Part shown: piece by piece, positions 1-64,000 of the stretch
Layout of the letters: each line of letters starts with the position of its first letter
Position numbering within the stretch: position 1 is the first letter of the stretch
Assembly: GCA_048550195.1 (NCBI GenBank)
Contig: JBLYYR010000111.1
Coordinates: 10,224-74,223 of the forward strand
Direction of reading: 5' to 3'
Length of the DNA stretch: 64,000 nt
Origin: Arenicellales bacterium
Lineage (GTDB): Bacteria > Pseudomonadota > Gammaproteobacteria > BMS3Bbin11
Position numbers and translations under genes: made by a program
Notes under the pieces: model-generated
The model's database searches: none
Told to the model about the DNA's origin: nothing
What the model saw: the letters and a program-made list of their open reading frames with translations, nothing else

Positions 1-713
1 CTGGTGAAGTATTTTCTGACTTTCCGGAATGATCTTTTCCGGCTGCCAGGCACCCGATTTGATAAACACAGGTAACCAGGCAAATTCATAACCCACACCC
101 GTCGGATTGCCTGCATCATCACGGCCCCAGTAAGTAACACCAGGCACCGCATCAGTCGTATCTTTCGTGATTTGACCTACTTCCAGAGCCTTGCTGTTGA
201 GCCATGCGTCGTGAATCGTGAACTCCAGCAGGATTGCCGGACGATCCGAGACAATGGCATCGAGTTCTTTTGCGGTCGGATGCGCACCGTAGATATCCGG
301 GTTCCAGCCAATACCGCGGATTACTTTCTCATCGGGATGTGAGTCCGCATATTCCTTGATCAATTTAAGGTATTCATCCTTGCTTTTAGCGGCATAAAGA
401 TCAACACCATAATTCATCCAGCGTGACGCAATGAGGTGATCATGGCCGCTCACGAAACCGGGTAACAACATCTTTCCATCCAGATTGACGACTTGTGTAC
501 TCTTTCCTTTCAGCTTTTCCACGCCAGCTGCATCGCCCACATAGACGATCTTATTGGCTTTGACTGCAACCGCCTCAGCCCAGGGTTGTTTCTGATCTAC
601 GGTGTATATTTTTCCATTCGTAAAAACGTAATCGGCGGATTCCGCAAGTGCGGTTTTTAGAGGCAAGATGATGCTGATGAAGATTAAGATGAAAACTCGT
701 GAAAAGGGCATGC
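1..713 (-). CDS. Metal-dependent amidohydrolase family protein. Only the N-terminal part, with its signal peptide, lies inside the window; the C-terminus runs off the left edge.
   Basis: Minus-strand translation from the ATG at 711-713 gives MPFSRVFILIFISIILPLKTALA..., then ...NLDGKMLLPGFVSGHDHLIAS..., which is the amidohydrolase metal-binding H-x-H region. The ORF is missing from the ORF track because no stop codon lies in the window. Confidence 0.6.
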
Positions 714-1630
714 AAACTCCAGTAGTGAGATCAGAACTGGAATATATTTTTTCATATTATTGAATACTTGACCAGATTTAGACGGTGAAATAGAGGGGTA
801 TTTCATATGAAGGCCATGGCCGTTATCAGACCATTATAAAACACACAACAAACGTCCACCTGACCACCGAATATCCGCCCATTCAAACTATCAGTTGAGG
901 CAAACTGCTCATATTCTTTCAACTAATGAAAAAAAGATGTTAGTCCCTCATTGCATCATCAGGTGGAATTCAAAAACTACCGGTGACTGATCTGATCACA
1001 TCAGGGAGAATCTCCTGATCAGACGGGTGTCGTATAATGGCATTACCTCAGCTTCCCAGGCTGACGACGTACCATCCTTCTCAATAGCAGACATTCAAGA
1101 TTACATACCGAGTATCTGCTCTTGGTCGGACAGCGACGTTTCACATTTTCCACGAAAATGTCCGCTTAGGAGAAATCTAAGTGTTATTGCGATTTCTTCG
1201 TTTTTGTTCTCTATGTCTCGATAGAAGACAATATCTTCTGGAATTGACAAAAACATAAAAAGACCTGATTTGGGTCGAAAACACGTATTCTGAAAAGTAC
1301 CATGATTGTCTGCTTTCACAGTAAGTAAAGTACAAAATTAACTGTATATGGCTATCCTTGACTAAAAAATTATTTTATTAAATGTGTGTTAATTGGCAAC
1401 CAAAATTGATCCGCGATGCCGTTGTAAAAAATAGGGGAGCGGCCTGCCGCTTATTTGAAACAGGGACGTCATCGTGAATTCATAGAAAGAAGTATGTAAA
1501 AACTTGTTGTTACGTGACGAAGATTGCAAAAAATACCCAGAATGCGTTTATTTGCGTCACGTTTTGGCCACGTTTATGGAATGCATGAACATTATTAAAA
1601 CATATAAGTAGTTGAATAATAGGTGTAAGA

Positions 1631-1707
1631 TGGTGCCCCGGAGACGATTCGAACGTCCGACCTGCCGCTTAGGAGGCGGCTGCTCTATCCAGCTGAGCTA
1701 CCGGGGC
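1631..1707 (-). tRNA. tRNA-Arg (anticodon CCU)
   Basis: The reverse complement is GCCCCGGTAGCTCAGCTGGATAGAGCAGCCGCCTCCTAAGCGGCAGGTCGGACGTTCGAATCGTCTCCGGGGCACCA. It folds as a 77-nt cloverleaf with a 7-bp acceptor stem, a GCTC/GAGC D-stem, the anticodon loop CTCCTAA (anticodon CCT), a TTCGAAT T-loop and a 3' CCA. Confidence 0.85.
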
Positions 1708-2069
1708 CTGTGTATCGCGGGTAGTATATTAGTTGTGGTCAGTTTGGTGAAGGGTATTTTCAGGTTCATCCGCAGATTTTATTTATCACTGTGATCTAGT
1801 TCCCTGATAGTGGTGAAATTATTCTGAAAATAGAGGCGACGTCCTCCCCGCCCCTGACAAATATCTGGCAAGATCCTGTGTATAATGGTAACTATAAACA
1901 ATAGAGCTAAATAAAATTGTCAAAGGTATATTATGGGGTTAAGAACACTCAACACAGATGCTGTGAGTGTAATCGGTTCGCATGAGGTTAAGCTATTAGC
2001 CTGTCCCTGTTGTCAGGCTAAGTTTTCCGACAGACTTTCATTAGCTTTAAGAATGGCTGGTTACTGTTA

Positions 2070-3131
2070 GTGCCAGGCTCACCCCCCTCCGTCGAGAATC
2101 CGCTGGTAAGCGTCATTATCAGCAATTACAACTATGGCCGTTATCTGGGGGATGCAATCAAAAGTGTTCTCGGTCAGACATATTCAAAAATTGAAGTTAT
2201 CGTTGTCGACGATGGATCTACTGACGAATCTCATGAGGTGATTTCCTCCTTTGAGGGACAGATAACGGCGCTGTATCGCGATCACCAGGGCCAATGTGCC
2301 GCTCTTAACGCAGGTTTTCCTGTAAGCTGCGGTGACGTAGTCGTATTTCTGGATTCAGACGATTGTCTGGTCGCTGATGCCATCGATCGACACGTCATGC
2401 CCTTCAAGGACAATAGTGAGATAACCAAATGCCAGGGTTATATGAACGCAGTGGATGCAAAGGGCAGGCCATTGGGGAAAAAGGTTCCACTCCAGTTATC
2501 ACCATCAGGTGACTACAAAGATGTGACATTGAAGCAGGGCCCTTCAATATGCAATCATGCATGGTCTTCCGGCAATGCATGGGCACGCTGGTTTATTGAA
2601 CAAGTCTTTCCCTTACCTGAGGATGTCGAGAATAGTGTTTTTCCCGATGGTTGTTTGAACCCACTGGCAGCGCTATACGGACCAATTGTTACACTTGAAA
2701 AGCCTGTTGCAGACTACCGCATACACGGGCACAACAAGGGGCCCATCGGAAGTGAATTCAGTGTGCCGTCTCTGAGCAAAAATCTTTTTAGAAAGCGCAA
2801 CAACTATGAATTTGTCGCTAAACGTGCAGAAAGCCTCGGTCTTAAACCACCCCTTGAGGACTGGTTCAAAGGCAGATCATACTGGAAGGATAACTTGATG
2901 GTCTACGCCATCAGCCTTATGGATGCATCGCAAAAGAAACCGCGATTCCATGAAGTGGTGTTAGCACCCTTCGTAACCGGAGGCGTTGGTATATTGAAGG
3001 CCTCATCCCTGGCCCTGATGTTAACTATTATCTGGTTGAGCCCACGCAAGCAGTCACTTGAGATGATACGCCGCTTGCTACGTATCCCTGAGTCACAAAA
3101 GATACACACCATAGGCACGAATGCGAACTAA
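2070..3131 (+). CDS. Family 2 glycosyltransferase
   Basis: The N-terminus reads LVSVIISNYNYGRYLGDAIKSVLGQTY...VVDDGSTDES...LDSDD, which is a GT-A fold with a DxD motif. The start codon is GTG. Confidence 0.8.
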   Translation: MPGSPPSVENPLVSVIISNYNYGRYLGDAIKSVLGQTYSKIEVIVVDDGSTDESHEVISSFEGQITALYRDHQGQCAALNAGFPVSCGDVVVFLDSDDCLVADAIDRHVMPFKDNSEITKCQGYMNAVDAKGRPLGKKVPLQLSPSGDYKDVTLKQGPSICNHAWSSGNAWARWFIEQVFPLPEDVENSVFPDGCLNPLAALYGPIVTLEKPVADYRIHGHNKGPIGSEFSVPSLSKNLFRKRNNYEFVAKRAESLGLKPPLEDWFKGRSYWKDNLMVYAISLMDASQKKPRFHEVVLAPFVTGGVGILKASSLALMLTIIWLSPRKQSLEMIRRLLRIPESQKIHTIGTNAN

Positions 3132-4278
3132 TCTGGAGAATGACGCCCCTCTGGTGTCAGTAATCATTCCTGCGTTTAATGCAGCCACGACTATAAAACG
3201 TACCATACAGTCGGTTCTGGCGCAGACCTACCCGCATTTCGAGATACTGGTTATCGATGACGGGTCTTCTGATGGAACCAGTGATGTCGTCAACAATCTG
3301 GCTGCTGGTGATGAGCGCATCAAACTATTGCAACAGGAAAACCAGGGGGTGGCAGCTGCCCGTAATTTTGGTATCAGAAACGCCAGAGGCGACTATATAG
3401 CACCGCTGGATGCGGATGATCTCTGGTTACCGGATAAGCTTGAGAAACAGGTCGCTGTAATGCGTGAGGGCCCATCTACAGTCGGTCTGGTATACACATG
3501 GTCGATTCAGATCTTCGATGATATGCGTTTGCGTAATTTAGCCAAAGGCTGGGAGGAAGAGGGATCGGTATTTTTGCCATTACTACTCGGTAACTTTCTT
3601 TCTAATGCAAGTAACCCACTCATCTGCCGTGAGTGCTTTGATCGTGTAGGAATGTACAATTCGGAGTTCCTTGAACTTGATGCCCATGGGTGCGAGGACT
3701 GGGATATCTATTTGAGGATTGCCGAACACTATGAGTTCAGGGTGGTTCCCGAGCACCTTACCGGCTACTGGCAAACAGCGGAGAGTATGTCTGCAGACTG
3801 GAAGCTGATGGATCGTTCCTATGGCCTGCTCATGGAATGGGTACGAACACGGCACCCGGAAATTCCAGCATTTGTTTTTCGCTGGTCAAAAAGTAACTAT
3901 CTCTTTTACCTTGCAAACAAGGCTGCACGGGCACAACAGACCGCCGACTCACTTCTCCTGCTGTCGAAGGCTGCTGCTTTGGATCCCTACATGTTAACGA
4001 ACCGTCGCTTGCAGCGCATGGTTGCCAAAAATTTGCTTCATACGGTTCGGGGTGCAAGAATTCCCTCTCCAACGGGTAGCTTGCAAAATAATCAGACTCA
4101 ATTAAATCAGATTTTTAGAAGCCGGGTGAATAAAAAGCCAGCTGCGGGAGTATTCTGGACAAATCTGATGAAGCAACGTACGAATCAGCTCGCACAGCTT
4201 CAGAAGGAATTGAGGCTTGATGTGATTGCAAGCAGTGATAACAATGAGTCCTGTCACAGGTTGAAGTCTGAAGCGTAA
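3121..4278 (+). CDS. Family 2 glycosyltransferase
   Basis: PLVSVIIPAFNAATTIKRTIQSVLAQTYPHFEILVIDDGSSDGT...LDADD. The gene overlaps the upstream GT2 gene by 11 bp, which fits an operon. Confidence 0.8.
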   Translation: MRTNLENDAPLVSVIIPAFNAATTIKRTIQSVLAQTYPHFEILVIDDGSSDGTSDVVNNLAAGDERIKLLQQENQGVAAARNFGIRNARGDYIAPLDADDLWLPDKLEKQVAVMREGPSTVGLVYTWSIQIFDDMRLRNLAKGWEEEGSVFLPLLLGNFLSNASNPLICRECFDRVGMYNSEFLELDAHGCEDWDIYLRIAEHYEFRVVPEHLTGYWQTAESMSADWKLMDRSYGLLMEWVRTRHPEIPAFVFRWSKSNYLFYLANKAARAQQTADSLLLLSKAAALDPYMLTNRRLQRMVAKNLLHTVRGARIPSPTGSLQNNQTQLNQIFRSRVNKKPAAGVFWTNLMKQRTNQLAQLQKELRLDVIASSDNNESCHRLKSEA

Positions 4279-6926
4279 TGGTTGCCCGAATAAAAGTCCT
4301 TGAGGTTGAACTTAGCCGCCCAATTAAAGACCTGGACGGCCTGCACGGCTATGCAAGCCTTCATGCACTGGTTCGCTGGAATAGCACTCCAGTGGGTTAT
4401 ATCGATGTGCCGCTTAGCAATGGGATCTGTACGGCTTCCGCTCTACGCGCTGCTGTCAATCGTGCGCATAGTCATAACCTGCTGCAGACTATGATTCGTC
4501 GACGTATTGATGAGCCTGTAAATGAAAACCCCAGTTTAGAAAAGAATGACAGCAAAGCCGCCTTGAACCTTGCAGCCATTGTCAAGAATCCATTGGTAAC
4601 TGTGGCTGTGTGTACACGAGATCGTGTCGAGCAACTAAAAGACTGTTTAAATTCGCTGACAAAACTTGCATACAGCAACATCGAAATCCTTGTCGTTGAT
4701 AATGCACCGGAAACTGATGAAACAAAGAAGCTTGTGCAGGCATCATTCCCCGGTTTTCGCTACGTGCTTGAACCGCGACCCGGTCTGGACTGGGCGCGTA
4801 ACCGCGCTATTGAAGAAGCCAATGGAGAAATAATCACCTACACCGATGATGATGTAATCGTCGATCCATTATGGATTGATGCTCTGGTGAAAGTTTTTCA
4901 GGATGACCCCGGTGTAATGGCGGTAACCGGCCTGGTAGCACCCTATGAGATGGACACTCATGCACAGATATTGTTTGAACGCTATGGCGGTTTTGGACGT
5001 GGTTTCAAACGGCGATGGTACCAGGTCGATAAGGTGAATCGAAAAGGGAAATCTTTCCATTATGGTGCCGGTCAGTTCGGAACCGGTGCCAATATGGCCT
5101 ATCGCAAAATAGTGTTTGAGAAGGTCGGTGTTTTCGATCCGGCACTTGATGTTGGGACGGTCACTAATGGCGGCGGTGATCTGGAAATGTTTTTTCGGGT
5201 ACTGGAAGAAGGCTACATGCTTGTCTATGAGCCATCCGCACTGGTCTGGCATCGGCATAGGAAAAGTATCGAAGAACTCCGCGTGCAGCTGACAAATCAT
5301 GGCATCGGTTTCTACTCTTTTCTTGTGCGCAGTGCCGAGGCCTATCCACAACATCGTTGGTCAATTTCCCGCTTTGGCCTGTGGTGGTTCTGGCACTGGA
5401 ATGTTCGACGTCTTTTAAAAAGCTTCATTATCACCCAGCGTGTACCGAGGGACATGATATTTGCTGAGTCAGGTGGAGCTCTAACAGGGTTGACCCGTTA
5501 CGCAAAGGCAAGGTCCAGAGCTGATGAAATTTCACATACTTATGTGAGTGAGAAGCAGTCAAGGATCAAAAATAATCGGCATCCCGATACATCGCTGCAG
5601 ATACATGATCACCCTAATACACCACAGACCAGAAAACCCACGGCTATTCGAACTGTGGATATTTCATGTCCGTTGCATGCTATCGATGATCTGTCGGAAT
5701 ACTCATCCTGTCGCATTTTTGTATTTCAGGGAGAGCGTTTACTGGGGAAGGTCGATATCAAAAGCACCTGGCAGTCAATTTCGCCAGCACGCTTGTGTGA
5801 TGCAATCACAGAGAAAATCGGCTGGAAACTAACGACACTTTTTTTGGGCAACGATTGTACACACCCGGAGTTACCGCTGATTGAGGGTGGCGCCCCTGCA
5901 CTCACTATACCTCGACTATCCAGATTATCATCTTCTATAAGTGTGTCGGTAGTGCTTGCCACTTTTGATCGACCAGAACAGCTAAGACAATGTCTGCAGT
6001 CATTGCAACATCAGGAAACACAGCGCAAGATAGAGATCGTGGTGGTGGATAACCATCCTTCGTCAGGGATGACATCGCCAGTAGTGGCAGAGTTTCCCGA
6101 AGTAGTTCTTGTAACAGAAGCTCGCAAGGGCCTTTCCTATGCAAGGAATGCGGGCTTCATCCATAGCAGTGGAGAGATAGTCGTAGCGACAGATGATGAT
6201 GTCATTATGCCTCCTCAATGGATAGAAAAATTGGTTGTACCATTTGAGCGAAATGATGTCGCCGCAGTAACCGGTAATGTTCTACCGCGTGAACTGGAAA
6301 CTGAATCTCAGTACTTTTTCGAGGCATATGGTGGGCTAGGACGGGGATTTGAAGACAGGGAAGCGGGACCAGCATGGTTTAGAAAATCACGAAGAAGAGC
6401 GGCCCCTACATGGCAACTTGGTGCTACTGCAAATGCAGCATTTAGAGCGGAAATTTTCAGAAACCCTGAAATTGGCTTGCTGGATGAAGCTTTGGGGGCA
6501 GGGATGCCTACCGGGTGCAGCGAGGACACATATCTTTTTTACAGAATAATTAAAGCTGGTTCGACTATTGTCTATAACCCGAATTCCTATGTATGGCATA
6601 CCCATCGGCGCGATAGAAATGCGTTGCGATCACAAATTTACAATTACAGTAAGGGGCATGTGGCCTATCATCTTACAACACTGCTACGCGATGGTGATCG
6701 TCGAGCGCTATTTCGTCTTTTTGTTGAGCTGCCGCAAACGTATATTAAGAGAGCATATCAACGATTGCGGGGTCGCAGTAATTACCCCATTTCACTCATA
6801 CTACTGGAGATTTGGGGTAACATGGTGGGTCCCTTCGCGCTCTGGCGATCTCGTCGCCGTGTTCGCCGTGAAGGTCGAAGCGAATTCCCGACAAGCGCTG
6901 ATCATCCTGTTTCTGATGTAGAATAA
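4278..6926 (+). CDS. Large 882-aa glycosyltransferase with two tandem GT2 domains
   Basis: There are two separate GT2 N-terminal signatures. The first is LVTVAVCTRDRVEQLKDCLNSL...VVDNAP...TDDDV and the second is ISVSVVLATFDRPEQLRQCLQSL...VVDNHP...TDDDV. The start codon overlaps the stop of the upstream gene. Confidence 0.75.
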   Translation: MVARIKVLEVELSRPIKDLDGLHGYASLHALVRWNSTPVGYIDVPLSNGICTASALRAAVNRAHSHNLLQTMIRRRIDEPVNENPSLEKNDSKAALNLAAIVKNPLVTVAVCTRDRVEQLKDCLNSLTKLAYSNIEILVVDNAPETDETKKLVQASFPGFRYVLEPRPGLDWARNRAIEEANGEIITYTDDDVIVDPLWIDALVKVFQDDPGVMAVTGLVAPYEMDTHAQILFERYGGFGRGFKRRWYQVDKVNRKGKSFHYGAGQFGTGANMAYRKIVFEKVGVFDPALDVGTVTNGGGDLEMFFRVLEEGYMLVYEPSALVWHRHRKSIEELRVQLTNHGIGFYSFLVRSAEAYPQHRWSISRFGLWWFWHWNVRRLLKSFIITQRVPRDMIFAESGGALTGLTRYAKARSRADEISHTYVSEKQSRIKNNRHPDTSLQIHDHPNTPQTRKPTAIRTVDISCPLHAIDDLSEYSSCRIFVFQGERLLGKVDIKSTWQSISPARLCDAITEKIGWKLTTLFLGNDCTHPELPLIEGGAPALTIPRLSRLSSSISVSVVLATFDRPEQLRQCLQSLQHQETQRKIEIVVVDNHPSSGMTSPVVAEFPEVVLVTEARKGLSYARNAGFIHSSGEIVVATDDDVIMPPQWIEKLVVPFERNDVAAVTGNVLPRELETESQYFFEAYGGLGRGFEDREAGPAWFRKSRRRAAPTWQLGATANAAFRAEIFRNPEIGLLDEALGAGMPTGCSEDTYLFYRIIKAGSTIVYNPNSYVWHTHRRDRNALRSQIYNYSKGHVAYHLTTLLRDGDRRALFRLFVELPQTYIKRAYQRLRGRSNYPISLILLEIWGNMVGPFALWRSRRRVRREGRSEFPTSADHPVSDVE

Positions 6927-6995
6927 GATGCTCAGTATTTGAGACTGATTATTTAAACTTACGTTGATCTGACTTGTACTTGCAAATGATTCCTT

Positions 6996-7766
6996 ATGAC
7001 TAATTCCCGTTTAATCTACTATCGTGACCTGATCCGTGAACTTGTGTTACGTGATATAAAAATTCGATATAAGCGGTCAGCCCTGGGCTTTGCGTGGACG
7101 CTGGCTAACCCATTGCTCTATCTCGTGGTTTTCTATTTTGTCTTCAAGATTGCGTTAGATATCAATATTCCCAGATTTGGAGTATTTGCCTTCACCGGGA
7201 TTCTAGCCTGGGGCTGGTTTCAATCGTCCCTGGCACAGAGTGCCGGGGCCATCGTTAGTAGTCGGGAGTTAGTCCGCTCCCCCGGTTTTTCCCCTGCTGT
7301 GCTGCCGATTGTGATTGTTACCAGCAACCTGGTGAATTTTCTTGTCGCACTTGTTGTGTTGCTGGCCTACCAGCTGATTGTGGGAACCGGCATAGGCTGG
7401 CAGGTCTGGCCTCTGCCTTTATTGATCGCCTTACAGTTTATTCTCACCTTGAGCATAGCTTATGTGATTGCCGCGTTAAACGTAGTGTTTCGGGATGTCG
7501 GACATCTTGTCGCTGTACTTTTACATTTAATGTTTTTCCTGACGCCAATTTTTTATGACGCCAGTATGATTCCGGACAAATTTCAGATGTTTTATCGCCT
7601 CAATCCTATGGTGCATTTTGTCGAATCCTATCGTAGCGTATTACTTAACGACACTGGCCTAAACTGGTGGCCAATCGCAATTATCGGGTGCTTTTCAATT
7701 CTCCTTTTATTCATCGGTAGAGCTCTGTTTATTAAACTTAGCTTCCGCTTTGCTGAAGAGATCTAA
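6996..7766 (+). CDS. wzm: ABC-2 type polysaccharide exporter permease (Wzm-like)
   Basis: The protein is a 256-aa polytopic membrane protein whose N-terminus reads LIRELVLRDIKIRYKRSALGFAWTLANPLL, typical of an ABC-2 permease. A Wzt-type ATPase follows immediately. Confidence 0.8.
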   Translation: MTNSRLIYYRDLIRELVLRDIKIRYKRSALGFAWTLANPLLYLVVFYFVFKIALDINIPRFGVFAFTGILAWGWFQSSLAQSAGAIVSSRELVRSPGFSPAVLPIVIVTSNLVNFLVALVVLLAYQLIVGTGIGWQVWPLPLLIALQFILTLSIAYVIAALNVVFRDVGHLVAVLLHLMFFLTPIFYDASMIPDKFQMFYRLNPMVHFVESYRSVLLNDTGLNWWPIAIIGCFSILLLFIGRALFIKLSFRFAEEI

Positions 7767-7769
7767 TTC

Positions 7770-9005
7770 ATGGAAAACCCCATCCAGGTTGTTGGTCTTC
7801 GTAAGGGTTTTGTACGCCACCATAAACTCAGGCCTCGCACCTTAAAGGAAGCCATTATTCGCAGGCAGTATTTACACAATAAGGATACTTACTTTCTTGC
7901 GCTGGATCAGGTTAGCCTTGAGGTCCATCCCGGTGAGATTGTCGGTATCATTGGCCGCAATGGAGCGGGAAAATCCACCTTGTTGCGGTTAATCGGTGGG
8001 GTAGGACGGCCAGATGAAGGGCATATTAAGGTTAATGGAAAAATAGGCGCCTTGCTTGAGCTTGGTGCCGGTTTTCATCCCGAATTGACCGGACGAGAAA
8101 ACGTATTCATTAATGGGATCATCGCGGGGCTGACACGAGACGAAGTAGCAGATCGCTTATTCGACATCGTAAACTTTGCCGAGCTGGAAGATTCAATCGA
8201 CAATCCGTTGCGTACATATAGTTCAGGTATGCAGCTTCGTCTTGCCTTTGCGGTAAGTGTGCACACATCCCCTGATGTCCTGCTTATCGATGAGGTACTT
8301 GCTGTCGGCGATATTGCATTCCAGCGCAAGTGCCTTGAGCGCATTGATATGTTTAAGCAAAGGGGCTGTGCCATCCTGATAGTCTCACATGATATAGTGC
8401 AGGTCAGAGATTTATGTGACCGGGTGATCTGGATGCGTGATGGGCGTGTCGTTGCTGCAGGCGAGCCACAGGATGTTGTTGATCAGTATGAAAACTCCAT
8501 GATGGCTGAGACAGAAAAGCGGGGTCAGGCCAGGGAAGCGAACTACCGTTCTCAATCGAGTCATGAATTAGAACTCAATGTGAATAGAGAAGGGACTATG
8601 GAAATGGAGATTCTTGGTGCCCAGCTGCTGGCCAGCAACAGGGAACCTGTAAGCGAATTGAAAAACGGTAATGCCCTGATAGTGGAGATTGCCTATGCAC
8701 CGAGCAAGCGCGTGCCATCACCGATATTTTCTGTAACGATTAGTGATGAAAAAGGGGAAATATGTCTTGATACCAACACGGCTCATCTGGAGATGCCCGA
8801 TATTGCAGACAATGGCACTGTACGCGTACATTTCGACAGGCTTGATTTAACAGCAGGCAAGTATTTTGTGGACGTTGGTGCCTACGCGGCTGACTGGGGG
8901 CGTGTTTACGATTACCATTGGCATGTATACCCCCTGGTTATACAGGACACTGATCCGCACAGAGGTGTTCTGAACCCACCGCATAAATGGGAATTATCCA
9001 GCTAG
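7770..9005 (+). CDS. wzt: Polysaccharide ABC exporter ATP-binding protein (Wzt-like) with a C-terminal carbohydrate-binding extension
   Basis: Walker A is GRNGAGKST, the ABC signature is YSSGMQLRLAF and Walker B is LLIDEVLAVGD. A roughly 150-aa C-terminal beta-rich extension, which is typical of Wzt proteins, follows. Confidence 0.8.
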   Translation: MENPIQVVGLRKGFVRHHKLRPRTLKEAIIRRQYLHNKDTYFLALDQVSLEVHPGEIVGIIGRNGAGKSTLLRLIGGVGRPDEGHIKVNGKIGALLELGAGFHPELTGRENVFINGIIAGLTRDEVADRLFDIVNFAELEDSIDNPLRTYSSGMQLRLAFAVSVHTSPDVLLIDEVLAVGDIAFQRKCLERIDMFKQRGCAILIVSHDIVQVRDLCDRVIWMRDGRVVAAGEPQDVVDQYENSMMAETEKRGQAREANYRSQSSHELELNVNREGTMEMEILGAQLLASNREPVSELKNGNALIVEIAYAPSKRVPSPIFSVTISDEKGEICLDTNTAHLEMPDIADNGTVRVHFDRLDLTAGKYFVDVGAYAADWGRVYDYHWHVYPLVIQDTDPHRGVLNPPHKWELSS

Positions 9006-9149
9006 GTTTACTTCCTACGAAAAAAATAAAGCCTGTCGGGCAAGAGACCTGTATCAGTCTGTTCCGCTATAATTACGCCTGCTGTAACATTGAGAGACTG
9101 TAATATCTTATTAATAACCGTGTCACAAAAATCAACAGAAAAACAGTAG

Positions 9150-9746
9150 ATGTCTTCAGATCTGGATACTGCAAGCGTCCTGCTTAAGACGGCCAGACAA
9201 CGCTCATCGCCAAATTGTGATGAGCGGCCTGAAGGTATGGATATTGAAGCATTGATCATTCATGCCATCAGCCTGCCGCCAGGTGAATACGGTGGAGATT
9301 TTGTCGAACAATTTTTCTGTAATGAACTTGAGGTATCCAGGCATTGTTACTTTAACGAGATCTCAGAGCTTAAAGTTTCTTCACATTTTTATATCCATCG
9401 CAATGGTGAGCTGGTGCAGTTTGTGCCGGTTCACATGCGGGCCTGGCACGCGGGTAAATCCTGCTGTATGCAGCGTGAAGCTGTAAATGATTTTTCTATC
9501 GGTATTGAGCTGGAAGGTTGCGATGACGATACTTTTGAAGACCTCCAGTATCAGTCTTTGATTGAGCTGTCCCGTACCTTAATCTCGGCAATACCGACAC
9601 TTTCTGCCGAACATGTATATGGCCATGCCGATATTGCCCCGGGTAGAAAAACAGATCCGGGTCCCCGGTTTGACTGGCAGGCCTACCGGACTGCTCTGTT
9701 GTCGCAGGAATACCCGCTAGCCTCGAAAGATAGTGAAAATCTGTGA
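9150..9746 (+). CDS. ampD: 1,6-anhydro-N-acetylmuramyl-L-alanine amidase AmpD
   Basis: The amidase_2 zinc site is present, with CDERPEG...LIIHAISLPPGEYGG...HAGKS...GHADIAPGRKTDPGP. Confidence 0.8.
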   Translation: MSSDLDTASVLLKTARQRSSPNCDERPEGMDIEALIIHAISLPPGEYGGDFVEQFFCNELEVSRHCYFNEISELKVSSHFYIHRNGELVQFVPVHMRAWHAGKSCCMQREAVNDFSIGIELEGCDDDTFEDLQYQSLIELSRTLISAIPTLSAEHVYGHADIAPGRKTDPGPRFDWQAYRTALLSQEYPLASKDSENL

Positions 9747-10090
9747 TTAGGTTAGCTGATTCACTGCAGGCATGGGGTACGACTGGGTTTGATGATGTAT
9801 TCAAGGAGGAGGCAGAGGGGCTGGATAGCGAGCAACTCCTATTGCAAAAGGCCCTGACGCAAAGCAGTTTCGTATCCGATAAGGATTTCACTATCGTGAT
9901 TTTGAACATGTCTGAAACACCTGAAGCCATTGAAGTGAAAGCAGGCATTTTCTACACCGGCATCATCGCCGGGAGCTGTTGTGCAGATGACCCCTCGCCA
10001 GTGGACGAACTGACTGAATACTGTGAAATACGGTTTGTGATTAATAAATCTACGGCTGAAGCAACAATAACGCTGCTGCAGGATCAATGA
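9743..10090 (+). CDS. Hypothetical acidic protein of 115 aa
   Basis: The ORF overlaps the ampD stop at its 5' end. At its 3' end it overlaps the start of the downstream outer-membrane protein (OMP) by 4 bp (ATGA). I recognised no motif. The start codon is uncertain. Confidence 0.35.
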   Translation: MIRLADSLQAWGTTGFDDVFKEEAEGLDSEQLLLQKALTQSSFVSDKDFTIVILNMSETPEAIEVKAGIFYTGIIAGSCCADDPSPVDELTEYCEIRFVINKSTAEATITLLQDQ

Positions 10091-11376
10091 AAAAAATAGC
10101 ATCCATCTTACTGTTATTGGCTACAAGCTATGGATACGGAGAAGTATTAGCTCAGACAGATGTGCAAACTGACCCGGAAGCAGCCCTCATCAAGGAATCA
10201 GAAGAAGACCAGGCACGTGAACGTGACAAAGACGCCAATGAGGATCCACTCGAACAGCGCCAGGCAACCAAGGTCGATACACCGGTAGAACATGTTAGCA
10301 AACCAAACGATTTTGGTGCCTATACCAGTTTGCGTATACGCTACCGTGGTACTGACAGTGGAGGAGCGCTGGATGATGGCGGCTCCCGGCTTGGCGCCAG
10401 TGGTGACTGGCAGTTCAGGCCGGGCTACTGGCTAAGTGGTCGAGCTGAAGCGGGTTTTAATCTTCTTGGCAGTCTGGATAGTGTTTTTAATCCGGGTGCC
10501 ACATCATCAGAGGGTGAAGGGGATTTTTTTGTACGCCTGCTCTATGCCAACCTTGAAACACCAAATCTCTTTTTAATTCTAGGCAAGGCCTGGTCTACCT
10601 ATTATTCGGTTGCGGGTTTTACCGATCGTTTTGCTGGCACCGGCGCTTCAGCCAGTGGAACCTTCAATGCCGGTACAGATGGTGGCCCGTCTGGCACTGG
10701 CCGTGCGGATGAAGTGTTGCAAACACGTATCTTAATTAAACCTGCGAACATCCATATCAAAAAAATGAAGCCATTCACTCTTAATGTTCAGCTGCAGCAT
10801 GGTCAGGAAATACCGTCTGTCCTTCTTGATGATACGAACGGTGATGGGAGTGGCTTCAACTATGGGTATGCCCTTGGTCTTAGTGCCTTGCTGGAAACAC
10901 GTAAGAATTTCAATCTGGGTGTTGCTTATAATCATGCACAGGTCGGTAAGGAAGATCTGCCAGAATTGAAATCAGTTGGTATAGATGGTGATGATAAGTC
11001 GCTATTGCTTGGAGCAAAATGGTTTACTGAAAAATGGTACCTGGCTACAAACTTTTCCTGGATGTGGAATCACATGACAACTGATGATGGGATTTATTTT
11101 GATGGAAAGGGCTGGGAAACCTACGGACAATACAATCTACATAAACGCTGGTGGGTGACTGGTGGCTGGAATTACCTGAAACCAAATGATAACCAGCTTC
11201 AGGCAGGTAACTACCAGGTCAAGTATGGTGTGCTGGGGGTACGTTACAGTATCAAACAGTTCAATCGTATGTTCTATGCCAATATCCGCTTCGATAGCAC
11301 TACCGGCTCAGATGCCGATATAGCCGGGCTCAGCAATACTTACACTGTTGGCGTGCGCTGGAATATACCTAAGTGA
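10087..11376 (+). CDS. Putative outer-membrane beta-barrel or porin-like protein
   Basis: The protein has a signal peptide (MKKIASILLLLATSYGYGEVLAQ). An acidic N-terminal segment follows. The rest is rich in alternating Gly/aromatic residues, as in a beta-barrel, and ends ...TYTVGVRWNIPK. Confidence 0.5.
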   Translation: MKKIASILLLLATSYGYGEVLAQTDVQTDPEAALIKESEEDQARERDKDANEDPLEQRQATKVDTPVEHVSKPNDFGAYTSLRIRYRGTDSGGALDDGGSRLGASGDWQFRPGYWLSGRAEAGFNLLGSLDSVFNPGATSSEGEGDFFVRLLYANLETPNLFLILGKAWSTYYSVAGFTDRFAGTGASASGTFNAGTDGGPSGTGRADEVLQTRILIKPANIHIKKMKPFTLNVQLQHGQEIPSVLLDDTNGDGSGFNYGYALGLSALLETRKNFNLGVAYNHAQVGKEDLPELKSVGIDGDDKSLLLGAKWFTEKWYLATNFSWMWNHMTTDDGIYFDGKGWETYGQYNLHKRWWVTGGWNYLKPNDNQLQAGNYQVKYGVLGVRYSIKQFNRMFYANIRFDSTTGSDADIAGLSNTYTVGVRWNIPK

Positions 11377-11500
11377 GGAAGTTCAAAACTCAAAGCTGAA
11401 GAAAATTCATCTTGTTAGGCTGGTTTTGTAAATTTAGAACACTCTAATATGTTAATATGAGCGGCTTTTCCTTTTCCACCTGAAAGATCAGAGGTAAATC

Positions 11501-13033
11501 ATGCTGTTCAACTTTGAATGCACCGAGCTCGGCTGCCCGAAAAATGACATCCTGTCCGGGCTGACGGTTGCCCTGGCACTGGTTCCGGAGGCTGTCGCAT
11601 TTGCCTTTGTTGCAGGCGTTGAACCGCTGGTAGGTCTGTATGCCGCCTTTATGGTGGGGTTGATCACTGCTGTAATAGGCGGCCGCCCGGGGATGATATC
11701 CGGTGCTACCGGTGCATTAGCGGTGGTCATGGTTAGCCTGGTGGCCCAGCATGGCGTTGAATATCTGTTCGCAGCTGTCGTGCTGATGGGCTTGATCCAG
11801 GTGCTGGTCGGCGTATTGCGTCTAGGTAAATTCATTCGCATGGTACCGTACCCGGTAATGCTGGGTTTTGTTAATGGTCTGGCAATTGTCATTTTTCTGG
11901 CACAACTCAGTACTTTTCAGACCAAAGACAGCAATGGTGACATGCAATGGCTGCAGGGTGAGCAACTCTGGATCATGCTGGGCCTGGTAATGTTGACCAT
12001 GGCAATCATACGTTACCTGCCAAAGCTGACGAAGGCTATTCCATCTTCACTGGCGGCGATTCTTGTCGTCAGCCTGCTGGTAATTGTACTTGGCATGGAC
12101 AGTCGCACTGTTGGCGACCTGGCTTCAATCGCGGGAAGCCTGCCGCAGTTTCATATCCCTATGGTGCCATTCAGCTGGGAGACATTAATAATTATCCTGC
12201 CATATTCAATTATTCTGGCTGCAGTTGGCCTGATAGAGTCCTTGCTGACACTTAGTCTGATTGATGAACTCACTGACACCCGCGGCCGTGGCAACAAGGA
12301 ATGTGTAGGCCAGGGTGTAGCGAATTCTGTGACGGGCATGTTTGGTGGCATGGGCGGTTGTGCCATGATCGGGCAGAGCATGATTAATGTTAACTCCGGT
12401 GGCCGGGGGCGGTTATCCGGAATCTCAGCTGCTCTTTTTTTACTGGCATTTATCCTGTATGCATCAGGCCTTATTGAGATGATCCCTCTGGCTGCACTGA
12501 CGGGAGTGATGTTCATGGTTGTGATTGGTACCTTTGAATGGTCCAGTTTCCGTATTATCGGTAAAATCCCACTCAGTGATGCATTTATACTGATACTGGT
12601 TTCCGGAGTGACTGTTGCGACTGACCTGGCCATCGCTGTAGTGGTAGGCGTGATCGTCTCTGCGCTTGTCTTTGCCTGGCAGCATGCAAAACATATTAAT
12701 GTCAAAAGTTATATAAATGAAATGGAAGGCAAGGTCTATGAACTGGAAGGGCCGTTATTTTTTGCTTCGGTCAAGAATTTTCAGGATCTATTCGACCCGA
12801 AAAATGACCCGGACGATGTCGTAGTGGAATTCCAGAATTCACGCGTATACGATCATTCGGCAATTGAGGCAATCGATACGCTTGCAGAACGCTATCTCAA
12901 TGTTGAAAAGCGTCTTCATTTACGTCACCTCAGTCCTGAGTGCATAAAATTATTGAAGAAAGCCGGTGACCTGGTAGAAGTCAATATGATAGAAGACCCA
13001 CGCTATCATGTCGCCGATGATCAGCTTGCCTGA
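11501..13033 (+). CDS. SulP/SLC26 family anion (sulfate) permease with a C-terminal STAS domain
   Basis: The 510-aa protein is polytopic, with the SulP signature region [15 protein letters not shown] at its start. The C-terminus has a STAS fold with [12 protein letters not shown]. Confidence 0.85.
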
Positions 13034-13040
13034 TAAAAAA

Positions 13041-13078
13041 CGTTTTACGTTTTACGTTTTACGTATTAGGTTTTACGG
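13041..13078. repeat. Tandem heptamer repeat (CGTTTTA)n just downstream of the sulP stop
   Basis: The sequence reads cgttttacgttttacgttttacgtattaggttttacgg, which is three perfect and two degenerate heptamer units. Confidence 0.6.
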
Positions 13079-13182
13079 TTGAATGCTTCGAACTTCGAAT
13101 GGTTGAAGGTTTTCCAATCTAAGACTATGCTTTCTGATAGATCTTAGTGTAATGTTGGTAAATATTCATATATCAGGGGGCT

Positions 13183-13407
13183 GTGTTAATGGATCCACTC
13201 ATACTGAATTTCCTGTATGCCATCATGGGAGGGTTTGTCACTCTCGGTTTCATGTGGCTGGGCTGCAAACTGTTTAACCACACTGTTAATTTCAGCATAG
13301 GCAAAGAGTTAAAAAACGGAAATACCGCTGTCGGTTTGATGGTAATGGGCATGTTTATCGGTATCGGTATTGCGCTGGGGCTAGTGGTTGGGCTAGGTCT
13401 AAACTGA
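13183..13407 (+). CDS. DUF350-like small membrane protein
   Basis: The 74-aa protein has two hydrophobic helices with a KELKNGNTAVGL linker, typical of DUF350. Its stop codon overlaps the downstream start (TGATG). Confidence 0.55.
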   Translation: MLMDPLILNFLYAIMGGFVTLGFMWLGCKLFNHTVNFSIGKELKNGNTAVGLMVMGMFIGIGIALGLVVGLGLN

Positions 13408-14003
13408 TGCAGGGTCGGAGTCTACTAGCTACCCTGGTAGTTATTATATTGTTGCCTGGTATTGCGTATGCGACAGCCAATAGCGTACGCCACGATTTAA
13501 AATCGAAGGCATGGACGACAAAATACGACCATCATTTTCGTAAATACACCAAACGCTACTTTGGCCCAAACTTTGATTGGCGCTGGTTTAAGTCCCAGGG
13601 GATAGCTGAATCAGGCCTGCGTGACAAAGCTCGTAGCAGTGTAGGTGCGGTGGGTGTAATGCAAATATTGCCCAGCACCTATGCAGATATTCACAAAAAG
13701 AGCCCGTATCTGTCCTCCGGCACCTTGTCAGACCCGCGATGGAACATCGCTGCTGGAATATTCTATGACCGTATTCTCTACAAACGCTGGAAAATGAAAT
13801 TAAAACAATCGACGCCTGAAAATGATCTGTACATGACATTTGCCAGTTATAATGCGGGTCACGGTAAGATATCGAAAGTTCTCAAAAAGACAAAGCAACA
13901 AAAGAAAAATGTAGAGGGCTGGGATGACATCAAGCAGCATGTCCCATTGCAGACACGCCACTATGTAAATCGCATCAAGTTCCTCATGGGTAAAGACTCC
14001 TGA
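13407..14003 (+). CDS. Lytic transglycosylase domain (SLT) protein
   Basis: The protein has a signal peptide. The catalytic region reads GIAESGLRDKARSSVGAVGVMQILPSTYADI, with the ES catalytic pair and the GVMQ motif. ...YNAGHGK follows. Confidence 0.7.
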   Translation: MQGRSLLATLVVIILLPGIAYATANSVRHDLKSKAWTTKYDHHFRKYTKRYFGPNFDWRWFKSQGIAESGLRDKARSSVGAVGVMQILPSTYADIHKKSPYLSSGTLSDPRWNIAAGIFYDRILYKRWKMKLKQSTPENDLYMTFASYNAGHGKISKVLKKTKQQKKNVEGWDDIKQHVPLQTRHYVNRIKFLMGKDS

Positions 14004-14146
14004 ATTACCCTGTAGCGAGCTGGTGATAAAATATTTGCAGGTATTACTCCTGCTGATACAGGATTAATTGATTCATTTTTTTCTGTCTTTTTAGGCAGGG
14101 ACATGTATAAACTCCACTCACTAATAATTGTGCTAATGAGGTTGAT

Positions 14147-14914
14147 ATGCGCAGAATTCTAATGCCTGTAGTTTTTATCCTGATCCTGTTCAGTATGTCA
14201 GTTACTGCCTCTGACATTGATCGGGAAAAACGCCTGGCCAGTGAAATCATCGACAGCATCATTGACGGTGATGCGGTATTCCTGAAATCAGGTGATCATG
14301 AATTTCTGGGGATTTACACCGTGGCCGATGAGGCAAAAGGAGCTGTTATTATCATGCATGGACGCGGTTTTCATCCAGACTGGGGTGATGTCGCCAATCC
14401 CTTGCGTGTAGGACTGGCAGAGCGAGGCTGGAACACCTTTTCAATACAGATGCCGGTACTGGAAAAGGAGGCAAAATATTATGACTACGTGGAGATCTTT
14501 CCGGAAGCCTTCCCAAGAATTGACGCCGCCATTGATTTTCTGAAAGAAAAGGCAAATAAAAAGATAATATTGATCGCGCACAGTTGCAGTGTACACATGG
14601 CAATGGCCTGGGTAGATGCAGGGCATCTGCGAGATCTTGATGCCTTTATTGGTATAGGTATGGGGGCCGTTGATTATAAGCAGCCGATGCAAAAGCCTTT
14701 CCCGCTGGAACAAATAAAAGTACCCGTTCTTGATGTGTTCGGGCAGGATGAATACCCTGCAGTGAAAAGAGGTGCGCCCGAGCGACTGTCTGCAATAAAA
14801 AAGGCAGGTAATAAGAAGTCAGCTCAGGTGACCGTGCCGAATGCAAATCATTATTTCACTGATCAGGGTGAGGCCCTGCTGGAAGTTGTCACCCCATGGC
14901 TGAATGATTTGTAA
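14147..14914 (+). CDS. Secreted alpha/beta-hydrolase-fold protein (DUF3530-like)
   Basis: The protein has a signal peptide. The ...AVIIMHGRGFHPDW...ILIAHSCS... regions look like a nucleophile elbow. The family assignment is tentative. Confidence 0.45.
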   Translation: MRRILMPVVFILILFSMSVTASDIDREKRLASEIIDSIIDGDAVFLKSGDHEFLGIYTVADEAKGAVIIMHGRGFHPDWGDVANPLRVGLAERGWNTFSIQMPVLEKEAKYYDYVEIFPEAFPRIDAAIDFLKEKANKKIILIAHSCSVHMAMAWVDAGHLRDLDAFIGIGMGAVDYKQPMQKPFPLEQIKVPVLDVFGQDEYPAVKRGAPERLSAIKKAGNKKSAQVTVPNANHYFTDQGEALLEVVTPWLNDL

Positions 14915-14993
14915 CATCGTATTTGTATTGCACGATCAGTGTGTGCTTATACCGGGTTAGTTTAAGGATGCTGGCACCTGCGGATGAAGTTCG

Positions 14994-15851
14994 TTGAAAT
15001 TTAATAGCACTGGTTTGATAGAGAAGGGCATAATGCTATGCATCGTGCATTTTTTTATTTTTGCACATTCCTCAACTGCAGTGGCCGCTCAGATAGAACC
15101 GCAACGCATCGTTACACTTTCTCCCCACCTGGCAGAGCTTGTATTTTCCCTTGGCGCAGGACACCAGCTAGTCGGAGTAGTAGAGCACAGTAATTACCCG
15201 CAACAGGTAAATTATATTCCACGTATAGGCAGTGCTTCGGGGCTGGATATAGAACAAATTCTATCAATTAAACCGGATCTTGTGCTCGCATGGCAAAGAG
15301 GGTCACGAGACGCAGATATTAAAAAATTGAAAGAACTTGGTCTTCGAGTTGTCAGTATCAAGAGCGAGTCACTGGAAGATATTCCTGAATCATTAAAAAT
15401 TCTGGGTGAATTACTAAACCGGCAGCAGCGGTCATCAACGATGATTGAGCTGTTTAATAAACAACTGAAGACGATTTCTGATAAGTACAGGGATCAGGCA
15501 GTTTATCGGGTTTTTATTGAGATCTCATCACAGCCCTTGATGGGCCTGACTAACCGAGATCCATTTGCAGCAGGTCTGCAACTGTGTGGCTTGAAAAATA
15601 TTTTTTCAAATATGGACAAGGGAGCAATAATTACAGATCTGGAGTCAATATTAAGCAGAGATGTCGCGTATGTCCTGTTAAGACAGAAAACGACAAGCAA
15701 TGATTATGATGCTCGTAAGAAATTTTATCAGATCAATGATTACAGTACGATTGGATTTGTCAGTTTTGATGAAAATACTGCATTCCGGCAGACACCACGT
15801 TTGCTTGAAGCTGTTGATGAAGTTTGTGGTGCAGTATATGGATTAAATTGA
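14994..15851 (+). CDS. btuF: Periplasmic cobalamin/siderophore-type ABC substrate-binding protein (BtuF-like)
   Basis: The sequence IVTLSPHLAELVFSLGAGHQLVGVVEHSNYP...LSIKPDLVLAW is typical of BtuF/FecB class III substrate-binding proteins. The gene sits next to other B12 genes. Confidence 0.65.
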   Translation: MKFNSTGLIEKGIMLCIVHFFIFAHSSTAVAAQIEPQRIVTLSPHLAELVFSLGAGHQLVGVVEHSNYPQQVNYIPRIGSASGLDIEQILSIKPDLVLAWQRGSRDADIKKLKELGLRVVSIKSESLEDIPESLKILGELLNRQQRSSTMIELFNKQLKTISDKYRDQAVYRVFIEISSQPLMGLTNRDPFAAGLQLCGLKNIFSNMDKGAIITDLESILSRDVAYVLLRQKTTSNDYDARKKFYQINDYSTIGFVSFDENTAFRQTPRLLEAVDEVCGAVYGLN

Positions 15852-15867
15852 AGTACCAAGTTTCAAG

Positions 15868-16425
15868 TTACCGGGGCTTTTTCTTGCTATGTTGCCAGAG
15901 AACATCGGGCTGGCCGCTGGCTTTGTTAATAAAACGAGCCATGACAAATAACAGGTCAGACAGTCTATTCAGGTAGCCAGAGACAACTGTTGATACTTCA
16001 TCAGATCGTGACAGGCTAACTACATCTCGTTCGGCTCGTCGACACACGCTGCGGGCAACATGACTAATTGCAGCAGCCCTGCATCCGCCAGGCAGGATAA
16101 AATCCTCAAGTGGATCAAGCTCCTGGTTCATGCGGTCTAATTGCTGTTCAAGCCATGTTATTGATTCGGGTTGCATGATTTTTTGGTCAGGCATGCTCAA
16201 TTCACCTCCCATATCGAACAGGTGGTGTTGTATTTCTGTCAATAGGTCATGACTATCTTGATCAATTTCTTCACAAACGATTAGGCCAAGCAGGCTATTA
16301 AGTTCATCAATACTGCCTATAGCTGAAATGCGAAGGGAGTCCTTATCTATCCTCGATCCATCGCTGATTCCTGTTGTACCGTCATCGCCTGTACGTGTGT
16401 AGATTTTTGAAAGTCGGTAGCCCAT
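15868..16425 (-). CDS. PduO-type ATP:cob(I)alamin adenosyltransferase
   Basis: The N-terminus KIYTRTGDDGTTG...IGSIDELNSLLG is the canonical PduO-type adenosyltransferase N-terminus. Confidence 0.8.
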   Translation of the reverse strand: MGYRLSKIYTRTGDDGTTGISDGSRIDKDSLRISAIGSIDELNSLLGLIVCEEIDQDSHDLLTEIQHHLFDMGGELSMPDQKIMQPESITWLEQQLDRMNQELDPLEDFILPGGCRAAAISHVARSVCRRAERDVVSLSRSDEVSTVVSGYLNRLSDLLFVMARFINKASGQPDVLWQHSKKKPR

Positions 16426-16554
16426 GGTTTTTATCCTACTATGAGTTGGTCGTGATTCTTGTGCATGAGCAGAATGAGTTTCAATGGTTAACGGTATTAG
16501 ATCTTAGGCGTACGCATTTAGATAAAATACAATACGTATATCGTAACACGTAGT

Positions 16555-17310
16555 TTAGTCTGTTAAACGATATAGCACTTCTATTTCAGTATCTGCCGCC
16601 TGTATGGTCAAGTTGGATGCAACCTGGAGTCTGCCGATACTCTGTATTGTTTTTCGCGCATTTTCATCGAGCACCCTGTGCCCGGATGAGCGGGCGACGC
16701 GTACCTGATTTAGTGAGCCATCATCCTCAATGTGTAATGACAGGCCAACCAGACCTTCCCAACCCATGCGCCGTGCCAAACGCGGATAGGTGAATCGTGC
16801 TCTGATGATTTCTTTCAGCTGTTGTCTCAGGTGATTCAATGGAATATTTTTTACGTTAGCCGTTGCTGAATTAGCTGTTTTATCATCAGTTAATATTTCA
16901 GTATCATTGTTGCTGTGAACAGAAGATTTAACAGAATTACTTCTGGGAGAAATGTTTTTCTCAGGTTTAAGACTTTGCGTGCTATTTTTGTTGTCAGTGT
17001 CAACTTTACCGGTTGGTTTAACGGAAAGAGGTAAAGCCGTAGTCTTAATTTCAGTAACAGGTTTTTGTTGAGGTGCCTGTTGGATAATTTCCGGCTTATT
17101 CTCCGTTGCAGTTATTTGCTTTGAACCTGGAGACGATCGTGAGGAAATCACAGTAACCTGGAGTGGGCTTGCAAAGTCTACATATAGTTTATTTTCAGAT
17201 TTGTTATCTGGTATGGCAAGAAAAATTCCATGTGCCAGCACAGAAAGAAGTACAAACCACCCCAGTAAGGTAGTTGGCTTACTCGATTTTGCGGGATGGT
17301 TTTCTTGCAT
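16555..17310 (-). CDS. tonB: TonB family energy transducer
   Basis: The protein has an N-terminal TM anchor and a low-complexity linker. The C-terminal TonB domain reads ARFTYPRLARRMGWEGLVGLSLHIEDDGSL. Its start lies 4 bp from the btuB stop. Confidence 0.7.
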   Translation of the reverse strand: MQENHPAKSSKPTTLLGWFVLLSVLAHGIFLAIPDNKSENKLYVDFASPLQVTVISSRSSPGSKQITATENKPEIIQQAPQQKPVTEIKTTALPLSVKPTGKVDTDNKNSTQSLKPEKNISPRSNSVKSSVHSNNDTEILTDDKTANSATANVKNIPLNHLRQQLKEIIRARFTYPRLARRMGWEGLVGLSLHIEDDGSLNQVRVARSSGHRVLDENARKTIQSIGRLQVASNLTIQAADTEIEVLYRLTD

Positions 17311-17314
17311 ACTG

Positions 17315-19150
17315 TTAACGAATATTCATGTACCGTATATCAAAAAAGGCAGAACGACCTGCTGTGTTAAATCCATCGGCAAGTTGATATTCCTCATCGG
17401 TGATATTTTCCAGGCGCAGGCCAACATGAATCAGCTTGCCAAATGATTTGGTTGCTGAAAGGTTTAGTATGCTAAAGGCATCAAGAATGATGTCGCTGTA
17501 TGCGGAATCAGGGCGCTCACCGGTATATGTTAGCTGGGCGCTTGCTGAATAACTACTGCCGACATAGCGTCCTGTCAGGCTGTACTTTTCTTTTGCCCGG
17601 CGCGCCAGCTGCTTGTCTGTCGTCAGGTCTTTTGGGTCCTGGTAGGTTGCATCGGCATCAACCACGTACGGCCCTTTGCGAAACGAATAGACGAGTTCAA
17701 TACCACGAGTACGGGTTTCATCAATATTTTCATTACGTCCTGGAATTGGGCCATTGAATCCATCCGGGTCGACAAAGTTTATCAGGTTGTCAATTTCATT
17801 CTGGAAGACGCTTACCCGTGTGCGATGGACTGATGAAGGATTGACGCGAGCACTCAGTTCAATGCTTGTTGATGTTTCTGGTGCCAGATCCGGGTTGCCA
17901 CCGAAGCCAAAACGATCTGTGCTGCCTGGAGCACGGAAACCGGTAGCAAGGGATGCGATCAGCTTCGTTGCCTGGCTGGCCTGATAACCATAGCTCAGTT
18001 CACCGGTCGTTTTTCCATCAAAAGCACTATAGTCTGTGTAACGCAGGCCTGCGGTAATTTGATTGGCTCCAGATTCGAACTGATCCTGTACATAGATGCC
18101 AACGGTATCTGTGTCTTCATCAAACCCGGCACCGAAGGACAGTGATTTGGCATTTTCCCGATAGGTCTGTAAGCCGGCTGTTACAAGATTTGCGGTACCT
18201 ATGACGATATCATTCTGCCAGTCCAGTTCATAGCGGGTAGTTTTCAGGAAATCAGTTGATTGTCTTTGCTGGATATCATCTTTGAAGTAGCTGAGTTTAA
18301 TCTTACTTACCCAATTTTCCATAGCATTGATATTTGCCTTCAGAGACGAGGTTGAATTTGTATAATCCTGAGCAACCGGGGTTAGAAAGAAATCATAATA
18401 ATCTGTTCGCCCACGACTGCCAATGAATTGGAAATCAAGGTCTGTATTGCCAAAGGTATTGCCCAGTTTCAGGTTAATGCTGTCATTTTTGTACGGGCTG
18501 TCATTATCGGCTTCAGTGCGGGTGGGAAAACCGTCTGTACGAGCGCCAGATAAATCAATACCAAGACGAACATCACCATCTTTACGATGAAAGCTGGCAG
18601 AGAGTTCCTGAGTGTTGAAGCTGCCAAATCGCCAGCCCGCTTCTGTGGTCTCACCCTGACGGGTAAATATTTGAATGACGCCACCCAGTGCATCAGAACC
18701 ATAGAGGGTGGAACGAGGCCCCATAATGACTTCAATACGGTCAATCATATTCAGGGGGATATTCTGTATGGCTGCAACGCCTATAGTGCCCGGGTTGATC
18801 TTGACGCCATCAATCATGAGGAGAGTGTGATCACTTTCAGCACCACGGATAAAAATAGATGAAGTCTGACCTGGCCCACCATTGCTGGCAATATCTATAC
18901 CTGCTTTGGTGCGCAATACATCGGCGACAGAAAGTGCCTGAGACTCAATAATTTCCTTACGGTTTATCACGGTACTTGTTGCAAGTACCTGATCAGCATG
19001 GGTAGCTGTACGTGTTGCAGTGACAATGACCGGGTTATCAATATCGTTCGTATTAGTTTGATTCTGATCTGCCAGAGAGATAACAGGCGACAGTGTTAGA
19101 AGAGAGGTGATGGCAGCGGTAACCGCTGAAATACAGGTAATATTTTGCAT
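17315..19150 (-). CDS. btuB: TonB-dependent outer-membrane receptor, most likely the vitamin B12 transporter BtuB
   Basis: The protein has a signal peptide, a TonB box (DNPVIVTATR), a plug domain and then a beta-barrel. A cobalamin riboswitch lies in the 5' leader. Confidence 0.8.
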   Translation of the reverse strand: MQNITCISAVTAAITSLLTLSPVISLADQNQTNTNDIDNPVIVTATRTATHADQVLATSTVINRKEIIESQALSVADVLRTKAGIDIASNGGPGQTSSIFIRGAESDHTLLMIDGVKINPGTIGVAAIQNIPLNMIDRIEVIMGPRSTLYGSDALGGVIQIFTRQGETTEAGWRFGSFNTQELSASFHRKDGDVRLGIDLSGARTDGFPTRTEADNDSPYKNDSINLKLGNTFGNTDLDFQFIGSRGRTDYYDFFLTPVAQDYTNSTSSLKANINAMENWVSKIKLSYFKDDIQQRQSTDFLKTTRYELDWQNDIVIGTANLVTAGLQTYRENAKSLSFGAGFDEDTDTVGIYVQDQFESGANQITAGLRYTDYSAFDGKTTGELSYGYQASQATKLIASLATGFRAPGSTDRFGFGGNPDLAPETSTSIELSARVNPSSVHRTRVSVFQNEIDNLINFVDPDGFNGPIPGRNENIDETRTRGIELVYSFRKGPYVVDADATYQDPKDLTTDKQLARRAKEKYSLTGRYVGSSYSASAQLTYTGERPDSAYSDIILDAFSILNLSATKSFGKLIHVGLRLENITDEEYQLADGFNTAGRSAFFDIRYMNIR

Positions 19151-19229
19151 ATTATGTCCTTAGTGTACCCGCCGTACACATGAAGAAGTGAAAGGTTTCC
19201 CGCAGGTCATGATTCGATAGAAGTTGACT

Positions 19230-19450
19230 TGCCGGGGTTTAGTCTCAGGCTGGTTTCCGGGCTTGTGAGCATTGAAGTCGTCTGCCTTCCCATGCGATTA
19301 GAACGATTAAATACATTCATACTGCACAGTGGCTGCTTAGAAGACTTCCCTCACTTACCGTTGCGGGGGCAGCGCCGGAATTGAACCGGCTTCCCATTTC
19401 ATCCTACTGGATGGTATCCAGTAGAAATCCTGAGGCTGGCGACTTTAAGT
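19230..19450 (-). promoter_or_regulatory. Cobalamin (B12) riboswitch in the btuB leader
   Basis: The reverse complement of 19321-19400 reads GGGAAGCCGGTTCAATTCCGGCGCTGCCCCCGCAACGGTAAG...GCCACTG. These are the conserved cobalamin-riboswitch core and the B12 box. GGGAAGGC lies downstream. Confidence 0.85.
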
Positions 19451-19590
19451 GATTGGGAGGTAAGTTTCAAGCTTCAGGACAAATGATGCAGAAAGCTAAC
19501 TTTATATTACATTCTTAATCCTTGATCTATAATCTTAACAGGGTGGCGGCGAACCCAGAGTCACGGCATAATCTGTTTAAGGAGAATGAC

Positions 19591-20118
19591 ATGTCCCGGA
19601 TTAATCAGATACAAATTCGCTTTTCTTCAATTGAAGACCGTATCGTCCTGCGGTTAAATACTGAAGATGCTTCAGAGTTTCGCTTCTGGATAACCCGGCG
19701 TTACTCAAAAGTACTTGTAGCGGCCTTGTTAGAGCTTTTACATTCGTCGGAAGAAGTTCAGGAATATTCAGAACAGAAAAATCAGAATGCGGTGATGACA
19801 TTTCAGCATGAAGATGCCTTGTCTAAAGCTGATTTTGCCAGGTCTTTCGAGTCTCAGCCGAAGAATTTGCCGCTTGGAAATGAGCCGGTGCTACTTAGTA
19901 AATTAACGGTGAAGCAAACACCTGACGGTAACCCGATGTTGTGCATGTACCCTGAGCAGGGATCAGGTATCGACCTGGCCCTGCAACAGCAACTGCTCCA
20001 TTCGATAAGTAAGCTGTTTGCTGATGCACTGATAGAGGCAGACTGGGATGTAAACTTCCTGCTCCCTGAGAGTAATACCGATATACGGGAAGCAGAAAAA
20101 CCAGTGCTGTTGAATTAA
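19591..20118 (+). CDS. Hypothetical protein of 175 aa
   Basis: A strong RBS, AAGGAG, lies 7 nt upstream of the ATG at 19591. The ORF-track start at 19522 is probably too far upstream. I recognised no domain. Confidence 0.45.
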   Translation: MSRINQIQIRFSSIEDRIVLRLNTEDASEFRFWITRRYSKVLVAALLELLHSSEEVQEYSEQKNQNAVMTFQHEDALSKADFARSFESQPKNLPLGNEPVLLSKLTVKQTPDGNPMLCMYPEQGSGIDLALQQQLLHSISKLFADALIEADWDVNFLLPESNTDIREAEKPVLLN

Positions 20119-20123
20119 TAGAA

Positions 20124-20468
20124 CTACCCGGTTTTCATTACGGGCTGTGTTTCGTTGTTGAGGACAGCAGTTGAGACTTCACAGAGCTGATTCATCAGGC
20201 TTACTTTGCAAATGTCAGCATCATTTTGAATCAACAGGGTTGCCCGGGTAGCTTCGAGCATAGAAATGGTTATTTCAGGGTCTATGCATGCATCAAGGTG
20301 TCCGCAACTATTCTTTTTATAGAGATCTCGAACAAGTTTGGTAACGAATTTATGATGCACTGCATCCTCAGCAAGAAAAAAACGAATTTCATTCGCAGAA
20401 TAGACCACAGGGATCTGATGCATGCCAATTTGCTCTGCCAGTAGCTGAATATATTTCCTGAATGTCAT
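20124..20468 (-). CDS. Hypothetical protein of 114 aa
   Basis: The ORF is convergent with the previous gene, 5 bp apart. I recognised no motif. Confidence 0.35.
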   Translation of the reverse strand: MTFRKYIQLLAEQIGMHQIPVVYSANEIRFFLAEDAVHHKFVTKLVRDLYKKNSCGHLDACIDPEITISMLEATRATLLIQNDADICKVSLMNQLCEVSTAVLNNETQPVMKTG

Positions 20469-20644
20469 TTCCTATCCGTTGCCTGAGAAACGTTTAATAA
20501 ATGCTTTTTGTTCTGATTAAGTCTAAACCCAACCCCGATATTTTCAAGTCTTGATTTAAAGTATATTGTATTTTCAGGGAATCACAGGTACCTCGTTAAC
20601 GGGTTTTATCCCCTAATAACTACTCCAGTTCAGCAATTCATACT

Positions 20645-21739
20645 ATGATGTGCAGTTCTAGAAATATGAATACCGTAAATAACAAGCTCCCACCAGAAAA
20701 AATTGATCGCCTGTCTAGATGGCGAGTGCTGGTATCGGCTGCCGTTTCGATATTGATCCTTTTCCTGCTCTGGTGGATTGTTTCCTCAGGAAAGCAGTTA
20801 AAGGATGCGCATACTATTTCAGATGTTTTACAGAACACATCCTGGTGGCTGGCTTCCTTTTATATCCTTACAACGATTTCGCAAACTCTGCTCAGAGCCA
20901 TGCGTTATCGATCTTTGCTTAAAGCAGATGAGAACAGCCCGGTACCGGGCATCACTTTTATGTTTTTTGTTACATTGGCTCGCAACATGTTTGTCGACAT
21001 GGTGCCCGCAAGAATTGGAGAAGCGAGTTATGTCCTGATGCTAAACCGCTCTGTTCATGTGCCGGTTTCAGCCTGTCTTTCGACTCTGTTTATCAGTGTA
21101 GTCCTTGACGTTATGGCGCTGGCTGTTCTATTGTTTGTGCTGGTGCTTGCAAGCATCATTACAGCCTCACAGTCCGGAATTTCCCTTGGCCATGCCTTGT
21201 TGGCTACGTCGTTACTGGTATTTGTGGCAGTCCTCATTATTTATATGGCAGTACCGTTGAGCCAATGGTTTTACCGGATGATTGAATTTACCAGGATAAA
21301 GCTTCTGCAACGTTTTGCTCGATTTTTGATAGAAGTTGGCATGTCAATCCGACGCGTACAGACAAGAGAGCTTTTGTCGCTGACTATGGCACAATCGATC
21401 GGAATTCGTGTGTTCAAATACAGTGGGCTCTATATTCTGTTTGTTGCTGTTACAACCGCCAGCTTTCCCGAGTTTTCAGCGTTGCCCTGGTGGCAGGTAT
21501 TACCCGCCTTCATTTCTGCAGAAGCAGCTGCCAGTTTACCTTTGCCGACGTTTATGAGTTTTGGCACCTATGAAGGAGGAGGTCTGCTGGCCTTTTCAAT
21601 GCAGGGTTTTGCCGCTGCAGATACTTTAATTGTTATGTTTGTCATACATCTGATCTCCCAGCTGGTGGATTACACGCTCGGTGGCCTTGGCTTGCTGGGC
21701 TTTTTTCTGCAGAAGGGTGAGAATAGGTGCCAGGCTTGA
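20645..21739 (+). CDS. Polytopic membrane protein of the lysylphosphatidylglycerol-synthase-TM-like (flippase-like, UPF0104) family
   Basis: The 364-aa protein has about 8 TM helices. The RWRVLVSAAVSILILFLLWW N-terminus and the overall organisation resemble the LPG_synthase_TM family. The assignment is tentative. Confidence 0.5.
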   Translation: MMCSSRNMNTVNNKLPPEKIDRLSRWRVLVSAAVSILILFLLWWIVSSGKQLKDAHTISDVLQNTSWWLASFYILTTISQTLLRAMRYRSLLKADENSPVPGITFMFFVTLARNMFVDMVPARIGEASYVLMLNRSVHVPVSACLSTLFISVVLDVMALAVLLFVLVLASIITASQSGISLGHALLATSLLVFVAVLIIYMAVPLSQWFYRMIEFTRIKLLQRFARFLIEVGMSIRRVQTRELLSLTMAQSIGIRVFKYSGLYILFVAVTTASFPEFSALPWWQVLPAFISAEAAASLPLPTFMSFGTYEGGGLLAFSMQGFAAADTLIVMFVIHLISQLVDYTLGGLGLLGFFLQKGENRCQA

Positions 21740-21754
21740 AAGAGGCAAAGAGCT

Positions 21755-22762
21755 ATGAGTAACAGGCGTATTGTATTGATTGTTATTTCCGTTGTGGTGG
21801 TAGTGGCGGTGGCGACGGCGGGTTTTCTGCGTTGGCAGCTTAAGCAGGGTCGGCGTACCCCACCATCTGCAGGTATGTCTGTCATGATGGAGAAAGTGGC
21901 CCAGGCAGCAGAATTGCCAAGTGGGTTTATTGTCTGGAGCTCAAACCGTTTTGGTAATCACGACATACTTAAAATGGACTTGCCGGAAAGAAAAATTTCA
22001 CGTTTGACCACACATCCCCATACTGAGTATTTTCCACGAATCTCACCAGATGGAAGATATGTTGTATTTTCCCGCTCACAAAAACCCTGGGTATCGCAGC
22101 GTAATCAGGAACTATGGGACGTAATACTACTCGATCTTCAGACAGGGGAGGAACGGGAACTGGCCAAAAATGCCAATACCCCCACCTGGTCTATCGATGG
22201 AAAAAAGGTATATTTTCAGCGCAATGTCATGAACCTGGCTGAAATTAATGTCGAAACAGGAGAGGAGCGCATTCTTTTCACCAGCGGCAATGGCGACGTC
22301 AAAAAGAGCGCAGGGTTGCAAACACCGGCATACAACACGCATAGCAATAAAATGGCCGTAACGTTGCGCTATGGCCAGCACATGACGGCCATTGTCGATA
22401 TGTACGGGAATCTCAGGAGAATCTCAGACGGCTGTCAGCTTACCTGGAGCAGGGATGCGAGCTTTCTTTACTATGTGGATTATGGTGGCAAGATGAAAAA
22501 TGCCTTTTATCTTTATGACCCTGCGACTGGCAAGTCCACACCGTGGCTGGATATGCCTGGTGAATTCAGTCATGAGTATTTTCCAAAACTGTCAAATGAT
22601 GAAAAATATCTAGTTTTCGCCGCCAGCAAAGGCGGTCATGAGCATGATAGTGCTGATTATGAGATATTCCTCTGGCAGGTGGGCGCACCAGCAGAATCGG
22701 CGGTTCGCCTGACTTTTCATACGGGTAATGATAACTGGCCGGATGTGTTTTTGATGGATTAG
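21755..22762 (+). CDS. Membrane-anchored TolB-like beta-propeller (PD40 repeat) protein
   Basis: The protein has an N-terminal TM helix. Repeated ...SPDGRYVVFS.../...SIDGKKVYFQ.../...SRDASFLYYV.../...SNDEKYLVFAA... blades follow. The gene starts 16 bp after the upstream gene. Confidence 0.6.
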   Translation: MSNRRIVLIVISVVVVVAVATAGFLRWQLKQGRRTPPSAGMSVMMEKVAQAAELPSGFIVWSSNRFGNHDILKMDLPERKISRLTTHPHTEYFPRISPDGRYVVFSRSQKPWVSQRNQELWDVILLDLQTGEERELAKNANTPTWSIDGKKVYFQRNVMNLAEINVETGEERILFTSGNGDVKKSAGLQTPAYNTHSNKMAVTLRYGQHMTAIVDMYGNLRRISDGCQLTWSRDASFLYYVDYGGKMKNAFYLYDPATGKSTPWLDMPGEFSHEYFPKLSNDEKYLVFAASKGGHEHDSADYEIFLWQVGAPAESAVRLTFHTGNDNWPDVFLMD

Positions 22763-22967
22763 TCTCTGGTTTCTTTTATTATTTTGCTCGAATTGAACTG
22801 GGCTTGTCGCAGTTCATGCGCGAGGTGTTCAGTACCTTGATCAGGGTTGCGACAAAGAGTTTAATCGACGAGAATTATTACAGCATGATACAACATATCA
22901 ATCATTTGACCGCACTGAGGAACCTCTGATCAATTCATGAACTCGTATCTTACGTTTAAAATATCCA

Positions 22968-23073
22968 GTCTTTTTCGTTGAAAATCTTCGCAATAGCTAG
23001 CTATTACGTGCAATTTCCGCCTCAAAACTGAAAATTTTAAATCGCAATCTACTTCGTCCAGAATTAATTAGAG
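22968..23073. repeat. Copy A of a roughly 110-bp dispersed intergenic repeat with a palindromic core
   Basis: The sequence ...ttgaaaatcttcgcaatagctagctattacg...ccagaattaattagag is shared with 58403-58510. It contains a perfect 14-bp palindrome, aatagctagctatt, at 22992-23005. Confidence 0.5.
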
Positions 23074-23098
23074 ATTCCCTAAGGTATTACTCCATAAA

Positions 23099-23983
23099 AT
23101 GAAGTGGCGAAAAAGAAAACAAAGCACAAACGTTGATGACAGAAGAAGTAGCACTGGCGGTGTACGTAGAGCTTTGCCTTCCGTTGGAACAATTCTTTTT
23201 TTCTGGCCGATAATCAAAAAACTGCTGCATTCAAAGCTTGGCCTCGCCATATTGGGTATTGGTGCAGTGGTTTATTTTGGTAATTTTATTGATTTCTCTT
23301 CTTTGATGGGGGGTGGCAGTTCCACACCTGTTAATGAAGAACTGGATAATGAGCAGGCTGCATTTATTAAAACAGTACATGCCGACACTGAAGCAATCTG
23401 GTCAAAGATCTTTGCACAGGCAGAAGCGCGCTATCCCTCTCCGACTCTGGTGTTGTATCGCGGGTCGACAACAAGTGGCTGTGGACCGGCCAGTTCTCGC
23501 ATGGGACCGTTCTATTGCCCTGAAGATAGAAAAATCTATGTTGATCTGGGCTTCTTCGAGGATTTGAAACGTCAGCATGGGGCAGGGGGAGACTTTGCAC
23601 AAGCCTATGTGCTCGCACACGAAATTGGCCATCATGTGCAATACCTGGAAGGTACACTGGATAAGGTGCAAAGAGCAAAACAACAGGTATGGGGAGAGGC
23701 CAAAAAGAATCAACTGCAAGTGCGTGTTGAGCTGCAGGCTGATTGCTATGCAGGTGTCTGGGCGCATCACGCTCATGCACAGTTTGATATCCTGGAAGAA
23801 GGCGACCTCGAAGAAGCAATGGTTGCTGCGGCTTCCATCGGTGATGACAGGATGCAAAAACAGTCACAGGGTTTCGCTATACCCCACACCTTTACTCATG
23901 GCAGTTCCAAACAACGTGTAGAGTGGTTTGCCAGAGGTGTTAAGAATGGTGATTTACAGGATTGTAATACCTTTGGAAGGTAA
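23099..23983 (+). CDS. YpfJ-family putative neutral zinc metallopeptidase
   Basis: The N-terminus reads KWRKRKQSTNVDDRRSSTGG...TM, followed by HEIGHHVQ, which is a HExxH zinc site. This N-terminus is typical of YpfJ proteins. Confidence 0.8.
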   Translation: MKWRKRKQSTNVDDRRSSTGGVRRALPSVGTILFFWPIIKKLLHSKLGLAILGIGAVVYFGNFIDFSSLMGGGSSTPVNEELDNEQAAFIKTVHADTEAIWSKIFAQAEARYPSPTLVLYRGSTTSGCGPASSRMGPFYCPEDRKIYVDLGFFEDLKRQHGAGGDFAQAYVLAHEIGHHVQYLEGTLDKVQRAKQQVWGEAKKNQLQVRVELQADCYAGVWAHHAHAQFDILEEGDLEEAMVAAASIGDDRMQKQSQGFAIPHTFTHGSSKQRVEWFARGVKNGDLQDCNTFGR

Positions 23984-24011
23984 CACCAATCTCCCAAATA
24001 TAGAAAAAAAC

Positions 24012-24890
24012 TCAAATACTATCCAACAGGCCAATCATGGCCTTCGTAGCATTAGACAAAGTCATGTCATTATGCGTCACATATCCAAGTTTTCGACGAA
24101 GATCCATGTTTTTTATCTGCAATTTAACGACAGTTTCATCAAGCATGGTGTCCGGTATGATGGTCCATCCAAGGCCGATGCTGGCCATCATTTTGTTGGT
24201 TTCAAGAAAGTTGGTCGACAGACCGATACGCAGTCTGTAACCCGTTAATGCAAGCTTTTCCTCCAGCAATGCCCGGGTGTAGGTGTTGACGCCAGGCAGT
24301 ATCGCCTCGTGTCTGGCAAGTTCTTCTACAGCGACGGAATCTTTGCCTGCCAGCTCATGCATTTTGCCGACTACTAGAGCCAGCGGGTCATCCCAGACCT
24401 GTGTCGCGGTGAGTGATTGAGGTGTGCTGGAGGGTAGGGTGATGATGGCCATTTCCAGTCGGCCGCTTTCAACCCCCTGAACACCGTCTTCCGAGTCCAC
24501 AAAATGCAATGACAACTCGACATCCGGGTATCGCTTCGTGTATTGGCGTAATACCGGCGGTAAGCGGTGCAGGCCGATATGGTGTGAGGTACCCAGGCTT
24601 AGGCTGCCTGTAATCTCTTGCTTCATATTGTCAGCAGTTTTACGTAAATTACTGAAGGAAATTAGCATGCTCTCAGCTAATGGAAGCAACTTATGCCCGG
24701 TATCCGTCAATCGGACATTTCTTCCTATACGGTCGAATAATGGGCTGCCAAGCTGTAATTCCAGCGCAGCAACGCGTTTACTGATAGCCGGTTGTGTTAG
24801 ATGCAGGCTGTTTGCTGCAGCGGTAAAGGAACCATACTTATTTATGGCAACAAAGGCCTTGAGCTGTGATTCATCCATGTGCGTTCTCAA
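24012..24890 (-). CDS. LysR-family transcriptional regulator, divergent from leuC
   Basis: The HTH reads FVAINKYGSFTAAANSLHLTQPAISKRVAALE. It is followed by a LysR substrate-binding fold. Confidence 0.85.
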   Translation of the reverse strand: MRTHMDESQLKAFVAINKYGSFTAAANSLHLTQPAISKRVAALELQLGSPLFDRIGRNVRLTDTGHKLLPLAESMLISFSNLRKTADNMKQEITGSLSLGTSHHIGLHRLPPVLRQYTKRYPDVELSLHFVDSEDGVQGVESGRLEMAIITLPSSTPQSLTATQVWDDPLALVVGKMHELAGKDSVAVEELARHEAILPGVNTYTRALLEEKLALTGYRLRIGLSTNFLETNKMMASIGLGWTIIPDTMLDETVVKLQIKNMDLRRKLGYVTHNDMTLSNATKAMIGLLDSI

Positions 24891-25023
24891 TCAATTATTT
24901 TTGAATCCTATCCTTGACTCATTCCAAAATAGAATTGATATTATAAAAATGATGAATTTATGTAATTTATAACCTGTGTCATAATTTCCTGCAACCTAAA
25001 TGATGAAAAGTGGAGTGATTCAG

Positions 25024-26430
25024 ATGGCTGGCAAAACCCTGTATGACAAGTTGTGGGATAGTCATGTAGTTCGGCAGGAAGATAATACTGCTTTACTTTA
25101 TATTGATCGCCATCTGGTTCATGAAGTGACATCACCGCAGGCCTTTGAAGGTTTACGCCTAGCGGGGCGCCGTCTTTGGCGTCCAGCAGCAAACCTGGCA
25201 ACTCCGGATCACAACGTGCCGACAACCGAGCGTCAGAAAGGGATAGTTGACCCTGTATCACGTTTACAGGTGGAGACGCTTGATCAAAATTGTGTGGATT
25301 TTCGTATTACCGAGTTTGGTATGAATGATCCGCGTCAGGGCATCGTTCATGTTATCGGGCCGGAGCAGGGTGCCACCTTGCCGGGCATGACGGTAGTCTG
25401 TGGCGATTCGCACACCTCTACACACGGTGCCTTTGCTGCTTTGGCCATGGGTATTGGTACTTCTGAAGTAGAACATGTGCTGGCAACGCAATGTTTGATT
25501 CAGAAAAAGGCAAAGAACATGCGTGTGTCGGTAGAAGGAGAGGTGTCTGACGGCATAACAGCGAAGGATATAGTGCTTGCCATTATTGAGAAAACAGGGA
25601 CAGCCGGCGGCACAGGATACACTATTGAATTTGCCGGATCGGCTATTCGAGCATTGAGTATGGAAGGTCGCATGACCCTGTGCAATATGACGATAGAAGC
25701 CGGTGCCCGGGCAGGGCTGGTCGCGGTTGATGAGAAGACTATCGACTATGTGCGTGGACGCCCTTATTCTCCCGCTGAAGAATACAGGGAGCAGTCGGAG
25801 GCGTACTGGCAAGGCCTGCATTCAGATGCGGACGCTGTATTTGATAAAGAGGTTTTTCTCAATGCCGCCGATATCCGGCCGCAGGTTAGCTGGGGAACAT
25901 CGCCTGAAATGGTCGTGTCGATAGGCGACAGCGTGCCTGATCCTCAACAGGAGGCTGATCCGGTAAAACGCGAAGGCATGATCAATGCGCTGGCCTATAT
26001 GGGACTGGAGCCAGGGGTGGCGATATCAGATATTTCACTGGATAAGATATTTATTGGTTCATGCACCAACTCCCGTATCGAAGATATTCGTGCCGCCGCT
26101 GAAGTTGTCCGGGGCCGTAAGCTTGCTGCTACCATCAGATTGGCGATAGTGGTGCCCGGTTCTGGCCTGGTCAAGGCACAGGCTGAACAGGAAGGGCTGG
26201 ACAGGGTGTTTACTGAAGCCGGCTTTGAATGGCGGGACCCCGGTTGTTCAATGTGTCTGGCGATGAATGCAGACCGACTTCAAGAAGGAGAGCGATGTGC
26301 CTCTACCTCGAACAGGAATTTTGAGGGTCGTCAGGGCCGCGGCGGCAGGACACATCTTGTTTCACCGGCATTGGCTGCCGCTGCTGCTATTGCCGGGCAT
26401 TTTATAGACCCGGCATCACTGGAGAACTGA
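25024..26430 (+). CDS. leuC: 3-isopropylmalate dehydratase large subunit
   Basis: The start [14 protein letters not shown] and the aconitase-family motifs match leuC. A GGAG RBS lies 9 nt upstream of 25024. Confidence 0.9.
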
Positions 26431-26431
26431 T

Positions 26432-27082
26432 ATGGAAAAATTTATTGCAGTAGACGCCATTGTTGCACCAATGGACCGCCCGAACGTCGATACCGATGCA
26501 ATCATCCCAAAGCAATTCCTGAAATCGATCAAACGCAGTGGGTTCGGTCCTAATCTGTTTGATGAATGGCGCTACCTGGATATTGGTGAGCCGGGTCAGG
26601 ACAATAGTAACAGGCCTTTGAACGAGGGTTTTGTACTTAATCAGGCCCGTTACCAGGGTGCCCGGATATTGCTGGCGCGTGAGAATTTTGGTTGTGGCTC
26701 ATCGCGGGAGCATGCCCCCTGGGCGCTGCAGGATTACGGGTTCAGGGTGATAATAGCACCGAGCTTTGCAGACATATTCTTTAATAATTGCTTTAAAAAT
26801 GGCATTTTACCGATAGTTCTTGATGAAAAGCTTGTTGATAAGCTATTTAAAGATGTTATGGATACGACAGGGTACAAGCTCAGGGTGGATCTGCAGGAAC
26901 AGGTAATTATAACGGCAGATGGCAGTAAAATAACGTTTAATGTCGACAAGTATCGTAAGCATTGCCTGTTGGAAGGACTTGATGACATCGCTTTAACTTT
27001 ACAGCATATGGATGAAATACGTGCCTATGAGAAAACTCGCAGCAAGATTACACCGTGGTTGTTCACGGACGTAGATTGTTGA
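26432..27082 (+). CDS. leuD: 3-isopropylmalate dehydratase small subunit
   Basis: The sequence is LeuD-like and the gene lies directly downstream of leuC. Confidence 0.9.
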
Positions 27083-27283
27083 AGTTTTCAGGGTAGTTTC
27101 TTAATAAGAGGAAGCTGTCATTGCGAGCCTGGCGCGGCAATCCCTTTGCTTATAATCAGTCACATGAGATTGTTTCATCACTGCGTTCCTGGCGATGACG
27201 AACAAACAAATAAAGGTCTTCAAAAATACAGGTCAGTACGATACTTTCTATCAGACTTTTAACTAAAGAGGTTTACTGGGTAT

Positions 27284-28357
27284 ATGACTAAACAAATACT
27301 GGTCCTGCCAGGTGACGGTATAGGTCCTGAGATCGTTGAGCAGGCAGTGAGAGTGCTGGAGTTGTTGCGTGACGAGTCCGGGCTTGATATTGCGATTTCA
27401 CAGGCTAAAGTTGGTGGTAAGGCTTATGATGAAACTGGACATCCTTTGCCTGAGGCAACACTGGCTATGGCCCGGCAGGCAGATGCGATCCTGCTGGGAG
27501 CGGTCGGAGGACCGCAGTACGAGTCGCTTGATAGAGAGCTGCGACCTGAACGCGCACTGCTTGGTCTCAGGTCTGAACTGCAATTGTTTTCCAATCTGCG
27601 ACCGGCATTGATGTACCCGGCATTAACCGGTGCATCCAGCCTGAAGCCTGAAATTGTGTCTGGGCTGGATATTATGATTGTCCGTGAACTGACAGGTGGT
27701 ATCTATTTCGGTACTCCACGGGGTATCCGCACTCTGGACAACGGGCAACGGGAAGGGTTCAATACACTGGTCTATAATGAGGCAGAAATTGAGCGTATTG
27801 CACACTCTGCCTTCGATATTGCGATGAAGCGCGATAAACGGCTATGTTCAGTGGACAAGGCCAACGTGCTGGAAGTGTCTGAGCTATGGCGCGAGGTGGT
27901 CAGCCGGGTAGGTGAAAAATATCCAGAGGTTGAGCTCTCGCATATGTACGTCGATAACGCCGCCATGCAGCTGGTCCGTGAACCAAAGCAATTTGATGTC
28001 ATGGTGACCAAGAACATGTTTGGTGACATATTGTCCGATGCAGCGGCTATGCTTACTGGATCGATTGGCATGCTGCCATCCGCCTCACTGGATGCACAGG
28101 GCAAAGGCATGTACGAACCAATACATGGTTCCGCACCGGATATTGCCGGGCAGGGCATTGCAAATCCATTGGCCACGATTCTGTCTGTCGCCATGTTGCT
28201 GCGTTACACACTGGGTGAAGCTGGCTTTGCTGATCAGGTTGAAAAGGCGGTAGAGGCCGTACTGGACGATGGTCTGCGCACCCCGGACATCAGCGATGAT
28301 GATAATTCAATCGGAACTGTTGCCATGGGTGATGCAGTACTGGAAAGATTACTATAG
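27284..28357 (+). CDS. leuB: 3-isopropylmalate dehydrogenase
   Basis: The start reads [14 protein letters not shown]. The isocitrate/isopropylmalate dehydrogenase signature NMFGDILSD is present. Confidence 0.9.
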
Positions 28358-28373
28358 AATTTGGAATAGATAA

Positions 28374-29396
28374 ATGAGCAAAGTATTTGATATTGCAGTA
28401 GTTGGTGCCACAGGGGCTGTGGGTGAAACCATGTTGCGCGTATTACATGAAAGAAATTTTCCTGTCGGCAATGTCTATCCGCTGGCGTCCAGTCGCTCAG
28501 CGGGTAAACGGGTAGATTTTGGCGGCAGGATGCTGGTTGTTGAAGACCTCGACAGTTTTGATTTTTCAAAAGTGCAGATAGGTCTGTTTTCTGCAGGTGG
28601 CAGCATTTCTGAAAAATATGCCCCCAGGGCGGTTGAAGCCGGCTGTGTGGTCGTGGACAACACTTCACACTACCGCTACGATGATGATATCCCCCTTGTT
28701 GTTCCGGAAGTGAACCCGCAGGCGATTGCTGACTATAAGGCACGCGGTATTATTGCCAACCCGAATTGTTCAACCATACAAATGCTGGTGGCACTGAAGC
28801 CTATTTATGATGAGGTAGGTATCAGTCGTATAAATGTCTGCACTTATCAGGCGGTTTCCGGTACTGGTAAATCGGCAATTGAAGAGCTGGCAGGCCAGTC
28901 AGCCGCCCTGCTGGGCGGTAAAAGTGTCGAAGCAAAGGTATACCCGAAGCAGATTGCCTTCAATGTATTACCCCAAATTGATGTTTTTGAGGACAACGGC
29001 TATACCCGTGAAGAGATGAAAATGGTCTGGGAAACCCGTAAGATATTTTCTGATGACGGCATTATGGTTAATCCTACAGCGGTTCGAGTACCTGTCTTTT
29101 TTGGCCATTCCGAAGCGATACACATAGAAACACGTGAAAAAATAAGTGCGGCAAGTGCACGCGAGCTACTTGATAGCACTGAAGGCATAATTGTCGTTGA
29201 CGAACATGTTGATGGTGGTTATCCAACAGCTGTCACTGAAGGTGTTGACACCGATCCGGTCTACGTCGGCCGCATAAGAGAGGACATCTCGCATCCAATG
29301 GGGCTGGATATGTGGGTAGTCGCCGATAATGTGCGAAAAGGAGCCGCTACAAATAGTATCCAAATAGCTGAAATATTGGCAAAAAGTTATTTGTAA
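28374..29396 (+). CDS. asd: Aspartate-semialdehyde dehydrogenase
   Basis: The NAD-binding site is VAVVGATGAVG. The active-site region reads IANPNCSTIQM. Confidence 0.9.
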   Translation: MSKVFDIAVVGATGAVGETMLRVLHERNFPVGNVYPLASSRSAGKRVDFGGRMLVVEDLDSFDFSKVQIGLFSAGGSISEKYAPRAVEAGCVVVDNTSHYRYDDDIPLVVPEVNPQAIADYKARGIIANPNCSTIQMLVALKPIYDEVGISRINVCTYQAVSGTGKSAIEELAGQSAALLGGKSVEAKVYPKQIAFNVLPQIDVFEDNGYTREEMKMVWETRKIFSDDGIMVNPTAVRVPVFFGHSEAIHIETREKISAASARELLDSTEGIIVVDEHVDGGYPTAVTEGVDTDPVYVGRIREDISHPMGLDMWVVADNVRKGAATNSIQIAEILAKSYL

Positions 29397-29510
29397 GCTA
29401 TTGTTAGTTGCGAAACATAAAGAACTTTCGTAGTATTGAACTATAAGTATAAGCGAAATAAGGAAAAATACGTTTCTTTAACTAAGTACAGCCACTAAAA
29501 AGAGAAGATC

Positions 29511-32495
29511 ATGCAGAAGGTAAAAGGGATTAAATTAGCGTGTTTGGCAGCTTTTGCCATATTACCAGTACAAACCTACGCACTTGGCGTTGGTAAGCTC
29601 ACGATGAATTCAGCGCTCGATGCGCCATTGAGTGCAACGATTGAATTGACCGCAGCAACGACCGCGGAATTGCAATCTCTAGAAATTTCACTCGGATCCG
29701 CTAGTGTCTTTAACATGGCAGGCATTGATCGAAGTGAGCAGCTTAAAGCCATTCGTTTTTCTCTTGTGAAAGTGAATGGTAAAGATGTAATAAAATTGGA
29801 TACCGAGCAGCCATTCCGTGACCCATTTCTGCATTTTATCGTTAAAGCCACCTGGGCAAACGGTTCTATGTTGCGTGAATACACCGCCCTGCTTGATCCT
29901 CCGACTTATCTAACAGGCGCACCAGCTCGCATTCAGGCACCTGCTGCCGCTAAGCCGGTTGCGGTGAAATCAGCAGAAAAAGCACCTGCTAAAAAGAAGG
30001 CCGCTGTTGCCAGCCCTGCAGTTGATACGCCTGTTGCCGCAGCAGATACTGGCAAACCGAAACTTGGCCCGCTTGATGTGGCAGACAGTACAGAAAGCAA
30101 TTATTCTGATCTGCGTCCCGGAAGTACCTTTGGGCCAGTTAGAAAAGGTGACGCTCTGTGGGATATAGCAGAGGGAGTTAAGGCAGGGACAAGTTTGGGG
30201 ATTGCCCAGGTGATGATGGCAATTTACAAGCAAAATCCGAATGCATTTATGCAAAATAACATTAATATGATTCGTGTCGGGCAGACACTGGACATTCCGT
30301 CCGATGAAGAAATATCATCTACTAGCCGTCCTGTTGCGCAGGAAGAACTGCGTGCGCAAATGGAAGAATGGCAGGAGTACAAGGATAATCTTGCAACTGG
30401 ACGCAGTGTAGCCAGGACAGATATGGCAACAGCCCCTCCTGTAAAGGCCGGTACTGCTGAAGAATCTGAGAAGAAAGTTTCTTCTGCTACCGAAAAGGCA
30501 GAAAGCAAACCCCAGACGCCAGATGCAAGTGCCAGTACGGGCGACGTTCTGGAAATCGTGCGTGCCAAAGTGGAGGGCGCTGAGACATCTGGTACGGGCG
30601 CCAGTGCTGAAGACAGAGAGAAATTTGAGTCAGAAATTGAGGCCTATAAAGATAATGTAACCCAGCTCGAGGAGACGCTCGCATCGTCCGAACTGGAAAA
30701 AATGGAGCTTGCAGAACGAGTCTCACTGCTGGAGGAGCAAATTGATAAAGCAAATAAGCTTATTGATATGCAAAACGCTGATCTTGCCAGATTGCAGAGC
30801 CAGCAGCAGTCAGCGCCAGTTACACCTGTTGAGATGGCTAAATTACCTGGAAAAGTAGACGTATCGTCCACTACCCCGGAAGAACCAGCAACCAAAAGTG
30901 CCCCTTTGTCAGCACCGGATATCTCACCAGTAACAGCAGCAGCACCAGAAATAAAAAAACCTGAGGTTGCTAAGAAGTCAACGGTAGTTGAAAAGAAAGA
31001 AGCAAAAGTACGAGCACGGCCGCAGCCTGTAGAAGAAAGAGGCATCCTTGATACAGCAAAAGACATCATATTCAGCAGCTGGATTACTATGCTGGGTACG
31101 GGTCTTGCACTATTGCTGATTCTGGTCGGTATCTTTGTTGTCCTAAGACGCAGGCGCTCTATCGCTGAATTTGAAGACAGCATTATCTCAGGCACAGCTG
31201 TTCTTGATATCTCTACTGCAGAATCATCAGAACCCTCTGGCTCTGGTTCAGAAACCTCTTTCCTGAGTGATTTTGTACCGGGTATGGGGAATATGCAGGC
31301 AGATGAGGTAGACCCGCTAGCGGAAGCCGAAGTTTATATGGCCTACGGTCGCGATGAACAGGCGGAAGAAGTCCTTAAGGAAGCCGCAGAAAAGAATCCT
31401 GACCGCCATGAGCTTAAGTTGAAGTTGCTTGAGATCTATCAGGGTAGAAAGGATATATCCTCATTTGAAACCCTGGCTGAAGAGCTTTACCCGGCAGATG
31501 GAAACATCCCAATGGAAGTATGGGGCAAAGTGGCAGAAATGGGGAAGATTGTGAATCCTGACAATCCATTGTTTCAAGGTGATTTGAAACTTCAGGAAGA
31601 AACATTATTTGGTGATAGTGATAGAAAAGAGGATGTGCCGTTAGGTGATCTTCTGGATACGGATACGATAGAAGCAGAAGCCGCCGACCTGATGGAAGCT
31701 CTAAACGATGATGATGTGACTGAGGAAGTAATTGAAGAGTCGTTATCAGAAGCAGATGATCTGGAAGCAATTGAAGGTTTCGAACTGCCTGAAGATACAG
31801 CAGAAATGCTTGACCAGGGCAATGTACTTGAAGAGAGCCTGGAAAGTTCTGTCACAAAGGCTGAAGACTTCCCGGCACCGGACGAAGAAGTGCTGGATCT
31901 TGATCTTGGAGATTTCAAGCCGGATGCATCGCAGGAAACAGACTCATTTGATTTGGACAGCATTGAATTAAACCTGGCAGAACTCGATGGTGATACAGAA
32001 GAAGTTTTTAAAGAAAGTGAAGAAAATCTTGATTTCAACCTGGATGGTATAGATCTGGAGCTGAATGATACTTCAGAGGCGGAATCGGAATCTTCTATTG
32101 ATGTATCAGGTCTTGAAGATATTGAAGGTTTAAGTCTTGATCTTGAATCTGAAGATACCTCAGTAAATGAAGATGCCAGCATTACTTCAGAAGTAGGATT
32201 ACAGGATGAGACACTTGAATTTGCCGACCTTGGTGACCTCACACTGGATGTAGAAGAGGCGGATCTAAGCGTAGAAGAGGCCGCTTCAGGTACAGATGAA
32301 GAACCCACTGAAATGCCCGCAGGTGCAAATGAAACATGGGATGAAGCGGGAACCAAGCTTGATCTGGCCAGGGCATATATAGAAATGGATGATAATGAAA
32401 GCGCCCAAAGCATACTTGAAGAAGTAGCAAAGGAAGGCACTGATGATCAGAAGAACGAAGCCAGAGACCTGATGAGTCAGATTGATGCAGGTTAA
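29511..32495 (+). CDS. fimV: FimV/HubP-family polar landmark protein
   Basis: The protein has a signal peptide, a LysM domain (GDALWDIAEGV...IRVGQTLDIP), a coiled coil, one TM helix (ITMLGTGLALLLILVGIFVVL), a long acidic low-complexity cytoplasmic region and the FimV C-terminal motif (LDLARAYIEMDDNESAQSILEEV). The asd-fimV-truA synteny supports the call. Confidence 0.8.
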   Translation: MQKVKGIKLACLAAFAILPVQTYALGVGKLTMNSALDAPLSATIELTAATTAELQSLEISLGSASVFNMAGIDRSEQLKAIRFSLVKVNGKDVIKLDTEQPFRDPFLHFIVKATWANGSMLREYTALLDPPTYLTGAPARIQAPAAAKPVAVKSAEKAPAKKKAAVASPAVDTPVAAADTGKPKLGPLDVADSTESNYSDLRPGSTFGPVRKGDALWDIAEGVKAGTSLGIAQVMMAIYKQNPNAFMQNNINMIRVGQTLDIPSDEEISSTSRPVAQEELRAQMEEWQEYKDNLATGRSVARTDMATAPPVKAGTAEESEKKVSSATEKAESKPQTPDASASTGDVLEIVRAKVEGAETSGTGASAEDREKFESEIEAYKDNVTQLEETLASSELEKMELAERVSLLEEQIDKANKLIDMQNADLARLQSQQQSAPVTPVEMAKLPGKVDVSSTTPEEPATKSAPLSAPDISPVTAAAPEIKKPEVAKKSTVVEKKEAKVRARPQPVEERGILDTAKDIIFSSWITMLGTGLALLLILVGIFVVLRRRRSIAEFEDSIISGTAVLDISTAESSEPSGSGSETSFLSDFVPGMGNMQADEVDPLAEAEVYMAYGRDEQAEEVLKEAAEKNPDRHELKLKLLEIYQGRKDISSFETLAEELYPADGNIPMEVWGKVAEMGKIVNPDNPLFQGDLKLQEETLFGDSDRKEDVPLGDLLDTDTIEAEAADLMEALNDDDVTEEVIEESLSEADDLEAIEGFELPEDTAEMLDQGNVLEESLESSVTKAEDFPAPDEEVLDLDLGDFKPDASQETDSFDLDSIELNLAELDGDTEEVFKESEENLDFNLDGIDLELNDTSEAESESSIDVSGLEDIEGLSLDLESEDTSVNEDASITSEVGLQDETLEFADLGDLTLDVEEADLSVEEAASGTDEEPTEMPAGANETWDEAGTKLDLARAYIEMDDNESAQSILEEVAKEGTDDQKNEARDLMSQIDAG

Positions 32496-32498
32496 TAT

Positions 32499-33173
32499 GT
32501 GCCGGTACCAGTAAATTCGGCATCAAGAATTTTATCGCTGGCACTGCTGACACTTATTGTTAACACTCAGGGTTGGTCAGGGTTGCTGTTGTTTATGGCA
32601 CCTCTGGGCATCCTGTATTTCCTGTTTCCTCACCATGGCAGGCAGATTCTTCTACTGGCCAGAAAATTACGCTGGTTCTTTTTATCCATAGTGATTCTGT
32701 ATTTCTGGTTTTACCCGGGCACAGATATTCTGCCGCTTTTAGGCAGGTTTTCACCCACAGTAGAAGGGATTAATCAGGCTGCGCTACGGATCTCTTCACT
32801 GCTTGTCGTCATTTCATATAGTGGTTTTTTATTGCTGCTAACCCCGCGAGATGATTTAGTCTCTGGGATACAATTTTTATTATCCCCTCTTAGGTTTGCT
32901 GGTATCGATAGTCAGCGTTTTGCTCTGCGCCTGGGTCTGGTGTTGTCCATAGTGCCGCAAATGACAGAACAACAGCATACACCTGGCAAAAAGATAAAAA
33001 TTAACAATGTCTCTGTATTGATAGACAGAGCTGCTGATATGATTAAATCAGCGTCTGAGCAGGCAAACCATTTTGAATTGAATGAAACCGTCAATATTGA
33101 ACAGCCCTCACGCCTGGGTATTGCTGATATCCTTGTCCCCCTGTTTCTCCTGATTTGGCTAATCTGCACTTAG
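32499..33173 (+). CDS. Hypothetical polytopic membrane protein (weak CbiQ/EcfT-like features), translationally coupled to fimV
   Basis: The GTG start lies 4 bp after the fimV stop. The protein has 4-5 predicted TM helices and an ...FALRLGL... segment reminiscent of the ECF T-component coupling helix. The family assignment is uncertain. Confidence 0.4.
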   Translation: MPVPVNSASRILSLALLTLIVNTQGWSGLLLFMAPLGILYFLFPHHGRQILLLARKLRWFFLSIVILYFWFYPGTDILPLLGRFSPTVEGINQAALRISSLLVVISYSGFLLLLTPRDDLVSGIQFLLSPLRFAGIDSQRFALRLGLVLSIVPQMTEQQHTPGKKIKINNVSVLIDRAADMIKSASEQANHFELNETVNIEQPSRLGIADILVPLFLLIWLICT

Positions 33174-33183
33174 GAGCCTTTGA

Positions 33184-33969
33184 ATGAGAATTGCGCTTGG
33201 TATTGAATACGATGGCTCTTCCTATTGTGGATGGCAATATCAGGAAGGCGTTGAAACAGTGCAGAAAACGGTTGAAGTGGCCTTGTCGAAAATTGCAAAC
33301 AGACCGATTCGTGTCATTACTGCTGGAAGAACTGATACGGGTGTTCATGCAACCGGGCAGGTAGTTCATTTTGAAACAGATGTCATACGAAGCAATTATT
33401 CGTGGATGAGAGGTACTACACGCTACCTGCCTGATAATGTGACCATATTATGGGCAAAGCATGTCAGGGATGATTTTCATGCACGATTTTCAGCGATTGA
33501 GCGACGTTATCAATACATCATACTGAATCGTCATGAACGCCCGGCAATCCTCCATAGCAAGGTGAGCTGGGAATATCGACCATTAGATGTATCATTGATG
33601 CAGAAGGCGGCGAAACATTTACTCGGCCGTCATAATTTTAACGCCTATCGTGCACTTGCCTGCCAGGCCAAATCACCGGTACGCGATTTACGGGAATTAT
33701 CTGTAATACGCATGGGTCGCTTCGTCATAATCAATGCAGGGGCCGATGGATTTCTTCATCACATGATTAGAAATATCGCTGGTGTATTGTGTAGTATTGG
33801 TGCAGGTGAGAAGGCCCCTGACTGGTCGGCTGAAGTGCTGGCATCACAAGACAGGGCCTGCGGTGGCGTGACGGCATCACCCGATGGGCTGTATTTGAAT
33901 GCAGTTATCTATCCTGAGAAATTCGCTATACCCTCAGTGCAAAATACTACGGGAATATTTGGTCTATGA
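33184..33969 (+). CDS. truA: tRNA pseudouridine(38-40) synthase
   Basis: The start reads RIALGIEYDGSSYCGWQ...AGRTDTGVHA, which carries the catalytic aspartate motif. Confidence 0.9.
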   Translation: MRIALGIEYDGSSYCGWQYQEGVETVQKTVEVALSKIANRPIRVITAGRTDTGVHATGQVVHFETDVIRSNYSWMRGTTRYLPDNVTILWAKHVRDDFHARFSAIERRYQYIILNRHERPAILHSKVSWEYRPLDVSLMQKAAKHLLGRHNFNAYRALACQAKSPVRDLRELSVIRMGRFVIINAGADGFLHHMIRNIAGVLCSIGAGEKAPDWSAEVLASQDRACGGVTASPDGLYLNAVIYPEKFAIPSVQNTTGIFGL

Positions 33970-34598
33970 ACAGAACGCGTGTGAAAGTATGCGGGATATG
34001 CACTGTTGCTGATGCAAGCAAAGTCTGCAAAGCCGGCGCCGATGCCATTGGAATAGTTTTCTATGGCAAAAGTCCACGCAATGTGGGGATAACACTCGCC
34101 AGGGAAATTGTTTCCAGTTTGCCACCCTTTATCAGCGTAGTAGGTCTATTCGTCAACAGCAGCAAGCAGGAAATAAATCAGGTATTGTCAACCGTGCAGC
34201 TGGATTTATTACAGTTTCATGGCGATGAAGACGAGGCGTTTTGCAACAGCTTTGATCGCCCATATATTAAAGCAGTCAGAGTGACAAGTGATACAGACCT
34301 GATCAACTCATGCCAGCCGTATCCTTCTGCCAGGGGGGTATTGCTGGACAGCTATAAGAAAGGTCTGCCTGGTGGAACAGGGGAGGCATTTGACTGGGAG
34401 TTGATCCCGAAGAAATTACCGTTACCTGTCATTCTGGCCGGCGGCCTGAACCCGGGAAATGTCGCACGTGCTGTTTCCAGCGTACAACCCTGGGCCGTTG
34501 ATGTCAGTAGTGGTGTGGAAGAATCGCCCGGCAAAAAAGACCAGAAAAAAATTGAGCAATTTATTCGGGCTGTTGGAAGTATTGATAAATTAAAGTGA
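33966..34598 (+). CDS. trpF: N-(5'-phosphoribosyl)anthranilate isomerase
   Basis: The sequence VKVCGICTVADA...DAIGIVF shows a TIM-barrel PRAI fold. The gene overlaps the truA stop. Confidence 0.85.
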   Translation: MNRTRVKVCGICTVADASKVCKAGADAIGIVFYGKSPRNVGITLAREIVSSLPPFISVVGLFVNSSKQEINQVLSTVQLDLLQFHGDEDEAFCNSFDRPYIKAVRVTSDTDLINSCQPYPSARGVLLDSYKKGLPGGTGEAFDWELIPKKLPLPVILAGGLNPGNVARAVSSVQPWAVDVSSGVEESPGKKDQKKIEQFIRAVGSIDKLK

Positions 34599-34794
34599 CC
34601 AGGCTAACACAACTCTGTGGCGAACAGGTTTTCGACTTTTTGTTTTTAAAAACGGTCATGTATTTTAAAAGCCGGATAGATGCAATAAATACCAAAGATC
34701 GGTAAAATAAGTTATTCACACAGCATGTGTATCTGTCCATTTCGTTTGTTGTCCGGATATACTTTTTCTCACTATGTAGCAATCGGGTTTTTAC

Positions 34795-35991
34795 ATGTCA
34801 GCCTATTCCATGCCGGATAATAATGGCCATTTTGGCCGCTTTGGGGGTATTTTTGTTGCCGAGACATTGATGCGTCCACTACAGGAATTAACACAGGCCT
34901 ATGAGAAATATATGCAGGACCCTGATTTCCTGCAGGAGTTTGATGACGATCTGAAATATTATGTTGGACGACCATCTCCTCTTTATTTTTCAGCAGGCCT
35001 GAGCCGGGAATACGGAACACAGATCTATTTAAAGAGAGAAGATCTGAACCATACCGGTGCGCATAAAATAAACAATACCGTTGGCCAGGCTTTGTTGGCG
35101 AAAAGGCTGGGTAAGACCCGTATTATTGCAGAAACAGGTGCTGGTCAGCACGGGGTAGCTACGGCTACAGTGGCTGCACGGCTGGGACTTGAGTGCGTGG
35201 TATACATGGGGGCTGATGATATCGAGCGCCAGGCTCCCAATGTCTACCGGATGAAATTACTCGGCGCTTCCGTCATCTCGGTGGAATCAGGTTCTCGTAC
35301 ATTGAAAGATGCACTCAACGAAGCGATGCGCGACTGGGTGACAAATGTCGAAGATACTTTCTATATCATCGGGACCGTCGCAGGCCCGCATCCTTATCCG
35401 ACCATGGTGCGAGACTTTCAGTCCATCATTGGCAGGGAAGCGCGACAGCAGATACTTGAACAGGCCGGTCGTTTACCGCATGCACTGGTTGCCTGTGTTG
35501 GCGGCGGATCCAATGCGATAGGACTTTTCTATCCCTTTATCGATGATGAAGCTGTGTCTATGTATGGTGTCGAAGCAGCAGGCGATGGTTTAGATACAGA
35601 TCACCATGCGGCGCCTTTATGCAAAGGCAGAGTGGGGGTGCTGCATGGCAATAGAACTTATTTGATGGAAGATACAAACGGGCAGATTATTGAGACCCAT
35701 TCTATCAGTGCCGGCCTTGATTATCCGGGTGTCGGTCCCGAACACGCCTGGTTGAAAGACATCGGACGGGCTAACTACGTCGCCATATCCGATGACGAGG
35801 CGATGGCCGGGTTTCATGACATCACACGTCTGGAAGGTATCATCCCGGCACTGGAGTCCAGTCATGCTATTGCTTATGCACGAAAGCTGGCGCCGGAACT
35901 GGGAAAAGACGGGATTATGATCGTTAATTTATCCGGACGCGGTGACAAGGATATCCAGACCATAGCAAATATTGACGGGGTGGAAATCTGA
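34795..35991 (+). CDS. trpB: Tryptophan synthase beta subunit
   Basis: The motifs [16 protein letters not shown] and [11 protein letters not shown] (PLP lysine) match trpB. Confidence 0.9.
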
Positions 35992-36797
35992 TGTCGCGGA
36001 TTGAAAGGTGTTTTGAAGCGCTTAGAGAAAACGGTAGAACAGGCCTGATTCCCTTTGTTACAGCTGGTGACCCGGTTTTAGACATTACTGTTCCGTTAAT
36101 GCATGCAATGGTAGATGCTGGTGCTGATCTTATAGAGCTGGGCATTCCATTTTCAGACCCGATGGCAGATGGCCCGGTTATTCAGAAGGCTAATCAACGC
36201 GCACTGGCACATGATACGAGTTTGTCTGATATGCTGGCTATGATGAAACAGTTTCGTCAGACAGATAAAACGACACCTGTCTTATTTATGGGATACCTGA
36301 ATCCTGTAGAAGCTATGGGTTATGAGGAACTTGCAGATGCGGCAAAGCTTTCTGGTGTTGACGGTCTATTGCTTGTTGATCTCCCCCCCGAGGAAGCAAG
36401 CGAATTCAATGAATTGCTTTATCAGAGTGACATAGACCCGGTTTATTTACTGGCACCCACATCAACGCCCCAGCGTATGGAAATCGTCTCTCTGGAGGCG
36501 CGTGGCTTCGTCTACTACGTGTCGACACGAGGTGTCACCGGCTCGGCGGCACTGGACTATAGTGAGATTAAAGCAAGTGTCGGTGAAATTCGCCAGCATA
36601 CAGACTTGCCAGTTGGTGTAGGATTTGGCATAAATAGCCCTGAACACGCCGTCAAAATTGGTGAATTTGCAGATGCTGTAGTAATAGGCAGTGCTATTGT
36701 TAAGATGATGGAAGATTTTGATGGAGATAAGCAGTCCGTCATCAAGGCAGTCAGTGATTTTCTGCGTGGTATTCGTAAAGCGCTGGATGCCGACTAA
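35991..36797 (+). CDS. trpA: Tryptophan synthase alpha subunit
   Basis: The motifs LIPFVTAGDP...LIELGIPFSDPMADGPVIQ match trpA. Confidence 0.9.
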   Translation: MSRIERCFEALRENGRTGLIPFVTAGDPVLDITVPLMHAMVDAGADLIELGIPFSDPMADGPVIQKANQRALAHDTSLSDMLAMMKQFRQTDKTTPVLFMGYLNPVEAMGYEELADAAKLSGVDGLLLVDLPPEEASEFNELLYQSDIDPVYLLAPTSTPQRMEIVSLEARGFVYYVSTRGVTGSAALDYSEIKASVGEIRQHTDLPVGVGFGINSPEHAVKIGEFADAVVIGSAIVKMMEDFDGDKQSVIKAVSDFLRGIRKALDAD

Positions 36798-36842
36798 ACA
36801 AATTTCGGATTTGTAATTAGCATGACTATCAGGAAAAGATAA

Positions 36843-37712
36843 ATGAGCTGGTTTGAAATGCTGCTGCCGCCAAAGATTAAAACTAGCGGCAGCTTTGGCA
36901 AAAAAGATATTCCTGAAGGACTGTGGAAAAAATGCCCGGCCTGCAGTGCTGTTCTTTATCGGGCTGAACTGGAGCGAAATCTTGATGTCTGCCCAAAATG
37001 CAGTCACCATTTACGCATCGGCGCCAGACGCCGCCTGGACATCCTTCTTGATGAATCCCCGCGGGAGGAAATAGGCAACACACTCAAGGCCACTGATCCG
37101 CTCAAGTTCAAGGATTTGAAAAAATACAGAGACCGCCTCACAGAAGCTCAGAAAAAAACCGATGAATCCGATGCACTGGTTGTTATAAAGGGTGAGCTTA
37201 AAGGTGATCCTGTTGTTGCTGCAGCCTTTGAATTCGGCTTTATGGGGGGGTCTATGGGGACTGTGGTCGGTGAAAAGTTTCTCCGTGCCGCTGATCTTTG
37301 TATGGAACAGAATATTCCATTAGTCTGCATTTCTGCCAGTGGCGGTGCACGTATGCAGGAAGCCCTGTTTTCGTTGATGCAGATGGCCAAGACCAGCGCA
37401 GTGTTACGAAGAATGTCTCATCAGGGTGTACCTTTTATTTCGGTACTCACCGATCCCACAATGGGAGGGGTTTCTGCCAGTCTGGCTATGCTCGGCGATG
37501 TGATTGTTGCTGAGCCCAAAGCTCTGATTGGATTTGCTGGTCCTCGTGTCATTGAACAGACCGTCCGTGAAACCTTGCCGGAAGGGTTTCAACGTTCTGA
37601 ATTTCTCGTTGAAACAGGCGCAATAGACCTGATTGCAGATCGTCGGGATTTGCGCGATGTAATAACCTCGATCCTGGGCATGCTGAGCGGGAAAAAAACC
37701 GTTGCTTCATAG
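36843..37712 (+). CDS. accD: Acetyl-CoA carboxylase carboxyltransferase beta subunit
   Basis: The zinc ribbon CPACSAVLY...CPKCSHH and a carboxyltransferase domain are present. Confidence 0.9.
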
Positions 37713-37730
37713 TGTGGTGTAACGAATAAG

Positions 37731-39008
37731 GTGTCACAGACTCCCGGGGACCTTGCCGGCTGGCTTGATTTTATCTCCGTTCAGCACAGTAGCGAGATTG
37801 AGCTGGGGCTAGACAGACTGAGACGGGTTGCAAATCAACTTGCTATCAGGTCGTTTAACTGTCCGCTGATAACTGTTGCGGGGACCAATGGTAAAGGCTC
37901 CAGCACTACTGCGCTGGAAAGTTTCTACACCAGTGCCGGTTACCGGACAGGCTGTTATACATCACCACACCTTAGCGTTTTCAATGAAAGGGTTCGCATA
38001 GACGGCATCTTTGCTGCCGATGATAAACTGTGTGCAGCTTTCGCAGAAATTAATTCTGCACGCGGTACGATCCCCCTGACATATTTTGAATTTTCCACCC
38101 TGGCAGCATTTGTGATTTTTCAACAGCATGAACTGGACATTATACTGCTTGAGGTTGGTCTTGGTGGGCGTCTTGATGCAACAAACCTGTTTCCTGCGGA
38201 TGTAGCATTGATAACCAGTATAAGTATTGATCATACAGACTGGCTGGGGAAAGACCGCGAAACCATCGGGGCAGAAAAAGCAGGTATTATTCACCCGGGC
38301 AATATCGCTGTGATTTCTGACCCTGCACCGCCACAGAATGTGGTGTCTATTGCCCGCGGTAGAGCCGAACGGGTATATTTACTTAATCAGGATTTCTCTT
38401 ATAGCATCAAGCGTAAGGACTGGTGCTGGCAGTCGAATCGAAGATCACTTGTCGGGCTGCCATTTTCACGGTTGCAGGGACTCCCGCAATTTAATAATCT
38501 TGCCGGAGTGCTGATGTGTCTAGAGGTGCTTCATGATTCATTGCCAGTAACTGTTGAGAGAATACGCTATGTTCTACCATCGATAAAACTGCCAGGAAGG
38601 TTCCAAATTATAGCGGGTGCTCCGCAGATAATACTGGATGTCTCGCATAATCCCGATTCAGTTGCATTGCTGGCAGACAATCTAAATAAGCTGCCGATAT
38701 CTGGCAGGACCCATGCGGTGGTTGCGATGCTGAAAGATAAGGACATCAGAGAATCTTTGTCCAGAATTAATTCAAGTATTGATTGCTGGTATGTTGGGGG
38801 ATTATCAGTTCCCAGGGCTGAAGGCGTTGATGGGTTAAAAGCAGTACTGAATGAGCTGGAACCGGCCGGGTGTGTCAAATCCAGCAATACAGTAGCAGAG
38901 GCATGGGAAGAGGCTTACAGTGAGGCCCGGGCTGACGACCGGATTGTAGTTTTTGGTTCTTTTCACACGGTAGGTGTTATAATCGATATCTTGTCATTGA
39001 GTAAGTGA
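37731..39008 (+). CDS. folC: Bifunctional folylpolyglutamate synthase / dihydrofolate synthase
   Basis: The Mur-ligase P-loop VAGTNGKGS is present. The accD-folC synteny supports the call. Confidence 0.85.
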   Translation: MSQTPGDLAGWLDFISVQHSSEIELGLDRLRRVANQLAIRSFNCPLITVAGTNGKGSSTTALESFYTSAGYRTGCYTSPHLSVFNERVRIDGIFAADDKLCAAFAEINSARGTIPLTYFEFSTLAAFVIFQQHELDIILLEVGLGGRLDATNLFPADVALITSISIDHTDWLGKDRETIGAEKAGIIHPGNIAVISDPAPPQNVVSIARGRAERVYLLNQDFSYSIKRKDWCWQSNRRSLVGLPFSRLQGLPQFNNLAGVLMCLEVLHDSLPVTVERIRYVLPSIKLPGRFQIIAGAPQIILDVSHNPDSVALLADNLNKLPISGRTHAVVAMLKDKDIRESLSRINSSIDCWYVGGLSVPRAEGVDGLKAVLNELEPAGCVKSSNTVAEAWEEAYSEARADDRIVVFGSFHTVGVIIDILSLSK

Positions 39009-39106
39009 AAACCCGGTTACTGACTTTGTTAATTACAACATTTATCAAATTTCAACATTTATTTACACCAGCCCATATTTGACAACGCCCTGAGAACTCT
39101 GACATT

Positions 39107-39820
39107 TTGTCTGCCACCTTGAAAAATAACTTCCATGAGTATGATCCTCGCCATCGACTGACGGGTGCGGTAGTGCTGATTTTACTCGCTATTATCCTGC
39201 TGCCGATGTTGCTAAGCAAGAAGCAGGAGATTGTAGAACCAGAAACTGATCCGGTAGTGATGGAGATTACAAAGGATGGTAAAAAGGTCTTTGTTTCACG
39301 CATCTCATCTGTTTCACCCGCTAGTTCAACAAGTAAATCAGATAAAGAATTACCCGCTGGTACAAAGCCGGCCACTGCAGTCCAGGGTAGTTCTGATTCC
39401 ACCCCATCCGCGCTATTCAGGCCTTTGCCTCCTACGGCAGAAAAGAGATCATCCTCAACTGAAAAGCCAGCGGCTGCTAAAAGTACAAAAACTTCTTCGG
39501 AAAAAAAGCCGGTAGCAAAAAAGACCACTTCAAAAAAAGCTGCTTCAGCAAAGACCACGGAAAAAAAATCAGTGCCTGTTACATCAGGCTGGATACTTCA
39601 GATAGGTGTGTTTTCACAATCTGAGAATGCAGCTAAAAAAGTAAGTGAGTTGAAAAAGAAGGGTTTTAATGCGACGTCGGGAAAAGTAAAAACCAGCAAA
39701 GGAACAGTGACTAAAGTCTGGATTGGGCCATTTAAGGACCGTAAGTCTGCCGAGAAAATGCAGGATAGACTCCAGCATAAAACACGGCAACGTGGAATTG
39801 TTGTTGAAAATAAATCCTGA
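39107..39820 (+). CDS. SPOR-domain cell-division protein (DedD-like)
   Basis: The protein has an N-terminal TM helix, a Ser/Thr/Lys/Pro-rich linker and a C-terminal SPOR fold (GWILQIGVFSQSENAAKKVSELKKKGF...VWIGPF). The start codon is TTG. Confidence 0.65.
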   Translation: MSATLKNNFHEYDPRHRLTGAVVLILLAIILLPMLLSKKQEIVEPETDPVVMEITKDGKKVFVSRISSVSPASSTSKSDKELPAGTKPATAVQGSSDSTPSALFRPLPPTAEKRSSSTEKPAAAKSTKTSSEKKPVAKKTTSKKAASAKTTEKKSVPVTSGWILQIGVFSQSENAAKKVSELKKKGFNATSGKVKTSKGTVTKVWIGPFKDRKSAEKMQDRLQHKTRQRGIVVENKS

Positions 39821-39832
39821 GACTGAAGCATT

Positions 39833-40333
39833 GTGTTAAACATTCTTGATATTATCATCATTGCTATAATCACTATTTCAGGTCTGGTTGGTGTCTTCCG
39901 TGGTCTGGTGCGAGAAATAATGTCACTGGTCGGCTGGATAGTGTCGGCATGGCTTGCATGGCGATTTGCCGGCGAATTCGCTCCTGTCTTTGAGTCGGTC
40001 ATTCAATCCGCTGATGTACGTAAAGCCGCTGCATTCATCTCAATATTCCTCCTGTCTCTGGTTTTGTTTGCCTTACTTTCATATTTTATTAGTAAAATTA
40101 TGAATAAATCCCCTTTGCAGGGCATGGACAGAACTCTGGGTATGCTCTTTGGTTTGTTACGCGGTGCTATCATTATTGCTATTCTGGTAGTGCTGATCCA
40201 GCAGTCTACACAGTTTGCTAAAGAGAGCTGGTGGCTTGGCTCTATGTTGAAAGAGTATTTTTTGGCACTTGCTGCCTATGGCATGTCTACAATGCCGGCA
40301 GAAGTTTCACGATTTTTCGGGCAGAAGGTGTGA
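39833..40333 (+). CDS. cvpA: Colicin V production membrane protein CvpA
   Basis: The start reads LDIIIIAIITISGLVGVFRG. The protein has 4 TM helices. It follows a SPOR protein and precedes purF. Confidence 0.8.
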   Translation: MLNILDIIIIAIITISGLVGVFRGLVREIMSLVGWIVSAWLAWRFAGEFAPVFESVIQSADVRKAAAFISIFLLSLVLFALLSYFISKIMNKSPLQGMDRTLGMLFGLLRGAIIIAILVVLIQQSTQFAKESWWLGSMLKEYFLALAAYGMSTMPAEVSRFFGQKV

Positions 40334-40397
40334 TATGCGCCCTGTTCAATTGGCTTGTTCTTCATTCATGTTCTAGCGTAGTCGAGGGTGATGTGAG

Positions 40398-41912
40398 ATG
40401 TGCGGGATAATCGGGATTTTTGCGCAGGGGAGTGTCAATCAATCCCTCTATGACGGGCTAACGGTATTGCAACACCGTGGCCAGGATGCAGCAGGTATTG
40501 TAACCAGTGATGGCGATCGCCTGTGTATGCGCAAGGATAATGGACTGGTGCGTGATGTCTTTCATACACGGCATATGCTCGGTCTGGAGGGGAACATGGG
40601 GATCGGGCATGTCAGATACCCAACCGCTGGATGTGATTCACGTTCTGAGGCACAACCCTTTTATGTCAATTCTCCATTCGGTGTGGCGCTAGGCCATAAC
40701 GGTAACCTGACCAATGCTATGGAGTTGCAGAAGGAACTGTTTCGGGATGATCTGCGCCACCTCAATACCAATTCTGATTCTGAAGTACTGCTGAATATTT
40801 TTGCGCATGAACTGTATCAATCCTCCAGCCTTCAACTGGGGCCGCAAGATGTCTTTAAGGCAGTTTCTGCTGTACATAAACGTGTCAGGGGTGCCTACTC
40901 TGTCGTGGCCCTGATTGTGGGGCAGGGGATACTTGCCTTTCGTGATCCATACGGAATCCGCCCGCTGATCTACGGTAGTCGTAACACGGCGAAAGGCCCG
41001 GAACACATCGTTGCGTCTGAAAGTGTAGCACTGGACGTACTCGGATACGATGTTGTACGTGATGTAGCACCGGGTGAAGCCATTTTTATTGATATGCAGG
41101 GGACTGTCCACACACGGCAGTGTGCTGAAAATAGCCAGGTATCCCCCTGTATTTTCGAATTTGTCTATATGTCGCGCCCTGATTCACTGATGGATGGGAT
41201 CTCAGTTCATAAAACCCGTTTGCGGACAGGTGTCTATCTGGGAAAGAAAATCAAACGTGAATGGCCGGATACAAAGATTGATGTGGTAATTCCTATTCCG
41301 GATACCAGCCGGACATCGGCCATCCAGTTAGCCAAACAATTAAAAGTAACTTACCGGGAAGGGTTTATCAAAAATCGTTACATAGGCAGGACATTTATCA
41401 TGCCCGGCCAGGAAGAGCGTATACGTTCTGTTAGAAGAAAGCTCAACCCGATAGATCTTGAATTCAGGGGTAAGAATGTCCTGCTGGTTGATGACTCAAT
41501 TGTGCGAGGTACTACTTCCAGCCAGATCATAAAAATGGCCAGGGATGCCGGGGCCAAACGTGTTTACTTTGCTTCCGCCGCACCGCCTGTCAGGTTCCCG
41601 AATGTTTACGGCATTGACATGCCATCCCCTTCAGAGCTGGTTGCACATAATCGTAACACCGAGGAAATCTGTAATGAGATTGGTGCAGACAAACTCATCT
41701 ATCTTGACCTGAAAGATCTGGTCAAGGCCGCGAAAAAAGGAAACAAAGAAATAACACAGTTCGATACCTCGTGTTTTAATGGTGAATATATTACCGGTGA
41801 TATCGACAAAAATTATCTTGAGATGATTAACCAGTTGCGTAATGATAATGCCCAGTCAAATGATAGTAATGCAAGTCAGACGGAGTTGAGTTTTACCGAC
41901 CAAGATGCCTGA
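40398..41912 (+). CDS. purF: Amidophosphoribosyltransferase
   Basis: The N-terminus is MCGIIGIF, which carries the Ntn cysteine. A PRTase domain with DDSIVRGTT follows. Confidence 0.9.
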
Positions 41913-43104
41913 AAATAATGGTGACAATTCTGATTATAAGATCGCGACCCGTGCGGTTCGCACAGGTCAGGTTCGTTCTCAGGAAGGCGAACATTCTGAT
42001 CCGATATTTCTGACCTCCAGCTATGTATTTAAGAATGCAGCCGATGCCGCGGCCAGGTTTTCTGGAGAAGTAGAAGGAAATATCTATTCACGCTTCACCA
42101 ATCCAACAGTACGTACCTTTGAACAAAGGCTTGCAGCTATGGAAGAAGGGGACTGCTGCGTGGCGACAGCTACAGGCATGAGCGCTATCGTTGCAACTTG
42201 CATGGGACTGCTGAATGCCGGTGACCATGTGGTAGCGGGGAGAGACCTGTTTGGGTCAACCATTATCCTGTTCAACAACATCCTGACGCGGTTTGGGCTC
42301 AGTTTTACTTATGTGGATTCGGCAGACCCGTCTCAATGGAAAGATGCGGTCCAGGCCAATACTAAAATGCTGTTTCTGGAAACTCCATCCAATCCACTTT
42401 GTAATGTATCTGATATTAATGCAGTAGCGAAGATAGCCCACGAGAATCAGGCCTTGCTGGTGGTAGATAATACATTCTGCACACCGGTGCTGCAGCAGCC
42501 ACTAAAGCTGGGTGCTGATGTGGTAGTCCATTCTTCTACAAAATATATCGATGGCCAGGGTAGAACCATGGGGGGTGCAGTAGTCGGTAGTAAACAGCTG
42601 GTAGGAGAAGGCGTATACAGTTTTCTTCGCAGTGCCGGCCCGTCACTTAGTCCATTCAATGCCTGGGTGCAATTGAAGGGCCTGGAAACACTGACGATTA
42701 GAATGCAGGCACATAGCCGGTATGCATTAGAGGTAGCAAGCTGGTTGGAGGCGCAGCCATCGGTTGAACGAGTCTTTTACCCGGACCTTCATTCACATCC
42801 GCAGCATGCTCTAGCTCAGCGTCAACAGGTTGCGGCGGCAGGTGTCCTTGCCTTTCAGGTTAATGGTGGGCGCGATGAAGCCTGGACAGTGATTGATAGT
42901 ACAAAACTGTTTTCAATCACCGCGAATCTGGGTGATGCGAAATCAACCATCACCCATCCTGCAACAACAACTCACGGGCGTCTGACTATCGAGCAACGGC
43001 AGCAGATGGGAGTGTTTGATAATCTGCTTAGGCTCTCTATTGGTCTGGAAGATGTAGATGATCTGAAAAGGGATCTTCAACGTGGGCTGGATCGACTCAA
43101 CTAG
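41905..43104 (+). CDS. metZ: O-succinylhomoserine sulfhydrylase (Cys/Met-metabolism PLP enzyme)
   Basis: The PLP-lysine motif reads [10 protein letters not shown]. The purF-metZ synteny is typical of Pseudomonas-like genomes. Confidence 0.8.
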
Positions 43105-43120
43105 TCTGGTTTAAGAGCCG

Positions 43121-44461
43121 ATGGACCTGGTAGAAAAAGCAAAGCAGTTCGCTACCTCCGCACACAAGCGCATAAATCACCTGCGCAAATATAATAATCA
43201 GCCCTATACTGTCCATCTTTCTACAGTGGCTAATATTGTTGCCTCAGTGACAGATGACAAGGAAATGATTGCTGCTGCCTGGCTGCATGACGTTGTAGAA
43301 GATACACCTGCCACGCTTTACGATGTGGAAAAGGAGTTTGGCAGTAATGTTGCTGAGTTGGTCGAAAACCTGACAGACATCAGTAAGCCGGGGGATGGTA
43401 ATCGACAGTTACGAAAAGCGATAGACAAACAGCATATCAGCAGGGCAAGTCAGCGTGCGAAAACGATCAAGCTGGCCGATTTAATCGATAATGCCAACGA
43501 CATATGCCAGCATGACGTTGAATTTGGCCAACTGTACTTACAGGAAATGAACGCATTACTGGAAGTGCTTGATGAAGGCGATACTGCACTCTATAAGCGG
43601 GCATGGAAAACGCACCACAAGTGCACGCAAAAACTGGAAAATACAGGAAAGGCTGAAACTCAACCAGATAAGAACAAAACACCCCTTCTCCCTGAACAGA
43701 ATGGTAATAAACATTTGTTCAGGCTGTTCTCAGAAGCCTTTACTGCACACCACCTTGCTGAATCCGTTCGATCATTTGATGCTTCTCGCCCCTGTAAAGA
43801 AGTGCAGGCTATGATGGAGCTTCACCATCTTGATATAGTTTGTTTAAGGGAGCAGGGAAAAATAGTGGGTTATGCACGCCATGATGATCTTATTGGCCGG
43901 ACATGTCGGGAAAACATGCGAAGCTTCAGAGATGGGCAGGTCGTTTCAGGAGACAGCCCTTTTTCGGATGTCATTCATGTACTCACCTTACAGGAATACG
44001 GATTTATCTCTATCCTGGGTGATATAGCAGGCGCCTTCAGTCGTGAGGACATCAATAAGCCGGTTGCCAGGATGTGGCTGTTTGGCATCATTACCTTTGT
44101 TGAAATGAATGTGAATAAAGTAATTTCTCTTCATTTCCCAGGAGACTGCTGGCAGTCAGCCCTTACAGAAGAAAGAATACAGCAGGCTAAGGGCCTGCAG
44201 GCAGAGCGTAATCGCCGAGGACAGCATTGTAGTTTGCTTGACTGTATCCAGCTGTCAGACAAAGGAAAGATTGTTATCAGTAAGGAAGAAACGCTGAAAA
44301 TGATGGGGCTGGAGTCAAGAAGGTCAGCAAAAAAAATCATACGTGAGATGGAGTCTCTGCGTAACAATCTGGCCCACGCGCAGGATATTGTGACCTATGA
44401 CTGGGGGCAGATAGTCAGGCTTACCAATCGTCTTGAAGAGACGTTGGGTAGCAGGGCTTAA
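43121..44461 (+). CDS. Multidomain protein joining an N-terminal Rel/SpoT-type (p)ppGpp-hydrolase HD domain, a central CBS-like pair and a C-terminal HEPN-like module
   Basis: Residues 1-190 read YTVHLSTVANIVAS...AAAWLHDVVEDT...EFGSNVAELVENLTDISK, the SpoT hydrolase signature. Residues about 210-320 show two CBS-like units (HHLDIVCLREQGKIVGYARHDDLIG and GFISILGDIAGAFSREDINKP). The C-terminus ends ...MESLRNNLAHAQDIV, which carries the Rx4H motif of HEPN domains. Confidence 0.6.
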   Translation: MDLVEKAKQFATSAHKRINHLRKYNNQPYTVHLSTVANIVASVTDDKEMIAAAWLHDVVEDTPATLYDVEKEFGSNVAELVENLTDISKPGDGNRQLRKAIDKQHISRASQRAKTIKLADLIDNANDICQHDVEFGQLYLQEMNALLEVLDEGDTALYKRAWKTHHKCTQKLENTGKAETQPDKNKTPLLPEQNGNKHLFRLFSEAFTAHHLAESVRSFDASRPCKEVQAMMELHHLDIVCLREQGKIVGYARHDDLIGRTCRENMRSFRDGQVVSGDSPFSDVIHVLTLQEYGFISILGDIAGAFSREDINKPVARMWLFGIITFVEMNVNKVISLHFPGDCWQSALTEERIQQAKGLQAERNRRGQHCSLLDCIQLSDKGKIVISKEETLKMMGLESRRSAKKIIREMESLRNNLAHAQDIVTYDWGQIVRLTNRLEETLGSRA

Positions 44462-44542
44462 ACAAGATAAGGGATAAAAGATAAAAGACAAAAGAGAAAT
44501 CTTTGCAATCTTTATCGTCCTAAGTGCTTGGCCCTGCCTTCG

Positions 44543-45931
44543 TTAGATAACCTTCGAAAAACGCTTTTCCTGATTGTCTTTCAGGTGTGCGTCAAAGGTC
44601 ATGCATATGTTTCGTATGAGTAATCTTCCAGCAGGCAGAACGGTGATGCTGCTGTCATTAATTTGCAGCAGTTCGTCATCCTGCATAACTTCGAGTCGAG
44701 ATAACTCATTGCTAAAATAGTCTGCAAAATTAATATTGTACTTTTTCCCGAACTTTTCCATCTCCAGTCTGAAGTTACAGATAAGCTGGCTTATCAGATC
44801 CCGGCGTAACAGGTCATCGTCTGTGAGGATGAGACCTCGCATGAGCGGTAATTTATTTTCATCAATCATCTGATAGTAGGATTCTTCATCACGCACATTC
44901 TGGCTGTAGATATTATTAACCTGTGAAATGGCCGTGACGCCCATTGCCACCATGTCGCAATCTGCATGTGTGGAGTAGCCCTGGAAGTTTCTGTATAAGC
45001 GCCCCTTGTCCTGGGCAATGACCAGTTCATCATCCGGTTTGGCAAAGTGGTCCATACCGACGTAGACATAGCCTTTTTCGGTCAGGTACTGGATGACTGA
45101 CTGCAGTATCTCCAGCTTTTCAGCAGCGGAGGGTAAGTCATCTTCATTAATGCGTCGCTGCGGCATAAACAGGGTAGGCAGGTGGGCATAATTGAACACG
45201 GACAGCCTGTCAGGATCAACCTGCATGATTTTATCCAGTGTGGCAAGAAAGCTTTCAACCGTTTGAAAGGGCAGACCATAAATCAAGTCTACACTGACAG
45301 ACTTAAATTTGGCTTCGCGGGCGGCATTAATTGCTGCAAAGGTAATTTCTTCACTTTGTATGCGATTGACGGCCTTCTGCACTTTGGCATCAAAATCCTG
45401 TACACCGAGACTGAGACGATTAAAGCCGATGTCGCGCAGGAAATGCACCCCGTCAGCAGTGATTTCTCTGGGATCTATTTCTATTGAGTACTCACCTTTA
45501 TCATCAGCCATCAGAGAGAAATGCTGACCCGTTTTTTCCATTAAGCGTCGCATCTGATCGTGACTTAGAAAGGTAGGTGTGCCACCACCCCAGTGTAATT
45601 GATCGACAGGACGGGATCTGTCGTACAGCGCCCCCTGCATTTCTATTTCGCGGTAAAGATGATCCAGATAGGGTGTGGCCCGGTCACGTCGTTTGGTCAC
45701 AATCTTGTTGCAGGCACAGTAAAAGCAGACGGTGTCACAAAAGGGGATGTGGAAATAAAGGGAAAGTGGCTTTGGCTTTGCCTCTTTGTTGCTTCGGTCA
45801 GCTGCAGCCCGGTAATCATCGGCTGAGAAACTGTCATTAAAAAGGTTGGCCGTGGGGTAGGAGGTATAACGAGGCCCTGCCTTATCGTAGCGCTTGATTA
45901 AGTCTGGTTTGAATTCGATCTTCTGTTCCAT
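44543..45931 (-). CDS. hemN: Oxygen-independent coproporphyrinogen III oxidase (radical SAM)
   Basis: The radical-SAM CxxxCxxC motif is HIPFCDTVCFYCAC. The HemN C-terminal domain is present. Confidence 0.85.
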   Translation of the reverse strand: MEQKIEFKPDLIKRYDKAGPRYTSYPTANLFNDSFSADDYRAAADRSNKEAKPKPLSLYFHIPFCDTVCFYCACNKIVTKRRDRATPYLDHLYREIEMQGALYDRSRPVDQLHWGGGTPTFLSHDQMRRLMEKTGQHFSLMADDKGEYSIEIDPREITADGVHFLRDIGFNRLSLGVQDFDAKVQKAVNRIQSEEITFAAINAAREAKFKSVSVDLIYGLPFQTVESFLATLDKIMQVDPDRLSVFNYAHLPTLFMPQRRINEDDLPSAAEKLEILQSVIQYLTEKGYVYVGMDHFAKPDDELVIAQDKGRLYRNFQGYSTHADCDMVAMGVTAISQVNNIYSQNVRDEESYYQMIDENKLPLMRGLILTDDDLLRRDLISQLICNFRLEMEKFGKKYNINFADYFSNELSRLEVMQDDELLQINDSSITVLPAGRLLIRNICMTFDAHLKDNQEKRFSKVI

Positions 45932-45942
45932 TATTACTACCC

Positions 45943-46192
45943 CGAATGTAATCTAGCCGACATTCAGCTAGTCTGTGCTTGTTCATGGCGAGGAGCCTAA
46001 CGCCGCTGTAGCTATTCTACAGCAAGTTTCGACAACGATGTTCATGTGCAAGCACAGACTAGCCCGGAGGGCGCCCCAATAATGTTCAGTTTTTTGTTGC
46101 GACTCTTGCTAAGGACTCGGTCATTCGTGGCGGGCCGCGCCTCAATCTGAATCATTATTGGGGCCCTGAATGTAGGCTAGATTACATTCAGG
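45943..46192. repeat. 250-bp block of nested inverted repeats (a MITE-like or structured-RNA element) in the divergent hemN promoter region
   Basis: The outer inverted repeat pairs 45943-45967 (cgaatgtaatctagccgacattcag) with 46165-46192. One inner inverted repeat pairs ctagtctgtgcttg (45968-45981) with caagcacagactag (46049-46062). A second inner one pairs gccccaataatg (46073-46084) with cattattggggc (46153-46164). An extra hairpin, gctgtag-ctatt-ctacagc, lies at 46005-46023. Confidence 0.55.
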
Positions 46193-46333
46193 GTAGTTAC
46201 TCCCTGTCAGGGTTTTGTCCCAGAATGTCATTTTCTGGTTGATGATCAGGCTAATAAGAAGGATTATATCACTCAGATATATTTAGCAATAACAGATAAA
46301 CTCGCCACTTCGGCAACTTTTGAGGAAAGCAAT

Positions 46334-47050
46334 ATGTTGTTCATGTTTGTAAGGGTAATTATATTTACTGTTTTAGCCATGTCGTTGACCAGGGCCCTTG
46401 CTTTTGAGACTGAAGTGACTGTCCTGATGTTCAATGAGCAGGACTCACAAAATGAGCCGGGCTATATCTCACGGATATTACTTAGCAAGGACTTCTTACG
46501 TCTGGATGATGGGGAAAACCATGGGGATTTCGCATTATTTGACAGAAAAACCGGGACTATATACAGCGTTAGTCATGAGGATCAGCGTACCCTGGTTATT
46601 CCTCTGCAGCCTGTATTAGCGATTCCGCCAAGACCCTTAAGGCATGATATTGAAGAGCTTGATGCGGGTGGCGTCCCTGACGTGGATGGTAAGAAGGTGT
46701 CGAGGTACTATATGTTTACAAACGGTACCCGCTGTATGGAGGTTTATGCAGTACCCGGTTTTCATGATGATATAACCGATACACTTGCAGCTTTTGCAAT
46801 AACACTGGCGGGTCAGCATGCAAAATCGGTCGATGTCATACCGGACCAGGCTGGCGCTGATTGTGATCTGGCTAATAATATTTTCGAACCAGACCGCTAT
46901 TTGAGCAAAGGATTCCCCGTCAGGCAGAAGGATTTTACGGGACGAACCCGTTCTCTGGTCAATATTAAAGAAAAGGTCATCATTGATTCAACTGTGTTTG
47001 AGCTGCCGGAAGGCTACGAAAGGTTTATGCCTGGCGTTTTTTCAAAGTAG
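46334..47050 (+). CDS. Hypothetical secreted protein or lipoprotein
   Basis: The protein has a signal peptide (MLFMFVRVIIFTVLAMSLTRALA). I recognised no catalytic motif. Its 3' end overlaps the convergent lpxH by 26 bp. Confidence 0.45.
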   Translation: MLFMFVRVIIFTVLAMSLTRALAFETEVTVLMFNEQDSQNEPGYISRILLSKDFLRLDDGENHGDFALFDRKTGTIYSVSHEDQRTLVIPLQPVLAIPPRPLRHDIEELDAGGVPDVDGKKVSRYYMFTNGTRCMEVYAVPGFHDDITDTLAAFAITLAGQHAKSVDVIPDQAGADCDLANNIFEPDRYLSKGFPVRQKDFTGRTRSLVNIKEKVIIDSTVFELPEGYERFMPGVFSK

Positions 47051-47822
47051 CCTGGCTGCGTTCCTCCGTGATATCGATGGTAGCAATCATTGTGTTATCA
47101 GGATAACTGAACAGACTGTATTTAGTTTGATCATGTACAAGGTAATTGCCTTTTTGATACCAGTCACCGAGAACAATTCGGTGTGCTGTTTTACCGCCAA
47201 GCTGGAATTTATGTATCGCTGTTCGATGGGTATGCCCATGGATCAGTAGCCTGACATTATGCTCCTGCATTGCTGCCTCTACCGCAGCCTGGTTAACATC
47301 CATTATCGACTCGAGCTTTTCTTCATTGCCTTTTTGGCTATTCATGCGAAGTTGGCGGGCAAATTCCTCTCGTTCATCAATGGTTTTGGACAGTATGTTG
47401 TTTTTCCATTCATTGCTGCGGCTCATTGCACGGAACTGTTGGTGTGCCACATCATCTGTACACAGGCTGTCACCATGCATTAAAAGGACATCCAGGCCAT
47501 TCAGCCTGAAAACCGTTGGGTCCGGTAGCAGCCAGCTGCTAGCAGACGAGGCGAAGCCAGTGCCAACCAGGAAATCACGGTTGCCGTGCATGAAATAAAG
47601 CTTTGTATTGTGGCCGGCGAGAACAGCCAGACTTTCCGAAATAGCCTGATATCCAGAGTGTTCACAGGCGTCATCTCCCAGCCAGTACTCAAACAGGTCG
47701 CCGAGAATAAAAAGCTGGTCCGCAGCAACCGCTTTGCTGCGGATAAAATCATCAAATAGCTGAATACCCTCGGGGCGACCCGGGTCAAGATGAAGGTCTG
47801 ATATAAATAGACTGGTAGTCAT
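47025..47822 (-). CDS. lpxH: UDP-2,3-diacylglucosamine diphosphatase
   Basis: The sequence LFISDLHLD...ILGDLFEYWLGDD...MHGNRD shows the calcineurin-like metallophosphoesterase motifs of LpxH. Confidence 0.85.
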   Translation of the reverse strand: MTTSLFISDLHLDPGRPEGIQLFDDFIRSKAVAADQLFILGDLFEYWLGDDACEHSGYQAISESLAVLAGHNTKLYFMHGNRDFLVGTGFASSASSWLLPDPTVFRLNGLDVLLMHGDSLCTDDVAHQQFRAMSRSNEWKNNILSKTIDEREEFARQLRMNSQKGNEEKLESIMDVNQAAVEAAMQEHNVRLLIHGHTHRTAIHKFQLGGKTAHRIVLGDWYQKGNYLVHDQTKYSLFSYPDNTMIATIDITEERSQATLKKRQA

Positions 47823-47841
47823 AAATTAATCAAATCTTCCC

Positions 47842-48339
47842 TTAGTCATCGATTTCTTCGACTTTGAGGATGACTACATCCTCTACAGGCACATCTCCAT
47901 GGCCCCCGGAATTGCTGGTAGCGACAGCTGCAATCTTATCGACCACATCCATGCCATCCGTGACCTTGCCAAAGACACAATAGCCCCAGCCCTGCGCGTT
48001 CTTACCGCTGTGGTTAAGAAAGGCATTGTCTTTCAGGTTGATGAAAAACTGGGCTGTCGCAGAATGTGGGTCGTTAGTACGGGCCATGGCGAGTGTGCCA
48101 CGGTCGTTTCCCAGACCATTATCAGCCTCATTTTCAATCGTATCGAGGGTCTGTTTCTGTATCATGCCGGGGTTAAAGCCGCCGCCCTGAATCATGAAGT
48201 TCGGGATAACACGATGAAAAATCGTATTATCAAAAAATTCATCCGCTATGTACTTTTTGAAGTTCTCTACTGTTAGCGGGGCTTTATCGGCATCCAGCTC
48301 AATGGTGATTGTGCCGTAATTCGTTTCCATTTTGATCAT
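47842..48339 (-). CDS. ppiB: Peptidyl-prolyl cis-trans isomerase B (cyclophilin type)
   Basis: The cyclophilin fold is shown by [14 protein letters not shown]...GTLAMAR. The lpxH-ppiB-cysS neighbourhood is conserved. Confidence 0.85.
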
Positions 48340-48509
48340 TTGATCTTCATCCTGTAAAAAAACGAAAAATTATAGCATGGGTATGGTTTCTATTAAGTGG
48401 TGATTTTATTTGCCACAGAGGGTTTTCATGACTATTGTGTCTATGGCCTTTCTTTTCCGGTAAAATCTCTGTTTTTTATCGACTTAATTAGAGTTCTGAA
48501 ATCTCCAGC

Positions 48510-49907
48510 ATGCTCAAAATTTATAATAGTCTTACCCGCAAAAAAGAAGTATTCAAACCAATAGTCCCCGGCAAGGTGGGTATCTATGTCTGTGGCATGA
48601 CGGTTTATGATCTGTGCCACATTGGTCATGCCAGAGTCATGGTTGTGTTTGATCTGGTAACCCGCTATTTGCGTGACCGGGGTTTTGAAGTTAACTACGT
48701 ACGAAATATCACTGACATAGATGACAAGATAATCGCCAGAGCAATAGAAAATGGCGAGAGTATTAAAAAACTGACCGGGCGTTTTATTGATGCCATGCAT
48801 GAAGATACAGACCGACTGGGTGTTTTGCGTCCTGATCATGAGCCCCGTGCCACGCGACACATGGATGGCATCATCTCTCTGATTGGCAAGCTGATAGAAA
48901 ACGGCTATGCGTATCAGACGAAATCAGGTGATATCTGCTTTCGTGTGCGGAAGTTTGAGCAATATGGACAATTATCCGGTGAATCGCTGGATGATTTACA
49001 GGCAGGTGCGCGTGTAGACGTCGAAACAGGCAAGGATGATCCACTGGATTTTGTCCTGTGGAAACAGGCCAAGCCCGATGAACCGAGCTGGCAATCGGAG
49101 TGGGGCGATGGTCGTCCCGGCTGGCATATAGAGTGTTCGGCTATGTCGATGGAGGAGCTGGGTGAACATTTCGATATCCACGGAGGCGGTCAGGATCTCC
49201 GCTTCCCGCATCATGAAAATGAGATTGCCCAGTCAGAGTGCGCCACGGGTCATCACTTTGTAAATACCTGGATGCATAATGGTTTTGTCCGTATAGACGA
49301 TGAAAAAATGTCAAAGTCTCTGGATAACTTTTTTACTATCCGTGATGTGCTGGATACTTATCACCCGGAAATCCTGCGCTACTTCATCATTAACAGTCAT
49401 TATCGCAGCCCACTGAACTATAGCGACGAGACACTGGATCAGGCAAAAGCGGCCCTTGAAGGCTACTATCTGGCACTGGATGGACTGGATATTATTAACG
49501 ATGTTGAACTGGATAACGAAATATCAGCACCTTTTCTTTCTGCCATGGATGATGACTTTAATACCCCGGAGGCATTATCTGTGCTGTCCGCACTGCGTCG
49601 TGACATCAATACTGCCCGGCAATCAGGTAATCAGGAGCATGCTACTTTTCTCGCCGGGCAACTCAGGGCACTGGGGGCAATCCTTGGACTATTTCAGCTC
49701 CACCCTATCGCGTTCTTGCGTGGTATTTCAGGAGACAGCCAGTCAGGGGGGCTTTCTAATACGGAGGTCGATGCACTGGTAGACGAGAGAACTCTGGCTC
49801 GCGCCGAGAAAAACTGGGCGCGGGGGGATGAGATCAGGGATATTCTTAATGAGGAAGGCATTGTCCTGGATGACAGCGCGCGTGGCACAAGGTGGCGCAG
49901 GGAGTAG
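48510..49907 (+). CDS. cysS: Cysteine--tRNA ligase
   Basis: The HIGH motif (CHIGHAR), the KMSKS motif and zinc-binding cysteines are present. Confidence 0.9.
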   Translation: MLKIYNSLTRKKEVFKPIVPGKVGIYVCGMTVYDLCHIGHARVMVVFDLVTRYLRDRGFEVNYVRNITDIDDKIIARAIENGESIKKLTGRFIDAMHEDTDRLGVLRPDHEPRATRHMDGIISLIGKLIENGYAYQTKSGDICFRVRKFEQYGQLSGESLDDLQAGARVDVETGKDDPLDFVLWKQAKPDEPSWQSEWGDGRPGWHIECSAMSMEELGEHFDIHGGGQDLRFPHHENEIAQSECATGHHFVNTWMHNGFVRIDDEKMSKSLDNFFTIRDVLDTYHPEILRYFIINSHYRSPLNYSDETLDQAKAALEGYYLALDGLDIINDVELDNEISAPFLSAMDDDFNTPEALSVLSALRRDINTARQSGNQEHATFLAGQLRALGAILGLFQLHPIAFLRGISGDSQSGGLSNTEVDALVDERTLARAEKNWARGDEIRDILNEEGIVLDDSARGTRWRRE

Positions 49908-50013
49908 CAGGCATGGTTTCTGAATTCATGTATAATGCACCGCAAACTTAATGACCCGCCTTGCTTTGTCTGTAGTACGACCACCCAATATCTAGCGAAC
50001 ACAGGTATTAATA

Positions 50014-51369
50014 ATGAAAAAAAATATTCTTTTGTCAGGCCCATGTAAAAAAAATCTTCTGCCATTTCTGCTGCTTATTAGCATCGCATTACCTTTTCAG
50101 GTGTCTGCCCAGATAGTCGCACTGGACAGAGGGAAGGATATTGGTGAAAAGAGGACGGGCTGGTTGCCGTATATATTTGCCACTGAATCTTTGGGAACGG
50201 CTATCGGTGTCGGTGGGTTTACTGCGAGTGGAAAAAAGCAGCCTCAGGCCAGCCTGTTCGGCACTGCTTTTGTGACATCGAATGAGTCTGCATTGATTTC
50301 CGGAGCATTGAATAACCATCGAATTGGCAAGTCTCGTTTTTTTATGGATTCATTCATACTGGCCGACCACTTTACCGATCAGCGTTTTTATGCGGGTCCT
50401 GACCTCGATTCGAATAATCCAAGAGCAGGAACCAATGATTCTGACCCTGAAGCTTATGTAACAGGTGTCAGTAATGAGGTGACATTTACGGCATCCCTGA
50501 AGTACCGTTTACCGATTGGAAATTTAAAAGACGATCCGGTGGCGGTCTATCATCTGTACCAGGGTCTGCTGGAATCCGGCCCGCAGGGCGGTAAAACCTG
50601 GAATCCTATGACCAGTGGCCAGACGACAGTGGCAGGCAAATTCTTTTACACCTACCGCGATCTCAATGACTTTGTTTTTAATGAGTTTCAAACAGAGCCA
50701 ATCGAAGAGAATCTATTTTCCAAATCCAATGGCCTTGAATTCTGGCTTGAATATGACAACACCGATTTTCCACGCAATCCAACACGAGGCAGCCGCCAGT
50801 TGCTAAAAGCAACCAGTGACTTTGGCTGGGCGGGAAGCGATGAAAGCTGGACCAACCTGGAAGCCGATTTTTCCAAGTATTTTAATCTCGGTGATTCAAA
50901 CTGGTTCCGCCAGAAGGCCGTGGCACTGAATTTCTGGACATCCAATTCACCCAGCTGGGAAGTGGCAGCTGATGGCGACTTAAGTCACACACCACCGCCG
51001 ATGTATGGCTCCAGCCTTGGTGGCTTTGACCGCATGCGTGGCTATCCATCAAGGCGCTTCCATGACAAGTCTGCTGTATATTATGCAGCTGAGCTACGCC
51101 TGATCCCGCAGACACAGCCTTTACGGGATTTACCCCTGCTGAATTATTTTGAAATTGACTGGTGGCAGGTTGTTCCATTTATTGAGGCAGGCCGGGTCAG
51201 TGATAAATACGATGCAGATCTTTTCTTCAAGGATCTTAAAGTCGATGCGGGTATCGGATTGCGCTTCATGGCCTTCCGTGCGGTGGTTAGGCTTGACTGG
51301 GCCGTGTCTGATGAAGGCAGCTCTGTCTGGGCGATGGTACAGCAGCCTTTCTCACGCCAGGGTAACTAA
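50014..51369 (+). CDS. Omp85/BamA-superfamily-like outer-membrane beta-barrel protein with no recognisable POTRA array
   Basis: The protein has a signal peptide. The C-terminal barrel signature reads ...DAGIGLRFMAFRAVVRLDWAV... . The family assignment is tentative. Confidence 0.45.
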   Translation: MKKNILLSGPCKKNLLPFLLLISIALPFQVSAQIVALDRGKDIGEKRTGWLPYIFATESLGTAIGVGGFTASGKKQPQASLFGTAFVTSNESALISGALNNHRIGKSRFFMDSFILADHFTDQRFYAGPDLDSNNPRAGTNDSDPEAYVTGVSNEVTFTASLKYRLPIGNLKDDPVAVYHLYQGLLESGPQGGKTWNPMTSGQTTVAGKFFYTYRDLNDFVFNEFQTEPIEENLFSKSNGLEFWLEYDNTDFPRNPTRGSRQLLKATSDFGWAGSDESWTNLEADFSKYFNLGDSNWFRQKAVALNFWTSNSPSWEVAADGDLSHTPPPMYGSSLGGFDRMRGYPSRRFHDKSAVYYAAELRLIPQTQPLRDLPLLNYFEIDWWQVVPFIEAGRVSDKYDADLFFKDLKVDAGIGLRFMAFRAVVRLDWAVSDEGSSVWAMVQQPFSRQGN

Positions 51370-51603
51370 AAAAGGCAGTAAATCCTTTCACCACAAGGGT
51401 TATAGGGCTAATTTTGCCTAATTCTGTTGGTACGATAGAAATTAGTGCAAAAAAGCGCTGTTTATCTATTGACCGCGCACAGTCTTATTAGTAAGTTCTA
51501 ATATTTCGTATAGCTAAGCAGAATCAGCTTTTCGACATCATTGCAAGAAGATGCCGAAGGCGATTGCATATCAGCGAAGTATTCATTATTTGAGGGGAAA
51601 TAA

Positions 51604-53337
51604 GTGGAATTAACCGGTGCGGACATCCTGGTAAAGGCGCTGGCGGATGAGGGTGTAGAATTTATTTTCGGCTACCCGGGCGGCGCAGCCCTACATATCT
51701 ATGACGCACTTTATCGGCAGGATAAGGTTAAGCATATACTTGCACGCCATGAACAGGGTGCGGGCCATGCCGCAGATGGTTATGCCCGTTCCAGCGGCAA
51801 ACCAGGTGCGGTTCTGGTGACCTCAGGTCCGGGTGTGACAAATGTCGTTACGCCAGTCGCTACGGCACATATGGATTCTATTCCAATGGTTGTAATTACA
51901 GCCCAGGTTCCTTCGCACCTAATCGGTGATGATGCGTTCCAGGAGGTTGATGCCATTGGTATAACACGCCCCTGCGTGAAGCATAATTTCCTGGTCAAAG
52001 ATGTCCGTGATCTTGCTGTGACGATCAAAAAGGCCTTTTATGTTGCGACATCAGGCAGGCCGGGGCCAGTTGTTGTCGATATACCGAAGGATATTACTGC
52101 GGAAAAGACAGAATATGTTTATCCAAATAGTATCAGCATGCGTTCCTATCAACCGGTTTCAGAGGGGCATACGGGTCAGATACGCAAGGCGGTACAAGTG
52201 CTGCTTGCTGCAAAACGGCCTGTCATTTATTCAGGTGGCGGAATAATCTCAGCAAATTGCAGTGATAAGCTAACTGAGCTGGTTCGTTTACTCGGCTATC
52301 CGTGTACGAATACTTTAATGGGGCTGGGTGCGTTTCCGGCCGATGATCCGCTGTTTGTCGGCATGCTGGGTATGCATGGAACCTATGAGGCAAATCTGAC
52401 CATGCATGAGTGTGATGTCATGCTCTGCCTGGGTGCGCGTTTTGATGATCGGGTCACCGGTGATACAAATAAATTTAGCCCTTATGCAAAGATCATACAC
52501 GTTGATATAGACCCTTCGTCTATCAGCAAAACAATCTCTGCAGATATTCCTGTTGTCGGCTCAGTTGATGTCATCCTCGACGAAATGATCCGTCAGATCA
52601 GGGAATCAGGCCGCAAGCCAGATGCTGAGGCGCTACAGAAGTGGTGGGAGCAGATTGATGGCTGGCGTAAGATTGACTGCCTGGCTTATGACCATGACAA
52701 CGAAATTATTAAACCGCAATTCGTCATTCAAAAATTGCACGAAACAACTCAGGGCGATGCTTTTGTCACCTCCGATGTTGGGCAGCACCAGATGTTTGCC
52801 GCACAATACTACAAATTCAACAAGCCGCGGCGTTGGATAAATTCCGGAGGGCTGGGCACCATGGGTTTCGGGCTGCCTGCTGCGATGGGCGTACAATTTG
52901 CACACCCTGACGCGACTGTAGCCTGTGTGACAGGTGATGGGAGTATTCAAATGTGTCTGCAGGAGCTTTCAACCTGTAAGCAATACGATTTACCATTGAA
53001 TATTGTCAACTTGAATAACCGATATCTTGGAATGGTCCGTCAATGGCAGGAGTTTTTCTATGATCGCCGGTACTCCAATTCCTATATGGATGCCTTGCCT
53101 GATCTGGTTAAGCTGGCTGAGGGTTATGGACATGTCGGGATAAAAATTGAGAAACCTGCTGATGTGGAAGGTGCCTTAAAAGAAGCGCTTTCAGACAATT
53201 CAAGATTGTATTTCCTTGATTTTATTACTGATCAGACTGAGAACGTCTACCCAATGATTGCGGCGGGAAAGGGGCATCATGAAATGCATCTTTCACCCAG
53301 AAATGGTGATGATGATGACGAGAGGGAGCTGGCCTAG
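51604..53337 (+). CDS. ilvI: Acetolactate synthase large subunit (biosynthetic)
   Basis: The start reads LTGADILVKALADEGVEFIFGYPGG. A ThDP motif, GDG...N, is present. The start codon is GTG. Confidence 0.9.
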   Translation: MELTGADILVKALADEGVEFIFGYPGGAALHIYDALYRQDKVKHILARHEQGAGHAADGYARSSGKPGAVLVTSGPGVTNVVTPVATAHMDSIPMVVITAQVPSHLIGDDAFQEVDAIGITRPCVKHNFLVKDVRDLAVTIKKAFYVATSGRPGPVVVDIPKDITAEKTEYVYPNSISMRSYQPVSEGHTGQIRKAVQVLLAAKRPVIYSGGGIISANCSDKLTELVRLLGYPCTNTLMGLGAFPADDPLFVGMLGMHGTYEANLTMHECDVMLCLGARFDDRVTGDTNKFSPYAKIIHVDIDPSSISKTISADIPVVGSVDVILDEMIRQIRESGRKPDAEALQKWWEQIDGWRKIDCLAYDHDNEIIKPQFVIQKLHETTQGDAFVTSDVGQHQMFAAQYYKFNKPRRWINSGGLGTMGFGLPAAMGVQFAHPDATVACVTGDGSIQMCLQELSTCKQYDLPLNIVNLNNRYLGMVRQWQEFFYDRRYSNSYMDALPDLVKLAEGYGHVGIKIEKPADVEGALKEALSDNSRLYFLDFITDQTENVYPMIAAGKGHHEMHLSPRNGDDDDERELA

Positions 53338-53412
53338 AATGAAACCTATGATCAAGTACAATTTTTTCAGACTAGTTAAAATCGTCCGTATCCTTCCCGA
53401 AAAAGGTTCCAT

Positions 53413-53904
53413 ATGCGTCACATAATATCCATATTGATGGAAAATGAATCAGGAGCATTGTCCAGGGTAGCAGGACTATTTTCAGCTCGCGGTTATAACA
53501 TCGAATCGTTGACTGTTGCACCAACAGAAGATGCAAGTTTGTCGCGCCTTACCCTGGTGACCAGTGGCTCCGACAGGGTGGTTGAGCAAATCACCAAACA
53601 GCTGAATAAGCTGATTGATGTGGTGAAGTTGATTGATCTGGTCGAGAACGAGCACATCGAACGTGAGATCAGTTTGATTAAAGTTCGTGCGTCGGGTGCT
53701 GGCCGGGATGAAATCTCCCGCCTGGTTGAGATTTTTCGTGGTCGAATCGTGGACGTTACTGATACCAGTTTTACCATCGAAATGACTGGCAGTTGTGGTA
53801 AAATCGACGCCTTTTTGAAGGCTGTACCAAATGACACCATAATAGAAGTCGTTAGGTCAGGTGTGTTAGGGATTGCCCGCGGCGAGAAAGGCTTACGTCT
53901 TTAA
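53413..53904 (+). CDS. ilvH: Acetolactate synthase small (regulatory) subunit
   Basis: The ACT domain reads RHIISILMENESGALSRVAGLFSARGYNIESL. Confidence 0.85.
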   Translation: MRHIISILMENESGALSRVAGLFSARGYNIESLTVAPTEDASLSRLTLVTSGSDRVVEQITKQLNKLIDVVKLIDLVENEHIEREISLIKVRASGAGRDEISRLVEIFRGRIVDVTDTSFTIEMTGSCGKIDAFLKAVPNDTIIEVVRSGVLGIARGEKGLRL

Positions 53905-53974
53905 TCACCACTACGACAAAATCTTACTATTTTTCATTTCTATTTAATTTACGCCGGTCTTCCGGCCAGCTTAG

Positions 53975-55006
<1,032 letters not shown>

Positions 55007-55007
55007 T

Positions 55008-55661
55008 GTGAAAAAGACATATCCGTTTTTTGCTCGAGAAGGCTGGCCGTTTATTGCGGGCAGTCTGGCAATCTCTGTTGCAATCACCTTCGTCTGGGGT
55101 TGGTTCTGGGCTGCACCCTGGTGGCTGATAGCAATCTTTTGTATTCAATTCTTTCGAGATCCGATGCGAATGCTTGAAGCCGGGCCAAAAGATATTGTTT
55201 GCCCGGCAGATGGTAAAGTCATTTTTGTCGGTAAGATGAAAGACCCTTATCTTGACCGTGAAGTAACGAAAATTAGCGTGTTCATGAATGTATTTAACGT
55301 GCATTCGAACAAATCTCCGGTTAAAGGGATAATTAAAAAACGCTGGTATCGTCCCGGTTCCTTTGTCAATGCCGCCATTGATAAGGCGGCCGAGGAAAAC
55401 GAACAGAACGCCTTATGGATAAAGACCGAAAATGATCTGGATATCACCTGTGTGCAGATTGCCGGTCTGGTTGCCAGGCGCATCCTCTGTTACGTGGACG
55501 AGGGGGATACACTGGAGCCCGGTCAGCGTTATGGCTTTATTCGCTTCGGATCGAGAGTCGATCTCTATTTACCTGAAGGAACAGAAATGAAGGCAAGCAT
55601 TGGTGATACAGTTAAATCCGGTCAGGATATTCTTGCTGTGTTGCCAGAAAATGCAGCCTGA
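55008..55661 (+). CDS. psd: Phosphatidylserine decarboxylase family proenzyme (short form)
   Basis: The motifs are FFAREGWPFI and ...FGSRVD, the latter containing the G-S cleavage/pyruvoyl site. The GTG start is likely at 55008, just after the ilvC stop. The ORF track begins in-frame at 54984, inside ilvC. Confidence 0.7.
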   Translation: MKKTYPFFAREGWPFIAGSLAISVAITFVWGWFWAAPWWLIAIFCIQFFRDPMRMLEAGPKDIVCPADGKVIFVGKMKDPYLDREVTKISVFMNVFNVHSNKSPVKGIIKKRWYRPGSFVNAAIDKAAEENEQNALWIKTENDLDITCVQIAGLVARRILCYVDEGDTLEPGQRYGFIRFGSRVDLYLPEGTEMKASIGDTVKSGQDILAVLPENAA

Positions 55662-55706
55662 AATCGGGCAGTTCATCTACCCCTTTGCATGGCATGATCT
55701 ACGAAA

Positions 55707-56891
55707 ATGCTCCCTATGAAATCAATCATCCTAAAAAGCAAGGCAGGCAGGCGGTTTAAGCAGGGACACCCATGGGTGTTCAGCAACGAACTTGAAAAAT
55801 CGGCTGAACGTCCGCAAGCCGGGGATATTGTCAGCCTGCGTCAACAGGATGGAACTTTCCTGGCTTATGGCTTTTATCATCCCAACTCGCTGATTGCGTT
55901 TCGTGCATTGACAGGAAAAGAAGAACTGCCCGACGAAACCTTTTTTTCGCAGCTGATCGATCAGGCAATCTCACTAAGAAATAAGGTTTACCCGCAATCG
56001 AATGCCCGACGTCTCATCCATTCTGAAAGTGACGGTTTACCGGGATTGATTGTAGATCAGTTCGATGATGTATTGAGTGTGCAAATCAACTCTGCCGGCA
56101 TGGAAAGAATTATAGAAATGCTGCTGCCAATGCTCAAACAGAAACTGTCAGCAAAAAACATCGTCATGCGTAATGATTCCGCTCTTAGAAACCTGGAAGG
56201 TCTCAAGCAGTACACCGATGTCTGGCAGTCAGATGATAAAGAGGCAACGGCTGACATTACGGAAAATGATATCGATTACCATGTTGATGTTTTCAATGGC
56301 CAAAAAACCGGATTCTTCATAGATCAGCGTGAGAATCGCCTCGCTTTCAGACGATTTATTGAGAAAGGTGATCGTGTCCTTGATGCCTTCTGCAATGATG
56401 GCGGGTTTGCGCTTAGTGCCGTGAAGGCAGGCGCTGCACATGTTGATGTTGTAGATGTCTCTGAATCTGCCCTGGCCAGGGCAGCGAAAAATGCCATTCT
56501 CAATAATTTCAATGAAAATATACAGTACAACAAAGTCGATGTAATGAAATGGCTGCCGGGCTTGAAACTGGATACCCTGTATGACGTGGTTAATCTTGAT
56601 CCACCGGCCTTTGCATCAAACCGTAAATCCATACCGGTAGCCCGCAAGGCTTACAGGAAATTACATGGTTCAGCAATGCAGGTATTGAAGACAGGCGGTA
56701 TTCTTTCAACGGCCTGTTGTTCACACCATATTTCTGAAGAAGATTTTCTTGATTCAATTCAACAGGCCGCTGTTCGAACAGGGCGCCAGTGTCAGATGTT
56801 GTTTCGCGGAGGCCCGCCGGCAGATCATCCTGTGTTGCTTGCCATGCCAGAATCAGGTTATCTTAAATTTCATATTTTTCGAGTGTTGTAG
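55707..56891 (+). CDS. rlmI: Class I SAM-dependent 23S rRNA (cytosine-C5) methyltransferase RlmI-like
   Basis: The protein has a PUA-like N-terminus. The methyltransferase core reads DRVLDAFCNDGGFAL...VNLDPPAF. Confidence 0.75.
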   Translation: MLPMKSIILKSKAGRRFKQGHPWVFSNELEKSAERPQAGDIVSLRQQDGTFLAYGFYHPNSLIAFRALTGKEELPDETFFSQLIDQAISLRNKVYPQSNARRLIHSESDGLPGLIVDQFDDVLSVQINSAGMERIIEMLLPMLKQKLSAKNIVMRNDSALRNLEGLKQYTDVWQSDDKEATADITENDIDYHVDVFNGQKTGFFIDQRENRLAFRRFIEKGDRVLDAFCNDGGFALSAVKAGAAHVDVVDVSESALARAAKNAILNNFNENIQYNKVDVMKWLPGLKLDTLYDVVNLDPPAFASNRKSIPVARKAYRKLHGSAMQVLKTGGILSTACCSHHISEEDFLDSIQQAAVRTGRQCQMLFRGGPPADHPVLLAMPESGYLKFHIFRVL

Positions 56892-56915
56892 TCGAAGAGT
56901 TCCCAGGAAGGTCTT

Positions 56916-57293
56916 ATGTCAAACCCGGTTCTAACACTTCATGTAGTTGCAGCGTTTTTAAGCATCTCCGGTTTTATTTTTCGGGGTATTCTTCGTCTGA
57001 GTAGTTCAGATCTACTAAACAAAAAATGGCTGAAGATTTCTCCCCACGTCAATGACACGATACTAATTATCAGCGCTATTGTTCTGCTCCAACGAGCAGA
57101 CCTGAGTGTCCTCAACACACCCTGGCTGCAGGCAAAAATTGTTGCCCTGATTTTATATATTACGCTCGGCCTGATTGCTTTTCGTTTTGCAAAAACACCA
57201 GCGATTCGCCTTTTTGCATGGATCGCGGCGATCTTTGTTTTTGCTTATATCGTGGCGGTTGCGATAACGAAGAACCCGTTGGTTTTATTTTAA
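56916..57293 (+). CDS. SirB2-family small inner-membrane protein
   Basis: The 125-aa protein has 4 TM helices and an HxxxDTxL region typical of SirB2/YchQ. The assignment is tentative. Confidence 0.5.
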   Translation: MSNPVLTLHVVAAFLSISGFIFRGILRLSSSDLLNKKWLKISPHVNDTILIISAIVLLQRADLSVLNTPWLQAKIVALILYITLGLIAFRFAKTPAIRLFAWIAAIFVFAYIVAVAITKNPLVLF

Positions 57294-57406
57294 AAACAGA
57301 CGCATGACAAAGGACTAAAGATGAAGAAATTCCCCATTACTCTTTTGTCTTTTATCCTTAGACCTTAGTCCTTGGTCCCTAGTCTTATATCCTGGAGTTC
57401 GCTGAA

Positions 57407-58336
57407 TTGGAACTGATTCTTGGCCTGCACAATCTGCAACCGGCAGAAACTCCCTGTGTCGCTACAATCGGGAATTTCGATGGTGTTCACCTTGGGCATC
57501 AGGCTGTCATTGGGCAGTTGGCGGAAAAGTCCGCAGCAATGAACCTGCCGACTACGCTGATAACTTTTGAACCCACGCCGGCCGAATTTTTTGCCGGTGA
57601 AAATGCCCCTGCCAGGCTATCTACTTTCCGAGAGAAATATGTAACGCTTAAACGCTTCACCATTGACCGGATTCTGGTATTACCTTTCAATCAACGACTG
57701 GCATCTATGGCGGCAGATGACTTTATCCAGCAGATATTGATTAGCGGACTTGATATTCGCTATTTGGTTGTCGGCGATGATTTCCGCTTTGGTAAGGACA
57801 GGGCGGGTGACTTCCATCTGCTGCGACAGGCAGGAGAAGAAAATAATTTTACGGTGGTGTCTATGCCTAGCTTCCGTGTCGATGGTGAGAGGGTTAGCAG
57901 TTCAGGTATCAGACAGGCACTGGCCGATGGCAACTTTGATCGTGCAGAGCGCATGCTGGGCCGACACTACCATATGACGGGTAAGGTCGCACACGGTGAT
58001 AAACGTGGTCGTCAATGGGGCTTTCCTACTGCAAATATAAATATGAAGCGCAAGGTCATACCCTTGCGTGGAATCTTTGCGGTTGAGGTGTTCGGTCTTG
58101 ATCGTGAGCCGATGTTCGGTGTTGCCAATCTCGGTACACGTCCGACTGTTTGCGGTTTGCGCACTCTGCTGGAAGTCCATTTATTCGATTTTGATAAGCA
58201 GATTTACGGCAGGCGAATCAATGTGATATTTCGCCACAAGATTCGGGAGGAAATACGTTTCGAGTCATTTGATGCCCTGAAGGAACAGATTGCGCTGGAT
58301 GTTATCAGTGCCAGAGAGTATTTTTCGGCGATTTGA
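57407..58336 (+). CDS. ribF: Bifunctional riboflavin kinase / FMN adenylyltransferase
   Basis: The FAD-synthetase N-terminus reads ATIGNFDGVHLGHQ. The flavokinase C-terminus reads GFPTANI. Confidence 0.85.
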   Translation: MELILGLHNLQPAETPCVATIGNFDGVHLGHQAVIGQLAEKSAAMNLPTTLITFEPTPAEFFAGENAPARLSTFREKYVTLKRFTIDRILVLPFNQRLASMAADDFIQQILISGLDIRYLVVGDDFRFGKDRAGDFHLLRQAGEENNFTVVSMPSFRVDGERVSSSGIRQALADGNFDRAERMLGRHYHMTGKVAHGDKRGRQWGFPTANINMKRKVIPLRGIFAVEVFGLDREPMFGVANLGTRPTVCGLRTLLEVHLFDFDKQIYGRRINVIFRHKIREEIRFESFDALKEQIALDVISAREYFSAI

Positions 58337-58402
58337 TCGCCTGATTAAGTCTGCAGGGCACTCTATTATTTATTACATGAATATTCATCTTCCATCCCAA
58401 AT

Positions 58403-58510
58403 CGTCCCTTTCTGCGTTAAGAATCTTCGCAATAGCCAGCTGTTGCGTACGATCCTTGCCTTGATATGAACGATTTGGAATACAATCTGATCTATCCAGA
58501 ATTAATAGAG
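58403..58510. repeat. Copy B of the roughly 110-bp dispersed intergenic repeat
   Basis: The sequence ...gcgttaagaatcttcgcaatagccagctgttgcg...ccagaattaatagag shares about 70% identity with 22968-23073. Confidence 0.5.
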
Positions 58511-58592
58511 GTGCCCTGCACTGTAAAAAAGCTTTTGGCCATGTTAATTTCTGCTATTGCCGTATTTTTTCTTAACTTAAAAGACCCGCTGT

Positions 58593-61430
58593 ATGACTGA
58601 TTACAAGACGACCATCAACCTGCCTAATACCGGCTTTCCAATGAAAGCCAATCTGGCCAATCGTGAACCGGAATTCCTGAAAGGATGGGGGCAAAAACTC
58701 TATCAGCGTATTCGTGACGAACGCGCTGATGCACCTAAATATATATTGCATGATGGACCGCCATACGCCAATGGTGATATTCATACCGGTCATGCTGTTA
58801 ATAAGATCCTGAAAGATATCATCATTAAATCCCGTACACTGGATGGTTATGATGCGCCTTTTATCCCGGGCTGGGATTGCCATGGCCTGCCAATTGAACT
58901 GCAGGTAGAGAAAAAATCTGGCAAGGCCGGGGTTAAAATCGATGCCAATAGCTTTCGCCGGAAATGCCGCGAATACGCGCAGAAACAGGTGGATCGGCAG
59001 CGCGAGGATTTTAAACGCCTTGGGGTACTGGCTGACTGGGACAATCCTTATCTGACAATGGCGCCGGAAAATGAAGCTGAAATTGTTCGTTCGCTGGGCC
59101 GTATAATTGAACAGGGTCATCTTTTTCAGGGTGCGATGCCTGTGCACTGGTGCACTGATTGCAGGTCTGCACTGGCTGAAGCTGAAGTAGAATATCAGGA
59201 CAAGGAATCACTGGCTGTAGATGTTGCCTTTCATGCAGTCGATGGAGCATCTGTTTGTAAAGTCTTTTCTCATGACTCCAGCGATGAAAGAGTTTCCTTT
59301 GTTATCTGGACTACTACACCCTGGACACTGCCTGCCAATCAGGCCGTTGCACTAAATCCGGATCTGGACTATGTACTGGTCAGGTTTAATGATAAGCATA
59401 AAGGGCTCTATGTTTTTGCAACGGACCTGCTTGATTCGGTTTTAAGCCGCTATGGGATCGAAGATTATGTGCAGCTTGCAAACGTAAGTGGTCAGGCACT
59501 GGAAGGGATAGAGCTTGAACATCCGTTTTATGACCGCCTGGTACCGGTTATCCTTGGCGAGCATGTGACAACTGAAGCGGGTACCGGCGCTGTGCATACC
59601 GCGCCAGGTCACGGCCAGGAAGATTTCATCGCTGGCAGAAATTATAATCTGGAAGTTGATAATCCTGTTGCGGCTAATGGCGTCTTTGTTGAGGGAACGC
59701 CGTTGTTTGCCGGCGAACATGTGTTGAAGGCGAATGCACATGTTGTTGAAGTGTTGCAAGAGCAGAAAGCTCTGTTATTCTCAGAACCCATCACGCATAG
59801 CTACCCACATTGCTGGCGCCATAAAACACCTATCATTTTCCGTGCTACACCCCAGTGGTTCATCAGCATGGATCAGGCAGGGCTGCGTGACCGTACCCTG
59901 GAAGAAATTAATAAAGTTCGCTGGCTACCCGAATGGGGAAAGGCTCGAATCAAAGGTATGATCGAGAATCGGCCCAACTGGTGTATCTCCCGGCAACGGC
60001 ACTGGGGTGCACCGATTGCCCTGTTTGTTCATATTCAAACGGGTGAGTTGCACCCGCGTACTAATGAAATTTTGCAGCAGGTAGCTGATCGCATTGAGCA
60101 GGGTGGTGTTGAGGCCTGGTTTGAAATGGATACAGCTGAGCTGCTCGGTGATGAGGCAGATGATTATCAGAAAATCACCGACATCCTGGATGTCTGGTTT
60201 GACTCAGGTGTATCACATACCTTTGTACTGGATAAAAGAGCCGGTCACTCAGCACCGGCTGATCTCTATCTGGAAGGCTCTGACCAGCATCGGGGCTGGT
60301 TCCAGTCATCGATGTTGAGTTCCGTGGCAATGAAGGGTAGTGCACCTTATAAGACGGCATTGACGCATGGCTTTGTGGTTGATGCGGACGGCAATAAGAT
60401 GTCCAAATCTAAAGGCAACGTAGTGGTCCCGCAGACAATCATCAACTCCATGGGGGCCGATATTATCCGCCTGTGGGTAGCGGCAACAGATTACCGTAAT
60501 GAGATGACGATCTCGGATGAAATCATCAAACGCACTGCTGATGCCTACCGCCGCATACGCAACACTAACCGTTTTCTACTCGGCAATCTGGATGGGTTTG
60601 ATCCAGCATCTGATGCGGTAGACATAGCGGACCTGATAGAAATTGATGCATGGGCGATAGCCCGCTGTCAGGAAGTCAACCAATTGGTTATAAAGTCCTA
60701 TCAAGACTTTTCCTTTCATCATGTCTATCAGGCTGTACTGCAGTTCTGTGTCAACGATATGGGGGGCTTTTATCTGGATATCCTGAAAGACCGGTTGTAT
60801 ACCACGCCAGCAGGAAGTCAGGCACGGCGTTCCGCGCAGACTGCTATGTATCACATACTGGAGTCACTGGTGCGTTGGATGGCTCCTGTGCTGAGTTTTA
60901 CTGCGGAGGAAATCTGGTCGTATATGCCGGGGAATAGAACGGACAGCATATACCTTCAGCAGTGGCATAAATTGCCAGTAATTGAGAATAATACTACCTT
61001 ATTAAAACGCTGGCAGGTCGTCACAGCCCTTAGAGACGGAGTGTCACAGTCTCTGGAGGCTCTACGCAAGGAGGGTGTCATCGGCTCACCGCTGGATGCG
61101 GAAGTTAGCATCTATACTGAGGGCCGGACACTGGAATTACTGCAGTCCTTTGCGGATGAATGCCGTTTCATATTTATTACCTCCTATGTCCATGTTTATC
61201 CCATTGAAGATGACCATAGATACGGTAAGGAACTGGAAAATTGGGCGCAGTCACTGGATGGCTGGGATGATGATATTGTCGCCATAGATGTCAGTGCGAC
61301 AGAAAAAGAAAAATGCATACGTTGCTGGCACCACCGTGAAGATGTCGGTAGCCATTCGCAGCACCCCGAAATTTGTGGTCGCTGTGTTGAAAATATAGAG
61401 GGCGAGGGTGAGGTCAGGCGTTATGTCTAA
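58593..61430 (+). CDS. ileS: Isoleucine--tRNA ligase
   Basis: The HIGH motif (HTGHAV), the KMSKS motif and a C-terminal zinc finger (CIRCW...CGRC) are present. Confidence 0.9.
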   Translation: MTDYKTTINLPNTGFPMKANLANREPEFLKGWGQKLYQRIRDERADAPKYILHDGPPYANGDIHTGHAVNKILKDIIIKSRTLDGYDAPFIPGWDCHGLPIELQVEKKSGKAGVKIDANSFRRKCREYAQKQVDRQREDFKRLGVLADWDNPYLTMAPENEAEIVRSLGRIIEQGHLFQGAMPVHWCTDCRSALAEAEVEYQDKESLAVDVAFHAVDGASVCKVFSHDSSDERVSFVIWTTTPWTLPANQAVALNPDLDYVLVRFNDKHKGLYVFATDLLDSVLSRYGIEDYVQLANVSGQALEGIELEHPFYDRLVPVILGEHVTTEAGTGAVHTAPGHGQEDFIAGRNYNLEVDNPVAANGVFVEGTPLFAGEHVLKANAHVVEVLQEQKALLFSEPITHSYPHCWRHKTPIIFRATPQWFISMDQAGLRDRTLEEINKVRWLPEWGKARIKGMIENRPNWCISRQRHWGAPIALFVHIQTGELHPRTNEILQQVADRIEQGGVEAWFEMDTAELLGDEADDYQKITDILDVWFDSGVSHTFVLDKRAGHSAPADLYLEGSDQHRGWFQSSMLSSVAMKGSAPYKTALTHGFVVDADGNKMSKSKGNVVVPQTIINSMGADIIRLWVAATDYRNEMTISDEIIKRTADAYRRIRNTNRFLLGNLDGFDPASDAVDIADLIEIDAWAIARCQEVNQLVIKSYQDFSFHHVYQAVLQFCVNDMGGFYLDILKDRLYTTPAGSQARRSAQTAMYHILESLVRWMAPVLSFTAEEIWSYMPGNRTDSIYLQQWHKLPVIENNTTLLKRWQVVTALRDGVSQSLEALRKEGVIGSPLDAEVSIYTEGRTLELLQSFADECRFIFITSYVHVYPIEDDHRYGKELENWAQSLDGWDDDIVAIDVSATEKEKCIRCWHHREDVGSHSQHPEICGRCVENIEGEGEVRRYV

Positions 61431-61950
61431 TTCTGATTCAACTGCGGTAAACAGTTCAGCCTGCGACCGTGCAATTTGCACTGGTGGCTGGCTGGTTCTG
61501 CTCGTTGTTATAGTAGATCAACTTAGTAAGTTTCTGGCTGAAGAGTTTCTTGTTTTCCATCAACCTGTGGCGATTATCCCATACCTGAATTTTACACTGG
61601 CCTATAATACCGGTGCAGCATTCAGTTTTCTGCACCAGGCAGGGGGATGGCAGAATACATTTTTCATTGTAGTCGCCATTCTTATGTCTGTCGTGCTGCT
61701 GATATTTTTATACAGGACACCCCGTAAGGATTTACAGTTAGCGGTTGCCCTGTGGCTGGTTCTGGGTGGGGCAATTGGGAATGTCATCGATCGTATACGA
61801 TTGCAGAAGGTGGTAGATTTCATCGATTTTTATATAGGCCAATGGCATTTTGCTACTTTTAACGTTGCGGATATGGCGATTAGTATCGGTGCATTCCTGT
61901 TGATTCTGGATGCACTTAATCTCCGTCTTATTAAATACAGGCAGAAGTAA
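61408..61950 (+). CDS. lspA: Lipoprotein signal peptidase II
   Basis: The LspA motifs NTGAAFSF and ...FNVADMAISIGA are present. The start is either the GTG at 61408 or the ATG at 61423, which overlaps the ileS stop. Confidence 0.85.
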   Translation: MRSGVMSNSDSTAVNSSACDRAICTGGWLVLLVVIVDQLSKFLAEEFLVFHQPVAIIPYLNFTLAYNTGAAFSFLHQAGGWQNTFFIVVAILMSVVLLIFLYRTPRKDLQLAVALWLVLGGAIGNVIDRIRLQKVVDFIDFYIGQWHFATFNVADMAISIGAFLLILDALNLRLIKYRQK

Positions 61951-62393
61951 TGATGACTGGCAGCACTATTAAAGCCGACAGCAAGGTGACACTAAGGTAT
62001 GCCGTGTCACTGGCAGATGGTACGGTCATTGAAGAGACGGGTGATGAGCCGGAAACTATTCAGCTTGGTCAAGGTGAGTTCATAAATGAACTGGAACAGA
62101 AGCTTTATGGCCTCAAGGCCGATGATACCGACGACATCATCATTCCTGCACTGGAGAATCTGTTTGGCGAGTATGATGAATCACGTATCAAGTACGTTGA
62201 TCACGCAGTATTTGATGATGGTGCACCAGGAGAGCAGGGAACAGTCATAGAATTTACCCTGCCAAATGATTCTACTGTACCCGGTATCATTCGCGAAGTG
62301 ACAGATGAAAATGTGCTGGTTGATTTCAACCACCCGTTATGTGGTAGGGATGTGATGTTGTCTGTTGATATAGTTTCAGTAGATAATTCATGA
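61950..62393 (+). CDS. fkpB: FKBP-type peptidyl-prolyl cis-trans isomerase (FkpB/SlpA-like)
   Basis: The protein has an FKBP fold. It sits in the conserved ileS-lspA-fkpB-ispH operon. Confidence 0.8.
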   Translation: MMTGSTIKADSKVTLRYAVSLADGTVIEETGDEPETIQLGQGEFINELEQKLYGLKADDTDDIIIPALENLFGEYDESRIKYVDHAVFDDGAPGEQGTVIEFTLPNDSTVPGIIREVTDENVLVDFNHPLCGRDVMLSVDIVSVDNS

Positions 62394-62431
62394 TTCGGCC
62401 AGCAAGAGCTGCCGATATTCGCAGGTGAAAT

Positions 62432-63352
62432 ATGGAAATATTACGAGCAAGCCCACGAGGATTTTGTGCCGGTGTTGATCGGGCGATAGAAATTGTGGAG
62501 CGTGCACTGGAACAGATTGGTGCACCTATATATGTACGGCATGAAGTCGTTCACAACCGTTTCGTAGTCAACAGACTGAAACAGGCCGGTGCTATATTTG
62601 TTGATGAACTGGAAGATGTGCCGGATAACCAAACTGTAATTTTCAGTGCGCACGGTGTGCCGCTTTCTGTCAGGGACGAAGCAGAACGACGTAAGCTCAG
62701 GATATTTGATGCAACCTGCCCTTTAGTGACAAAAGTTCACAGGCAGGTTACGCGATATCATGCGAATGGTTTCCAGTGTATTCTTATCGGCCATGCTGGT
62801 CACCCGGAAGTAGAGGGGACTATCGGTCAAATTGATACGGGAATCTATCTGGTAGAGAAGCCAGAAGATGTTGAAAAGCTGGATCTGGGAGAAATTAAAA
62901 ACCTGGCCTATGTCACGCAGACAACCCTGTCAATTGATGATACAGCGAATGTAATTGCTGCGCTTAAACGACGTTACCCACATATCCAGGGACCACGAAA
63001 AGATGATATTTGCTATGCCACGCAGAACAGGCAGGATGCAGTTAAAAGACTGGCAGAAAAGTGTGACCTGGTATTTGTTGTCGGCTCAACAAACAGCTCT
63101 AATTCGAATAGATTAAGAGAGCTGGCAGAAAAGAAAGGTGTGCGCTCTTATCTTATCGATAATGAAGACGAGATCGAACCAGAATGGCTGCAGGGGGTAA
63201 ACGTACTTGGTATAACTGCTGGAGCTTCAGCTCCTGAAGACCTGGTAGAGGGTGTTATCCGGCGTTGTCAAAAGCTGACATCAGCGACAGTCAGTGATCT
63301 TGCTGGACCAGTAGAGAATGTCACTTTTGCCCTGCCAAAATCGTTGCGATAA
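62432..63352 (+). CDS. ispH: 4-hydroxy-3-methylbut-2-enyl diphosphate reductase
   Basis: The start reads [17 protein letters not shown]. Conserved cysteines for the 4Fe-4S cluster are present. Confidence 0.9.
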
Positions 63353-63369
63353 AGGATAAAAATAACCGG

Positions 63370-64000
63370 ATGCCAGACAGAACGAATAGCCTGATAATAG
63401 GCGGTGGTATAATCGGTCTGCTAACAGCCCGTGAACTTGCAATAGCAGGTCAGTCTGTAACCATACTGGAAAAAAATACACATGCCGGGATGGAATCATC
63501 CTGGGCAGGCGGCGGCATTCTTTCTCCCCTCTACCCCTGGCGGTACCCTGATGCCGTTACTGAGCTGTCAGCAATTGGCCATAAAGACTACCCAAAGCTT
63601 GCAGCAGACCTGCTTGAATCTACCGGCATCGACCCAGAATATGTTCGTTCTGGCCATCTGATCCTGGATTTAGATGAGTTTGATCAGGCAAAGACCTGGG
63701 CTAAAACATTCAGCAGGAAAATTACCCTGGAGAGAAAATCAAAATTTCTTCAACGTGTTGGCCGTAGAGAACTTTCATTAATTGAACCAGAACTATCTGA
63801 GAATTATGCGACAGCCTTGTGGATGCCTGTGATTGGACAGATCCGAAATCCACGACTGATCAAAGCACTGACTCAAGACCTGGGCCAGAGAGGCGTTAAG
63901 ATTATTCCAGATGCAGAAGTGAAGGCAATTCATTCTAAAAATGGCAAAGTGCTATGTATTGAAACCAGTAACTCAAAGTGGTCTGCAGATGACTATCTGG
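63370..64000 (+). CDS. FAD-dependent oxidoreductase (glycine oxidase ThiO/DadA-like). Only the N-terminal part is inside the window.
   Basis: The Rossmann motif reads IIGGGIIGLLTARELAIAGQSVTILEK. The ORF runs off the right edge. Confidence 0.55.
   Translation, partial: MPDRTNSLIIGGGIIGLLTARELAIAGQSVTILEKNTHAGMESSWAGGGILSPLYPWRYPDAVTELSAIGHKDYPKLAADLLESTGIDPEYVRSGHLILDLDEFDQAKTWAKTFSRKITLERKSKFLQRVGRRELSLIEPELSENYATALWMPVIGQIRNPRLIKALTQDLGQRGVKIIPDAEVKAIHSKNGKVLCIETSNSKWSADDYL

What the first reader, a model, noticed from the sequence alone, without database searches (positions are those of the whole stretch)
20645..23983. Three-gene envelope module: LPG-synthase-TM-like membrane protein, membrane-anchored TolB-like propeller and YpfJ zinc peptidase
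A flippase-like (UPF0104 / LPG_synthase_TM-like) polytopic protein is followed 16 bp later by a TM-anchored periplasmic PD40/TolB-like beta-propeller. After a 336-bp spacer that contains the dispersed repeat comes a YpfJ-type HExxH metallopeptidase with the same N-terminal TM topology. None of the three has a defined function. Their co-orientation suggests an uncharacterised envelope lipid-modification or surface-remodelling pathway. UPF0104 proteins normally pair with glycosyltransferases, not with propellers.
Basis: inference. Interest (0 to 1): 0.5.

Follow-up and report, generated by a model that had tools for sequence, protein, structure and literature searches.

The report
Split flippase-like protein with periplasmic propeller
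The first two genes are the two halves of a membrane protein that most other bacteria make as one piece, an MprF-type lipid-translocator domain joined to a TolB-like propeller, whose role is unstudied but probably lies in building cell-surface sugars; the third gene, a zinc peptidase, is an unrelated neighbour.

Summary
All three ORFs exist where stated, and the family calls are correct: PF03706, a PD40/TolB-like propeller, and YpfJ.

The three-gene module is only partly real. Genes 1 and 2 are tightly coupled.
- Starting from the propeller (80 species-level loci), 62 have both domains in one uninterrupted ~690-aa ORF and 6 have adjacent genes.
- Starting from the membrane protein (68 informative metagenome loci), 52 are fused and 11 adjacent.
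- A propeller tree places the window's two-gene form in one derived clade, so it is most simply a gene fission.
- YpfJ lies near the pair in 0 of 164 loci, and the closest syntenic relatives lack it.

Elsewhere the fused gene usually sits among sugar-pathway genes: an ArnC-like polyprenyl-phosphate GT2, GT-C-like proteins, a second PF03706 paralogue, a WcaF-like acetyltransferase, an AsnB-like amidotransferase and an epimerase.

Best reading: a translocator or presenter of a lipid-linked polar head group, coupled to a periplasmic binding or processing propeller. The substrate is unknown. I found no paper describing this architecture.

The parts
20645..21739 (+). g1: polytopic inner-membrane protein, PF03706 (LPG_synthase_TM / PplT / UPF0104). 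It corresponds to MprF flippase subdomain 1 (TM1-TM8 with two half-spanning helix pairs). The true start codon may be 20645, 20648 or 20666.
21740..21754 (+). 15-nt g1-g2 junction with an AAGAGG ribosome-binding site. No promoter or terminator was predicted here.
   Evidence: Sequence and scan. In relatives the junction is an 8-nt ATGAGTAA overlap or a 4-nt ATGA overlap.
21755..22762 (+). g2: N-terminal TM helix (residues ~3-30) followed by a six-bladed PD40/TolB-type beta-propeller. It is the C-terminal half of the fused family. Signature motifs are WSSNRxGNH, SHEYFP, GHEHDxADYEIFLW and GNDxWPD.
22782..22873 (+). Long imperfect hairpin just downstream of g2, without a T-run. It may mark the 3' end of the g1-g2 transcript.
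   Evidence: RNA fold -35 kcal/mol, z -2.58 against shuffles. It is not called by the terminator scan. Weak evidence only.

Best explanation
g1 and g2 together are the split, two-gene form of a widespread ~690-aa inner-membrane protein that nobody has characterised.

Architecture. The N-terminal part has the MprF-type lipid-translocator fold, but only subdomain 1: eight TM helices that in MprF form the cytoplasm-facing head-group cavity. One further TM helix follows, which here is g2's N-terminal anchor. It carries a six-bladed TolB-type propeller to the periplasmic side.

Expression (inferred). The two genes are co-transcribed and translationally coupled, and the products reassemble in the membrane.

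Proposed mechanism (inferred). The membrane domain binds a lipid-linked polar head group, most likely a polyprenyl-phosphate sugar or a glycolipid made at the cytoplasmic face. It moves that head group to the outer leaflet. The propeller, held directly over the exit, binds or processes the head group or its acceptor. This would be one step in building or decorating a surface glycoconjugate.

YpfJ (g3) is an independent housekeeping-type Zn peptidase that happens to occupy a variable slot between g2 and the LysR-leuCDB block.

What is shown and what is inferred.
- Shown: the fusion and adjacency statistics, both folds, colinearity, the absence of YpfJ from related loci, and the neighbour gene families.
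- Inferred: the complex, the periplasmic location of the propeller, the substrate class, and the propeller's role.
For: 1. Fusion and adjacency.
- Propeller-first census of one genome per species: 284 species have a relative and the best 80 were fetched. Of these, 62 are fused in one stop-free ORF, 6 are adjacent and co-oriented, 9 lack g1 and 3 lie at a contig edge.
- g1-first census of metagenomes: 52 fused, 11 adjacent, 5 without a propeller, 11 at a contig edge.
- Independent gene callers annotate ~690-aa proteins with PF03706 + PD40. There are 510 such hits, including cultured Desulfobulbus, Desulfofustis, Desulforhopalus, Desulfogranum, Electrothrix and Electronema.
- Of the 150 best representatives from an exhaustive g1-profile search, 60 are at least 600 aa long.

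2. Colinearity. g1 residues 27-356 align to P0195 residues 14-340, and g2 residues 30-333 to P0195 residues 383-689. The linker corresponds to g2's TM helix.

3. Fission. The split forms make one clade of 18 plus a second small one. Parsimony on the tree gives a fused root.

4. Translational coupling. The junction is an 8-nt or 4-nt stop/start overlap in relatives, and 15 nt with an SD sequence in the window.

5. Folds.
- g1 matches MprF only. Its helix order is the TM1, 2, 3a/3b, 4-6, 7a/7b, 8 order of RtMprF subdomain 1, whose TM8 ends in the cytoplasm. One more TM therefore puts the propeller in the periplasm.
- g2 is a TolB-type propeller.

6. A functional cavity. Invariant charged or polar residues R113, N114, D118, R123, E126, D155, R255, K258, Y259, E293, E310, H335, Q339 and Y343 lie in the helices that line cavity C in MprF.

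7. Genomic context. Among 97 loci with at least 6 kb of flank, 59 carry glycan-pathway partners: WcaF-like acetyltransferase 39, second PF03706 37, ArnC-like GT2 29, AsnB-like 27, other GT2 22, epimerase 18, PMT_2/DUF2142 GT-C 13 and Bac_transf 12.

8. Precedent. PF03706 proteins have been predicted to act as flippases in glycosylation pathways next to GT2 and PMT/STT3-like enzymes (PMC5898192). GpgF sits in a glycolipid operon (PMC12713373).
Against: - No substrate, activity or interaction was measured.
- The window itself has no glycosyltransferase next to the pair. The nearest are three GT2 genes plus Wzm/Wzt about 12 kb upstream. The pathway context is therefore borrowed from other taxa, and 38 of 97 loci show none of these partners.
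- g1 lacks MprF subdomain 2, which forms most of the periplasmic cavity P in MprF. Full translocation by this domain alone is not assured.
- Many clusters carry a second, more canonical PF03706 paralogue (C1), which could be the real flippase.
- A sister clade has the propeller without an adjacent g1 (L012-L020), and a few g1 homologues lack a propeller (L004, L099, L109, L121, L145, L150).
- g2's TM helix has more K/R after it than before it, and it contains an A-x-A-like site (ATA|G). Its topology and possible cleavage are therefore not settled.
Confidence: 0.6

Rival explanations
1. Catalytic-propeller model. The membrane domain flips or exposes a modified membrane lipid, and the propeller is a periplasmic enzyme (hydrolase, lyase or transferase, perhaps metal-dependent) that removes or remodels its head group. 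This would parallel the MprF(LpiA)-AcvB and PA0920-PA0919 synthase/flippase plus periplasmic hydrolase pairs that keep lipid levels in balance.
For: - Family-specific invariant His/Glu/Asp-rich motifs (SHEYFP, GHEHDxADYE, GNDxWPD) persist even in the most divergent pair, L167, where the generic PD40 motif WSSNR has changed.
- By strand order they all fall in A-B and C-D loops of blades 5, 6 and 1, which is one face of the propeller (inference).
- The lpiA-acvB operon is a precedent for a flippase plus periplasmic enzyme (PMC13197417).
Against: - The best structural matches are non-enzymatic binding propellers: TolB, Atu1656 and YWTD/LDLR.
- The HEH stretch aligns with an ordinary PD40 A-B loop of TolB, and no PDB enzyme is recovered with it.
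- No aminoacyl-PG synthase domain is present or nearby.
- The neighbours are glycan genes, not phospholipid genes.
Confidence: 0.22
2. TolB-like tether model. The propeller is a protein-binding module that contacts a periplasmic or outer-membrane partner, such as a Pal-like lipoprotein, a GT-C enzyme or a secretion component. The PF03706 domain serves mainly as a membrane anchor or lipid sensor, and a separate paralogue (C1) does the flipping.
For: - A second canonical PF03706 gene lies immediately upstream of the fused gene in 24 loci, and lies near the lone propellers in L012, L019 and L020.
- g1 lacks MprF subdomain 2.
Against: - The intramembrane polar residues of g1 are invariant across split and fused forms, which argues for a working ligand cavity rather than a passive anchor.
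- There is no tol-pal context, and g2 has no TolB N-terminal domain.
- No conserved candidate partner protein recurs across all contexts.
Confidence: 0.13
3. One reading: g1, g2 and YpfJ form one three-gene envelope pathway.
For: The three genes are co-oriented. All three products are predicted to be membrane-anchored with extracytoplasmic domains.
Against: - YpfJ homologues occur in 0 of 164 related loci.
- Syntenic relatives have CSD + NYN genes or nothing between g2 and the LysR gene.
- g3 is separated from g2 by a 336-nt spacer with a stable hairpin and a repeat element that is also found upstream of ileS.
Confidence: 0.04

Closest known systems
MprF / LpiA flippase domain, subdomain 1 (PF03706; 'PplT' domain; PDB 6lvf, 9j8q)
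   Different: g1 has no aminoacyl-PG synthase domain and no subdomain 2 (TM9-14). There is no detectable sequence match to MprF chains in the PDB, even at E<=10. The partner is a periplasmic propeller rather than a cytoplasmic GNAT synthase. This architecture is not mentioned in the PplT survey.
TolB (Tol-Pal system)
   Different: g2 scores 52 bits against the 343-bit TIGR02800 cutoff. It has no N-terminal alpha/beta TolA-binding domain. It is membrane-anchored or fused to a polytopic domain, and there are no tolQRA/pal neighbours.
Three-component extracytoplasmic glycosylation systems (ArnC/GtrB/PgfS-type GT2 + flippase + GT-C; PMC11127046)
   Same: In many other taxa the fused gene lies next to an ArnC-like polyprenyl-phosphate GT2 and GT-C-like membrane proteins. 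A putative flippase sits between a cytoplasmic and a periplasmic step.
   Different: The flippase candidate is PF03706, not GtrA or ArnE/F. It carries an extra periplasmic propeller that has no counterpart in the known systems. The window's own copy has no such neighbours.
lpiA-acvB / PA0920-PA0919 (MprF plus periplasmic aminoacyl-PG hydrolase; PMC13197417)
   Same: An MprF-type translocator genetically coupled to a periplasmic protein that acts on the translocated lipid.
   Different: AcvB/VirJ-type hydrolases are not propellers. No synthase domain is present here, and no hydrolase signature was found in g2.
GpgF / HexF / archaeal AglD C-terminal domain (stand-alone or GT-fused PF03706 flippase candidates; PMC12713373, PMC5898192)
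   Same: PF03706 proteins encoded with glycosyltransferases and proposed to flip glycolipids or lipid-linked sugars.
   Different: None of these carries or pairs with a propeller, and their flippase activity is itself unproven.

Membership tests
PF03706 LPG_synthase_TM (UPF0104 / PplT) - g1 | Match to the Pfam model above its gathering score | tested here: met
   65.4 bits against 33.4, covering profile positions 4-302 of 302.
PF03706 LPG_synthase_TM (UPF0104 / PplT) - g1 | MprF subdomain-1 fold: TM1, 2, 3a/3b, 4-6, 7a/7b, 8 | tested here: met
PF03706 LPG_synthase_TM (UPF0104 / PplT) - g1 | Lipid translocation activity | not testable with these tools
   Needs reconstitution and flipping or scrambling assays.
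MprF (bifunctional aminoacyl-PG synthase/flippase) - g1 | C-terminal aminoacyl-PG synthase (DUF2156/GNAT) domain and subdomain 2 (TM9-14) | tested here: not met
   The 364-aa protein ends after TM8. PF03706 is its only Pfam hit. No synthase gene lies in the neighbourhood.
TolB (TIGR02800) - g2 | Equivalog score cutoff | tested here: not met
   52.4 bits against a cutoff of 343.15, and only profile positions 336-387 match.
TolB (TIGR02800) - g2 | N-terminal alpha/beta domain plus tol-pal operon context | tested here: not met
   The model shows helix 3-30 followed directly by the propeller. The neighbours are a btuB-type receptor/tonB and LysR-leuCDB.
TolB (TIGR02800) - g2 | Six-bladed PD40 beta-propeller fold | tested here: met
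S9 peptidases (DPP IV / prolyl oligopeptidase / acylaminoacyl peptidase) - g2 | Alpha/beta-hydrolase catalytic domain after the propeller | tested here: not met
   The 335-aa protein ends with the last blade. DPPIV_N scores only 18 bits, below its cutoff.
YpfJ / KPN_02809 neutral Zn metallopeptidase - g3 | NF050010 equivalog and PF04228 thresholds, plus the HExxH motif | tested here: met
   338 bits against 250, and 340 bits against 23.2. HEIGH is present in the translation.
Proposed g1-g2-g3 module | Co-occurrence of YpfJ with the g1/g2 pair in other genomes | tested here: not met
   0 of 85 and 0 of 79 loci have a YpfJ hit within the 6-10 kb of flank requested (less where the contig ends sooner).
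PF03706-propeller fused family (unnamed) | Both domains colinear, fused or immediately adjacent and co-oriented, with the signature motifs SHEYFP, GHEHDxADYEIFLW and GNDxWPD | tested here: met
Three-component glycosylation system (GT2 + flippase + GT-C) | Polyprenyl-phosphate GT2 and GT-C encoded next to the flippase candidate | tested here: inconclusive
   Not present next to the pair in the window. Among 97 related loci, 29 have an ArnC-like GT2 and 13 a PMT_2 GT-C.

The most novel reading that the evidence does not exclude
The PF03706(subdomain 1)-TM-propeller protein is a new kind of envelope machine. A minimal MprF-type translocator would have its periplasmic exit cavity completed by the propeller's own TM helix and juxtamembrane motif. 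It would hand a lipid-linked head group directly to a periplasmic propeller that has its own conserved His/Glu/Asp site. That would be a self-contained 'flip-and-process' or 'flip-and-deliver' unit, used by sediment bacteria (Desulfobulbales including cable bacteria, Arenicellales, Acidiferrobacterales, and Verrucomicrobiota/Kiritimatiellia) to make a surface glycoconjugate or modified lipid not yet described.
Probability: 0.3. Interest if true: 0.65.

Novelty: new variant of a known kind. Interest (0 to 1): 0.45.

Why it matters
PF03706/PplT domains are among the few candidates for general bacterial lipid flippases. Outside MprF, their substrates are almost entirely unknown.

A subfamily that is permanently wired to a periplasmic propeller, and usually embedded in polyprenyl-phosphate sugar and GT-C clusters, gives a concrete and testable handle on what a non-MprF PplT domain moves and what happens to the cargo on the outer face.

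The family occurs in several hundred species, including culturable Desulfobulbales and the cable bacteria, whose envelopes are of special interest.

For annotation: these proteins are currently labelled 'lysylphosphatidylglycerol synthase domain-containing' or 'Tol biopolymer transport system component'. Both labels mislead.

For this scan: the finding corrects a three-gene hypothesis to a two-gene split-protein unit, and removes YpfJ from it.

Tried and rejected
- Sequence search of the g1 profile against PDB chains, at E<=1 and again at E<=10: no hit. Only fold comparison links g1 to MprF.
- PDB search with the C-terminal propeller segment carrying the SHEYFP and GHEHD motifs, looking for a metal or catalytic site (for example the H-x-H of oligogalacturonate lyase). 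Only weak PD40-loop matches to TolB and a chance baseplate hit came back.
- AFDB50 fold search: the library was not available.
- Rfam scan of 19000-25200: only the cobalamin riboswitch upstream of the TonB-dependent receptor, and nothing in the g2-g3 spacer.
- Promoter and terminator scan: counts are at chance level. The one terminator-like site near the g1-g2 junction lies inside the g1 coding sequence.
- Spacer repeat: only two copies in the window and none in 164 related loci. I treat it as unrelated to the module.
- PADLOC defence models: no hits for g1, g2, g3 or the two upstream hypothetical genes. A defence-system reading is rejected.
- Literature searches for PF03706, UPF0104, and 'flippase-like domain' with 'propeller' found no description of this architecture.
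- Chance adjacency is rejected on the fusion statistics.
- A sequencing frameshift as the cause of the split is rejected. The split is shared by about 18 independent assemblies, each with its own start codon.
Full report
**1. Observation**

The three ORFs are present on the + strand exactly where stated: 20645-21739 (364 aa), 21755-22762 (335 aa) and 23099-23983 (294 aa).

The family calls hold.
- g1 matches PF03706 LPG_synthase_TM at 65.4 bits (cutoff 33.4).
- g2 matches PD40 at 58 bits. It matches only a fragment of the TolB equivalog model (52 bits against a cutoff of 343).
- g3 is a full-length YpfJ/KPN_02809 Zn peptidase (PF04228 340 bits; NF050010 338 bits against 250) with an HEIGH motif.

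The g1-g2 gap is 15 nt and contains an AAGAGG ribosome-binding site. The g2-g3 spacer is 336 nt. A hydropathy scan shows one N-terminal TM segment in g2 and one in g3.

The 'dispersed repeat' is a two-copy element of about 110 nt and about 78% identity. The second copy sits between ribF and ileS. It is absent from all related loci.

The window comes from an Arenicellales MAG: a database protein from one is 100% identical to g2.

**2. Are the genes linked elsewhere?**

*Census starting from the propeller.* I scanned one genome per species with a profile of g2 homologues. 284 species encode a relative, and the best 80 loci were fetched. I then searched their ORFs with HMMs built from g1 and g2 homologues.
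- In 62 loci both domains lie in a single stop-free ORF.
- In 6 loci, the closest relatives, they are adjacent co-oriented genes as in the window.
- In 9 loci there is no g1-type gene within reach.
- 3 loci are cut by a contig end.

*Census starting from g1.* The reverse scan used metagenome contigs. It gave 52 fused, 11 adjacent, 5 without a propeller and 11 uninformative. That is 63 of 68 informative loci with the propeller attached or adjacent.

*Independent support.*
- Public gene calls agree. A search with one fused ORF returned 510 proteins of about 690 aa carrying PF03706 + PD40. They include cultured Desulfobulbus alkaliphilus, Desulfofustis limnaeus, Desulfofustis glycolicus, Desulforhopalus vacuolatus and Desulfogranum marinum, and the cable bacteria Electrothrix and Electronema.
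- An exhaustive profile search found 361 representatives (50%-identity clusters) at E<=1e-30. Of the best 150, 60 are of fused length.
- g1 and g2 map colinearly onto the two halves of a fused protein. The linker corresponds to g2's TM helix.

*Origin of the split.* On a neighbour-joining tree of propeller domains, the window-type split genes form one clade of 18. This clade is sister to a clade in which the propeller stands alone. A second small split clade (L005, L107) arose separately. Parsimony puts the fused state at the midpoint root. The two-gene form is therefore most simply a fission.

Many split relatives keep an 8-nt (ATGAGTAA) or 4-nt (ATGA) stop/start overlap. This points to translational coupling.

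*YpfJ.* It was found in none of the 164 loci. In the syntenic relatives (btuB-type receptor/tonB upstream, LysR-leuCDB downstream), the slot between g2 and the LysR gene holds CSD + NYN genes or nothing. A stable hairpin follows g2. g3 is therefore an unrelated neighbour.

**3. What the proteins are**

Across 51 split and fused homologues at 39% mean identity, 22 columns are invariant. Most are charged or polar residues within these helices. This argues that the ligand cavity is intact.

In MprF, TM8 ends in the cytoplasm. One extra TM helix would therefore put the propeller in the periplasm. This is an inference. g2's flanking charges and an A-x-A-like site leave some doubt about its topology and possible cleavage.

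It is not TolB. It has no N-terminal domain, no tol-pal context, and a score far below the cutoff.

Family-specific invariant motifs (SHEYFP, GHEHDxADYEIFLW, GNDxWPD) sit in loops of blades 5, 6 and 1. By strand order these lie on one face of the propeller, which suggests a binding or catalytic site. I could not test this.

**4. Context and likely mechanism**

In other taxa the fused gene is usually embedded in glycan-pathway clusters. Among 97 loci with at least 6 kb of flank, 59 carry at least one of the partners below.

| Partner | Loci |
|---|---|
| WcaF-like acetyltransferase | 39 |
| Second, more canonical PF03706 paralogue | 37 |
| ArnC/PgfS-like polyprenyl-phosphate GT2 | 29 |
| AsnB-type amidotransferase | 27 |
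| Other GT2 | 22 |
| NAD-dependent epimerase | 18 |
| PMT_2/DUF2142 GT-C | 13 |
| Initiating phosphoglycosyl transferase (Bac_transf) | 12 |

The typical Desulfobulbales order is acetyltransferase, PF03706 paralogue, fusion gene, ArnC-like GT2, then further GT2s and Bac_transf.

This is the gene content of extracytoplasmic 'three-component' glycosylation (PMC11127046). It also matches the earlier prediction that COG0392 proteins flip lipid-linked sugars (PMC5898192).

My best reading is that g1+g2 reassemble into the ancestral protein. The membrane domain takes up a lipid-linked polar head group and exposes it at the outer leaflet. The tethered propeller then binds or processes it, or binds its acceptor.

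My confidence differs by claim.
- That g1 and g2 form a conserved functional unit: about 0.9.
- That g3 is not part of it: about 0.9.
- The substrate class and the propeller's role: below 0.5.

The window's copy has no adjacent glycosyltransferase. The nearest are GT2 x3 plus Wzm/Wzt at 2-9 kb in the window.

**5. Rivals**

- The propeller is an enzyme acting on a flipped lipid, by analogy with lpiA-acvB (PMC13197417). The invariant His/Glu/Asp motifs favour this. No enzyme-specific match was found.
- The propeller is a TolB-like protein tether and the C1 paralogue is the real flippase. Fold similarity and the lack of subdomain 2 favour this. The conserved cavity residues argue against it.
- The three-gene model is refuted for g3.
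- Chance adjacency is excluded.

**6. Comparison with what is known, and novelty**

g1 is a bona fide PF03706 member but not an MprF. g2 has a TolB-type fold but is not TolB. g3 is an ordinary YpfJ, and a homologue of it has in-vitro Zn-protease activity (PMC3269727).

The PplT survey lists 148 architectures but does not mention a propeller, TolB or PD40 partner. Full-text searches found no paper on this architecture. NCBIfam has no model for the fused protein.

I class it as a new variant of a known kind: a widespread, unnamed and uncharacterised PF03706-propeller family, present in this window in split form.

Interest is moderate at 0.45. The finding is solidly established and testable, but the function remains inferred.

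Noticed in passing
window 15868-19448 (- strand): A cobalamin riboswitch (RF00174, 110 bits) at 19231-19448 precedes a TonB-dependent receptor (17315-19150), a TonB-C protein (16555-17310) and a cob(I)alamin adenosyltransferase (15868-16425). This is a B12 uptake and salvage unit directly upstream of the finding. It is conserved in the syntenic relatives L001 and L002.
   Followed up: partly
window 22970-23080 and 58408-58517: A two-copy element of about 110 nt and about 78% identity, with a palindromic core (AATAGCTAGCTATT in the first copy). One copy lies just upstream of ypfJ and the other between ribF and ileS. It is absent from all 164 related loci. It could be a shared operator or promoter element, or a small mobile repeat.
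   Followed up: partly
window 19522-20118 (+) and 20124-20468 (-): Two hypothetical genes (198 and 114 aa) with no Pfam, NCBIfam or PADLOC match. Both are conserved immediately upstream of g1 in the split-gene clade (clusters N9 in 15 loci and N7 in 19 loci). The second is divergently transcribed from g1. Because the whole region is syntenic in that clade, a functional link can be neither shown nor excluded.
   Followed up: partly
window 2070-9005 (+): Three GT2 glycosyltransferase genes, one an 882-aa double-GT2, followed by Wzm (ABC-2 permease) and Wzt (ATPase with a Wzt_C domain). This looks like an ABC-transporter-dependent O-antigen or polysaccharide cluster about 12 kb upstream of g1.
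   Followed up: partly
window 22782-22873 (+): A long imperfect hairpin (-35 kcal/mol, z -2.6) about 20 nt after the g2 stop codon, without a T-run. It matches no Rfam family.
   Followed up: partly
L005 10098-11951 and L167 2484-4325: In the second, independent split clade the g1-g2 pair (4-nt ATGA overlap) is followed in both loci by a gene for a Ser/Thr protein kinase fused to an FGE-sulfatase domain, and then by a Phenol_MetA_deg outer-membrane protein gene on the opposite strand.
   Followed up: no
L004 and L013 (same MAG, GCA_013152415 / JAADGI01): One genome carries a lone g1-type gene (next to a Big_5 protein) and, on another contig, a lone propeller next to acetyltransferase, AsnB-like and epimerase genes. 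The two halves can therefore persist unlinked in one genome.
   Followed up: partly
L012-L085, many loci (e.g. L026 7115-8900): A WcaF-like hexapeptide acetyltransferase (C2) and a second PF03706 paralogue (C1, TIGR00374-type) form their own conserved co-oriented pair. It is usually immediately upstream of the fused gene in Desulfobulbales and on the opposite strand in the gammaproteobacterial loci.
   Followed up: partly
L165 849-3027: A more distant stand-alone g1 homologue (34% identity, no propeller) overlaps by 11 nt with an upstream LPS heptosyltransferase (Glyco_transf_9) gene. This hints that neighbouring PF03706 subfamilies work with LPS-core enzymes.
   Followed up: no
window slot 22763-24011 compared with L001/L002/L006-L011: The interval between g2 and the divergent LysR gene is a variable slot. 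It holds ypfJ here, a cold-shock protein gene plus an NYN-domain gene in L001 and L002, other small ORFs in L006 and L007, and nothing in L008, L010 and L011.
   Followed up: partly

What the first reader, a model, noticed from the sequence alone, without database searches (positions are those of the whole stretch)
22968..23073. Dispersed ~110-bp intergenic repeat with a 14-bp perfect palindrome, present twice in the window
The same element occurs at 22968-23073 and 58403-58510 with about 70% identity. Each copy ends 25-80 bp before the start of a plus-strand gene, the YpfJ peptidase in one case and ileS in the other. The shared blocks are aatcttcgcaatagc[t/c]agct[a/g]tt[a/g]cg and ccagaattaat(t)agag. 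Copy A carries the perfect palindrome aatagctagctatt, and copy B a degenerate version, caatagccagctgttg. The element could be a REP/ERIC-like repeat, a promoter-associated regulator-binding cassette, or a small-RNA gene family.
Basis: seen in the sequence. Interest (0 to 1): 0.5.

Follow-up and report, generated by a model that had tools for sequence, protein, structure and literature searches.

The report
Small mobile hairpin repeat (IS5-type MITE)
The two look-alike intergenic stretches are copies of a 160-base non-coding jumping element (a MITE moved by IS5-type transposases) found in many marine sulfur- and sediment-dwelling Gammaproteobacteria; this is an ordinary kind of element, but its interior is unusually well conserved.

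Summary
Each copy is a 160-161-nt imperfect palindrome: copy A at 22919-23078 and copy B at 58356-58516. Both have terminal inverted repeats and 4-bp flanking duplications (TGCA/TGCA for B, CTGA/CTAA for A). The central 20-mer occurs in more than 104 loci from about 49 species-level genomes, including tubeworm endosymbionts, Sedimenticolaceae, Woeseiaceae, Thiotrichales and Arenicellales. Of 98 full copies, 45 have perfect 4-bp direct flanks (TTAA > TTAG; shuffled mean 9). Relatives of the window organism have empty sites at both window positions. The termini GGAACCTCTGATCAA and the YTAR-like duplication match 1.2-kb insertion sequences that encode an IS5-family transposase (L140, L130). I conclude it is a MITE family with two subfamilies, not an operator cassette or an sRNA gene, and there is no Rfam match. 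Three features go beyond a plain selfish repeat. The arms covary (27 of 37 pairs). Orientation follows flanking transcription 43:14. The ribF-ileS copy differs at only 1-3 of about 120 interior bases between genomes whose four-fold sites differ by 24-45%. Whether that reflects host-level selection is unresolved.

The parts
22919..23078 (+). MITE copy A (subfamily 'type 1', 160 nt), between a 335-aa ORF (21755-22762) and ypfJ (23099-23983)
   Evidence: nhmmer hit with E=1.8e-49. Boundaries were set from hmmalign and TIR/TSD analysis. It folds as a long hairpin of -33.3 kcal/mol, z=-2.25. The orthologous site is empty in L234 and L236.
22919..22936 (+). Left terminal inverted repeat of copy A, GGAACCTCTGATCAATTC
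   Evidence: Its first 15 nt are identical to the ends of the IS5-family elements L130 and L140. It pairs with 23061-23078.
23061..23078 (+). Right terminal inverted repeat of copy A, GAATTAATTAGAGATTCC. It is slightly decayed relative to the consensus GATCAGAGGTTCC.
22915..22918 (.). Left copy of the target-site duplication of copy A (CTGA, one mismatch to the right copy)
   Evidence: The empty sites in L234 and L236 carry a single CTAAG.
23079..23082 (.). Right copy of the target-site duplication of copy A (CTAA)
22989..23008 (+).
   Evidence: These are near-invariant columns 80-97 of alignment A2.
58356..58516 (+). MITE copy B (subfamily 'type 2', 161 nt), between ribF (57407-58336) and ileS (58593-61430)
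   Evidence: nhmmer hit with E=4.3e-40. It folds as a hairpin of -55.2 kcal/mol, z=-5.76. The same insertion is present in L055 and L230 and absent in L226-L229 and L231-L233.
58352..58355 (.). Left copy of the target-site duplication of copy B (TGCA)
   Evidence: Empty sites have a single AGCA or AGTA followed by CTGTGAAAAA.
58517..58520 (.). Right copy of the target-site duplication of copy B (TGCA)
58356..58378 (+). Decayed left terminal repeat of copy B, GGGCACTCTATTATTTATTACAT. The orthologous copies in L055 and L230 have GGGCACCTCTATTAATCCAT.
58499..58516 (+). Right terminal inverted repeat of copy B, GAATTAATAGAGGTGCCC
58428..58447 (+). Hairpin apex of copy B, CGCAATAGCCAGCTGTTGCG

Best explanation
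[quoted passage not shown] The family has at least two subfamilies, with termini GGAACCTCTGATC... (copy A) and GGGCACCTCTAT... (copy B). The element encodes nothing. A DDE transposase of the IS5 family, supplied in trans, recognises the terminal inverted repeats. It inserts the element into short A/T-rich targets (TTAA > TTAG > CTAA/CTAG/TTGA and others) and duplicates 4 bp. In this Arenicellales genome, one copy landed 20 nt upstream of ypfJ and one landed in the ribF-ileS spacer. Shown here: the termini, the target duplications, the empty sites, the dispersal across genomes, the covarying arms, and autonomous IS5 elements with the same ends. Inferred: mobilisation in trans by such a transposase. 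Also inferred: resident copies are co-transcribed with their neighbours as long RNA hairpins. That may explain the orientation bias and the slow evolution of the interior.
For: Size and ends: conservation across 96 copies begins and ends sharply at TTAA|GGAACC...GGTTCC|TTAA. Target duplication: 45 of 98 copies have identical 4-mers on both sides, against a shuffled mean of 9.2 and a maximum of 18. Among non-palindromic 4-mers, 20 are direct and 1 is inverted. The flank consensus is Y-T-A-R. Empty sites: the ribF-ileS spacer lacks the element in seven relatives (L226-L229, L231-L233) and carries it in L055 and L230. The ypfJ site is empty in L234 and L236, and in L235 it is occupied by a different subfamily. 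Parent type: L140 is a 1,196-bp element with ends GGAACCTCTGATCAA/..AATCAGAGGTTCC and CTAA duplications. It encodes an intact 324-aa transposase that scores 339.6 bits against NF033581 IS5 family (cut-off 140) and matches Pfam DUF772+DDE_Tnp_1. L130 (1,197 bp, CTAG duplications) and L115 are further examples. Non-coding: conservation shows no 3-base periodicity. About half of the copies have TAG at the apex in the only long frame. Hairpin: 95.2% of cells are paired, against 79.7% when shuffled and 27-41% when slid, and 27 of 37 pairs show double changes.
Against: No IS5-type transposase gene was found in the window or in the 104 genome loci. A partner in the same genomes is therefore not shown, although only about 8 kb per locus was sampled. 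The IS elements found match the type-1 terminus only, and no autonomous partner for the type-2 terminus was sought. The interior is more conserved than the termini at the ribF-ileS locus. The element's orientation is also biased relative to genes, 43:14. A purely selfish cut-and-paste element predicts neither. No transposition or transcription data exist.
Confidence: 0.9

Rival explanations
1. It is a domesticated MITE. The family spreads as a transposon, but its interior is a functional cis-acting module, such as a long RNA hairpin affecting processing, stability or read-through of the surrounding operon, or a protein-binding DNA site. Some resident copies, including the ribF-ileS copy, are then kept by host-level purifying selection.
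For: The ribF-ileS copy differs at 1-3 of about 120 interior positions among the window, L230 and L055. Four-fold degenerate sites of ribF and ileS differ by 24-45%. The probability of at most 1 difference is 4e-30 at the neutral rate and 2e-7 at the mean coding rate. The window's left terminus has decayed, which would immobilise the copy. The atypical TGCA target argues for a single ancestral insertion. Orientation follows flanking genes 43:14, p=1.5e-4. The pair L094/L067 shows the same trend, with the element at 84-96% identity and flanks at 56-86%. Non-palindromic interior blocks are conserved across about 49 species.
Against: G-U and A-C mismatches are equally frequent in the predicted stems, so no single RNA strand appears to be the selected one. 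No promoter-like or terminator-like site lies on the + strand. Independent insertions at one site do occur. Four-fold distances do not resolve L055 as sister to the window (0.45 against 0.43 to the empty L226). Allele transfer or repeated insertion from near-identical master copies therefore remains possible. Only three orthologous copies were compared.
Confidence: 0.3
2. It is a family of small-RNA genes or cis-regulatory leader RNAs that is conserved vertically and is not mobile.
For: The fold is stable and covarying. Both window copies lie just upstream of + strand genes.
Against: There are target-site duplications and empty sites. The neighbouring genes are unrelated and occur in all orientation classes. 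There is no Rfam match even at E<=10. No promoter or terminator is present. The termini are identical to those of IS5 elements.
Confidence: 0.03
3. It is an operator cassette: the apex palindrome is bound by a local transcription factor that controls ypfJ and ileS.
For: The apex holds a perfect 14-bp palindrome in copy A and a near-palindrome in copy B, and its sequence is very strongly conserved.
Against: The same apex lies next to dozens of unrelated genes, between convergent genes 13 times and antisense to both neighbours 14 times. Close relatives express ypfJ and ileS without it. The palindrome is simply the turn of a 160-nt inverted repeat.
Confidence: 0.03
4. It is a REP/REPIN-type element mobilised by a RAYT (Y1/HUH) transposase.
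For: It is palindromic, intergenic and abundant, like REPINs.
Against: REPINs make no target duplication. Here 4-bp duplications are the rule. The termini match DDE-type IS5 elements. At 160 nt, the element is larger than typical REP doublets.
Confidence: 0.02

Closest known systems
MITEs that share termini with IS5-family insertion sequences, for example the Neisseria meningitidis ATR element with ISNme1, and the Porphyromonas gingivalis MITEs with ISPg1/3/4/9 (PMC4596501)
   Same: All are short non-coding elements whose terminal inverted repeats match those of IS5-family elements. They have short target duplications, many copies per genome, and no remnant of a transposase gene.
   Different: The sequence is unrelated (those termini are GAGACC...). 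Those families are confined to one species or genus with 10-20 copies. This one was found in about 49 species-level genomes across several gammaproteobacterial orders, and its interior is strongly conserved.
ERIC / IRU (enterobacterial repetitive intergenic consensus, about 127 bp)
   Same: Both are imperfect palindromes of 120-160 bp located in transcribed intergenic regions. Both are spread over many genera and conserved in sequence far beyond what is usual for a MITE (the ERIC properties are from my own knowledge).
   Different: There is no sequence similarity: no match in 5,426 E. coli genomes. For this family, a matching autonomous IS type and a clear 4-bp duplication are identified.
Correia / NEMIS elements of Neisseria
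   Same: Both are 100-160-bp MITEs with long inverted repeats. Both are often co-transcribed with neighbouring genes and occur as subfamilies and internal-deletion variants (from my own knowledge).
   Different: Correia elements duplicate TA and carry an IHF site and outward promoters. Here the duplication is 4 bp. No IHF consensus was seen when I read the sequence by eye, and the scan found no promoter-like or terminator-like site on the + strand of either copy.
IS5 family (IS5 group) insertion sequences
   Same: The termini begin with GG, and the 15 terminal bases are identical to those of L130 and L140. The target duplication is 4 bp and resembles YTAR.
   Different: There is no transposase gene, the element is 160 bp rather than 1.2 kb, and the whole element is a foldback hairpin.

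Membership tests
[quoted passage not shown] | Small size (roughly 50-600 bp) with no coding capacity | tested here: met
   The modal length is 158-161 nt. Conservation shows no codon periodicity. The only long frame is closed by TAG at the apex in about half of the copies.
[quoted passage not shown] | Terminal inverted repeats | tested here: met
   The ends are GGAACCTCTGATCxAxTC...GAxTxGATCAGAGGTTCC. Helix 1 (14 pairs) is 94% paired, with 13 covarying pairs.
[quoted passage not shown] | Target-site duplication of fixed length | tested here: met
   45 of 98 copies have perfect 4-bp direct repeats, against a shuffled mean of 9.2 and a maximum of 18. Among non-palindromic 4-mers, 20 are direct and 1 is inverted.
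[quoted passage not shown] | Many dispersed copies per genome | tested here: met
   There are 2 copies in this 64-kb window. At least 10 loci come from MAG CSMAG_2624, at least 11 from binchicken_co85_55 and at least 9 from MAG246.
[quoted passage not shown] | Presence/absence polymorphism at orthologous sites | tested here: met
   ribF-ileS spacer: 3 filled and 7 empty. ypfJ upstream site: 2 filled, by different subfamilies, and 2 empty.
[quoted passage not shown] | Termini shared with an autonomous element that encodes a transposase | tested here: met
   L140 (intact IS5-family transposase), L130 and L115 carry the same 13-15 terminal bases and YTAR duplications. They come from metagenome contigs, not from the genomes that hold the MITE.
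[quoted passage not shown] | A cognate transposase present in the same genome | tested here: inconclusive
   tblastn with the L140 transposase finds nothing in the window or in loci L001-L104. That is only 64 kb plus about 8 kb per locus, and whole genomes could not be scanned.
IS5-family-derived element | Termini starting with GG and a 4-bp duplication of a YTAR-like target | tested here: met
   Flank composition, positions 1-4: T62/C22, T71, A71, A62/G30. The termini are GGAACC / GGGCAC.
ERIC / IRU | Sequence homology to the enterobacterial ERIC consensus | tested here: not met
   blastn with word size 11 of a consensus-like copy against 5,426 complete E. coli genomes found no match.
REP / REPIN | No target-site duplication; mobilised by a RAYT | tested here: not met
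   4-bp duplications are present. RAYT association was not examined.
Any curated RNA family (Rfam 15) | Match to a covariance model | tested here: not met
   No hit at the element at gathering thresholds over the whole window. No hit at E<=10 over 22850-23150.

The most novel reading that the evidence does not exclude
The interior of this MITE family is not junk between two transposase-binding ends. It is a conserved functional module that the element carries around. At some loci it has been domesticated. In the ribF-ileS spacer, the terminal repeat has decayed while about 120 interior bases have stayed almost invariant across lineages whose synonymous sites differ by up to 45%. This would make the family an ERIC-like mobile cis-regulatory or RNA-structural element of marine sulfur-cycling Gammaproteobacteria.
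Probability: 0.3. Interest if true: 0.6.

Novelty: new member of a known kind. Interest (0 to 1): 0.35.

Why it matters
The practical value is for annotation. This 160-bp element is abundant in uncultured marine Gammaproteobacteria, including tubeworm endosymbionts. It probably breaks MAG assemblies, since many copies sit at contig ends. It can also be mistaken for an sRNA or a regulatory site. The biological value is that the family offers an ERIC-like case with a traceable origin: an identified IS5-type parent, clean empty sites, covarying arms, a transcription-linked orientation bias, and at least one copy that evolves far more slowly than the essential genes beside it. That makes the old question of whether such repeats are selfish or useful testable in this group.

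Tried and rejected
Rfam searches at gathering and permissive thresholds found nothing at the element.

The sigma-70 promoter and intrinsic-terminator scans found nothing on the + strand at either copy.

A search for solo termini or an autonomous partner in loci L001-L104 found only a 36-bp TIR-TIR mini derivative in L071.

Viral contigs gave one hit to the terminus. Plasmids and E. coli genomes gave no match. Phages or known plasmids are therefore not evident vectors.

I looked for empty sites among the pattern-selected loci. L045 against the window was too diverged to be useful. L007 against L073 showed a remnant rather than a clean empty site. Clean empty sites came only from RibF- and YpfJ-guided look-ups.

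I considered a coding reading, a 20-44-aa frame starting at the conserved CATGAA, and rejected it. There is no periodicity and TAG is frequent at the apex.

I checked the asymmetry of TTAG against CTAA duplications as a sign of oriented insertion. It is 9:1 among perfect duplications but only 13:8 and 12:7 over all flanks, so I made no claim.

Full-text searches for the sequence strings and for MITEs in sulfur-oxidising symbionts found no description of this family. The Thiomargarita MITEs are different, with 10-bp direct repeats and TATAG ends.

Full report
1. THE OBSERVATION

Both stretches are there and are colinear. The repeat finder pairs 22971-23014 with 58410-58453 (80%) and 23045-23068 with 58483-58506 (79%), at the same offset. 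A MAFFT alignment of the wider regions is 74% identical. The shared 26-mer occurs exactly twice in the window, against none in 100 shuffles. The 14-bp perfect palindrome sits at 22992-23005.

The similarity continues about 50 nt to the left in both copies.

2. WHAT THE ELEMENT LOOKS LIKE

I scanned one genome per species for the central 20-mer AATCTTCGCAATAGCYAGCT. They come from about 49 different species-level genomes. These include endosymbionts of Escarpia and Lamellibrachia tubeworms. They also include MAGs labelled Sedimenticolaceae, Woeseiaceae, Thiotrichales/Thiotrichaceae, Chromatiales, Ectothiorhodospiraceae, Competibacteraceae, Arenicellales, Xanthomonadales and Methylomarinum.

Laying the matches side by side showed a unit of about 159 nt. 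Conservation starts and stops sharply at TTAA|GGAACCTCTGATC...GATCAGAGGTTCC|TTAA.

- An nhmmer profile built from 96 copies finds 121 elements in 0.79 Mb. It finds only the two known copies in the window.
- The window copies are 22919-23078 and 58356-58516.
- They belong to two subfamilies. Type 1 has termini GGAACCTCTGATC (copy A). Type 2 has termini GGGCACCTCTAT (copy B).
- Both subfamilies co-occur in several genomes.
- Median pairwise identity among 93 copies is 72%.

- Across 92 distinct copies, 95.2% of cells in the consensus structure are paired. The figure is 79.7% after shuffling (0 of 500 shuffles reach the observed value) and 27-41% when partners are slid.
- 27 of 37 pairs show changes on both sides.

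3. IT IS MOBILE

- Of 98 full copies, 45 are flanked by identical 4-mers. Shuffled pairings give a mean of 9.2 and a maximum of 18.
- Where the 4-mer is not its own reverse complement, 20 pairs are direct and 1 is inverted. The flanks are therefore duplicated target and not an extension of the inverted repeat.
- The target consensus is Y-T-A-R, with TTAA the most frequent, then TTAG.
- Copy B has a perfect TGCA/TGCA duplication. Copy A has CTGA/CTAA.

Empty sites settle the matter. The window's RibF is identical to a protein of an Arenicellales MAG.

ribF-ileS spacer, in contigs found through RibF homologues:
- The spacer carries the element at the same position in L230 (RibF 95%) and in L055 (MAG246).
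- The spacer lacks it in L226, L227, L228, L229, L231, L232 and L233. There a single AGCA or AGTA precedes the conserved CTGTGAAAAA block.

ypfJ upstream site:
- L234 and L236 have the uninterrupted sequence ...CACACTAAGGTTTTACTCC...
- The window has a type-1 element there.
- L235 has a type-2 element within 1 nt of the same site, in the same orientation. It is a 'long' variant with a 49-nt extra segment, also seen in L071.

These are two independent hits on one hot spot.

4. WHAT MOVES IT

I scanned metagenomes for the type-1 terminus while excluding the MITE interior. This recovered 1.2-kb elements with the same ends.

- L130 is 1,197 bp with CTAG duplications and a frameshifted transposase.
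- L140 is 1,196 bp with CTAA duplications and an intact 324-aa protein.
- The L140 protein scores 339.6 bits against NCBIfam NF033581 'IS5 family transposase' (cut-off 140). It has Pfam DUF772 plus DDE_Tnp_1.
- L115 is a third end with the same transposase type.

The same scan showed many other short elements of 37-264 bp that share these termini and YTAR flanks. This terminus therefore heads a large group of IS5-type elements and their MITEs.

MITEs that share termini with IS5-family elements are documented in Porphyromonas and Neisseria (PMC4596501).

No such transposase lies in the window or in the 104 genome loci. Trans-mobilisation in these genomes is inferred, not shown.

5. WHAT IT IS NOT

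- There is no Rfam hit.
- No promoter-like or terminator-like site lies on the + strand.
- There is no codon periodicity, and TAG is frequent at the apex in the only long frame.
- Copies lie between co-directional, divergent and convergent genes in roughly genomic proportions (57, 17 and 13).
- There is no match in plasmids or in E. coli genomes, so it is not ERIC. Viral contigs gave one match to the terminus.
- A regulator-binding cassette or a vertically inherited sRNA gene cannot account for the duplications and the empty sites.

6. WHAT REMAINS ODD

First, orientation. Among co-directional gene pairs, the strand that reads AATCTTCGCAATAGC is the sense strand 43 times and the antisense strand 14 times (p=1.5e-4). 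The two termini are equivalent, so the bias must come from the conserved asymmetry of the interior or from selection after insertion. G-U and A-C mismatches in the stems are about equally common, so there is no simple sign of one selected RNA strand.

Second, rate. The window, L230 and L055 share the ribF-ileS insertion. The target TGCA is atypical, and the three copies share copy-specific variants. They are each other's nearest relatives among all copies, at 10-11 differences against 18 or more for any other copy, and most of those differences lie in the window's decayed left terminus.

- Four-fold degenerate sites of ribF and ileS differ by 24% (window-L230) and 45% (window-L055 and L055-L230).
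- The interior of about 120 nt differs at 3, 1 and 2 positions in those same three comparisons.
- The left terminal repeat of the window copy has decayed, with 8 differences including a 3-nt indel in 25 nt.
- A second orthologous pair, L094/L067, shows the same trend more weakly.

This is what domestication would look like. The alternatives are not excluded. The MITE-bearing spacer may have been transferred by recombination. Other copies may have converted it. Near-identical master copies may have inserted repeatedly. Independent insertion at one site does happen, and the coding distances do not resolve L055 as sister to the window lineage (0.45 against 0.43 to the empty L226).

7. VERDICT

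The finding is a real repeat, and the two stretches are copies of one MITE family. The family is of IS5 type, is widespread in marine sediment and symbiont Gammaproteobacteria, and to my knowledge is undescribed. It is not in Rfam, and I found no paper that describes it in the searched library.

The kind of element is well known, so the overall interest is modest. The breadth of distribution, the covarying foldback, the orientation bias and the near-frozen interior at ribF-ileS are worth a targeted follow-up.

Noticed in passing
window 45937-46196: A second, unrelated palindromic intergenic element of about 260 bp. Its 22-32-nt terminal inverted repeats are CTACCCCGAATGTAATCTAGCC / GGCTAGATTACATTCAGGGTAG, and it is flanked by TTA on both sides. 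It lies between ORFs 44543-45931(-) and 46334-47050(+). It is probably another MITE family.
   Followed up: partly
window 58521-58566: A native ribF-ileS spacer block, CTGTrAAAAA..TTGGCCATGTTAATTTCyGCTATTGCC, is conserved in all relatives whether or not they carry the MITE. It is likely an ileS promoter or leader element. The only promoter-like match here is on the minus strand (TTAACA-16-TACAGT, 58547-58520).
   Followed up: partly
L235:1774-1983 and L071:2083-2317: A 'long' type-2 variant (about 208 nt) carries the same 49-nt extra segment just 3' of the apex in two different genomes. The segment is therefore part of a propagating subfamily and not a one-off nested insertion. Other length variants are L085/L076 (+~70 nt), L063, and L027/L036/L074 (+~22 nt in the left arm).
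   Followed up: partly
L071:1296-1335; L154 around 2128 (minus strand): Mini derivatives of 36-37 bp consist of only the two terminal repeats and are still flanked by TTAA- or ATAA-type repeats.
   Followed up: no
L118, L220, L222, L161, L221, L146, L202, L223 (metagenome loci): Many other MITE families of 100-264 bp have unrelated interiors but the same termini, GGAACCTCTGATCAAGT, and YTAR flanks. This IS5 terminus seeds a large and diverse MITE population in environmental bacteria.
   Followed up: no
L007:5759-5803 versus L073:1863-2046: Where L073 has a full element, L007 has only a 13-nt terminus-like remnant (GGAGTCTCTAATT followed by TTAA). This may be an excision or deletion footprint.
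   Followed up: partly
L033 (labelled Rhodothermales) and L089 (labelled Alphaproteobacteria): Full copies occur in two MAGs that are not labelled as Gammaproteobacteria. This could be mis-binning, mislabelling or real cross-phylum transfer.
   Followed up: no
window 19231-19448 (-) and 1634-1707 (-): A cobalamin riboswitch (110 bits) and a tRNA gene. Both are unrelated to the finding.
   Followed up: no
window 22024-22068 and 22573-22617: A 45-nt direct repeat (73%) lies inside the 335-aa ORF upstream of copy A. It probably reflects internal repeats of the encoded protein.
   Followed up: no

What the first reader, a model, noticed from the sequence alone, without database searches (positions are those of the whole stretch)
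43121..44461. Single polypeptide joining a SpoT-type alarmone hydrolase, a CBS pair and a HEPN-like Rx4H module
The N-terminal 190 aa carry the Rel/SpoT (p)ppGpp-hydrolase signature, including LHDVVEDT and FGSNVAELVENLTDISK. The middle section has two CBS-like units, which usually bind adenylates or other nucleotides. The last 110 aa or so end in ESLRNNLAHAQD, that is R-N-x-L-A-H, near residues 414-419. This is the Rx4-6H catalytic motif of HEPN RNases such as HepT, Swt1, Abi or Csm6. A small alarmone hydrolase fused in one chain to a nucleotide sensor and a putative RNase is not a textbook architecture. It suggests a stress-signal-gated RNase, or alarmone turnover coupled to RNA cleavage, in the manner of defence or dormancy effectors. 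The gene sits between metZ and the convergent hemN inside an otherwise deeply conserved housekeeping block, so it looks like an insertion.
Basis: partly seen in the sequence, partly recalled or inferred. Interest (0 to 1): 0.7.

Follow-up and report, generated by a model that had tools for sequence, protein, structure and literature searches.

The report
Alarmone hydrolase fused to CBS-gated RNase
This gene encodes one protein that joins a SpoT/Mesh1-type stress-nucleotide hydrolase to a CBS nucleotide sensor and a HEPN RNase; the architecture is real, widespread in sulfur-cycling Gammaproteobacteria and already catalogued, but it has never been tested and it is not a recent insertion.

Summary
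The 446-aa ORF at 43121-44461 (+) is real, and all three proposed domains hold up.
- R414 and H419 are the only invariant columns across 61 modules down to 27% identity.

The "insertion" idea fails. GC matches the neighbours, synteny holds in seven relatives, and the gene is as conserved as purF, metZ and hemN.

The architecture is not new. The 2013 HEPN survey lists CBS+HD+HEPN, and its example protein is a paSpo hydrolase in the 2011 RSH census. CBS-HEPN alone is an autonomous module, and E. coli DS-11, a remote relative, is a validated anti-phage protein.

Most likely this is a nucleotide-gated RNase with a built-in alarmone hydrolase. No activity has been measured. Interest is moderate.

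The parts
43121..44461 (+). Complete ORF, 446 aa: HD(SAH)-linker-CBS pair-HEPN
   Evidence: ORF list and translation. 120 full-length homologues at 53-93% identity. AlphaFold2 model with pLDDT 86.3 and pTM 0.80.
43121..43654 (+). Residues 1-178: RelA/SpoT-homologue hydrolase domain (Mesh1 / small alarmone hydrolase type)
43184..43216 (+). R22-K23-Y24...P28-Y29...H32: substrate-binding and first metal-ligand motif
   Evidence: Invariant in 41 homologues. Aligns with the RK...PY..H stretch of Drosophila Mesh1.
43286..43303 (+). H56-D57-V-V-E60-D61: HD metal dyad and ED catalytic pair
   Evidence: Invariant. Identical to Mesh1 'HDVVED' in the alignment. Coordinates verified.
43469..43492 (+). K117-L-A-D120-L-I-D-N124: last metal ligand and Asn of the hydrolase site
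   Evidence: K117, L118, A119, D120, L121 and N124 are invariant. Aligns with Mesh1 'KLADKLDN'.
43655..43702 (+). Residues 179-194: variable, disordered linker
   Evidence: pLDDT below 50 for 179-194. Unconserved, gapped columns in alignment A1.
43703..44056 (+). Residues 195-312: CBS pair (Bateman module), the predicted nucleotide sensor
44030..44050 (+). G304-A-F-S-R308-E-D310: G-x-x-[ST]-R-x-D motif at the end of CBS2 (ribose-phosphate type)
   Evidence: G304 and R308 are invariant in A1. Across 139 modules G is at 75%, R at 73% and D at 82%. The ligand-binding role is an inference.
44057..44086 (+). K313-P-V-A-R317-M-W-L-F-G322: conserved CBS-to-HEPN junction that starts HEPN helix 1
   Evidence: R317 99%, F321 99%, G322 94% and L320 93% across 139 modules. 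The helix begins at residue 314.
44057..44449 (+). Residues 313-443: all-alpha HEPN domain of the Swt1/Abi2 clade
44360..44377 (+). R414-N-N-L-A-H419: the HEPN R-x4-H catalytic-type motif
   Evidence: These are the only two invariant columns in 61 modules down to 27% identity. R is at 99% and H at 98% in 139 modules. Spacing and C-terminal position match the R330/H335 residues whose mutation kills DS-11 defence.

Best explanation
The gene encodes a cytoplasmic, self-contained signalling RNase made of two functional units.

Unit 1 (residues 195-443) is a CBS-pair-plus-HEPN module. It also exists on its own as proteins of about 260 aa in many bacteria. By analogy with other HEPN RNases and CBS proteins it should work as a homodimer. 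The two HEPN domains would build a composite R-x4-H active site. Binding of a purine nucleotide in the CBS clefts would then be passed through the conserved KPxxRMWLFG junction helix to switch RNA cleavage on or off.

Unit 2 (residues 1-178) is a Mn2+-dependent 3'-pyrophosphohydrolase of the Mesh1 / small-alarmone-hydrolase type. It is tethered by a flexible linker and should destroy (p)ppGpp and/or (p)ppApp.

The most economical coupling is that the alarmone, or a closely related 3'-pyrophosphorylated purine nucleotide, is the CBS ligand. The fused hydrolase would then clear it. RNase activity would track alarmone level and shut itself off, much as the ring-nuclease activity of Csm6 limits its own HEPN RNase.

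In this genome the gene is chromosomal, vertically inherited and probably co-transcribed with purF-metZ. Its role is therefore more likely stress or nutrient-linked control of RNA turnover than mobile phage defence.

Shown here: the three domains, intact catalytic-type residues in the HD and HEPN domains, the modularity of CBS-HEPN, and the lack of any partner gene. Inferred: dimerisation, RNase activity, the identity of the ligand, and the direction of coupling.
For: Domains:
- H32, H56, D57, E60, D61, D120 and N124 are invariant and align with Mesh1.
- CBS pair by fold and by consensus profile.

Active RNase site under selection: R414 and H419 are the only invariant columns in 61 modules down to 27% identity.

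Modularity: of the 150 best representatives of the 195-446 module, 114 are stand-alone CBS-HEPN, about 31 carry an N-terminal HD, and one has HD_4 at the C-terminus (P0130). One adds PAS and HATPase_c (P0151). HD_4 fused on either side argues for a functional link rather than an accidental one.

Autonomy: no neighbour family recurs in more than 12 of 80 genome loci or about 6 of 69 metagenome loci. No antitoxin, alarmone synthetase or separate SAH lies nearby.

Precedent: in DS-11 (CBS+HEPN), Y157A in the CBS domain and R330A/H335A in HEPN abolish function. The authors conclude that an undiscovered adenine derivative gates the RNase. Anantharaman et al. 2013 proposed ligand-regulated RNA stability for CBS(+HD)-HEPN proteins.

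Housekeeping character: same GC as neighbours, conserved synteny and the same divergence as purF, metZ and hemN, absent as a full-length gene from plasmids and phages.
Against: - No activity has been measured for any HD-CBS-HEPN protein. I found no experimental paper.
- Nothing here identifies the CBS ligand. CBS pairs bind many adenylates (AMP, ATP, SAM, Ap4A, c-di-AMP; my own knowledge).
- Most CBS-HEPN proteins have no HD domain and no SAH neighbour. The alarmone link may therefore apply only to the fused subgroup.
- The single-sequence Pfam scores for CBS and HEPN are below cut-off.
- Foldseek against the PDB gave no significant HEPN hit.
- Dimerisation could not be modelled with these tools.
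Confidence: 0.55

Rival explanations
1. It is an anti-phage abortive-infection effector of the DS-11 kind. Infection produces a nucleotide signal, the CBS pair senses it, and the HEPN RNase shuts down translation. The HD domain resets the system or guards against auto-activation. The mechanism overlaps with the best explanation; the difference is the biological role.
For: - DS-11, a one-protein CBS+HEPN system, protects E. coli from phage and needs both its CBS and HEPN residues.
- 13 of 61 family modules weakly hit the NCBIfam DS-11 model.
- The best structural match of the HEPN domain is the abortive-infection protein AbiF.
- Like DS-11, the module is a single autonomous gene.
Against: - The window protein does not hit the DS-11 model, and the family consensus scores 25 bits against a cut-off of 260.
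- PADLOC gives only marginal HEPN-region hits.
- The gene sits in a purF-metZ housekeeping operon with conserved synteny and a core-gene rate of change.
- No defence or mobile genes lie among the neighbours of 80 loci.
- There is no full-length copy on plasmids and no module match in phages.
Confidence: 0.2
2. It is mainly an alarmone hydrolase. The CBS pair tunes the hydrolase to energy or nucleotide status. The HEPN domain serves only for dimerisation or RNA/ribosome docking and does not cleave RNA.
For: - The HD domain is the strongest and most complete match.
- Sources name relatives as ppGpp pyrophosphohydrolases.
- The 2013 survey infers that eukaryotic Swt1 HEPN domains are inactive RNA binders.
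- A CBS protein (DarB) is known to regulate Rel; structure 8acu appears.
Against: - R414 and H419 are the only invariant residues over the whole module family, and N415 is at 86%. That pattern indicates a retained catalytic site.
- The CBS-HEPN module usually occurs without any HD domain, so it must have a function of its own.
- The 2013 survey scores this fusion group as 'active'.
Confidence: 0.12
3. The two catalytic domains act in sequence on RNA rather than on a free nucleotide. HEPN cuts an RNA such as a tRNA. The HD domain trims or repairs phosphorylated 3' ends, either 3'-pyrophosphorylated CCA ends or the 2',3'-cyclic phosphate left by HEPN cleavage.
For: - From my own knowledge, not checked here: some SAH antitoxins are reported to reverse tRNA 3'-CCA pyrophosphorylation by toxic RSH enzymes, and HEPN RNases leave 2',3'-cyclic phosphate ends.
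- HD_4 is fused to the module in both orders, which is compatible with substrate channelling.
Against: - No evidence from this analysis points to an RNA-end substrate.
- The HD residues match those of free-alarmone hydrolases.
- The 16-residue disordered linker does not suggest a fixed two-site channel.
Confidence: 0.08
4. The gene is a recently inserted foreign cassette (toxin or dormancy element) in a conserved housekeeping block.
For: - The neighbourhood is not conserved outside the close clade: metZ is upstream in only 5 of 80 loci.
- The HD domain's closest stand-alone relatives sit on conjugative plasmids.
Against: - GC is indistinguishable from the flanks.
- Position is identical in seven related genomes at 80-91% identity, and divergence equals that of purF, metZ, hemN and cysS.
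- The gap to metZ is 16 nt, with no + strand promoter-like site just upstream and no terminator after metZ.
- No transposase, integrase or repeats lie among the neighbours.
Confidence: 0.03

Closest known systems
HD + CBS + Swt1-like HEPN fusion proteins catalogued by Anantharaman et al. 2013 (examples alr3009 and Pelobacter propionicus gi 118580987 = YP_902237.1)
   Same: The same three domain types in one chain, with the HEPN placed in the Swt1/Abi2 clade and scored 'active'. The proposed logic is also the same: CBS senses a nucleotide and regulates RNA stability. The Pelobacter example is classified as a paSpo small alarmone hydrolase in the RSH census, so its HD is also SpoT-type.
   Different: I could not retrieve those sequences, so direct orthology with the window protein is untested. 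The 2013 paper calls the domain a generic 'HD phosphohydrolase' and never mentions SpoT or ppGpp. No experiment exists for either protein.
DS-11 (WP_000257686.1), the one-protein CBS+HEPN anti-phage system of E. coli (DefensePredictor, Science 2026)
   Same: CBS domain(s) followed by a C-terminal HEPN with R-x4-H about 30 residues from the end; an autonomous single gene; function depends on a CBS ligand-contact residue and on the HEPN R and H. There are weak, recurrent profile hits from this family to the DS-11 model.
   Different: DS-11 has no HD/alarmone-hydrolase domain. The window protein does not reach the DS-11 model at all, and the family consensus scores 25 bits against a 260-bit cut-off. 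DS-11 is an accessory E. coli gene, whereas this gene is syntenic, slowly evolving and inside a purF-metZ unit.
Small alarmone hydrolases: Mesh1, RelH, P. aeruginosa SAH, the paSpo subgroup
   Same: Same fold and catalytic residues. Up to 52% identity to stand-alone HD proteins of about 180 aa on plasmids.
   Different: Small alarmone hydrolases are defined as HD-only proteins (Atkinson et al. 2011). This protein carries 250 further residues with a sensor and a second catalytic domain.
Csm6/Csx1 (CARF-HEPN) of type III CRISPR systems
   Different: The sensor here is a CBS pair, not CARF. There is no CRISPR context. In Csm6 the sensor itself degrades the ligand, whereas here a separate HD domain would do it. 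This is an analogy, not membership.
AbiF / Abi2-family HEPN abortive-infection proteins (PDB 8vz6)
   Different: Only 13% identity. The 8vz6 entry is an AbiF dimer bound to a non-coding RNA, and no such RNA partner was looked for here. AbiF has no CBS or HD domains.

Membership tests
RelA/SpoT-homologue hydrolase domain (Pfam HD_4; small alarmone hydrolase, SAH) | Match to the HD_4 profile above the curated cut-off | tested here: met
   60.4 bits against 27.2, residues 8-128. All 41 homologues match.
RelA/SpoT-homologue hydrolase domain (Pfam HD_4; small alarmone hydrolase, SAH) | Metal and catalytic residues H...HD..ED...D...N present | tested here: met
   H32, H56, D57, E60, D61, D120 and N124 are invariant and align with the Mesh1 motifs.
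RelA/SpoT-homologue hydrolase domain (Pfam HD_4; small alarmone hydrolase, SAH) | Fold of Mesh1 / SAH structures | tested here: met
RelA/SpoT-homologue hydrolase domain (Pfam HD_4; small alarmone hydrolase, SAH) | Single-domain 'small' architecture (HD only) | tested here: not met
   446 aa with CBS and HEPN domains after the HD. It contains an SAH domain but is not a small alarmone hydrolase in the strict sense (definition).
RelA/SpoT-homologue hydrolase domain (Pfam HD_4; small alarmone hydrolase, SAH) | Hydrolysis of (p)ppGpp or (p)ppApp | not testable with these tools
   Needs an enzyme assay.
paSpo subgroup of SAHs (Atkinson et al. 2011) | Phylogenetic placement of the HD domain within paSpo | not tested
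   The link is indirect: the Pelobacter HD+CBS+HEPN protein (gi 118580987) is listed as paSpo. No reference paSpo sequences were available for building a tree.
CBS pair (Bateman module) | Two tandem CBS units by profile | tested here: met
   The single sequence scores 16.3 bits, below the cut-off of 24. The family consensus scores 49.4 bits over two stretches. 12 of 41 homologues hit individually.
CBS pair (Bateman module) | Beta-alpha-beta-beta-alpha x2 fold | tested here: met
CBS pair (Bateman module) | Binds an adenosyl or other nucleotide ligand | not testable with these tools
   Only the G-x-x-[ST]-R-x-D motif and conserved arginines (R243, R253, R267, R308) hint at it.
HEPN superfamily, Swt1/Abi2 clade (Pfam PF18731) | Profile match above cut-off | tested here: inconclusive
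   The window sequence scores 17.1-19.7 bits against 27.5. 38 of 41 homologues hit, best E 6e-6. The consensus passes at 31.4 bits, as does stand-alone member P0127 at 29.5 bits.
HEPN superfamily, Swt1/Abi2 clade (Pfam PF18731) | All-alpha HEPN fold | tested here: met
HEPN superfamily, Swt1/Abi2 clade (Pfam PF18731) | Conserved R-x4-6-H motif | tested here: met
   R414-N-N-L-A-H419. These are the only invariant columns in 61 diverse modules, at 99% and 98% in 139 modules.
HEPN superfamily, Swt1/Abi2 clade (Pfam PF18731) | Metal-independent endoribonuclease activity as a dimer | not testable with these tools
   No multimer modelling or assay is available here.
DS-11 anti-phage protein family (NCBIfam NF053863) | Match to the equivalog model above its cut-off (260 bits) | tested here: not met
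   The window protein gives no hit at E<=10. The family consensus scores 25.4 bits. 13 of 61 members give weak hits, best E 1.9e-6.
DS-11 anti-phage protein family (NCBIfam NF053863) | CBS + C-terminal HEPN in one autonomous gene, R-x4-H near the C-terminus | tested here: met
   compared with R330/H335 of the 365-aa DS-11.
DS-11 anti-phage protein family (NCBIfam NF053863) | Protects against phage | not testable with these tools
   The context argues against a typical accessory defence gene but does not exclude the function.
HEPN-MNT (HepT/MntA) toxin-antitoxin systems | Adjacent nucleotidyltransferase (MNT) antitoxin gene | tested here: not met
   The neighbours are metZ and hemN. No recurrent partner appears in 80 genome loci or 69 metagenome loci.
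CARF-HEPN (Csm6/Csx1) | N-terminal CARF sensor domain and CRISPR association | tested here: not met
   The sensor is a CBS pair. PADLOC hits cover only the HEPN part, at E 0.003-0.05. There are no cas genes nearby.

The most novel reading that the evidence does not exclude
The fused SpoT/Mesh1-type hydrolase reveals the ligand class of the whole CBS-HEPN RNase family, including the anti-phage protein DS-11, whose activating 'adenine derivative' is still unknown. On this reading the CBS pair binds a 3'-pyrophosphorylated purine nucleotide such as (p)ppApp or (p)ppGpp. That switches on the HEPN RNase, and the HD domain is a built-in off-switch that degrades the signal. This would be a direct, protein-level route from alarmone to RNA decay, and a non-CRISPR counterpart of the self-limiting Csm6.
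Probability: 0.2. Interest if true: 0.75.

Novelty: new member of a known kind. Interest (0 to 1): 0.4.

Why it matters
Alarmones such as (p)ppGpp are known to act on transcription, translation GTPases and nucleotide metabolism. A dedicated alarmone-gated RNase is not, to my knowledge, an established effector class.

This family puts an alarmone hydrolase, a nucleotide sensor and an RNase with intact catalytic residues in one chain. It occurs in hundreds of environmental Gammaproteobacteria, including chemosynthetic symbionts. That makes it a compact system for testing whether RNA decay is wired directly to alarmone or adenylate pools.

It also gives a concrete, cheap hypothesis for the unknown ligand of DS-11: test (p)ppApp and (p)ppGpp. 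The present work also joins two literatures that each described half of the protein, the RSH census (paSpo) and the HEPN survey (CBS+HD+HEPN).

If the hydrolase simply co-resides with an adenylate-gated RNase, the finding is an ordinary multidomain signalling protein.

Tried and rejected
1. Sequence search of the isolated C-terminal domain against the PDB gave only noise (E >= 0.1). With the broader profile A3 the top 'hits' were designer PPR proteins. These are a repeat-summing artefact of about 3 bits per repeat; only the CBS hits were real.
3. PADLOC gave only marginal HEPN-region hits, so the protein cannot be assigned to a known defence system.
4. I could not obtain the sequences of DS-11 (WP_000257686.1), alr3009 or YP_902237.1 with these tools. 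Direct pairwise or profile comparison was not possible, and the NCBIfam model was used as a proxy for DS-11.
5. Neighbourhoods of stand-alone members P0126, P0142 and P0164 were on contigs too short to be informative.
It was repeated with a tighter set.
7. I looked for a separate SAH gene next to stand-alone CBS-HEPN genes and found none in 69 loci. An alarmone-synthetase profile was not available offline; only recurrent neighbour clusters were checked.
8. The insertion hypothesis was rejected on composition, synteny and evolutionary rate.
9. A toxin-antitoxin reading was rejected for lack of any partner gene.
10. Literature searches for an experimental study of HD-CBS-HEPN found none. The library lacks most subscription-journal papers, so absence is not proof.
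Full report
**1. The observation.**
The ORF at 43121-44461 (+) is an uninterrupted 446-codon reading frame starting with ATG.
- HDVVED at residues 56-61;
- KLADLIDN at 117-124;
- ESLRNNLAHAQD at 411-422, with R414 and H419.

Upstream lie folC, a SPOR-domain gene, cvpA, purF and metZ, all on the same strand. The metZ stop is 16 nt before the ATG. Downstream, hemN converges after an 81-nt spacer.

**2. The three domains.**

*HD domain.*
- The single sequence gives a strong Pfam HD_4 hit (60.4 bits, E 2e-16, residues 8-128).
- NCBIfam matches only the N-terminal hydrolase part of the spoT_relA model.
- Against PDB sequences the best matches are Drosophila Mesh1 (E 8e-17), SpoT, the small alarmone hydrolase RelH and Rel.

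*Structure prediction.*
- An AlphaFold2 model built from 41 homologues is confident (pLDDT 86.3, pTM 0.80).
- It splits into an HD domain (1-178), a disordered linker (179-194), an alpha/beta region with two beta-alpha-beta-beta-alpha units (195-312) and an all-alpha domain (314-443).

*C-terminal domain.*
- Modelled on its own it has pLDDT 82.

*Profiles for CBS and HEPN.*
- The window sequence is below Pfam's cut-offs for both.
- HEPN_Swt1 is hit by 38 of 41 homologues and CBS by 12 of 41.
- Consensus sequences of 139 diverse modules pass both cut-offs: CBS 49.4 bits over two stretches, HEPN_Swt1 31.4 bits.

**3. Conservation.**
- In 41 full-length homologues (53-91% identity) the HD metal and catalytic residues are invariant: H32, H56, D57, E60, D61, D120 and N124. 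So is the block E411-S-L-R-N-x-L-x-H-x-Q-D422.
- In 61 modules reaching down to 27% identity, the only two invariant columns are R414 and H419.
- Across 139 modules R is at 99% and H at 98%. The junction K313-P-x-x-R-M-W-L-F-G322, which starts the first HEPN helix directly after the last CBS strand, is also highly conserved. So is a G-x-x-[ST]-R-x-D motif in the second CBS unit.
- This pattern indicates a catalytically competent HEPN site and a conserved sensor-to-effector connection.

**4. The module and its fusions.**
An exhaustive search with residues 195-446 found 1,292 cluster representatives. Among the best 150:
- 114 are stand-alone CBS-HEPN proteins of about 255-285 aa;
- about 31 carry the HD domain at the N-terminus;
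- one has HD_4 at the C-terminus (P0130);
- one adds PAS and a histidine-kinase ATPase (P0151);
- one has a generic HD at the C-terminus (P0178).

CBS-HEPN is therefore the core unit, and the alarmone hydrolase is an accessory joined in either order. That argues for a functional connection.

**5. Distribution and context.**
- The full-length protein occurs in at least 419 species-representative genomes. The best 80 are mostly uncultured Gammaproteobacteria from sediments, vents and symbioses: Arenicellales, Thiodiazotropha, Sedimenticola, Thiogranum, tubeworm endosymbionts and Thiohalocapsa halophila DSM 6210. Two are MAGs labelled Nitrospirae.
- No neighbouring gene family recurs in more than 12 of the 80 loci. 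The commonest are an antiporter, a hybrid histidine kinase, phosphatidylserine decarboxylase, MutT/ThiE, PilZ and a porin.
- In 69 metagenomic loci with stand-alone modules, no HD gene is adjacent and no partner recurs.
- In the window's own clade the order purF-metZ-gene-hemN is kept in seven genomes. The protein is 80-91% identical there, like purF (88-96%), metZ (81-95%), hemN (82-95%) and cysS (85%).
- GC is the same as in the flanks.
- There is no + strand promoter-like site just upstream of the gene and no terminator after metZ.
- No plasmid carries the full protein; the plasmid hits are stand-alone HD proteins up to 52% identical. The module has no match in phages.

The 'insertion' reading is therefore not supported. 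The gene behaves like a vertically inherited core gene of this clade.

**6. What is already known.**
- Anantharaman et al. 2013 list, under Swt1-like HEPN domains, fusions to 'CBS and HD (alr3009), active'. [quoted passage not shown] The paper never mentions SpoT or ppGpp.
- The same gi number is listed as a paSpo small alarmone hydrolase in the supplementary table of Atkinson et al. 2011. That census treats SAHs as HD-only proteins. The two halves of the architecture were thus described separately.
- DS-11, a 365-aa E. coli protein with CBS and HEPN domains, was validated as a one-protein anti-phage system (DefensePredictor, Science 2026). Y157A in the CBS domain and R330A or H335A in HEPN abolish defence. 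The authors infer gating by an undiscovered adenine derivative.
- The family studied here touches the NCBIfam DS-11 model only weakly: 13 of 61 members, best E 2e-6, consensus 25 bits against a cut-off of 260, and the window protein not at all. It shares the architecture and perhaps remote ancestry, but it is not a DS-11 family member.
- I found no experimental work on any HD-CBS-HEPN protein.

**7. Mechanism.**
Most likely (about 0.55) the protein is a nucleotide-gated HEPN RNase with a tethered alarmone hydrolase.
- Shown: the domain identities, intact catalytic-type residues in both enzymatic domains, the modular CBS-HEPN core, the two-way fusion with HD_4, and autonomy from neighbouring genes.
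- Inferred: homodimerisation with a composite R-x4-H site; signal transfer through the conserved junction helix; a purine-nucleotide ligand; and hydrolysis of that ligand, or of a competing alarmone, by the HD domain. The last would make the RNase self-limiting, as with Csm6.

The housekeeping context favours a physiological stress or nutrient role over phage defence. The defence role (about 0.2) is not excluded, given DS-11. Other rivals are:
- a CBS-regulated hydrolase with a non-catalytic HEPN (about 0.12, disfavoured by the R/H invariance);
- an RNA-end-processing pair (about 0.08);
- a recent insertion (about 0.03, contradicted).

**8. Verdict.**
- The gene is a new member of a catalogued but experimentally untouched architecture.
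- Interest is moderate (0.4). The main value is the testable idea that the fused SpoT-type hydrolase identifies the ligand class of CBS-HEPN RNases, including DS-11.

Noticed in passing
window 19231-19448 (-): A cobalamin riboswitch (Rfam RF00174, 110 bits, E 1e-26) lies directly upstream of the 611-aa ORF at 17315-19150 (-). That ORF was not identified here; a B12-regulated transporter is the usual case.
   Followed up: no
window 1634-1707 (-): A single tRNA gene (Rfam RF00005, 65.6 bits). The anticodon was not determined.
   Followed up: no
P0151 (860 aa; no window coordinates): A relative extends the HD_4-CBS-HEPN architecture with PAS domains and a histidine-kinase ATPase (HATPase_c). This links the module to two-component-type signalling rather than defence. 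Consistent with that, a hybrid histidine kinase is the immediate upstream neighbour in 9 of 80 loci.
   Followed up: partly
P0130 / L086 1565-2860: A circularly re-ordered version: CBS-HEPN first, HD_4 at the C-terminus. This is independent evidence that the hydrolase and the CBS-HEPN module belong together functionally.
   Followed up: partly
L043 4001-5332 and L049 3384-4715: One metagenome-assembled genome (MFD03804.bin.2.106) carries two full-length copies on different contigs, each about 52% identical to the window protein. This may be a paralogue pair or a binning mixture.
   Followed up: no
L089 2980-3552 (Thioalkalivibrio plasmid pTK9001) and L090 2995-3531 (Azospira plasmid pAZI09): The closest stand-alone relatives of the HD domain (about 50% identity) are proteins of about 180-190 aa on conjugative MOBH plasmids. 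In L089 they sit in a run of small hypothetical genes; in L090 the gene lies between two helicase genes. Their role on plasmids is unexplained; alarmone clearing on entry into a new host is one possibility.
   Followed up: partly
L001 5509-6912 versus window 43121: The Arenicellales orthologue P0011 is annotated as 467 aa, with a start 21 codons upstream that overlaps metZ. Similarity to the window protein starts only at L001 position 5572, 21 codons into that annotated ORF. The longer start is probably an annotation artefact.
   Followed up: partly
window 46334-47050 (+): A 238-aa ORF between hemN and the metallophosphatase gene at 47025-47822 (-) overlaps the latter's 3' end by 26 nt. It is much less conserved than its neighbours (64-66% against 82-89% in relatives). 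Its homologue has no Pfam hit. Function unknown.
   Followed up: no
L019 2642-4492 (-) and similar: Long spurious antisense ORFs of low-complexity, R/Q/H-rich sequence in GC-rich loci formed an apparent 'neighbour family' (cluster 1). They also displaced the true gene call in 11 metagenome loci. This is an ORF-calling artefact, not a gene.
   Followed up: yes

What the first reader, a model, noticed from the sequence alone, without database searches (positions are those of the whole stretch)
45943..46192. 250-bp block of nested inverted repeats between hemN and a divergent secreted-protein gene
An outer 25-bp inverted repeat (45943-45967 against 46165-46192, 2 mismatches) brackets at least three internal hairpins. 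They are ctagtctgtgcttg with caagcacagactag, gccccaataatg with cattattggggc, and gctgtag-ctatt-ctacagc. Density and nesting of this kind do not arise by chance. The block looks like a MITE or REP-type mobile element, or like a long structured RNA (an sRNA or a 5' UTR sensor), in the promoter region of the oxygen-regulated hemN. Only a weak FNR half-site (TTGAT, about 46238) is visible. The usual anaerobic control may therefore be replaced or supplemented by this element.
Basis: seen in the sequence. Interest (0 to 1): 0.55.

Follow-up and report, generated by a model that had tools for sequence, protein, structure and literature searches.

The report
Strain-variable nested palindrome in hemN leader
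The 262-bp block of nested inverted repeats is real, but it is a recent DNA insertion that some close relatives lack, resembling a small mobile palindromic element rather than a conserved regulatory RNA; its likely side effect is to bury the hemN ribosome-binding region in a very stable hairpin.

Summary
Window 45936-46197 is a 262-bp three-way nested palindrome: a 32-bp outer stem and two inner hairpins of about 96 nt. The fold z-score is about -10.8 on both strands.

It ends 4 nt upstream of the hemN ATG, downstream of a conserved extended -10 box, so it probably lies in the hemN 5' UTR.

Orthologous loci from Arenicellales metagenomes show three alleles at exactly this site:
- empty (HemN 93%, 89% and 76% identical);
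- a 38-nt hairpin (98-96%);
- the full 262-bp form (the window and one other strain).

The 38-nt form equals the large form with its centre deleted between short direct repeats. REPIN excision is reported to leave the same product.

The two large copies differ at about the local synonymous rate, equally in stems and loops. No Watson-Crick pair is kept by a change on both sides. Their ancestor was a near-perfect palindrome.

There is no Rfam hit and no tRNA. No second copy turned up in any sequence I could search.

Best reading: an orphan REPIN/MITE-like palindromic insertion that occludes the hemN ribosome-binding region. It is not a sensor RNA and does not replace FNR control. Interest is modest.

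The parts
45936..46197 (.). Whole nested palindromic insertion (262 bp). Under the TAA-duplication model the element proper is 45937-46196, flanked by TTA at 45934-45936 and 46197-46199 (TAA in hemN sense).
   Evidence: It is absent or reduced to 38 nt in orthologous loci.
46166..46197 (.). Outer arm distal to hemN (the 5' arm in hemN sense). It is itself an imperfect palindrome, CCCTGAATGTA / TACATTCAGGG.
   Evidence: I1, I4.
45936..45967 (.). Outer arm next to hemN (the 3' arm in hemN sense). It contains the SD-like GGGG (CCCC on the plus strand, 45940-45943) and ends 4 nt from the ATG at 45931. This arm plus ACTACC corresponds to the 38-nt hairpin of the sister strains (35 of 38 positions).
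45967..46063 (.). Inner hairpin C (97 nt). The 21-nt arms are 45967-45987 / 46043-46063, with the innermost 7-bp hairpin at 46007-46025.
   Evidence: I2; DNA fold -27 kcal/mol, z = -7.1.
46073..46164 (.). Inner hairpin B (92 nt). The arms are 46073-46089 / 46147-46164, with a 1-nt bulge in the window and a perfect 20 bp in the sister strain.
   Evidence: I3.
46064..46072 (.). 9-nt linker between hairpins C and B at the three-way junction.
44543..45931 (-). hemN (oxygen-independent coproporphyrinogen III oxidase), the gene whose leader carries the insertion.
46263..46271 (-). Predicted extended -10 box TGATATAAT of hemN. The TATAAT hexamer is conserved in all relatives with or without the element; the TG extension is absent in L082/L083 (TGGTATAAT) and L086 (TGCTATAAT). 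It places the element inside a 5' UTR of about 325 nt. This is inferred, not mapped.
46220..46238 (-). Native conserved leader hairpin CCAGAA-N7-TTCTGG, present in all relatives. Its 3' half, GACATTCTGGG, weakly resembles the repeat unit of the element.
   Evidence: D2, I5.

Best explanation
The block is a lineage-specific, non-coding palindromic DNA insertion of the REPIN/MITE kind.

Architecture. Two inverted copies of a 32-nt unit, each an imperfect palindrome, enclose a 198-bp spacer made of two further hairpins.

Origin. The block entered the hemN leader between the native promoter and the start codon after the lineage split from relatives with about 93% identical HemN. When it arose it was an almost perfect palindrome at the DNA level, and it has since decayed at the neutral rate.

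The 38-nt hairpin in sister strains has the form flank, palindrome, complementary flank. It is most simply the remnant left when the centre of the large form was lost between the short direct repeats CTGAATGT. REPIN excision is reported to leave the same product.

Consequence. This part is inferred. In hemN mRNA the 3' arm pairs with the 5' arm, so the SD-like GGGGUAG at positions -12 to -6 is locked in a stem ending 4 nt before the AUG. The stem is 32 bp in the large allele and 12 bp in the small one. This should lower hemN translation or make it depend on cleavage of the long duplex by RNase III.

Shown: the anatomy, the three alleles, the neutral decay, the lack of Rfam homology and the predicted occlusion.

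Inferred: transposase-mediated mobility, the direction large to small, the transcription start and any effect on expression.
For: 1. Insertion polymorphism at one exact site. The empty allele reads ...CCTGACAGGTAGTAATAATG in L084, L085 and L086, and the more distant L001 (unalignable leader) has no inverted repeat upstream of hemN. A 38-nt hairpin is present in L082, L083, L087 and L088. The 262-bp form is in the window and in L081/L137/L138.

2. No constraint on structure. The window and L081 differ at 15 positions in the element, about 5.5-6%. Local third-codon divergence is 4.8-6.7%. Counted on the three long stems, as in the full report, changes fall about equally in stems and loops. None converts one Watson-Crick pair into another. 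Each lineage carries its own pair-breaking changes, so the common ancestor had perfect 32-bp and 19-20-bp stems.

3. Both strands fold equally well, as expected for DNA-level symmetry.

4. The small allele matches ACTACC plus the 3' arm at 35 of 38 positions. This is the flank, palindrome, complementary-flank product that Bertels and Rainey describe for REPIN excision (PMC3337134, section 7).

5. Composition. CTAG occurs 4 times in 262 bp against 0.61 per kb in the window, and the inner 198 bp matches nothing in the window. Both suggest imported DNA.

6. A second strain-variable palindrome, this one with canonical GTAG...CTAC REP-doublet ends, lies just downstream of hemN in L137 and L084 but not in the window. 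Palindromic insertions therefore come and go in this population.

7. The -15..-7 region has P(unpaired) 0.61 in the empty allele and 0.00 in both filled alleles.

8. There is no Rfam family, no tRNA or tmRNA and no ORF of 50 aa or more in the block.
Against: - No second copy of the unit or of the inner hairpins was found: not in the 64-kb window, 1.1 Mb of fetched loci, GTDB representatives or JGI metagenomes (only the orthologous locus), IMG/VR, plasmids or phages. A protein search with the spurious ORFs of the element also found nothing.
- None of the 27 of 55 window ORFs that I scanned is a transposase.
- The termini read CTAC...GTAG, the reverse of canonical REP/REPIN ends.
- The 3-bp TAA duplication is only one of several readings of the junction. 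An 8-bp GG(T/G)AGTAA repeat fits equally well.
- The locus is a recombination mosaic, so phylogeny cannot decide whether the large or the small form came first.
- The transcription start and the effect on translation are predictions only.
Confidence: 0.55

Rival explanations
1. The palindrome grew in situ. A local leader hairpin was enlarged stepwise by replication template-switching or fold-back synthesis and by local duplication. No transposase was involved and no other copies exist.
For: - The element appears to be single-copy everywhere I could search.
- The inferred ancestral stems were perfect, as template switching would produce.
- The 5' part ACTACC is the reverse complement of GGTAGT, which already exists at the empty site.
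- The sequence following the 5' unit (AGGGCCCCAATAATGATTCAGA) matches the sequence following the 3' unit, which includes the hemN start (GGGGTAGTAATAATGGAACAGA), at 14 of the first 22 positions, including AATAATG in register (repeat D1).
- The unit weakly resembles the native conserved hairpin half GACATTCTGGG (repeat D2).
Against: - The inner 198 bp has no detectable source in the 64-kb window or in the orthologous loci.
- CTAG enrichment and higher G+C (50% against 47%) suggest foreign DNA.
- The local similarities are only marginally significant by my own rough estimates, about p = 0.01-0.1 after allowing for multiple comparisons.
- A canonical REP doublet that varies between strains lies next door, so mobile palindromes do exist in this population.
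Confidence: 0.2
2. The structure is a selected cis-regulatory RNA in the hemN 5' UTR. It would be an SD-occluding hairpin acting as a translational brake, an RNA thermometer or an RNase III switch, possibly recruited from an inserted palindrome.
For: - The stem sequesters the -15..-7 region completely in both filled alleles.
- Insertion alleles occur in six distinct strains (two large, four small) with hemN intact and under purifying selection. Window against L081 shows 1, 0 and 8 changes at codon positions 1, 2 and 3.
- The leader carrying the 38-nt hairpin differs at only 0-2 of 113 nt between small-allele strains whose hemN third positions differ by 9-19%.
Against: - The large form evolves at the neutral rate with no pair-preserving double substitutions.
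- It is absent from the nearest outgroups and has no Rfam match.
- Both strands fold equally well.
- Low divergence of the small-allele leader can be explained by recent recombination (L082 = L083 over that stretch) and by general conservation of the leader, which holds in empty alleles too.
- A 32-bp near-perfect duplex is too stable to act as a reversible switch.
Confidence: 0.15
3. The block is an independent small-RNA gene, or some other trans-acting structured RNA, encoded between the divergent genes.
For: The block is very stable and about 260 nt long, and it lies in an intergenic region.
Against: - No promoter-like or terminator-like site lies inside or borders the block.
- There is no Rfam hit.
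- It is absent from close relatives.
- There is no strand asymmetry and no covariation.
Confidence: 0.03

Closest known systems
REPINs (REP doublets forming hairpins) and their long palindromic singlet remnants, mobilised by RAYT transposases (Bertels and Rainey 2011; PMC3116915, PMC3337134)
   Same: - Two copies of a short imperfect palindrome lie in inverted orientation around a spacer that itself forms hairpins, and the whole folds into a long hairpin.
- A sister allele has the form flank, palindrome, complementary flank, as expected from loss of the centre (compared).
- The block is extragenic.
- Its presence varies between strains.
   Different: - The spacer is 198 bp and holds two large hairpins of its own, whereas the Pseudomonas examples have spacers of roughly 34-110 bp.
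- The termini read CTAC...GTAG rather than GTAG...CTAC.
- No further copies and no RAYT gene were found.
- REPINs normally occur tens to hundreds of times per genome.
Correia repeat-enclosed elements (CREE) of Neisseria (PMC2649163)
   Same: - A miniature element bounded by inverted repeats is inserted between a native promoter and a gene, so it becomes part of the mRNA.
- There the inverted repeats form a hairpin that RNase III binds or cleaves, changing expression.
- CREE can abut the start codon.
- Presence differs between strains.
   Different: - I see no sequence relationship, though this is from recollection of the CREE consensus and was not aligned here.
- CREE are 70-157 bp, use a TA target and occur about 100-250 times per genome.
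- CREE can create sigma-70 promoters; none is predicted in this block.
Bacterial MITEs in general (reviews PMC2229807, PMC10969869)
   Same: The block has terminal inverted repeats, no coding capacity, a size of a few hundred bp or less, a possible short target duplication (TAA) and insertion polymorphism.
   Different: No parent IS with matching ends is known and no multicopy family is demonstrated. The nested three-way palindrome is not the usual single-hairpin layout.
SD-sequestering leader hairpins (RNA thermometers, expression platforms of riboswitches)
   Same: A stem pairs with the ribosome-binding region immediately upstream of the AUG.
   Different: The stems here are 12-32 bp of near-perfect duplex, there is no conserved sensor domain, and there is no covariation or conservation outside a few strains.

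Membership tests
REPIN / REP (RAYT-mobilised) | Two short imperfect palindromes in inverted orientation around a spacer, together forming a long hairpin | tested here: met
   The arms 45936-45967 and 46166-46197 are each internally palindromic, and they pair over 32 nt.
REPIN / REP (RAYT-mobilised) | Many copies of the REP unit dispersed in the same genome | tested here: not met
   There is no other copy in the 64-kb window, allowing up to 3 mismatches, nor in 15 kb of the sister strain. The exact 22-mer search of GTDB genomes found nothing. In JGI metagenomes it found only the orthologous locus. Limit of the test: the complete source genome could not be searched, and the scans required exact matches.
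REPIN / REP (RAYT-mobilised) | Conserved GTAG at the 5' end of each REP, so that the doublet reads GTAG...CTAC | tested here: not met
   The ends read CTAC...GTAG on both strands. The neighbouring element in L137 does read GTAG...CTAC.
REPIN / REP (RAYT-mobilised) | A cognate RAYT (Y1 transposase) gene in the genome, flanked by the same REPs | not testable with these tools
   None of the 27 of 55 window ORFs scanned is a transposase.
REPIN / REP (RAYT-mobilised) | Excision leaves a long palindromic singlet (flank, palindrome, complementary flank) | tested here: met
   The 38-nt allele ACTACCCTGAATATCGGCTAGACAACATTCGGGGTAGT in L082, L083, L087 and L088 matches ACTACC plus the 3' unit at 35 of 38 positions. 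The direction of change is inferred.
MITE (DDE-transposon derived) | Terminal inverted repeats and no coding capacity | tested here: met
   The inverted repeat is 32 nt at 94% complementarity, and only ORFs of 37 aa or fewer lie in the block.
MITE (DDE-transposon derived) | Target-site duplication of fixed length | tested here: inconclusive
   Compared with the empty site, the junction fits TAA|CTACCC...GGGTAG|TAA. It fits an 8-bp GG(G/T)AGTAA repeat equally well.
MITE (DDE-transposon derived) | Presence/absence polymorphism with an intact empty site | tested here: met
   L084, L085 and L086 carry the empty site.
MITE (DDE-transposon derived) | A multicopy family and/or a parent IS with the same ends | tested here: not met
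   The searches are the same as for the REPIN copy-number test. In addition there were no matches in plasmids or phages, and IMG/VR gave either no match or single-arm chance matches.
Curated structured RNA (Rfam family, riboswitch or leader) | Match to a covariance model | tested here: not met
   cmscan at E up to 10 over 45000-47200 gave only two chance snoRNA hits, both outside the block.
Curated structured RNA (Rfam family, riboswitch or leader) | Conservation in orthologous leaders with compensatory base changes | tested here: not met
   The block is absent from relatives at or below 93% HemN identity. Among the 15 differences between the two large copies, none preserves a Watson-Crick pair by a change on both sides.

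The most novel reading that the evidence does not exclude
A mobile or self-generated palindrome has been recruited as a strain-specific translational brake on hemN. The natural allelic series would then set three different levels of oxygen-independent haem synthesis in co-occurring sediment Arenicellales: no hairpin, a 12-bp hairpin, and a 32-bp RNase III-type duplex, all ending 4 nt before the AUG. The unusual CTAC...GTAG doublet with a two-hairpin spacer would also represent an undescribed type of REPIN-like element, or the birth of one from a local leader hairpin.
Probability: 0.12. Interest if true: 0.55.

Novelty: new member of a known kind. Interest (0 to 1): 0.3.

Why it matters
If the reading is right, this is a clean natural example of how small palindromic insertions reshape a gene's leader. 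Three alleles (empty, 38 nt, 262 nt) sit at one nucleotide position in closely related, recombining strains. Each is predicted to expose or bury the hemN ribosome-binding region to a different degree.

The case also serves as a caution for genome scans. A very strong fold z-score (-10.8) can come from DNA-level symmetry rather than from a functional RNA.

It does not open a new class of mechanism. The orphan, single-copy status and the reversed CTAC...GTAG ends are the only unusual aspects.

Tried and rejected
- Known RNA family: cmscan at E up to 10 gave nothing in the block, and ARAGORN found no tRNA or tmRNA.
- Promoters or terminators inside the block: the consensus scan found none.
- Other copies in the window: a pattern search allowing 3 mismatches, blastn with word size 7 and a whole-window inverted-repeat scan found only the block itself.
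- Other copies in public data:
  - The exact 22-mer of the unit had 0 hits in GTDB genomes.
  - JGI metagenomes gave only the orthologous locus.
  - A degenerate hairpin pattern had 0 hits in IMG/VR.
  - The arms of hairpins B and C gave only single-arm 15-22-nt chance hits in IMG/VR.
  - blastn against plasmids and phages gave no match.
  - blastn against all 136 fetched loci (1.1 Mb) gave only the orthologous sites.
- Copies detected through spurious ORFs: a protein search with concatenated translations of the element gave no hit at E up to 1.
- Transposase in the neighbourhood: the 27 of 55 window ORFs that I scanned are all housekeeping or unknown, and none is a transposase.
- Polarity from phylogeny (large to small, or small to large): abandoned, because the locus is a recombination mosaic.
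- Tn3-type ends (GGGG...): rejected, because the orientation is CCCC...GGGG.
- IS630-type TA duplication in a CTAG target: rejected, because the empty site has no CTAG.
- Exact-sequence look-ups of the window's own HemN, of the 238-aa protein and of P0001 found no record.

Full report
**1. The observation**

The sequence at 45936-46197 is a 262-bp block of nested inverted repeats.
- The outer pair is longer than reported: 32 nt, 45936-45967 against 46166-46197, 30 of 32 complementary.
- Inside it lie two hairpins of about 96 nt each.
  - Hairpin C has 21-nt arms at 45967-45987 / 46043-46063 and contains the small gctgtag-ctatt-ctacagc hairpin at 46007-46025.
  - Hairpin B has arms at 46073-46089 / 46147-46164 with a 1-nt bulge.
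- A 9-nt linker joins hairpins B and C.

As RNA either strand folds to -133.7 kcal/mol, against about -79 and -77 for dinucleotide shuffles (z = -10.8 and -10.9). The two spaced inverted repeats among the five of at least 18 nt found in the whole 64-kb window are both in this block.

**2. Context**

- hemN (Radical_SAM plus HemN_C) runs 44543-45931 on the minus strand.
- The divergent ORF 46334-47050 encodes a 238-aa protein with a hydrophobic N-terminus and no Pfam hit.
- The block ends 4 nt upstream of the hemN ATG.
- In hemN sense the last bases read ...ACATTCGGGGTAGTAATAATG. The only SD-like motif (GGGG, positions -12 to -9) therefore lies inside the outer stem.
- An extended -10 box, TGATATAAT (46271-46263, minus strand), lies upstream of the block. 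Its TATAAT hexamer is conserved in all relatives examined, with or without the block. The TG extension is present in the window, L137, L084 and L085. It is absent in L082/L083 (TGGTATAAT) and L086 (TGCTATAAT).
- I infer that hemN mRNA starts near 46256 and carries the whole block in a 5' UTR of about 325 nt. This is a prediction.
- The consensus scan found no promoter-like or terminator-like site inside the block.

**3. Not a known RNA**

- An Rfam scan at E up to 10 gave only two chance snoRNA hits outside the block.
- ARAGORN found nothing.
- No ORF longer than 37 aa lies in the block.

**4. Relatives and the three alleles**

The nearest HemN in GTDB genomes is from an Arenicellales MAG (L001, 76% identical). 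It is syntenic, has a 206-bp intergenic region and has no inverted repeat there. The protein search gave a graded series of closer homologues. Their contigs all keep the gene order PPIase, metallophosphoesterase, 238-aa gene, then divergent hemN.

Aligning the leaders shows three states at exactly one position.

| Allele | Loci | HemN identity | Sequence at the site |
|---|---|---|---|
| Empty | L084, L085 | 93% | ...CCTGACAGGTAGTAATAATG |
| Empty | L086 | 89% | same site, diverged (...CCCTGATAAACAGTAAAAATG) |
| Empty | L001 | 76% | no inverted repeat; leader too diverged to align |
| 38-nt hairpin | L082 | 98% | ACTACCCTGAATATCGGCTAGACAACATTCGGGGTAGT |
| 38-nt hairpin | L083, L087, L088 | 96% | same hairpin (one loop change in L083 and L087) |
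| 262-bp form | window | - | full block |
| 262-bp form | L081 = L138 (JGI), L137 (ENA) | 99% | full block, identical to each other |

The block is therefore an insertion, not an ancestral feature of the hemN leader.

The junction can be read in two ways. One is a TAA duplication, TAA|CTACCC...GGGTAG|TAA. The other is an 8-bp repeat, GG(G/T)AGTAA. I cannot decide between them.

**5. Relation of the small and large forms**

Each outer arm is itself an imperfect palindrome, CCYGAATGT-N10-ACATTCRGGG (I4). The large form is therefore a doublet of one unit in inverted orientation around a 198-bp spacer.

The 38-nt allele matches ACTACC plus the 3' unit at 35 of 38 positions. That is what remains if the large form loses everything between the two direct copies of CTGAATGT. 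This flank, palindrome, complementary-flank product is what Bertels and Rainey describe as the remnant of REPIN excision (PMC3337134, section 7).

The opposite direction, small to large, has no simple mechanism, but it cannot be excluded. The locus is a recombination mosaic. The window's non-element intergenic DNA is identical to the empty allele L084 over one stretch and only 79% identical to the small-allele strains there. Between the window and L137, third-codon divergence is 4.8-6.7% around hemN but 10-27% in flanking genes.

**6. Is the structure under selection?**

The two independent large copies differ at 14 substitutions and one 1-nt indel.
- This is about 5.5-6%, the same as local third-codon divergence (4.8-6.7%) and the neighbouring leader (3.5-5%).
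- Nine changes fall in the three long stems and six in their loops, in proportion to the number of bases.
- No change converts one Watson-Crick pair into another.
- One pair of changes turns a G.G mismatch in the window into A-T in L081. With 15 differences that is within chance expectation.
- Each lineage has its own pair-breaking changes. The window has C.U in stem A, and G.G and a bulge in stem B. L081 has C.A and C.U in stem A and two C.A in stem C.
- The common ancestor therefore had perfect stems A (32 bp) and B (19-20 bp).

Perfect symmetry at birth followed by neutral decay, with equal folding of both strands, points to a DNA-level origin and away from a selected RNA fold.

For the small allele the leader is very similar among strains: 0-2 differences in 113 nt, against 9-19% at hemN third positions. 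Recombination and the general conservation of this leader, which holds in empty alleles too, explain that as well as selection on the hairpin would. I rate this point inconclusive.

**7. Is it multicopy?**

I found no second copy.
- Window: a 19-nt arm pattern allowing up to 3 mismatches, and blastn with word size 7, found only the block.
- Fetched loci: all 136 loci, 1.1 Mb, gave only the orthologous sites.
- GTDB representative genomes: 0 exact matches to the 22-mer.
- JGI metagenomes: only the orthologous locus.
- IMG/VR: no match to the hairpin pattern and only chance single-arm matches to the B and C arms.
- Plasmids and phages: no match.
- A protein search with the spurious ORFs of the element found nothing.
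- None of the 27 of 55 window ORFs scanned is a transposase.

These tests are limited. The collection scans needed exact matches, and I could not search the complete source genome. Even so, a family as abundant and conserved as typical REPINs or Correia elements should have shown up.

Two points favour imported DNA:
- CTAG occurs four times in the block against 0.61 per kb in the window.
- The inner 198 bp has no source in the window.

Weak hints of local origin also exist (repeats D1 and D2).
- The bases after the 5' unit resemble those after the 3' unit, including AATAATG of the hemN start, in register.
- The unit resembles half of a conserved native leader hairpin.
- By my rough estimate both are only marginally significant.

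**8. Likely consequence**

I folded the predicted leaders with ViennaRNA.

| Allele | P(unpaired), positions -15 to -7 | Leader MFE (kcal/mol) |
|---|---|---|
| Empty (L084) | 0.61 | -12.5 |
| 38-nt (L082, L083, L088) | 0.00 | -28 to -32 |
| 262-bp (window) | 0.00 | -152 |

- The AUG itself stays partly open, but the stem ends 4 nt before it, inside the ribosome footprint.
- I therefore expect reduced hemN translation.
- For the large allele I expect processing of the 32-bp duplex by RNase III, as shown for Correia elements transcribed between promoter and gene in Neisseria (PMC2649163).
- hemN itself remains intact and under purifying selection: 1, 0 and 8 changes at codon positions 1, 2 and 3 between the window and L081.

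**9. FNR**

The lone half-site (TTGAT at 46239-46243; ATCAA in hemN sense) is identical in relatives with and without the element. The element has therefore neither displaced nor replaced an FNR box.

The more distant L001 does have TTGCCGTAAATCAA 22 nt upstream of a TACAAT hexamer, the spacing of a class II FNR promoter (reading by eye). The change of promoter type is older than the insertion.

**10. Comparison with known systems**

In architecture and in the nature of its remnant the block works like a REPIN. In its position and probable effect on mRNA it works like a Correia element or another MITE lying in a leader.

It fails the membership tests I could run for REPINs:
- no copy number;
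- termini reading CTAC...GTAG instead of GTAG...CTAC;
- no RAYT gene seen.

It cannot be tied to any IS family either. I therefore file it as an orphan member of the broad kind 'miniature palindromic insertion', not as a member of a named family.

A canonical REP doublet with GTAG...CTAC ends, also variable between strains, lies just downstream of hemN in L137 and L084 but not in the window. This shows that such elements are active in this population.

**11. Verdict**

The sensor-RNA and FNR-replacement ideas are not supported. Interest is modest at 0.3. The allelic series is a neat natural experiment, but the phenomenon is of a known kind.

Noticed in passing
L137:5151-5244 (= L138:1744-1837, = L084:3365-3458); the corresponding window site is 44462-44542: A second strain-variable palindrome lies between the convergent hemN and HD-domain genes: GTAGGAGCGCCGCCCTCGGCGCGATT-30 nt-AATCGCGCCGAGGGCGACGCTCCTAC. 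It is a canonical GTAG...CTAC REP doublet. It sits inside the loop of an outer terminator-like hairpin, AAGCCCAAAG...CTTTGGGCTTTT. It is 99% identical between L137 and L084, although their hemN genes differ by about 8% over the stretch compared. It is absent from the window, whose 81-bp spacer is unrelated. A similar GTAGGAGCG...CGCTCCTAC hairpin occurs in an unrelated GC-rich IMG/VR contig (L139:4960-5016).
   Followed up: partly
window 34625-49668 compared with L137:1-15124: The locus is a recombination mosaic. Third-codon divergence between the two strains carrying the large allele is 4.8-6.7% in the 238-aa gene and hemN, but 10-27% in the flanking genes (cysS, PPIase, purF, folC, accD, trpAB). 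The window's non-element intergenic DNA is 100% identical to the empty-allele strain L084 over a stretch of about 50 nt where it is only 79% identical to the small-allele strains.
   Followed up: partly
L001:3052-3093: The 76%-identical Arenicellales relative has TTGCCGTAAATCAA 22 nt upstream of TACAAT ahead of hemN, the layout of a class II FNR promoter. The window's clade has instead an extended -10 box, TGATATAAT, and only an ATCAA half-site downstream of it.
   Followed up: no
window 45953, 45968, 46059, 46177: CTAG is about six-fold under-represented in the window (39 sites in 64 kb). Yet it occurs four times in the 262-bp block, once in each outer arm and once in each arm of hairpin C.
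   Followed up: partly
window 46220-46238 (minus strand: CCAGAAAATGACATTCTGG): A 6-bp-stem hairpin or palindrome in the native hemN leader is conserved in all relatives down to 89% HemN identity. It may be a protein-binding site or a leader structure. Its 3' half resembles the repeat unit of the insertion.
   Followed up: no
window 45922-45967 against 46146-46191: A direct repeat of 46 nt at 72% identity: the hemN start region plus the adjacent arm resembles the arm of hairpin B plus the other outer arm, including CATTATT in register. This may be a trace of local duplication during formation of the element, or it may be chance.
   Followed up: partly
window 9743-10090 (+), 19522-20118 (+), 20124-20468 (-): Three ORFs of 114-198 aa have no Pfam match, in a window that is otherwise made up of housekeeping genes.
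   Followed up: no
L138 (JGI24024J18818_10000021), position 1: The 38.6-kb JGI contig ends about 60 nt upstream of the large element, inside the hemN leader. The ENA assembly of an identical sequence reads through. This may be an assembly break caused by strain heterogeneity at this polymorphic site.
   Followed up: no
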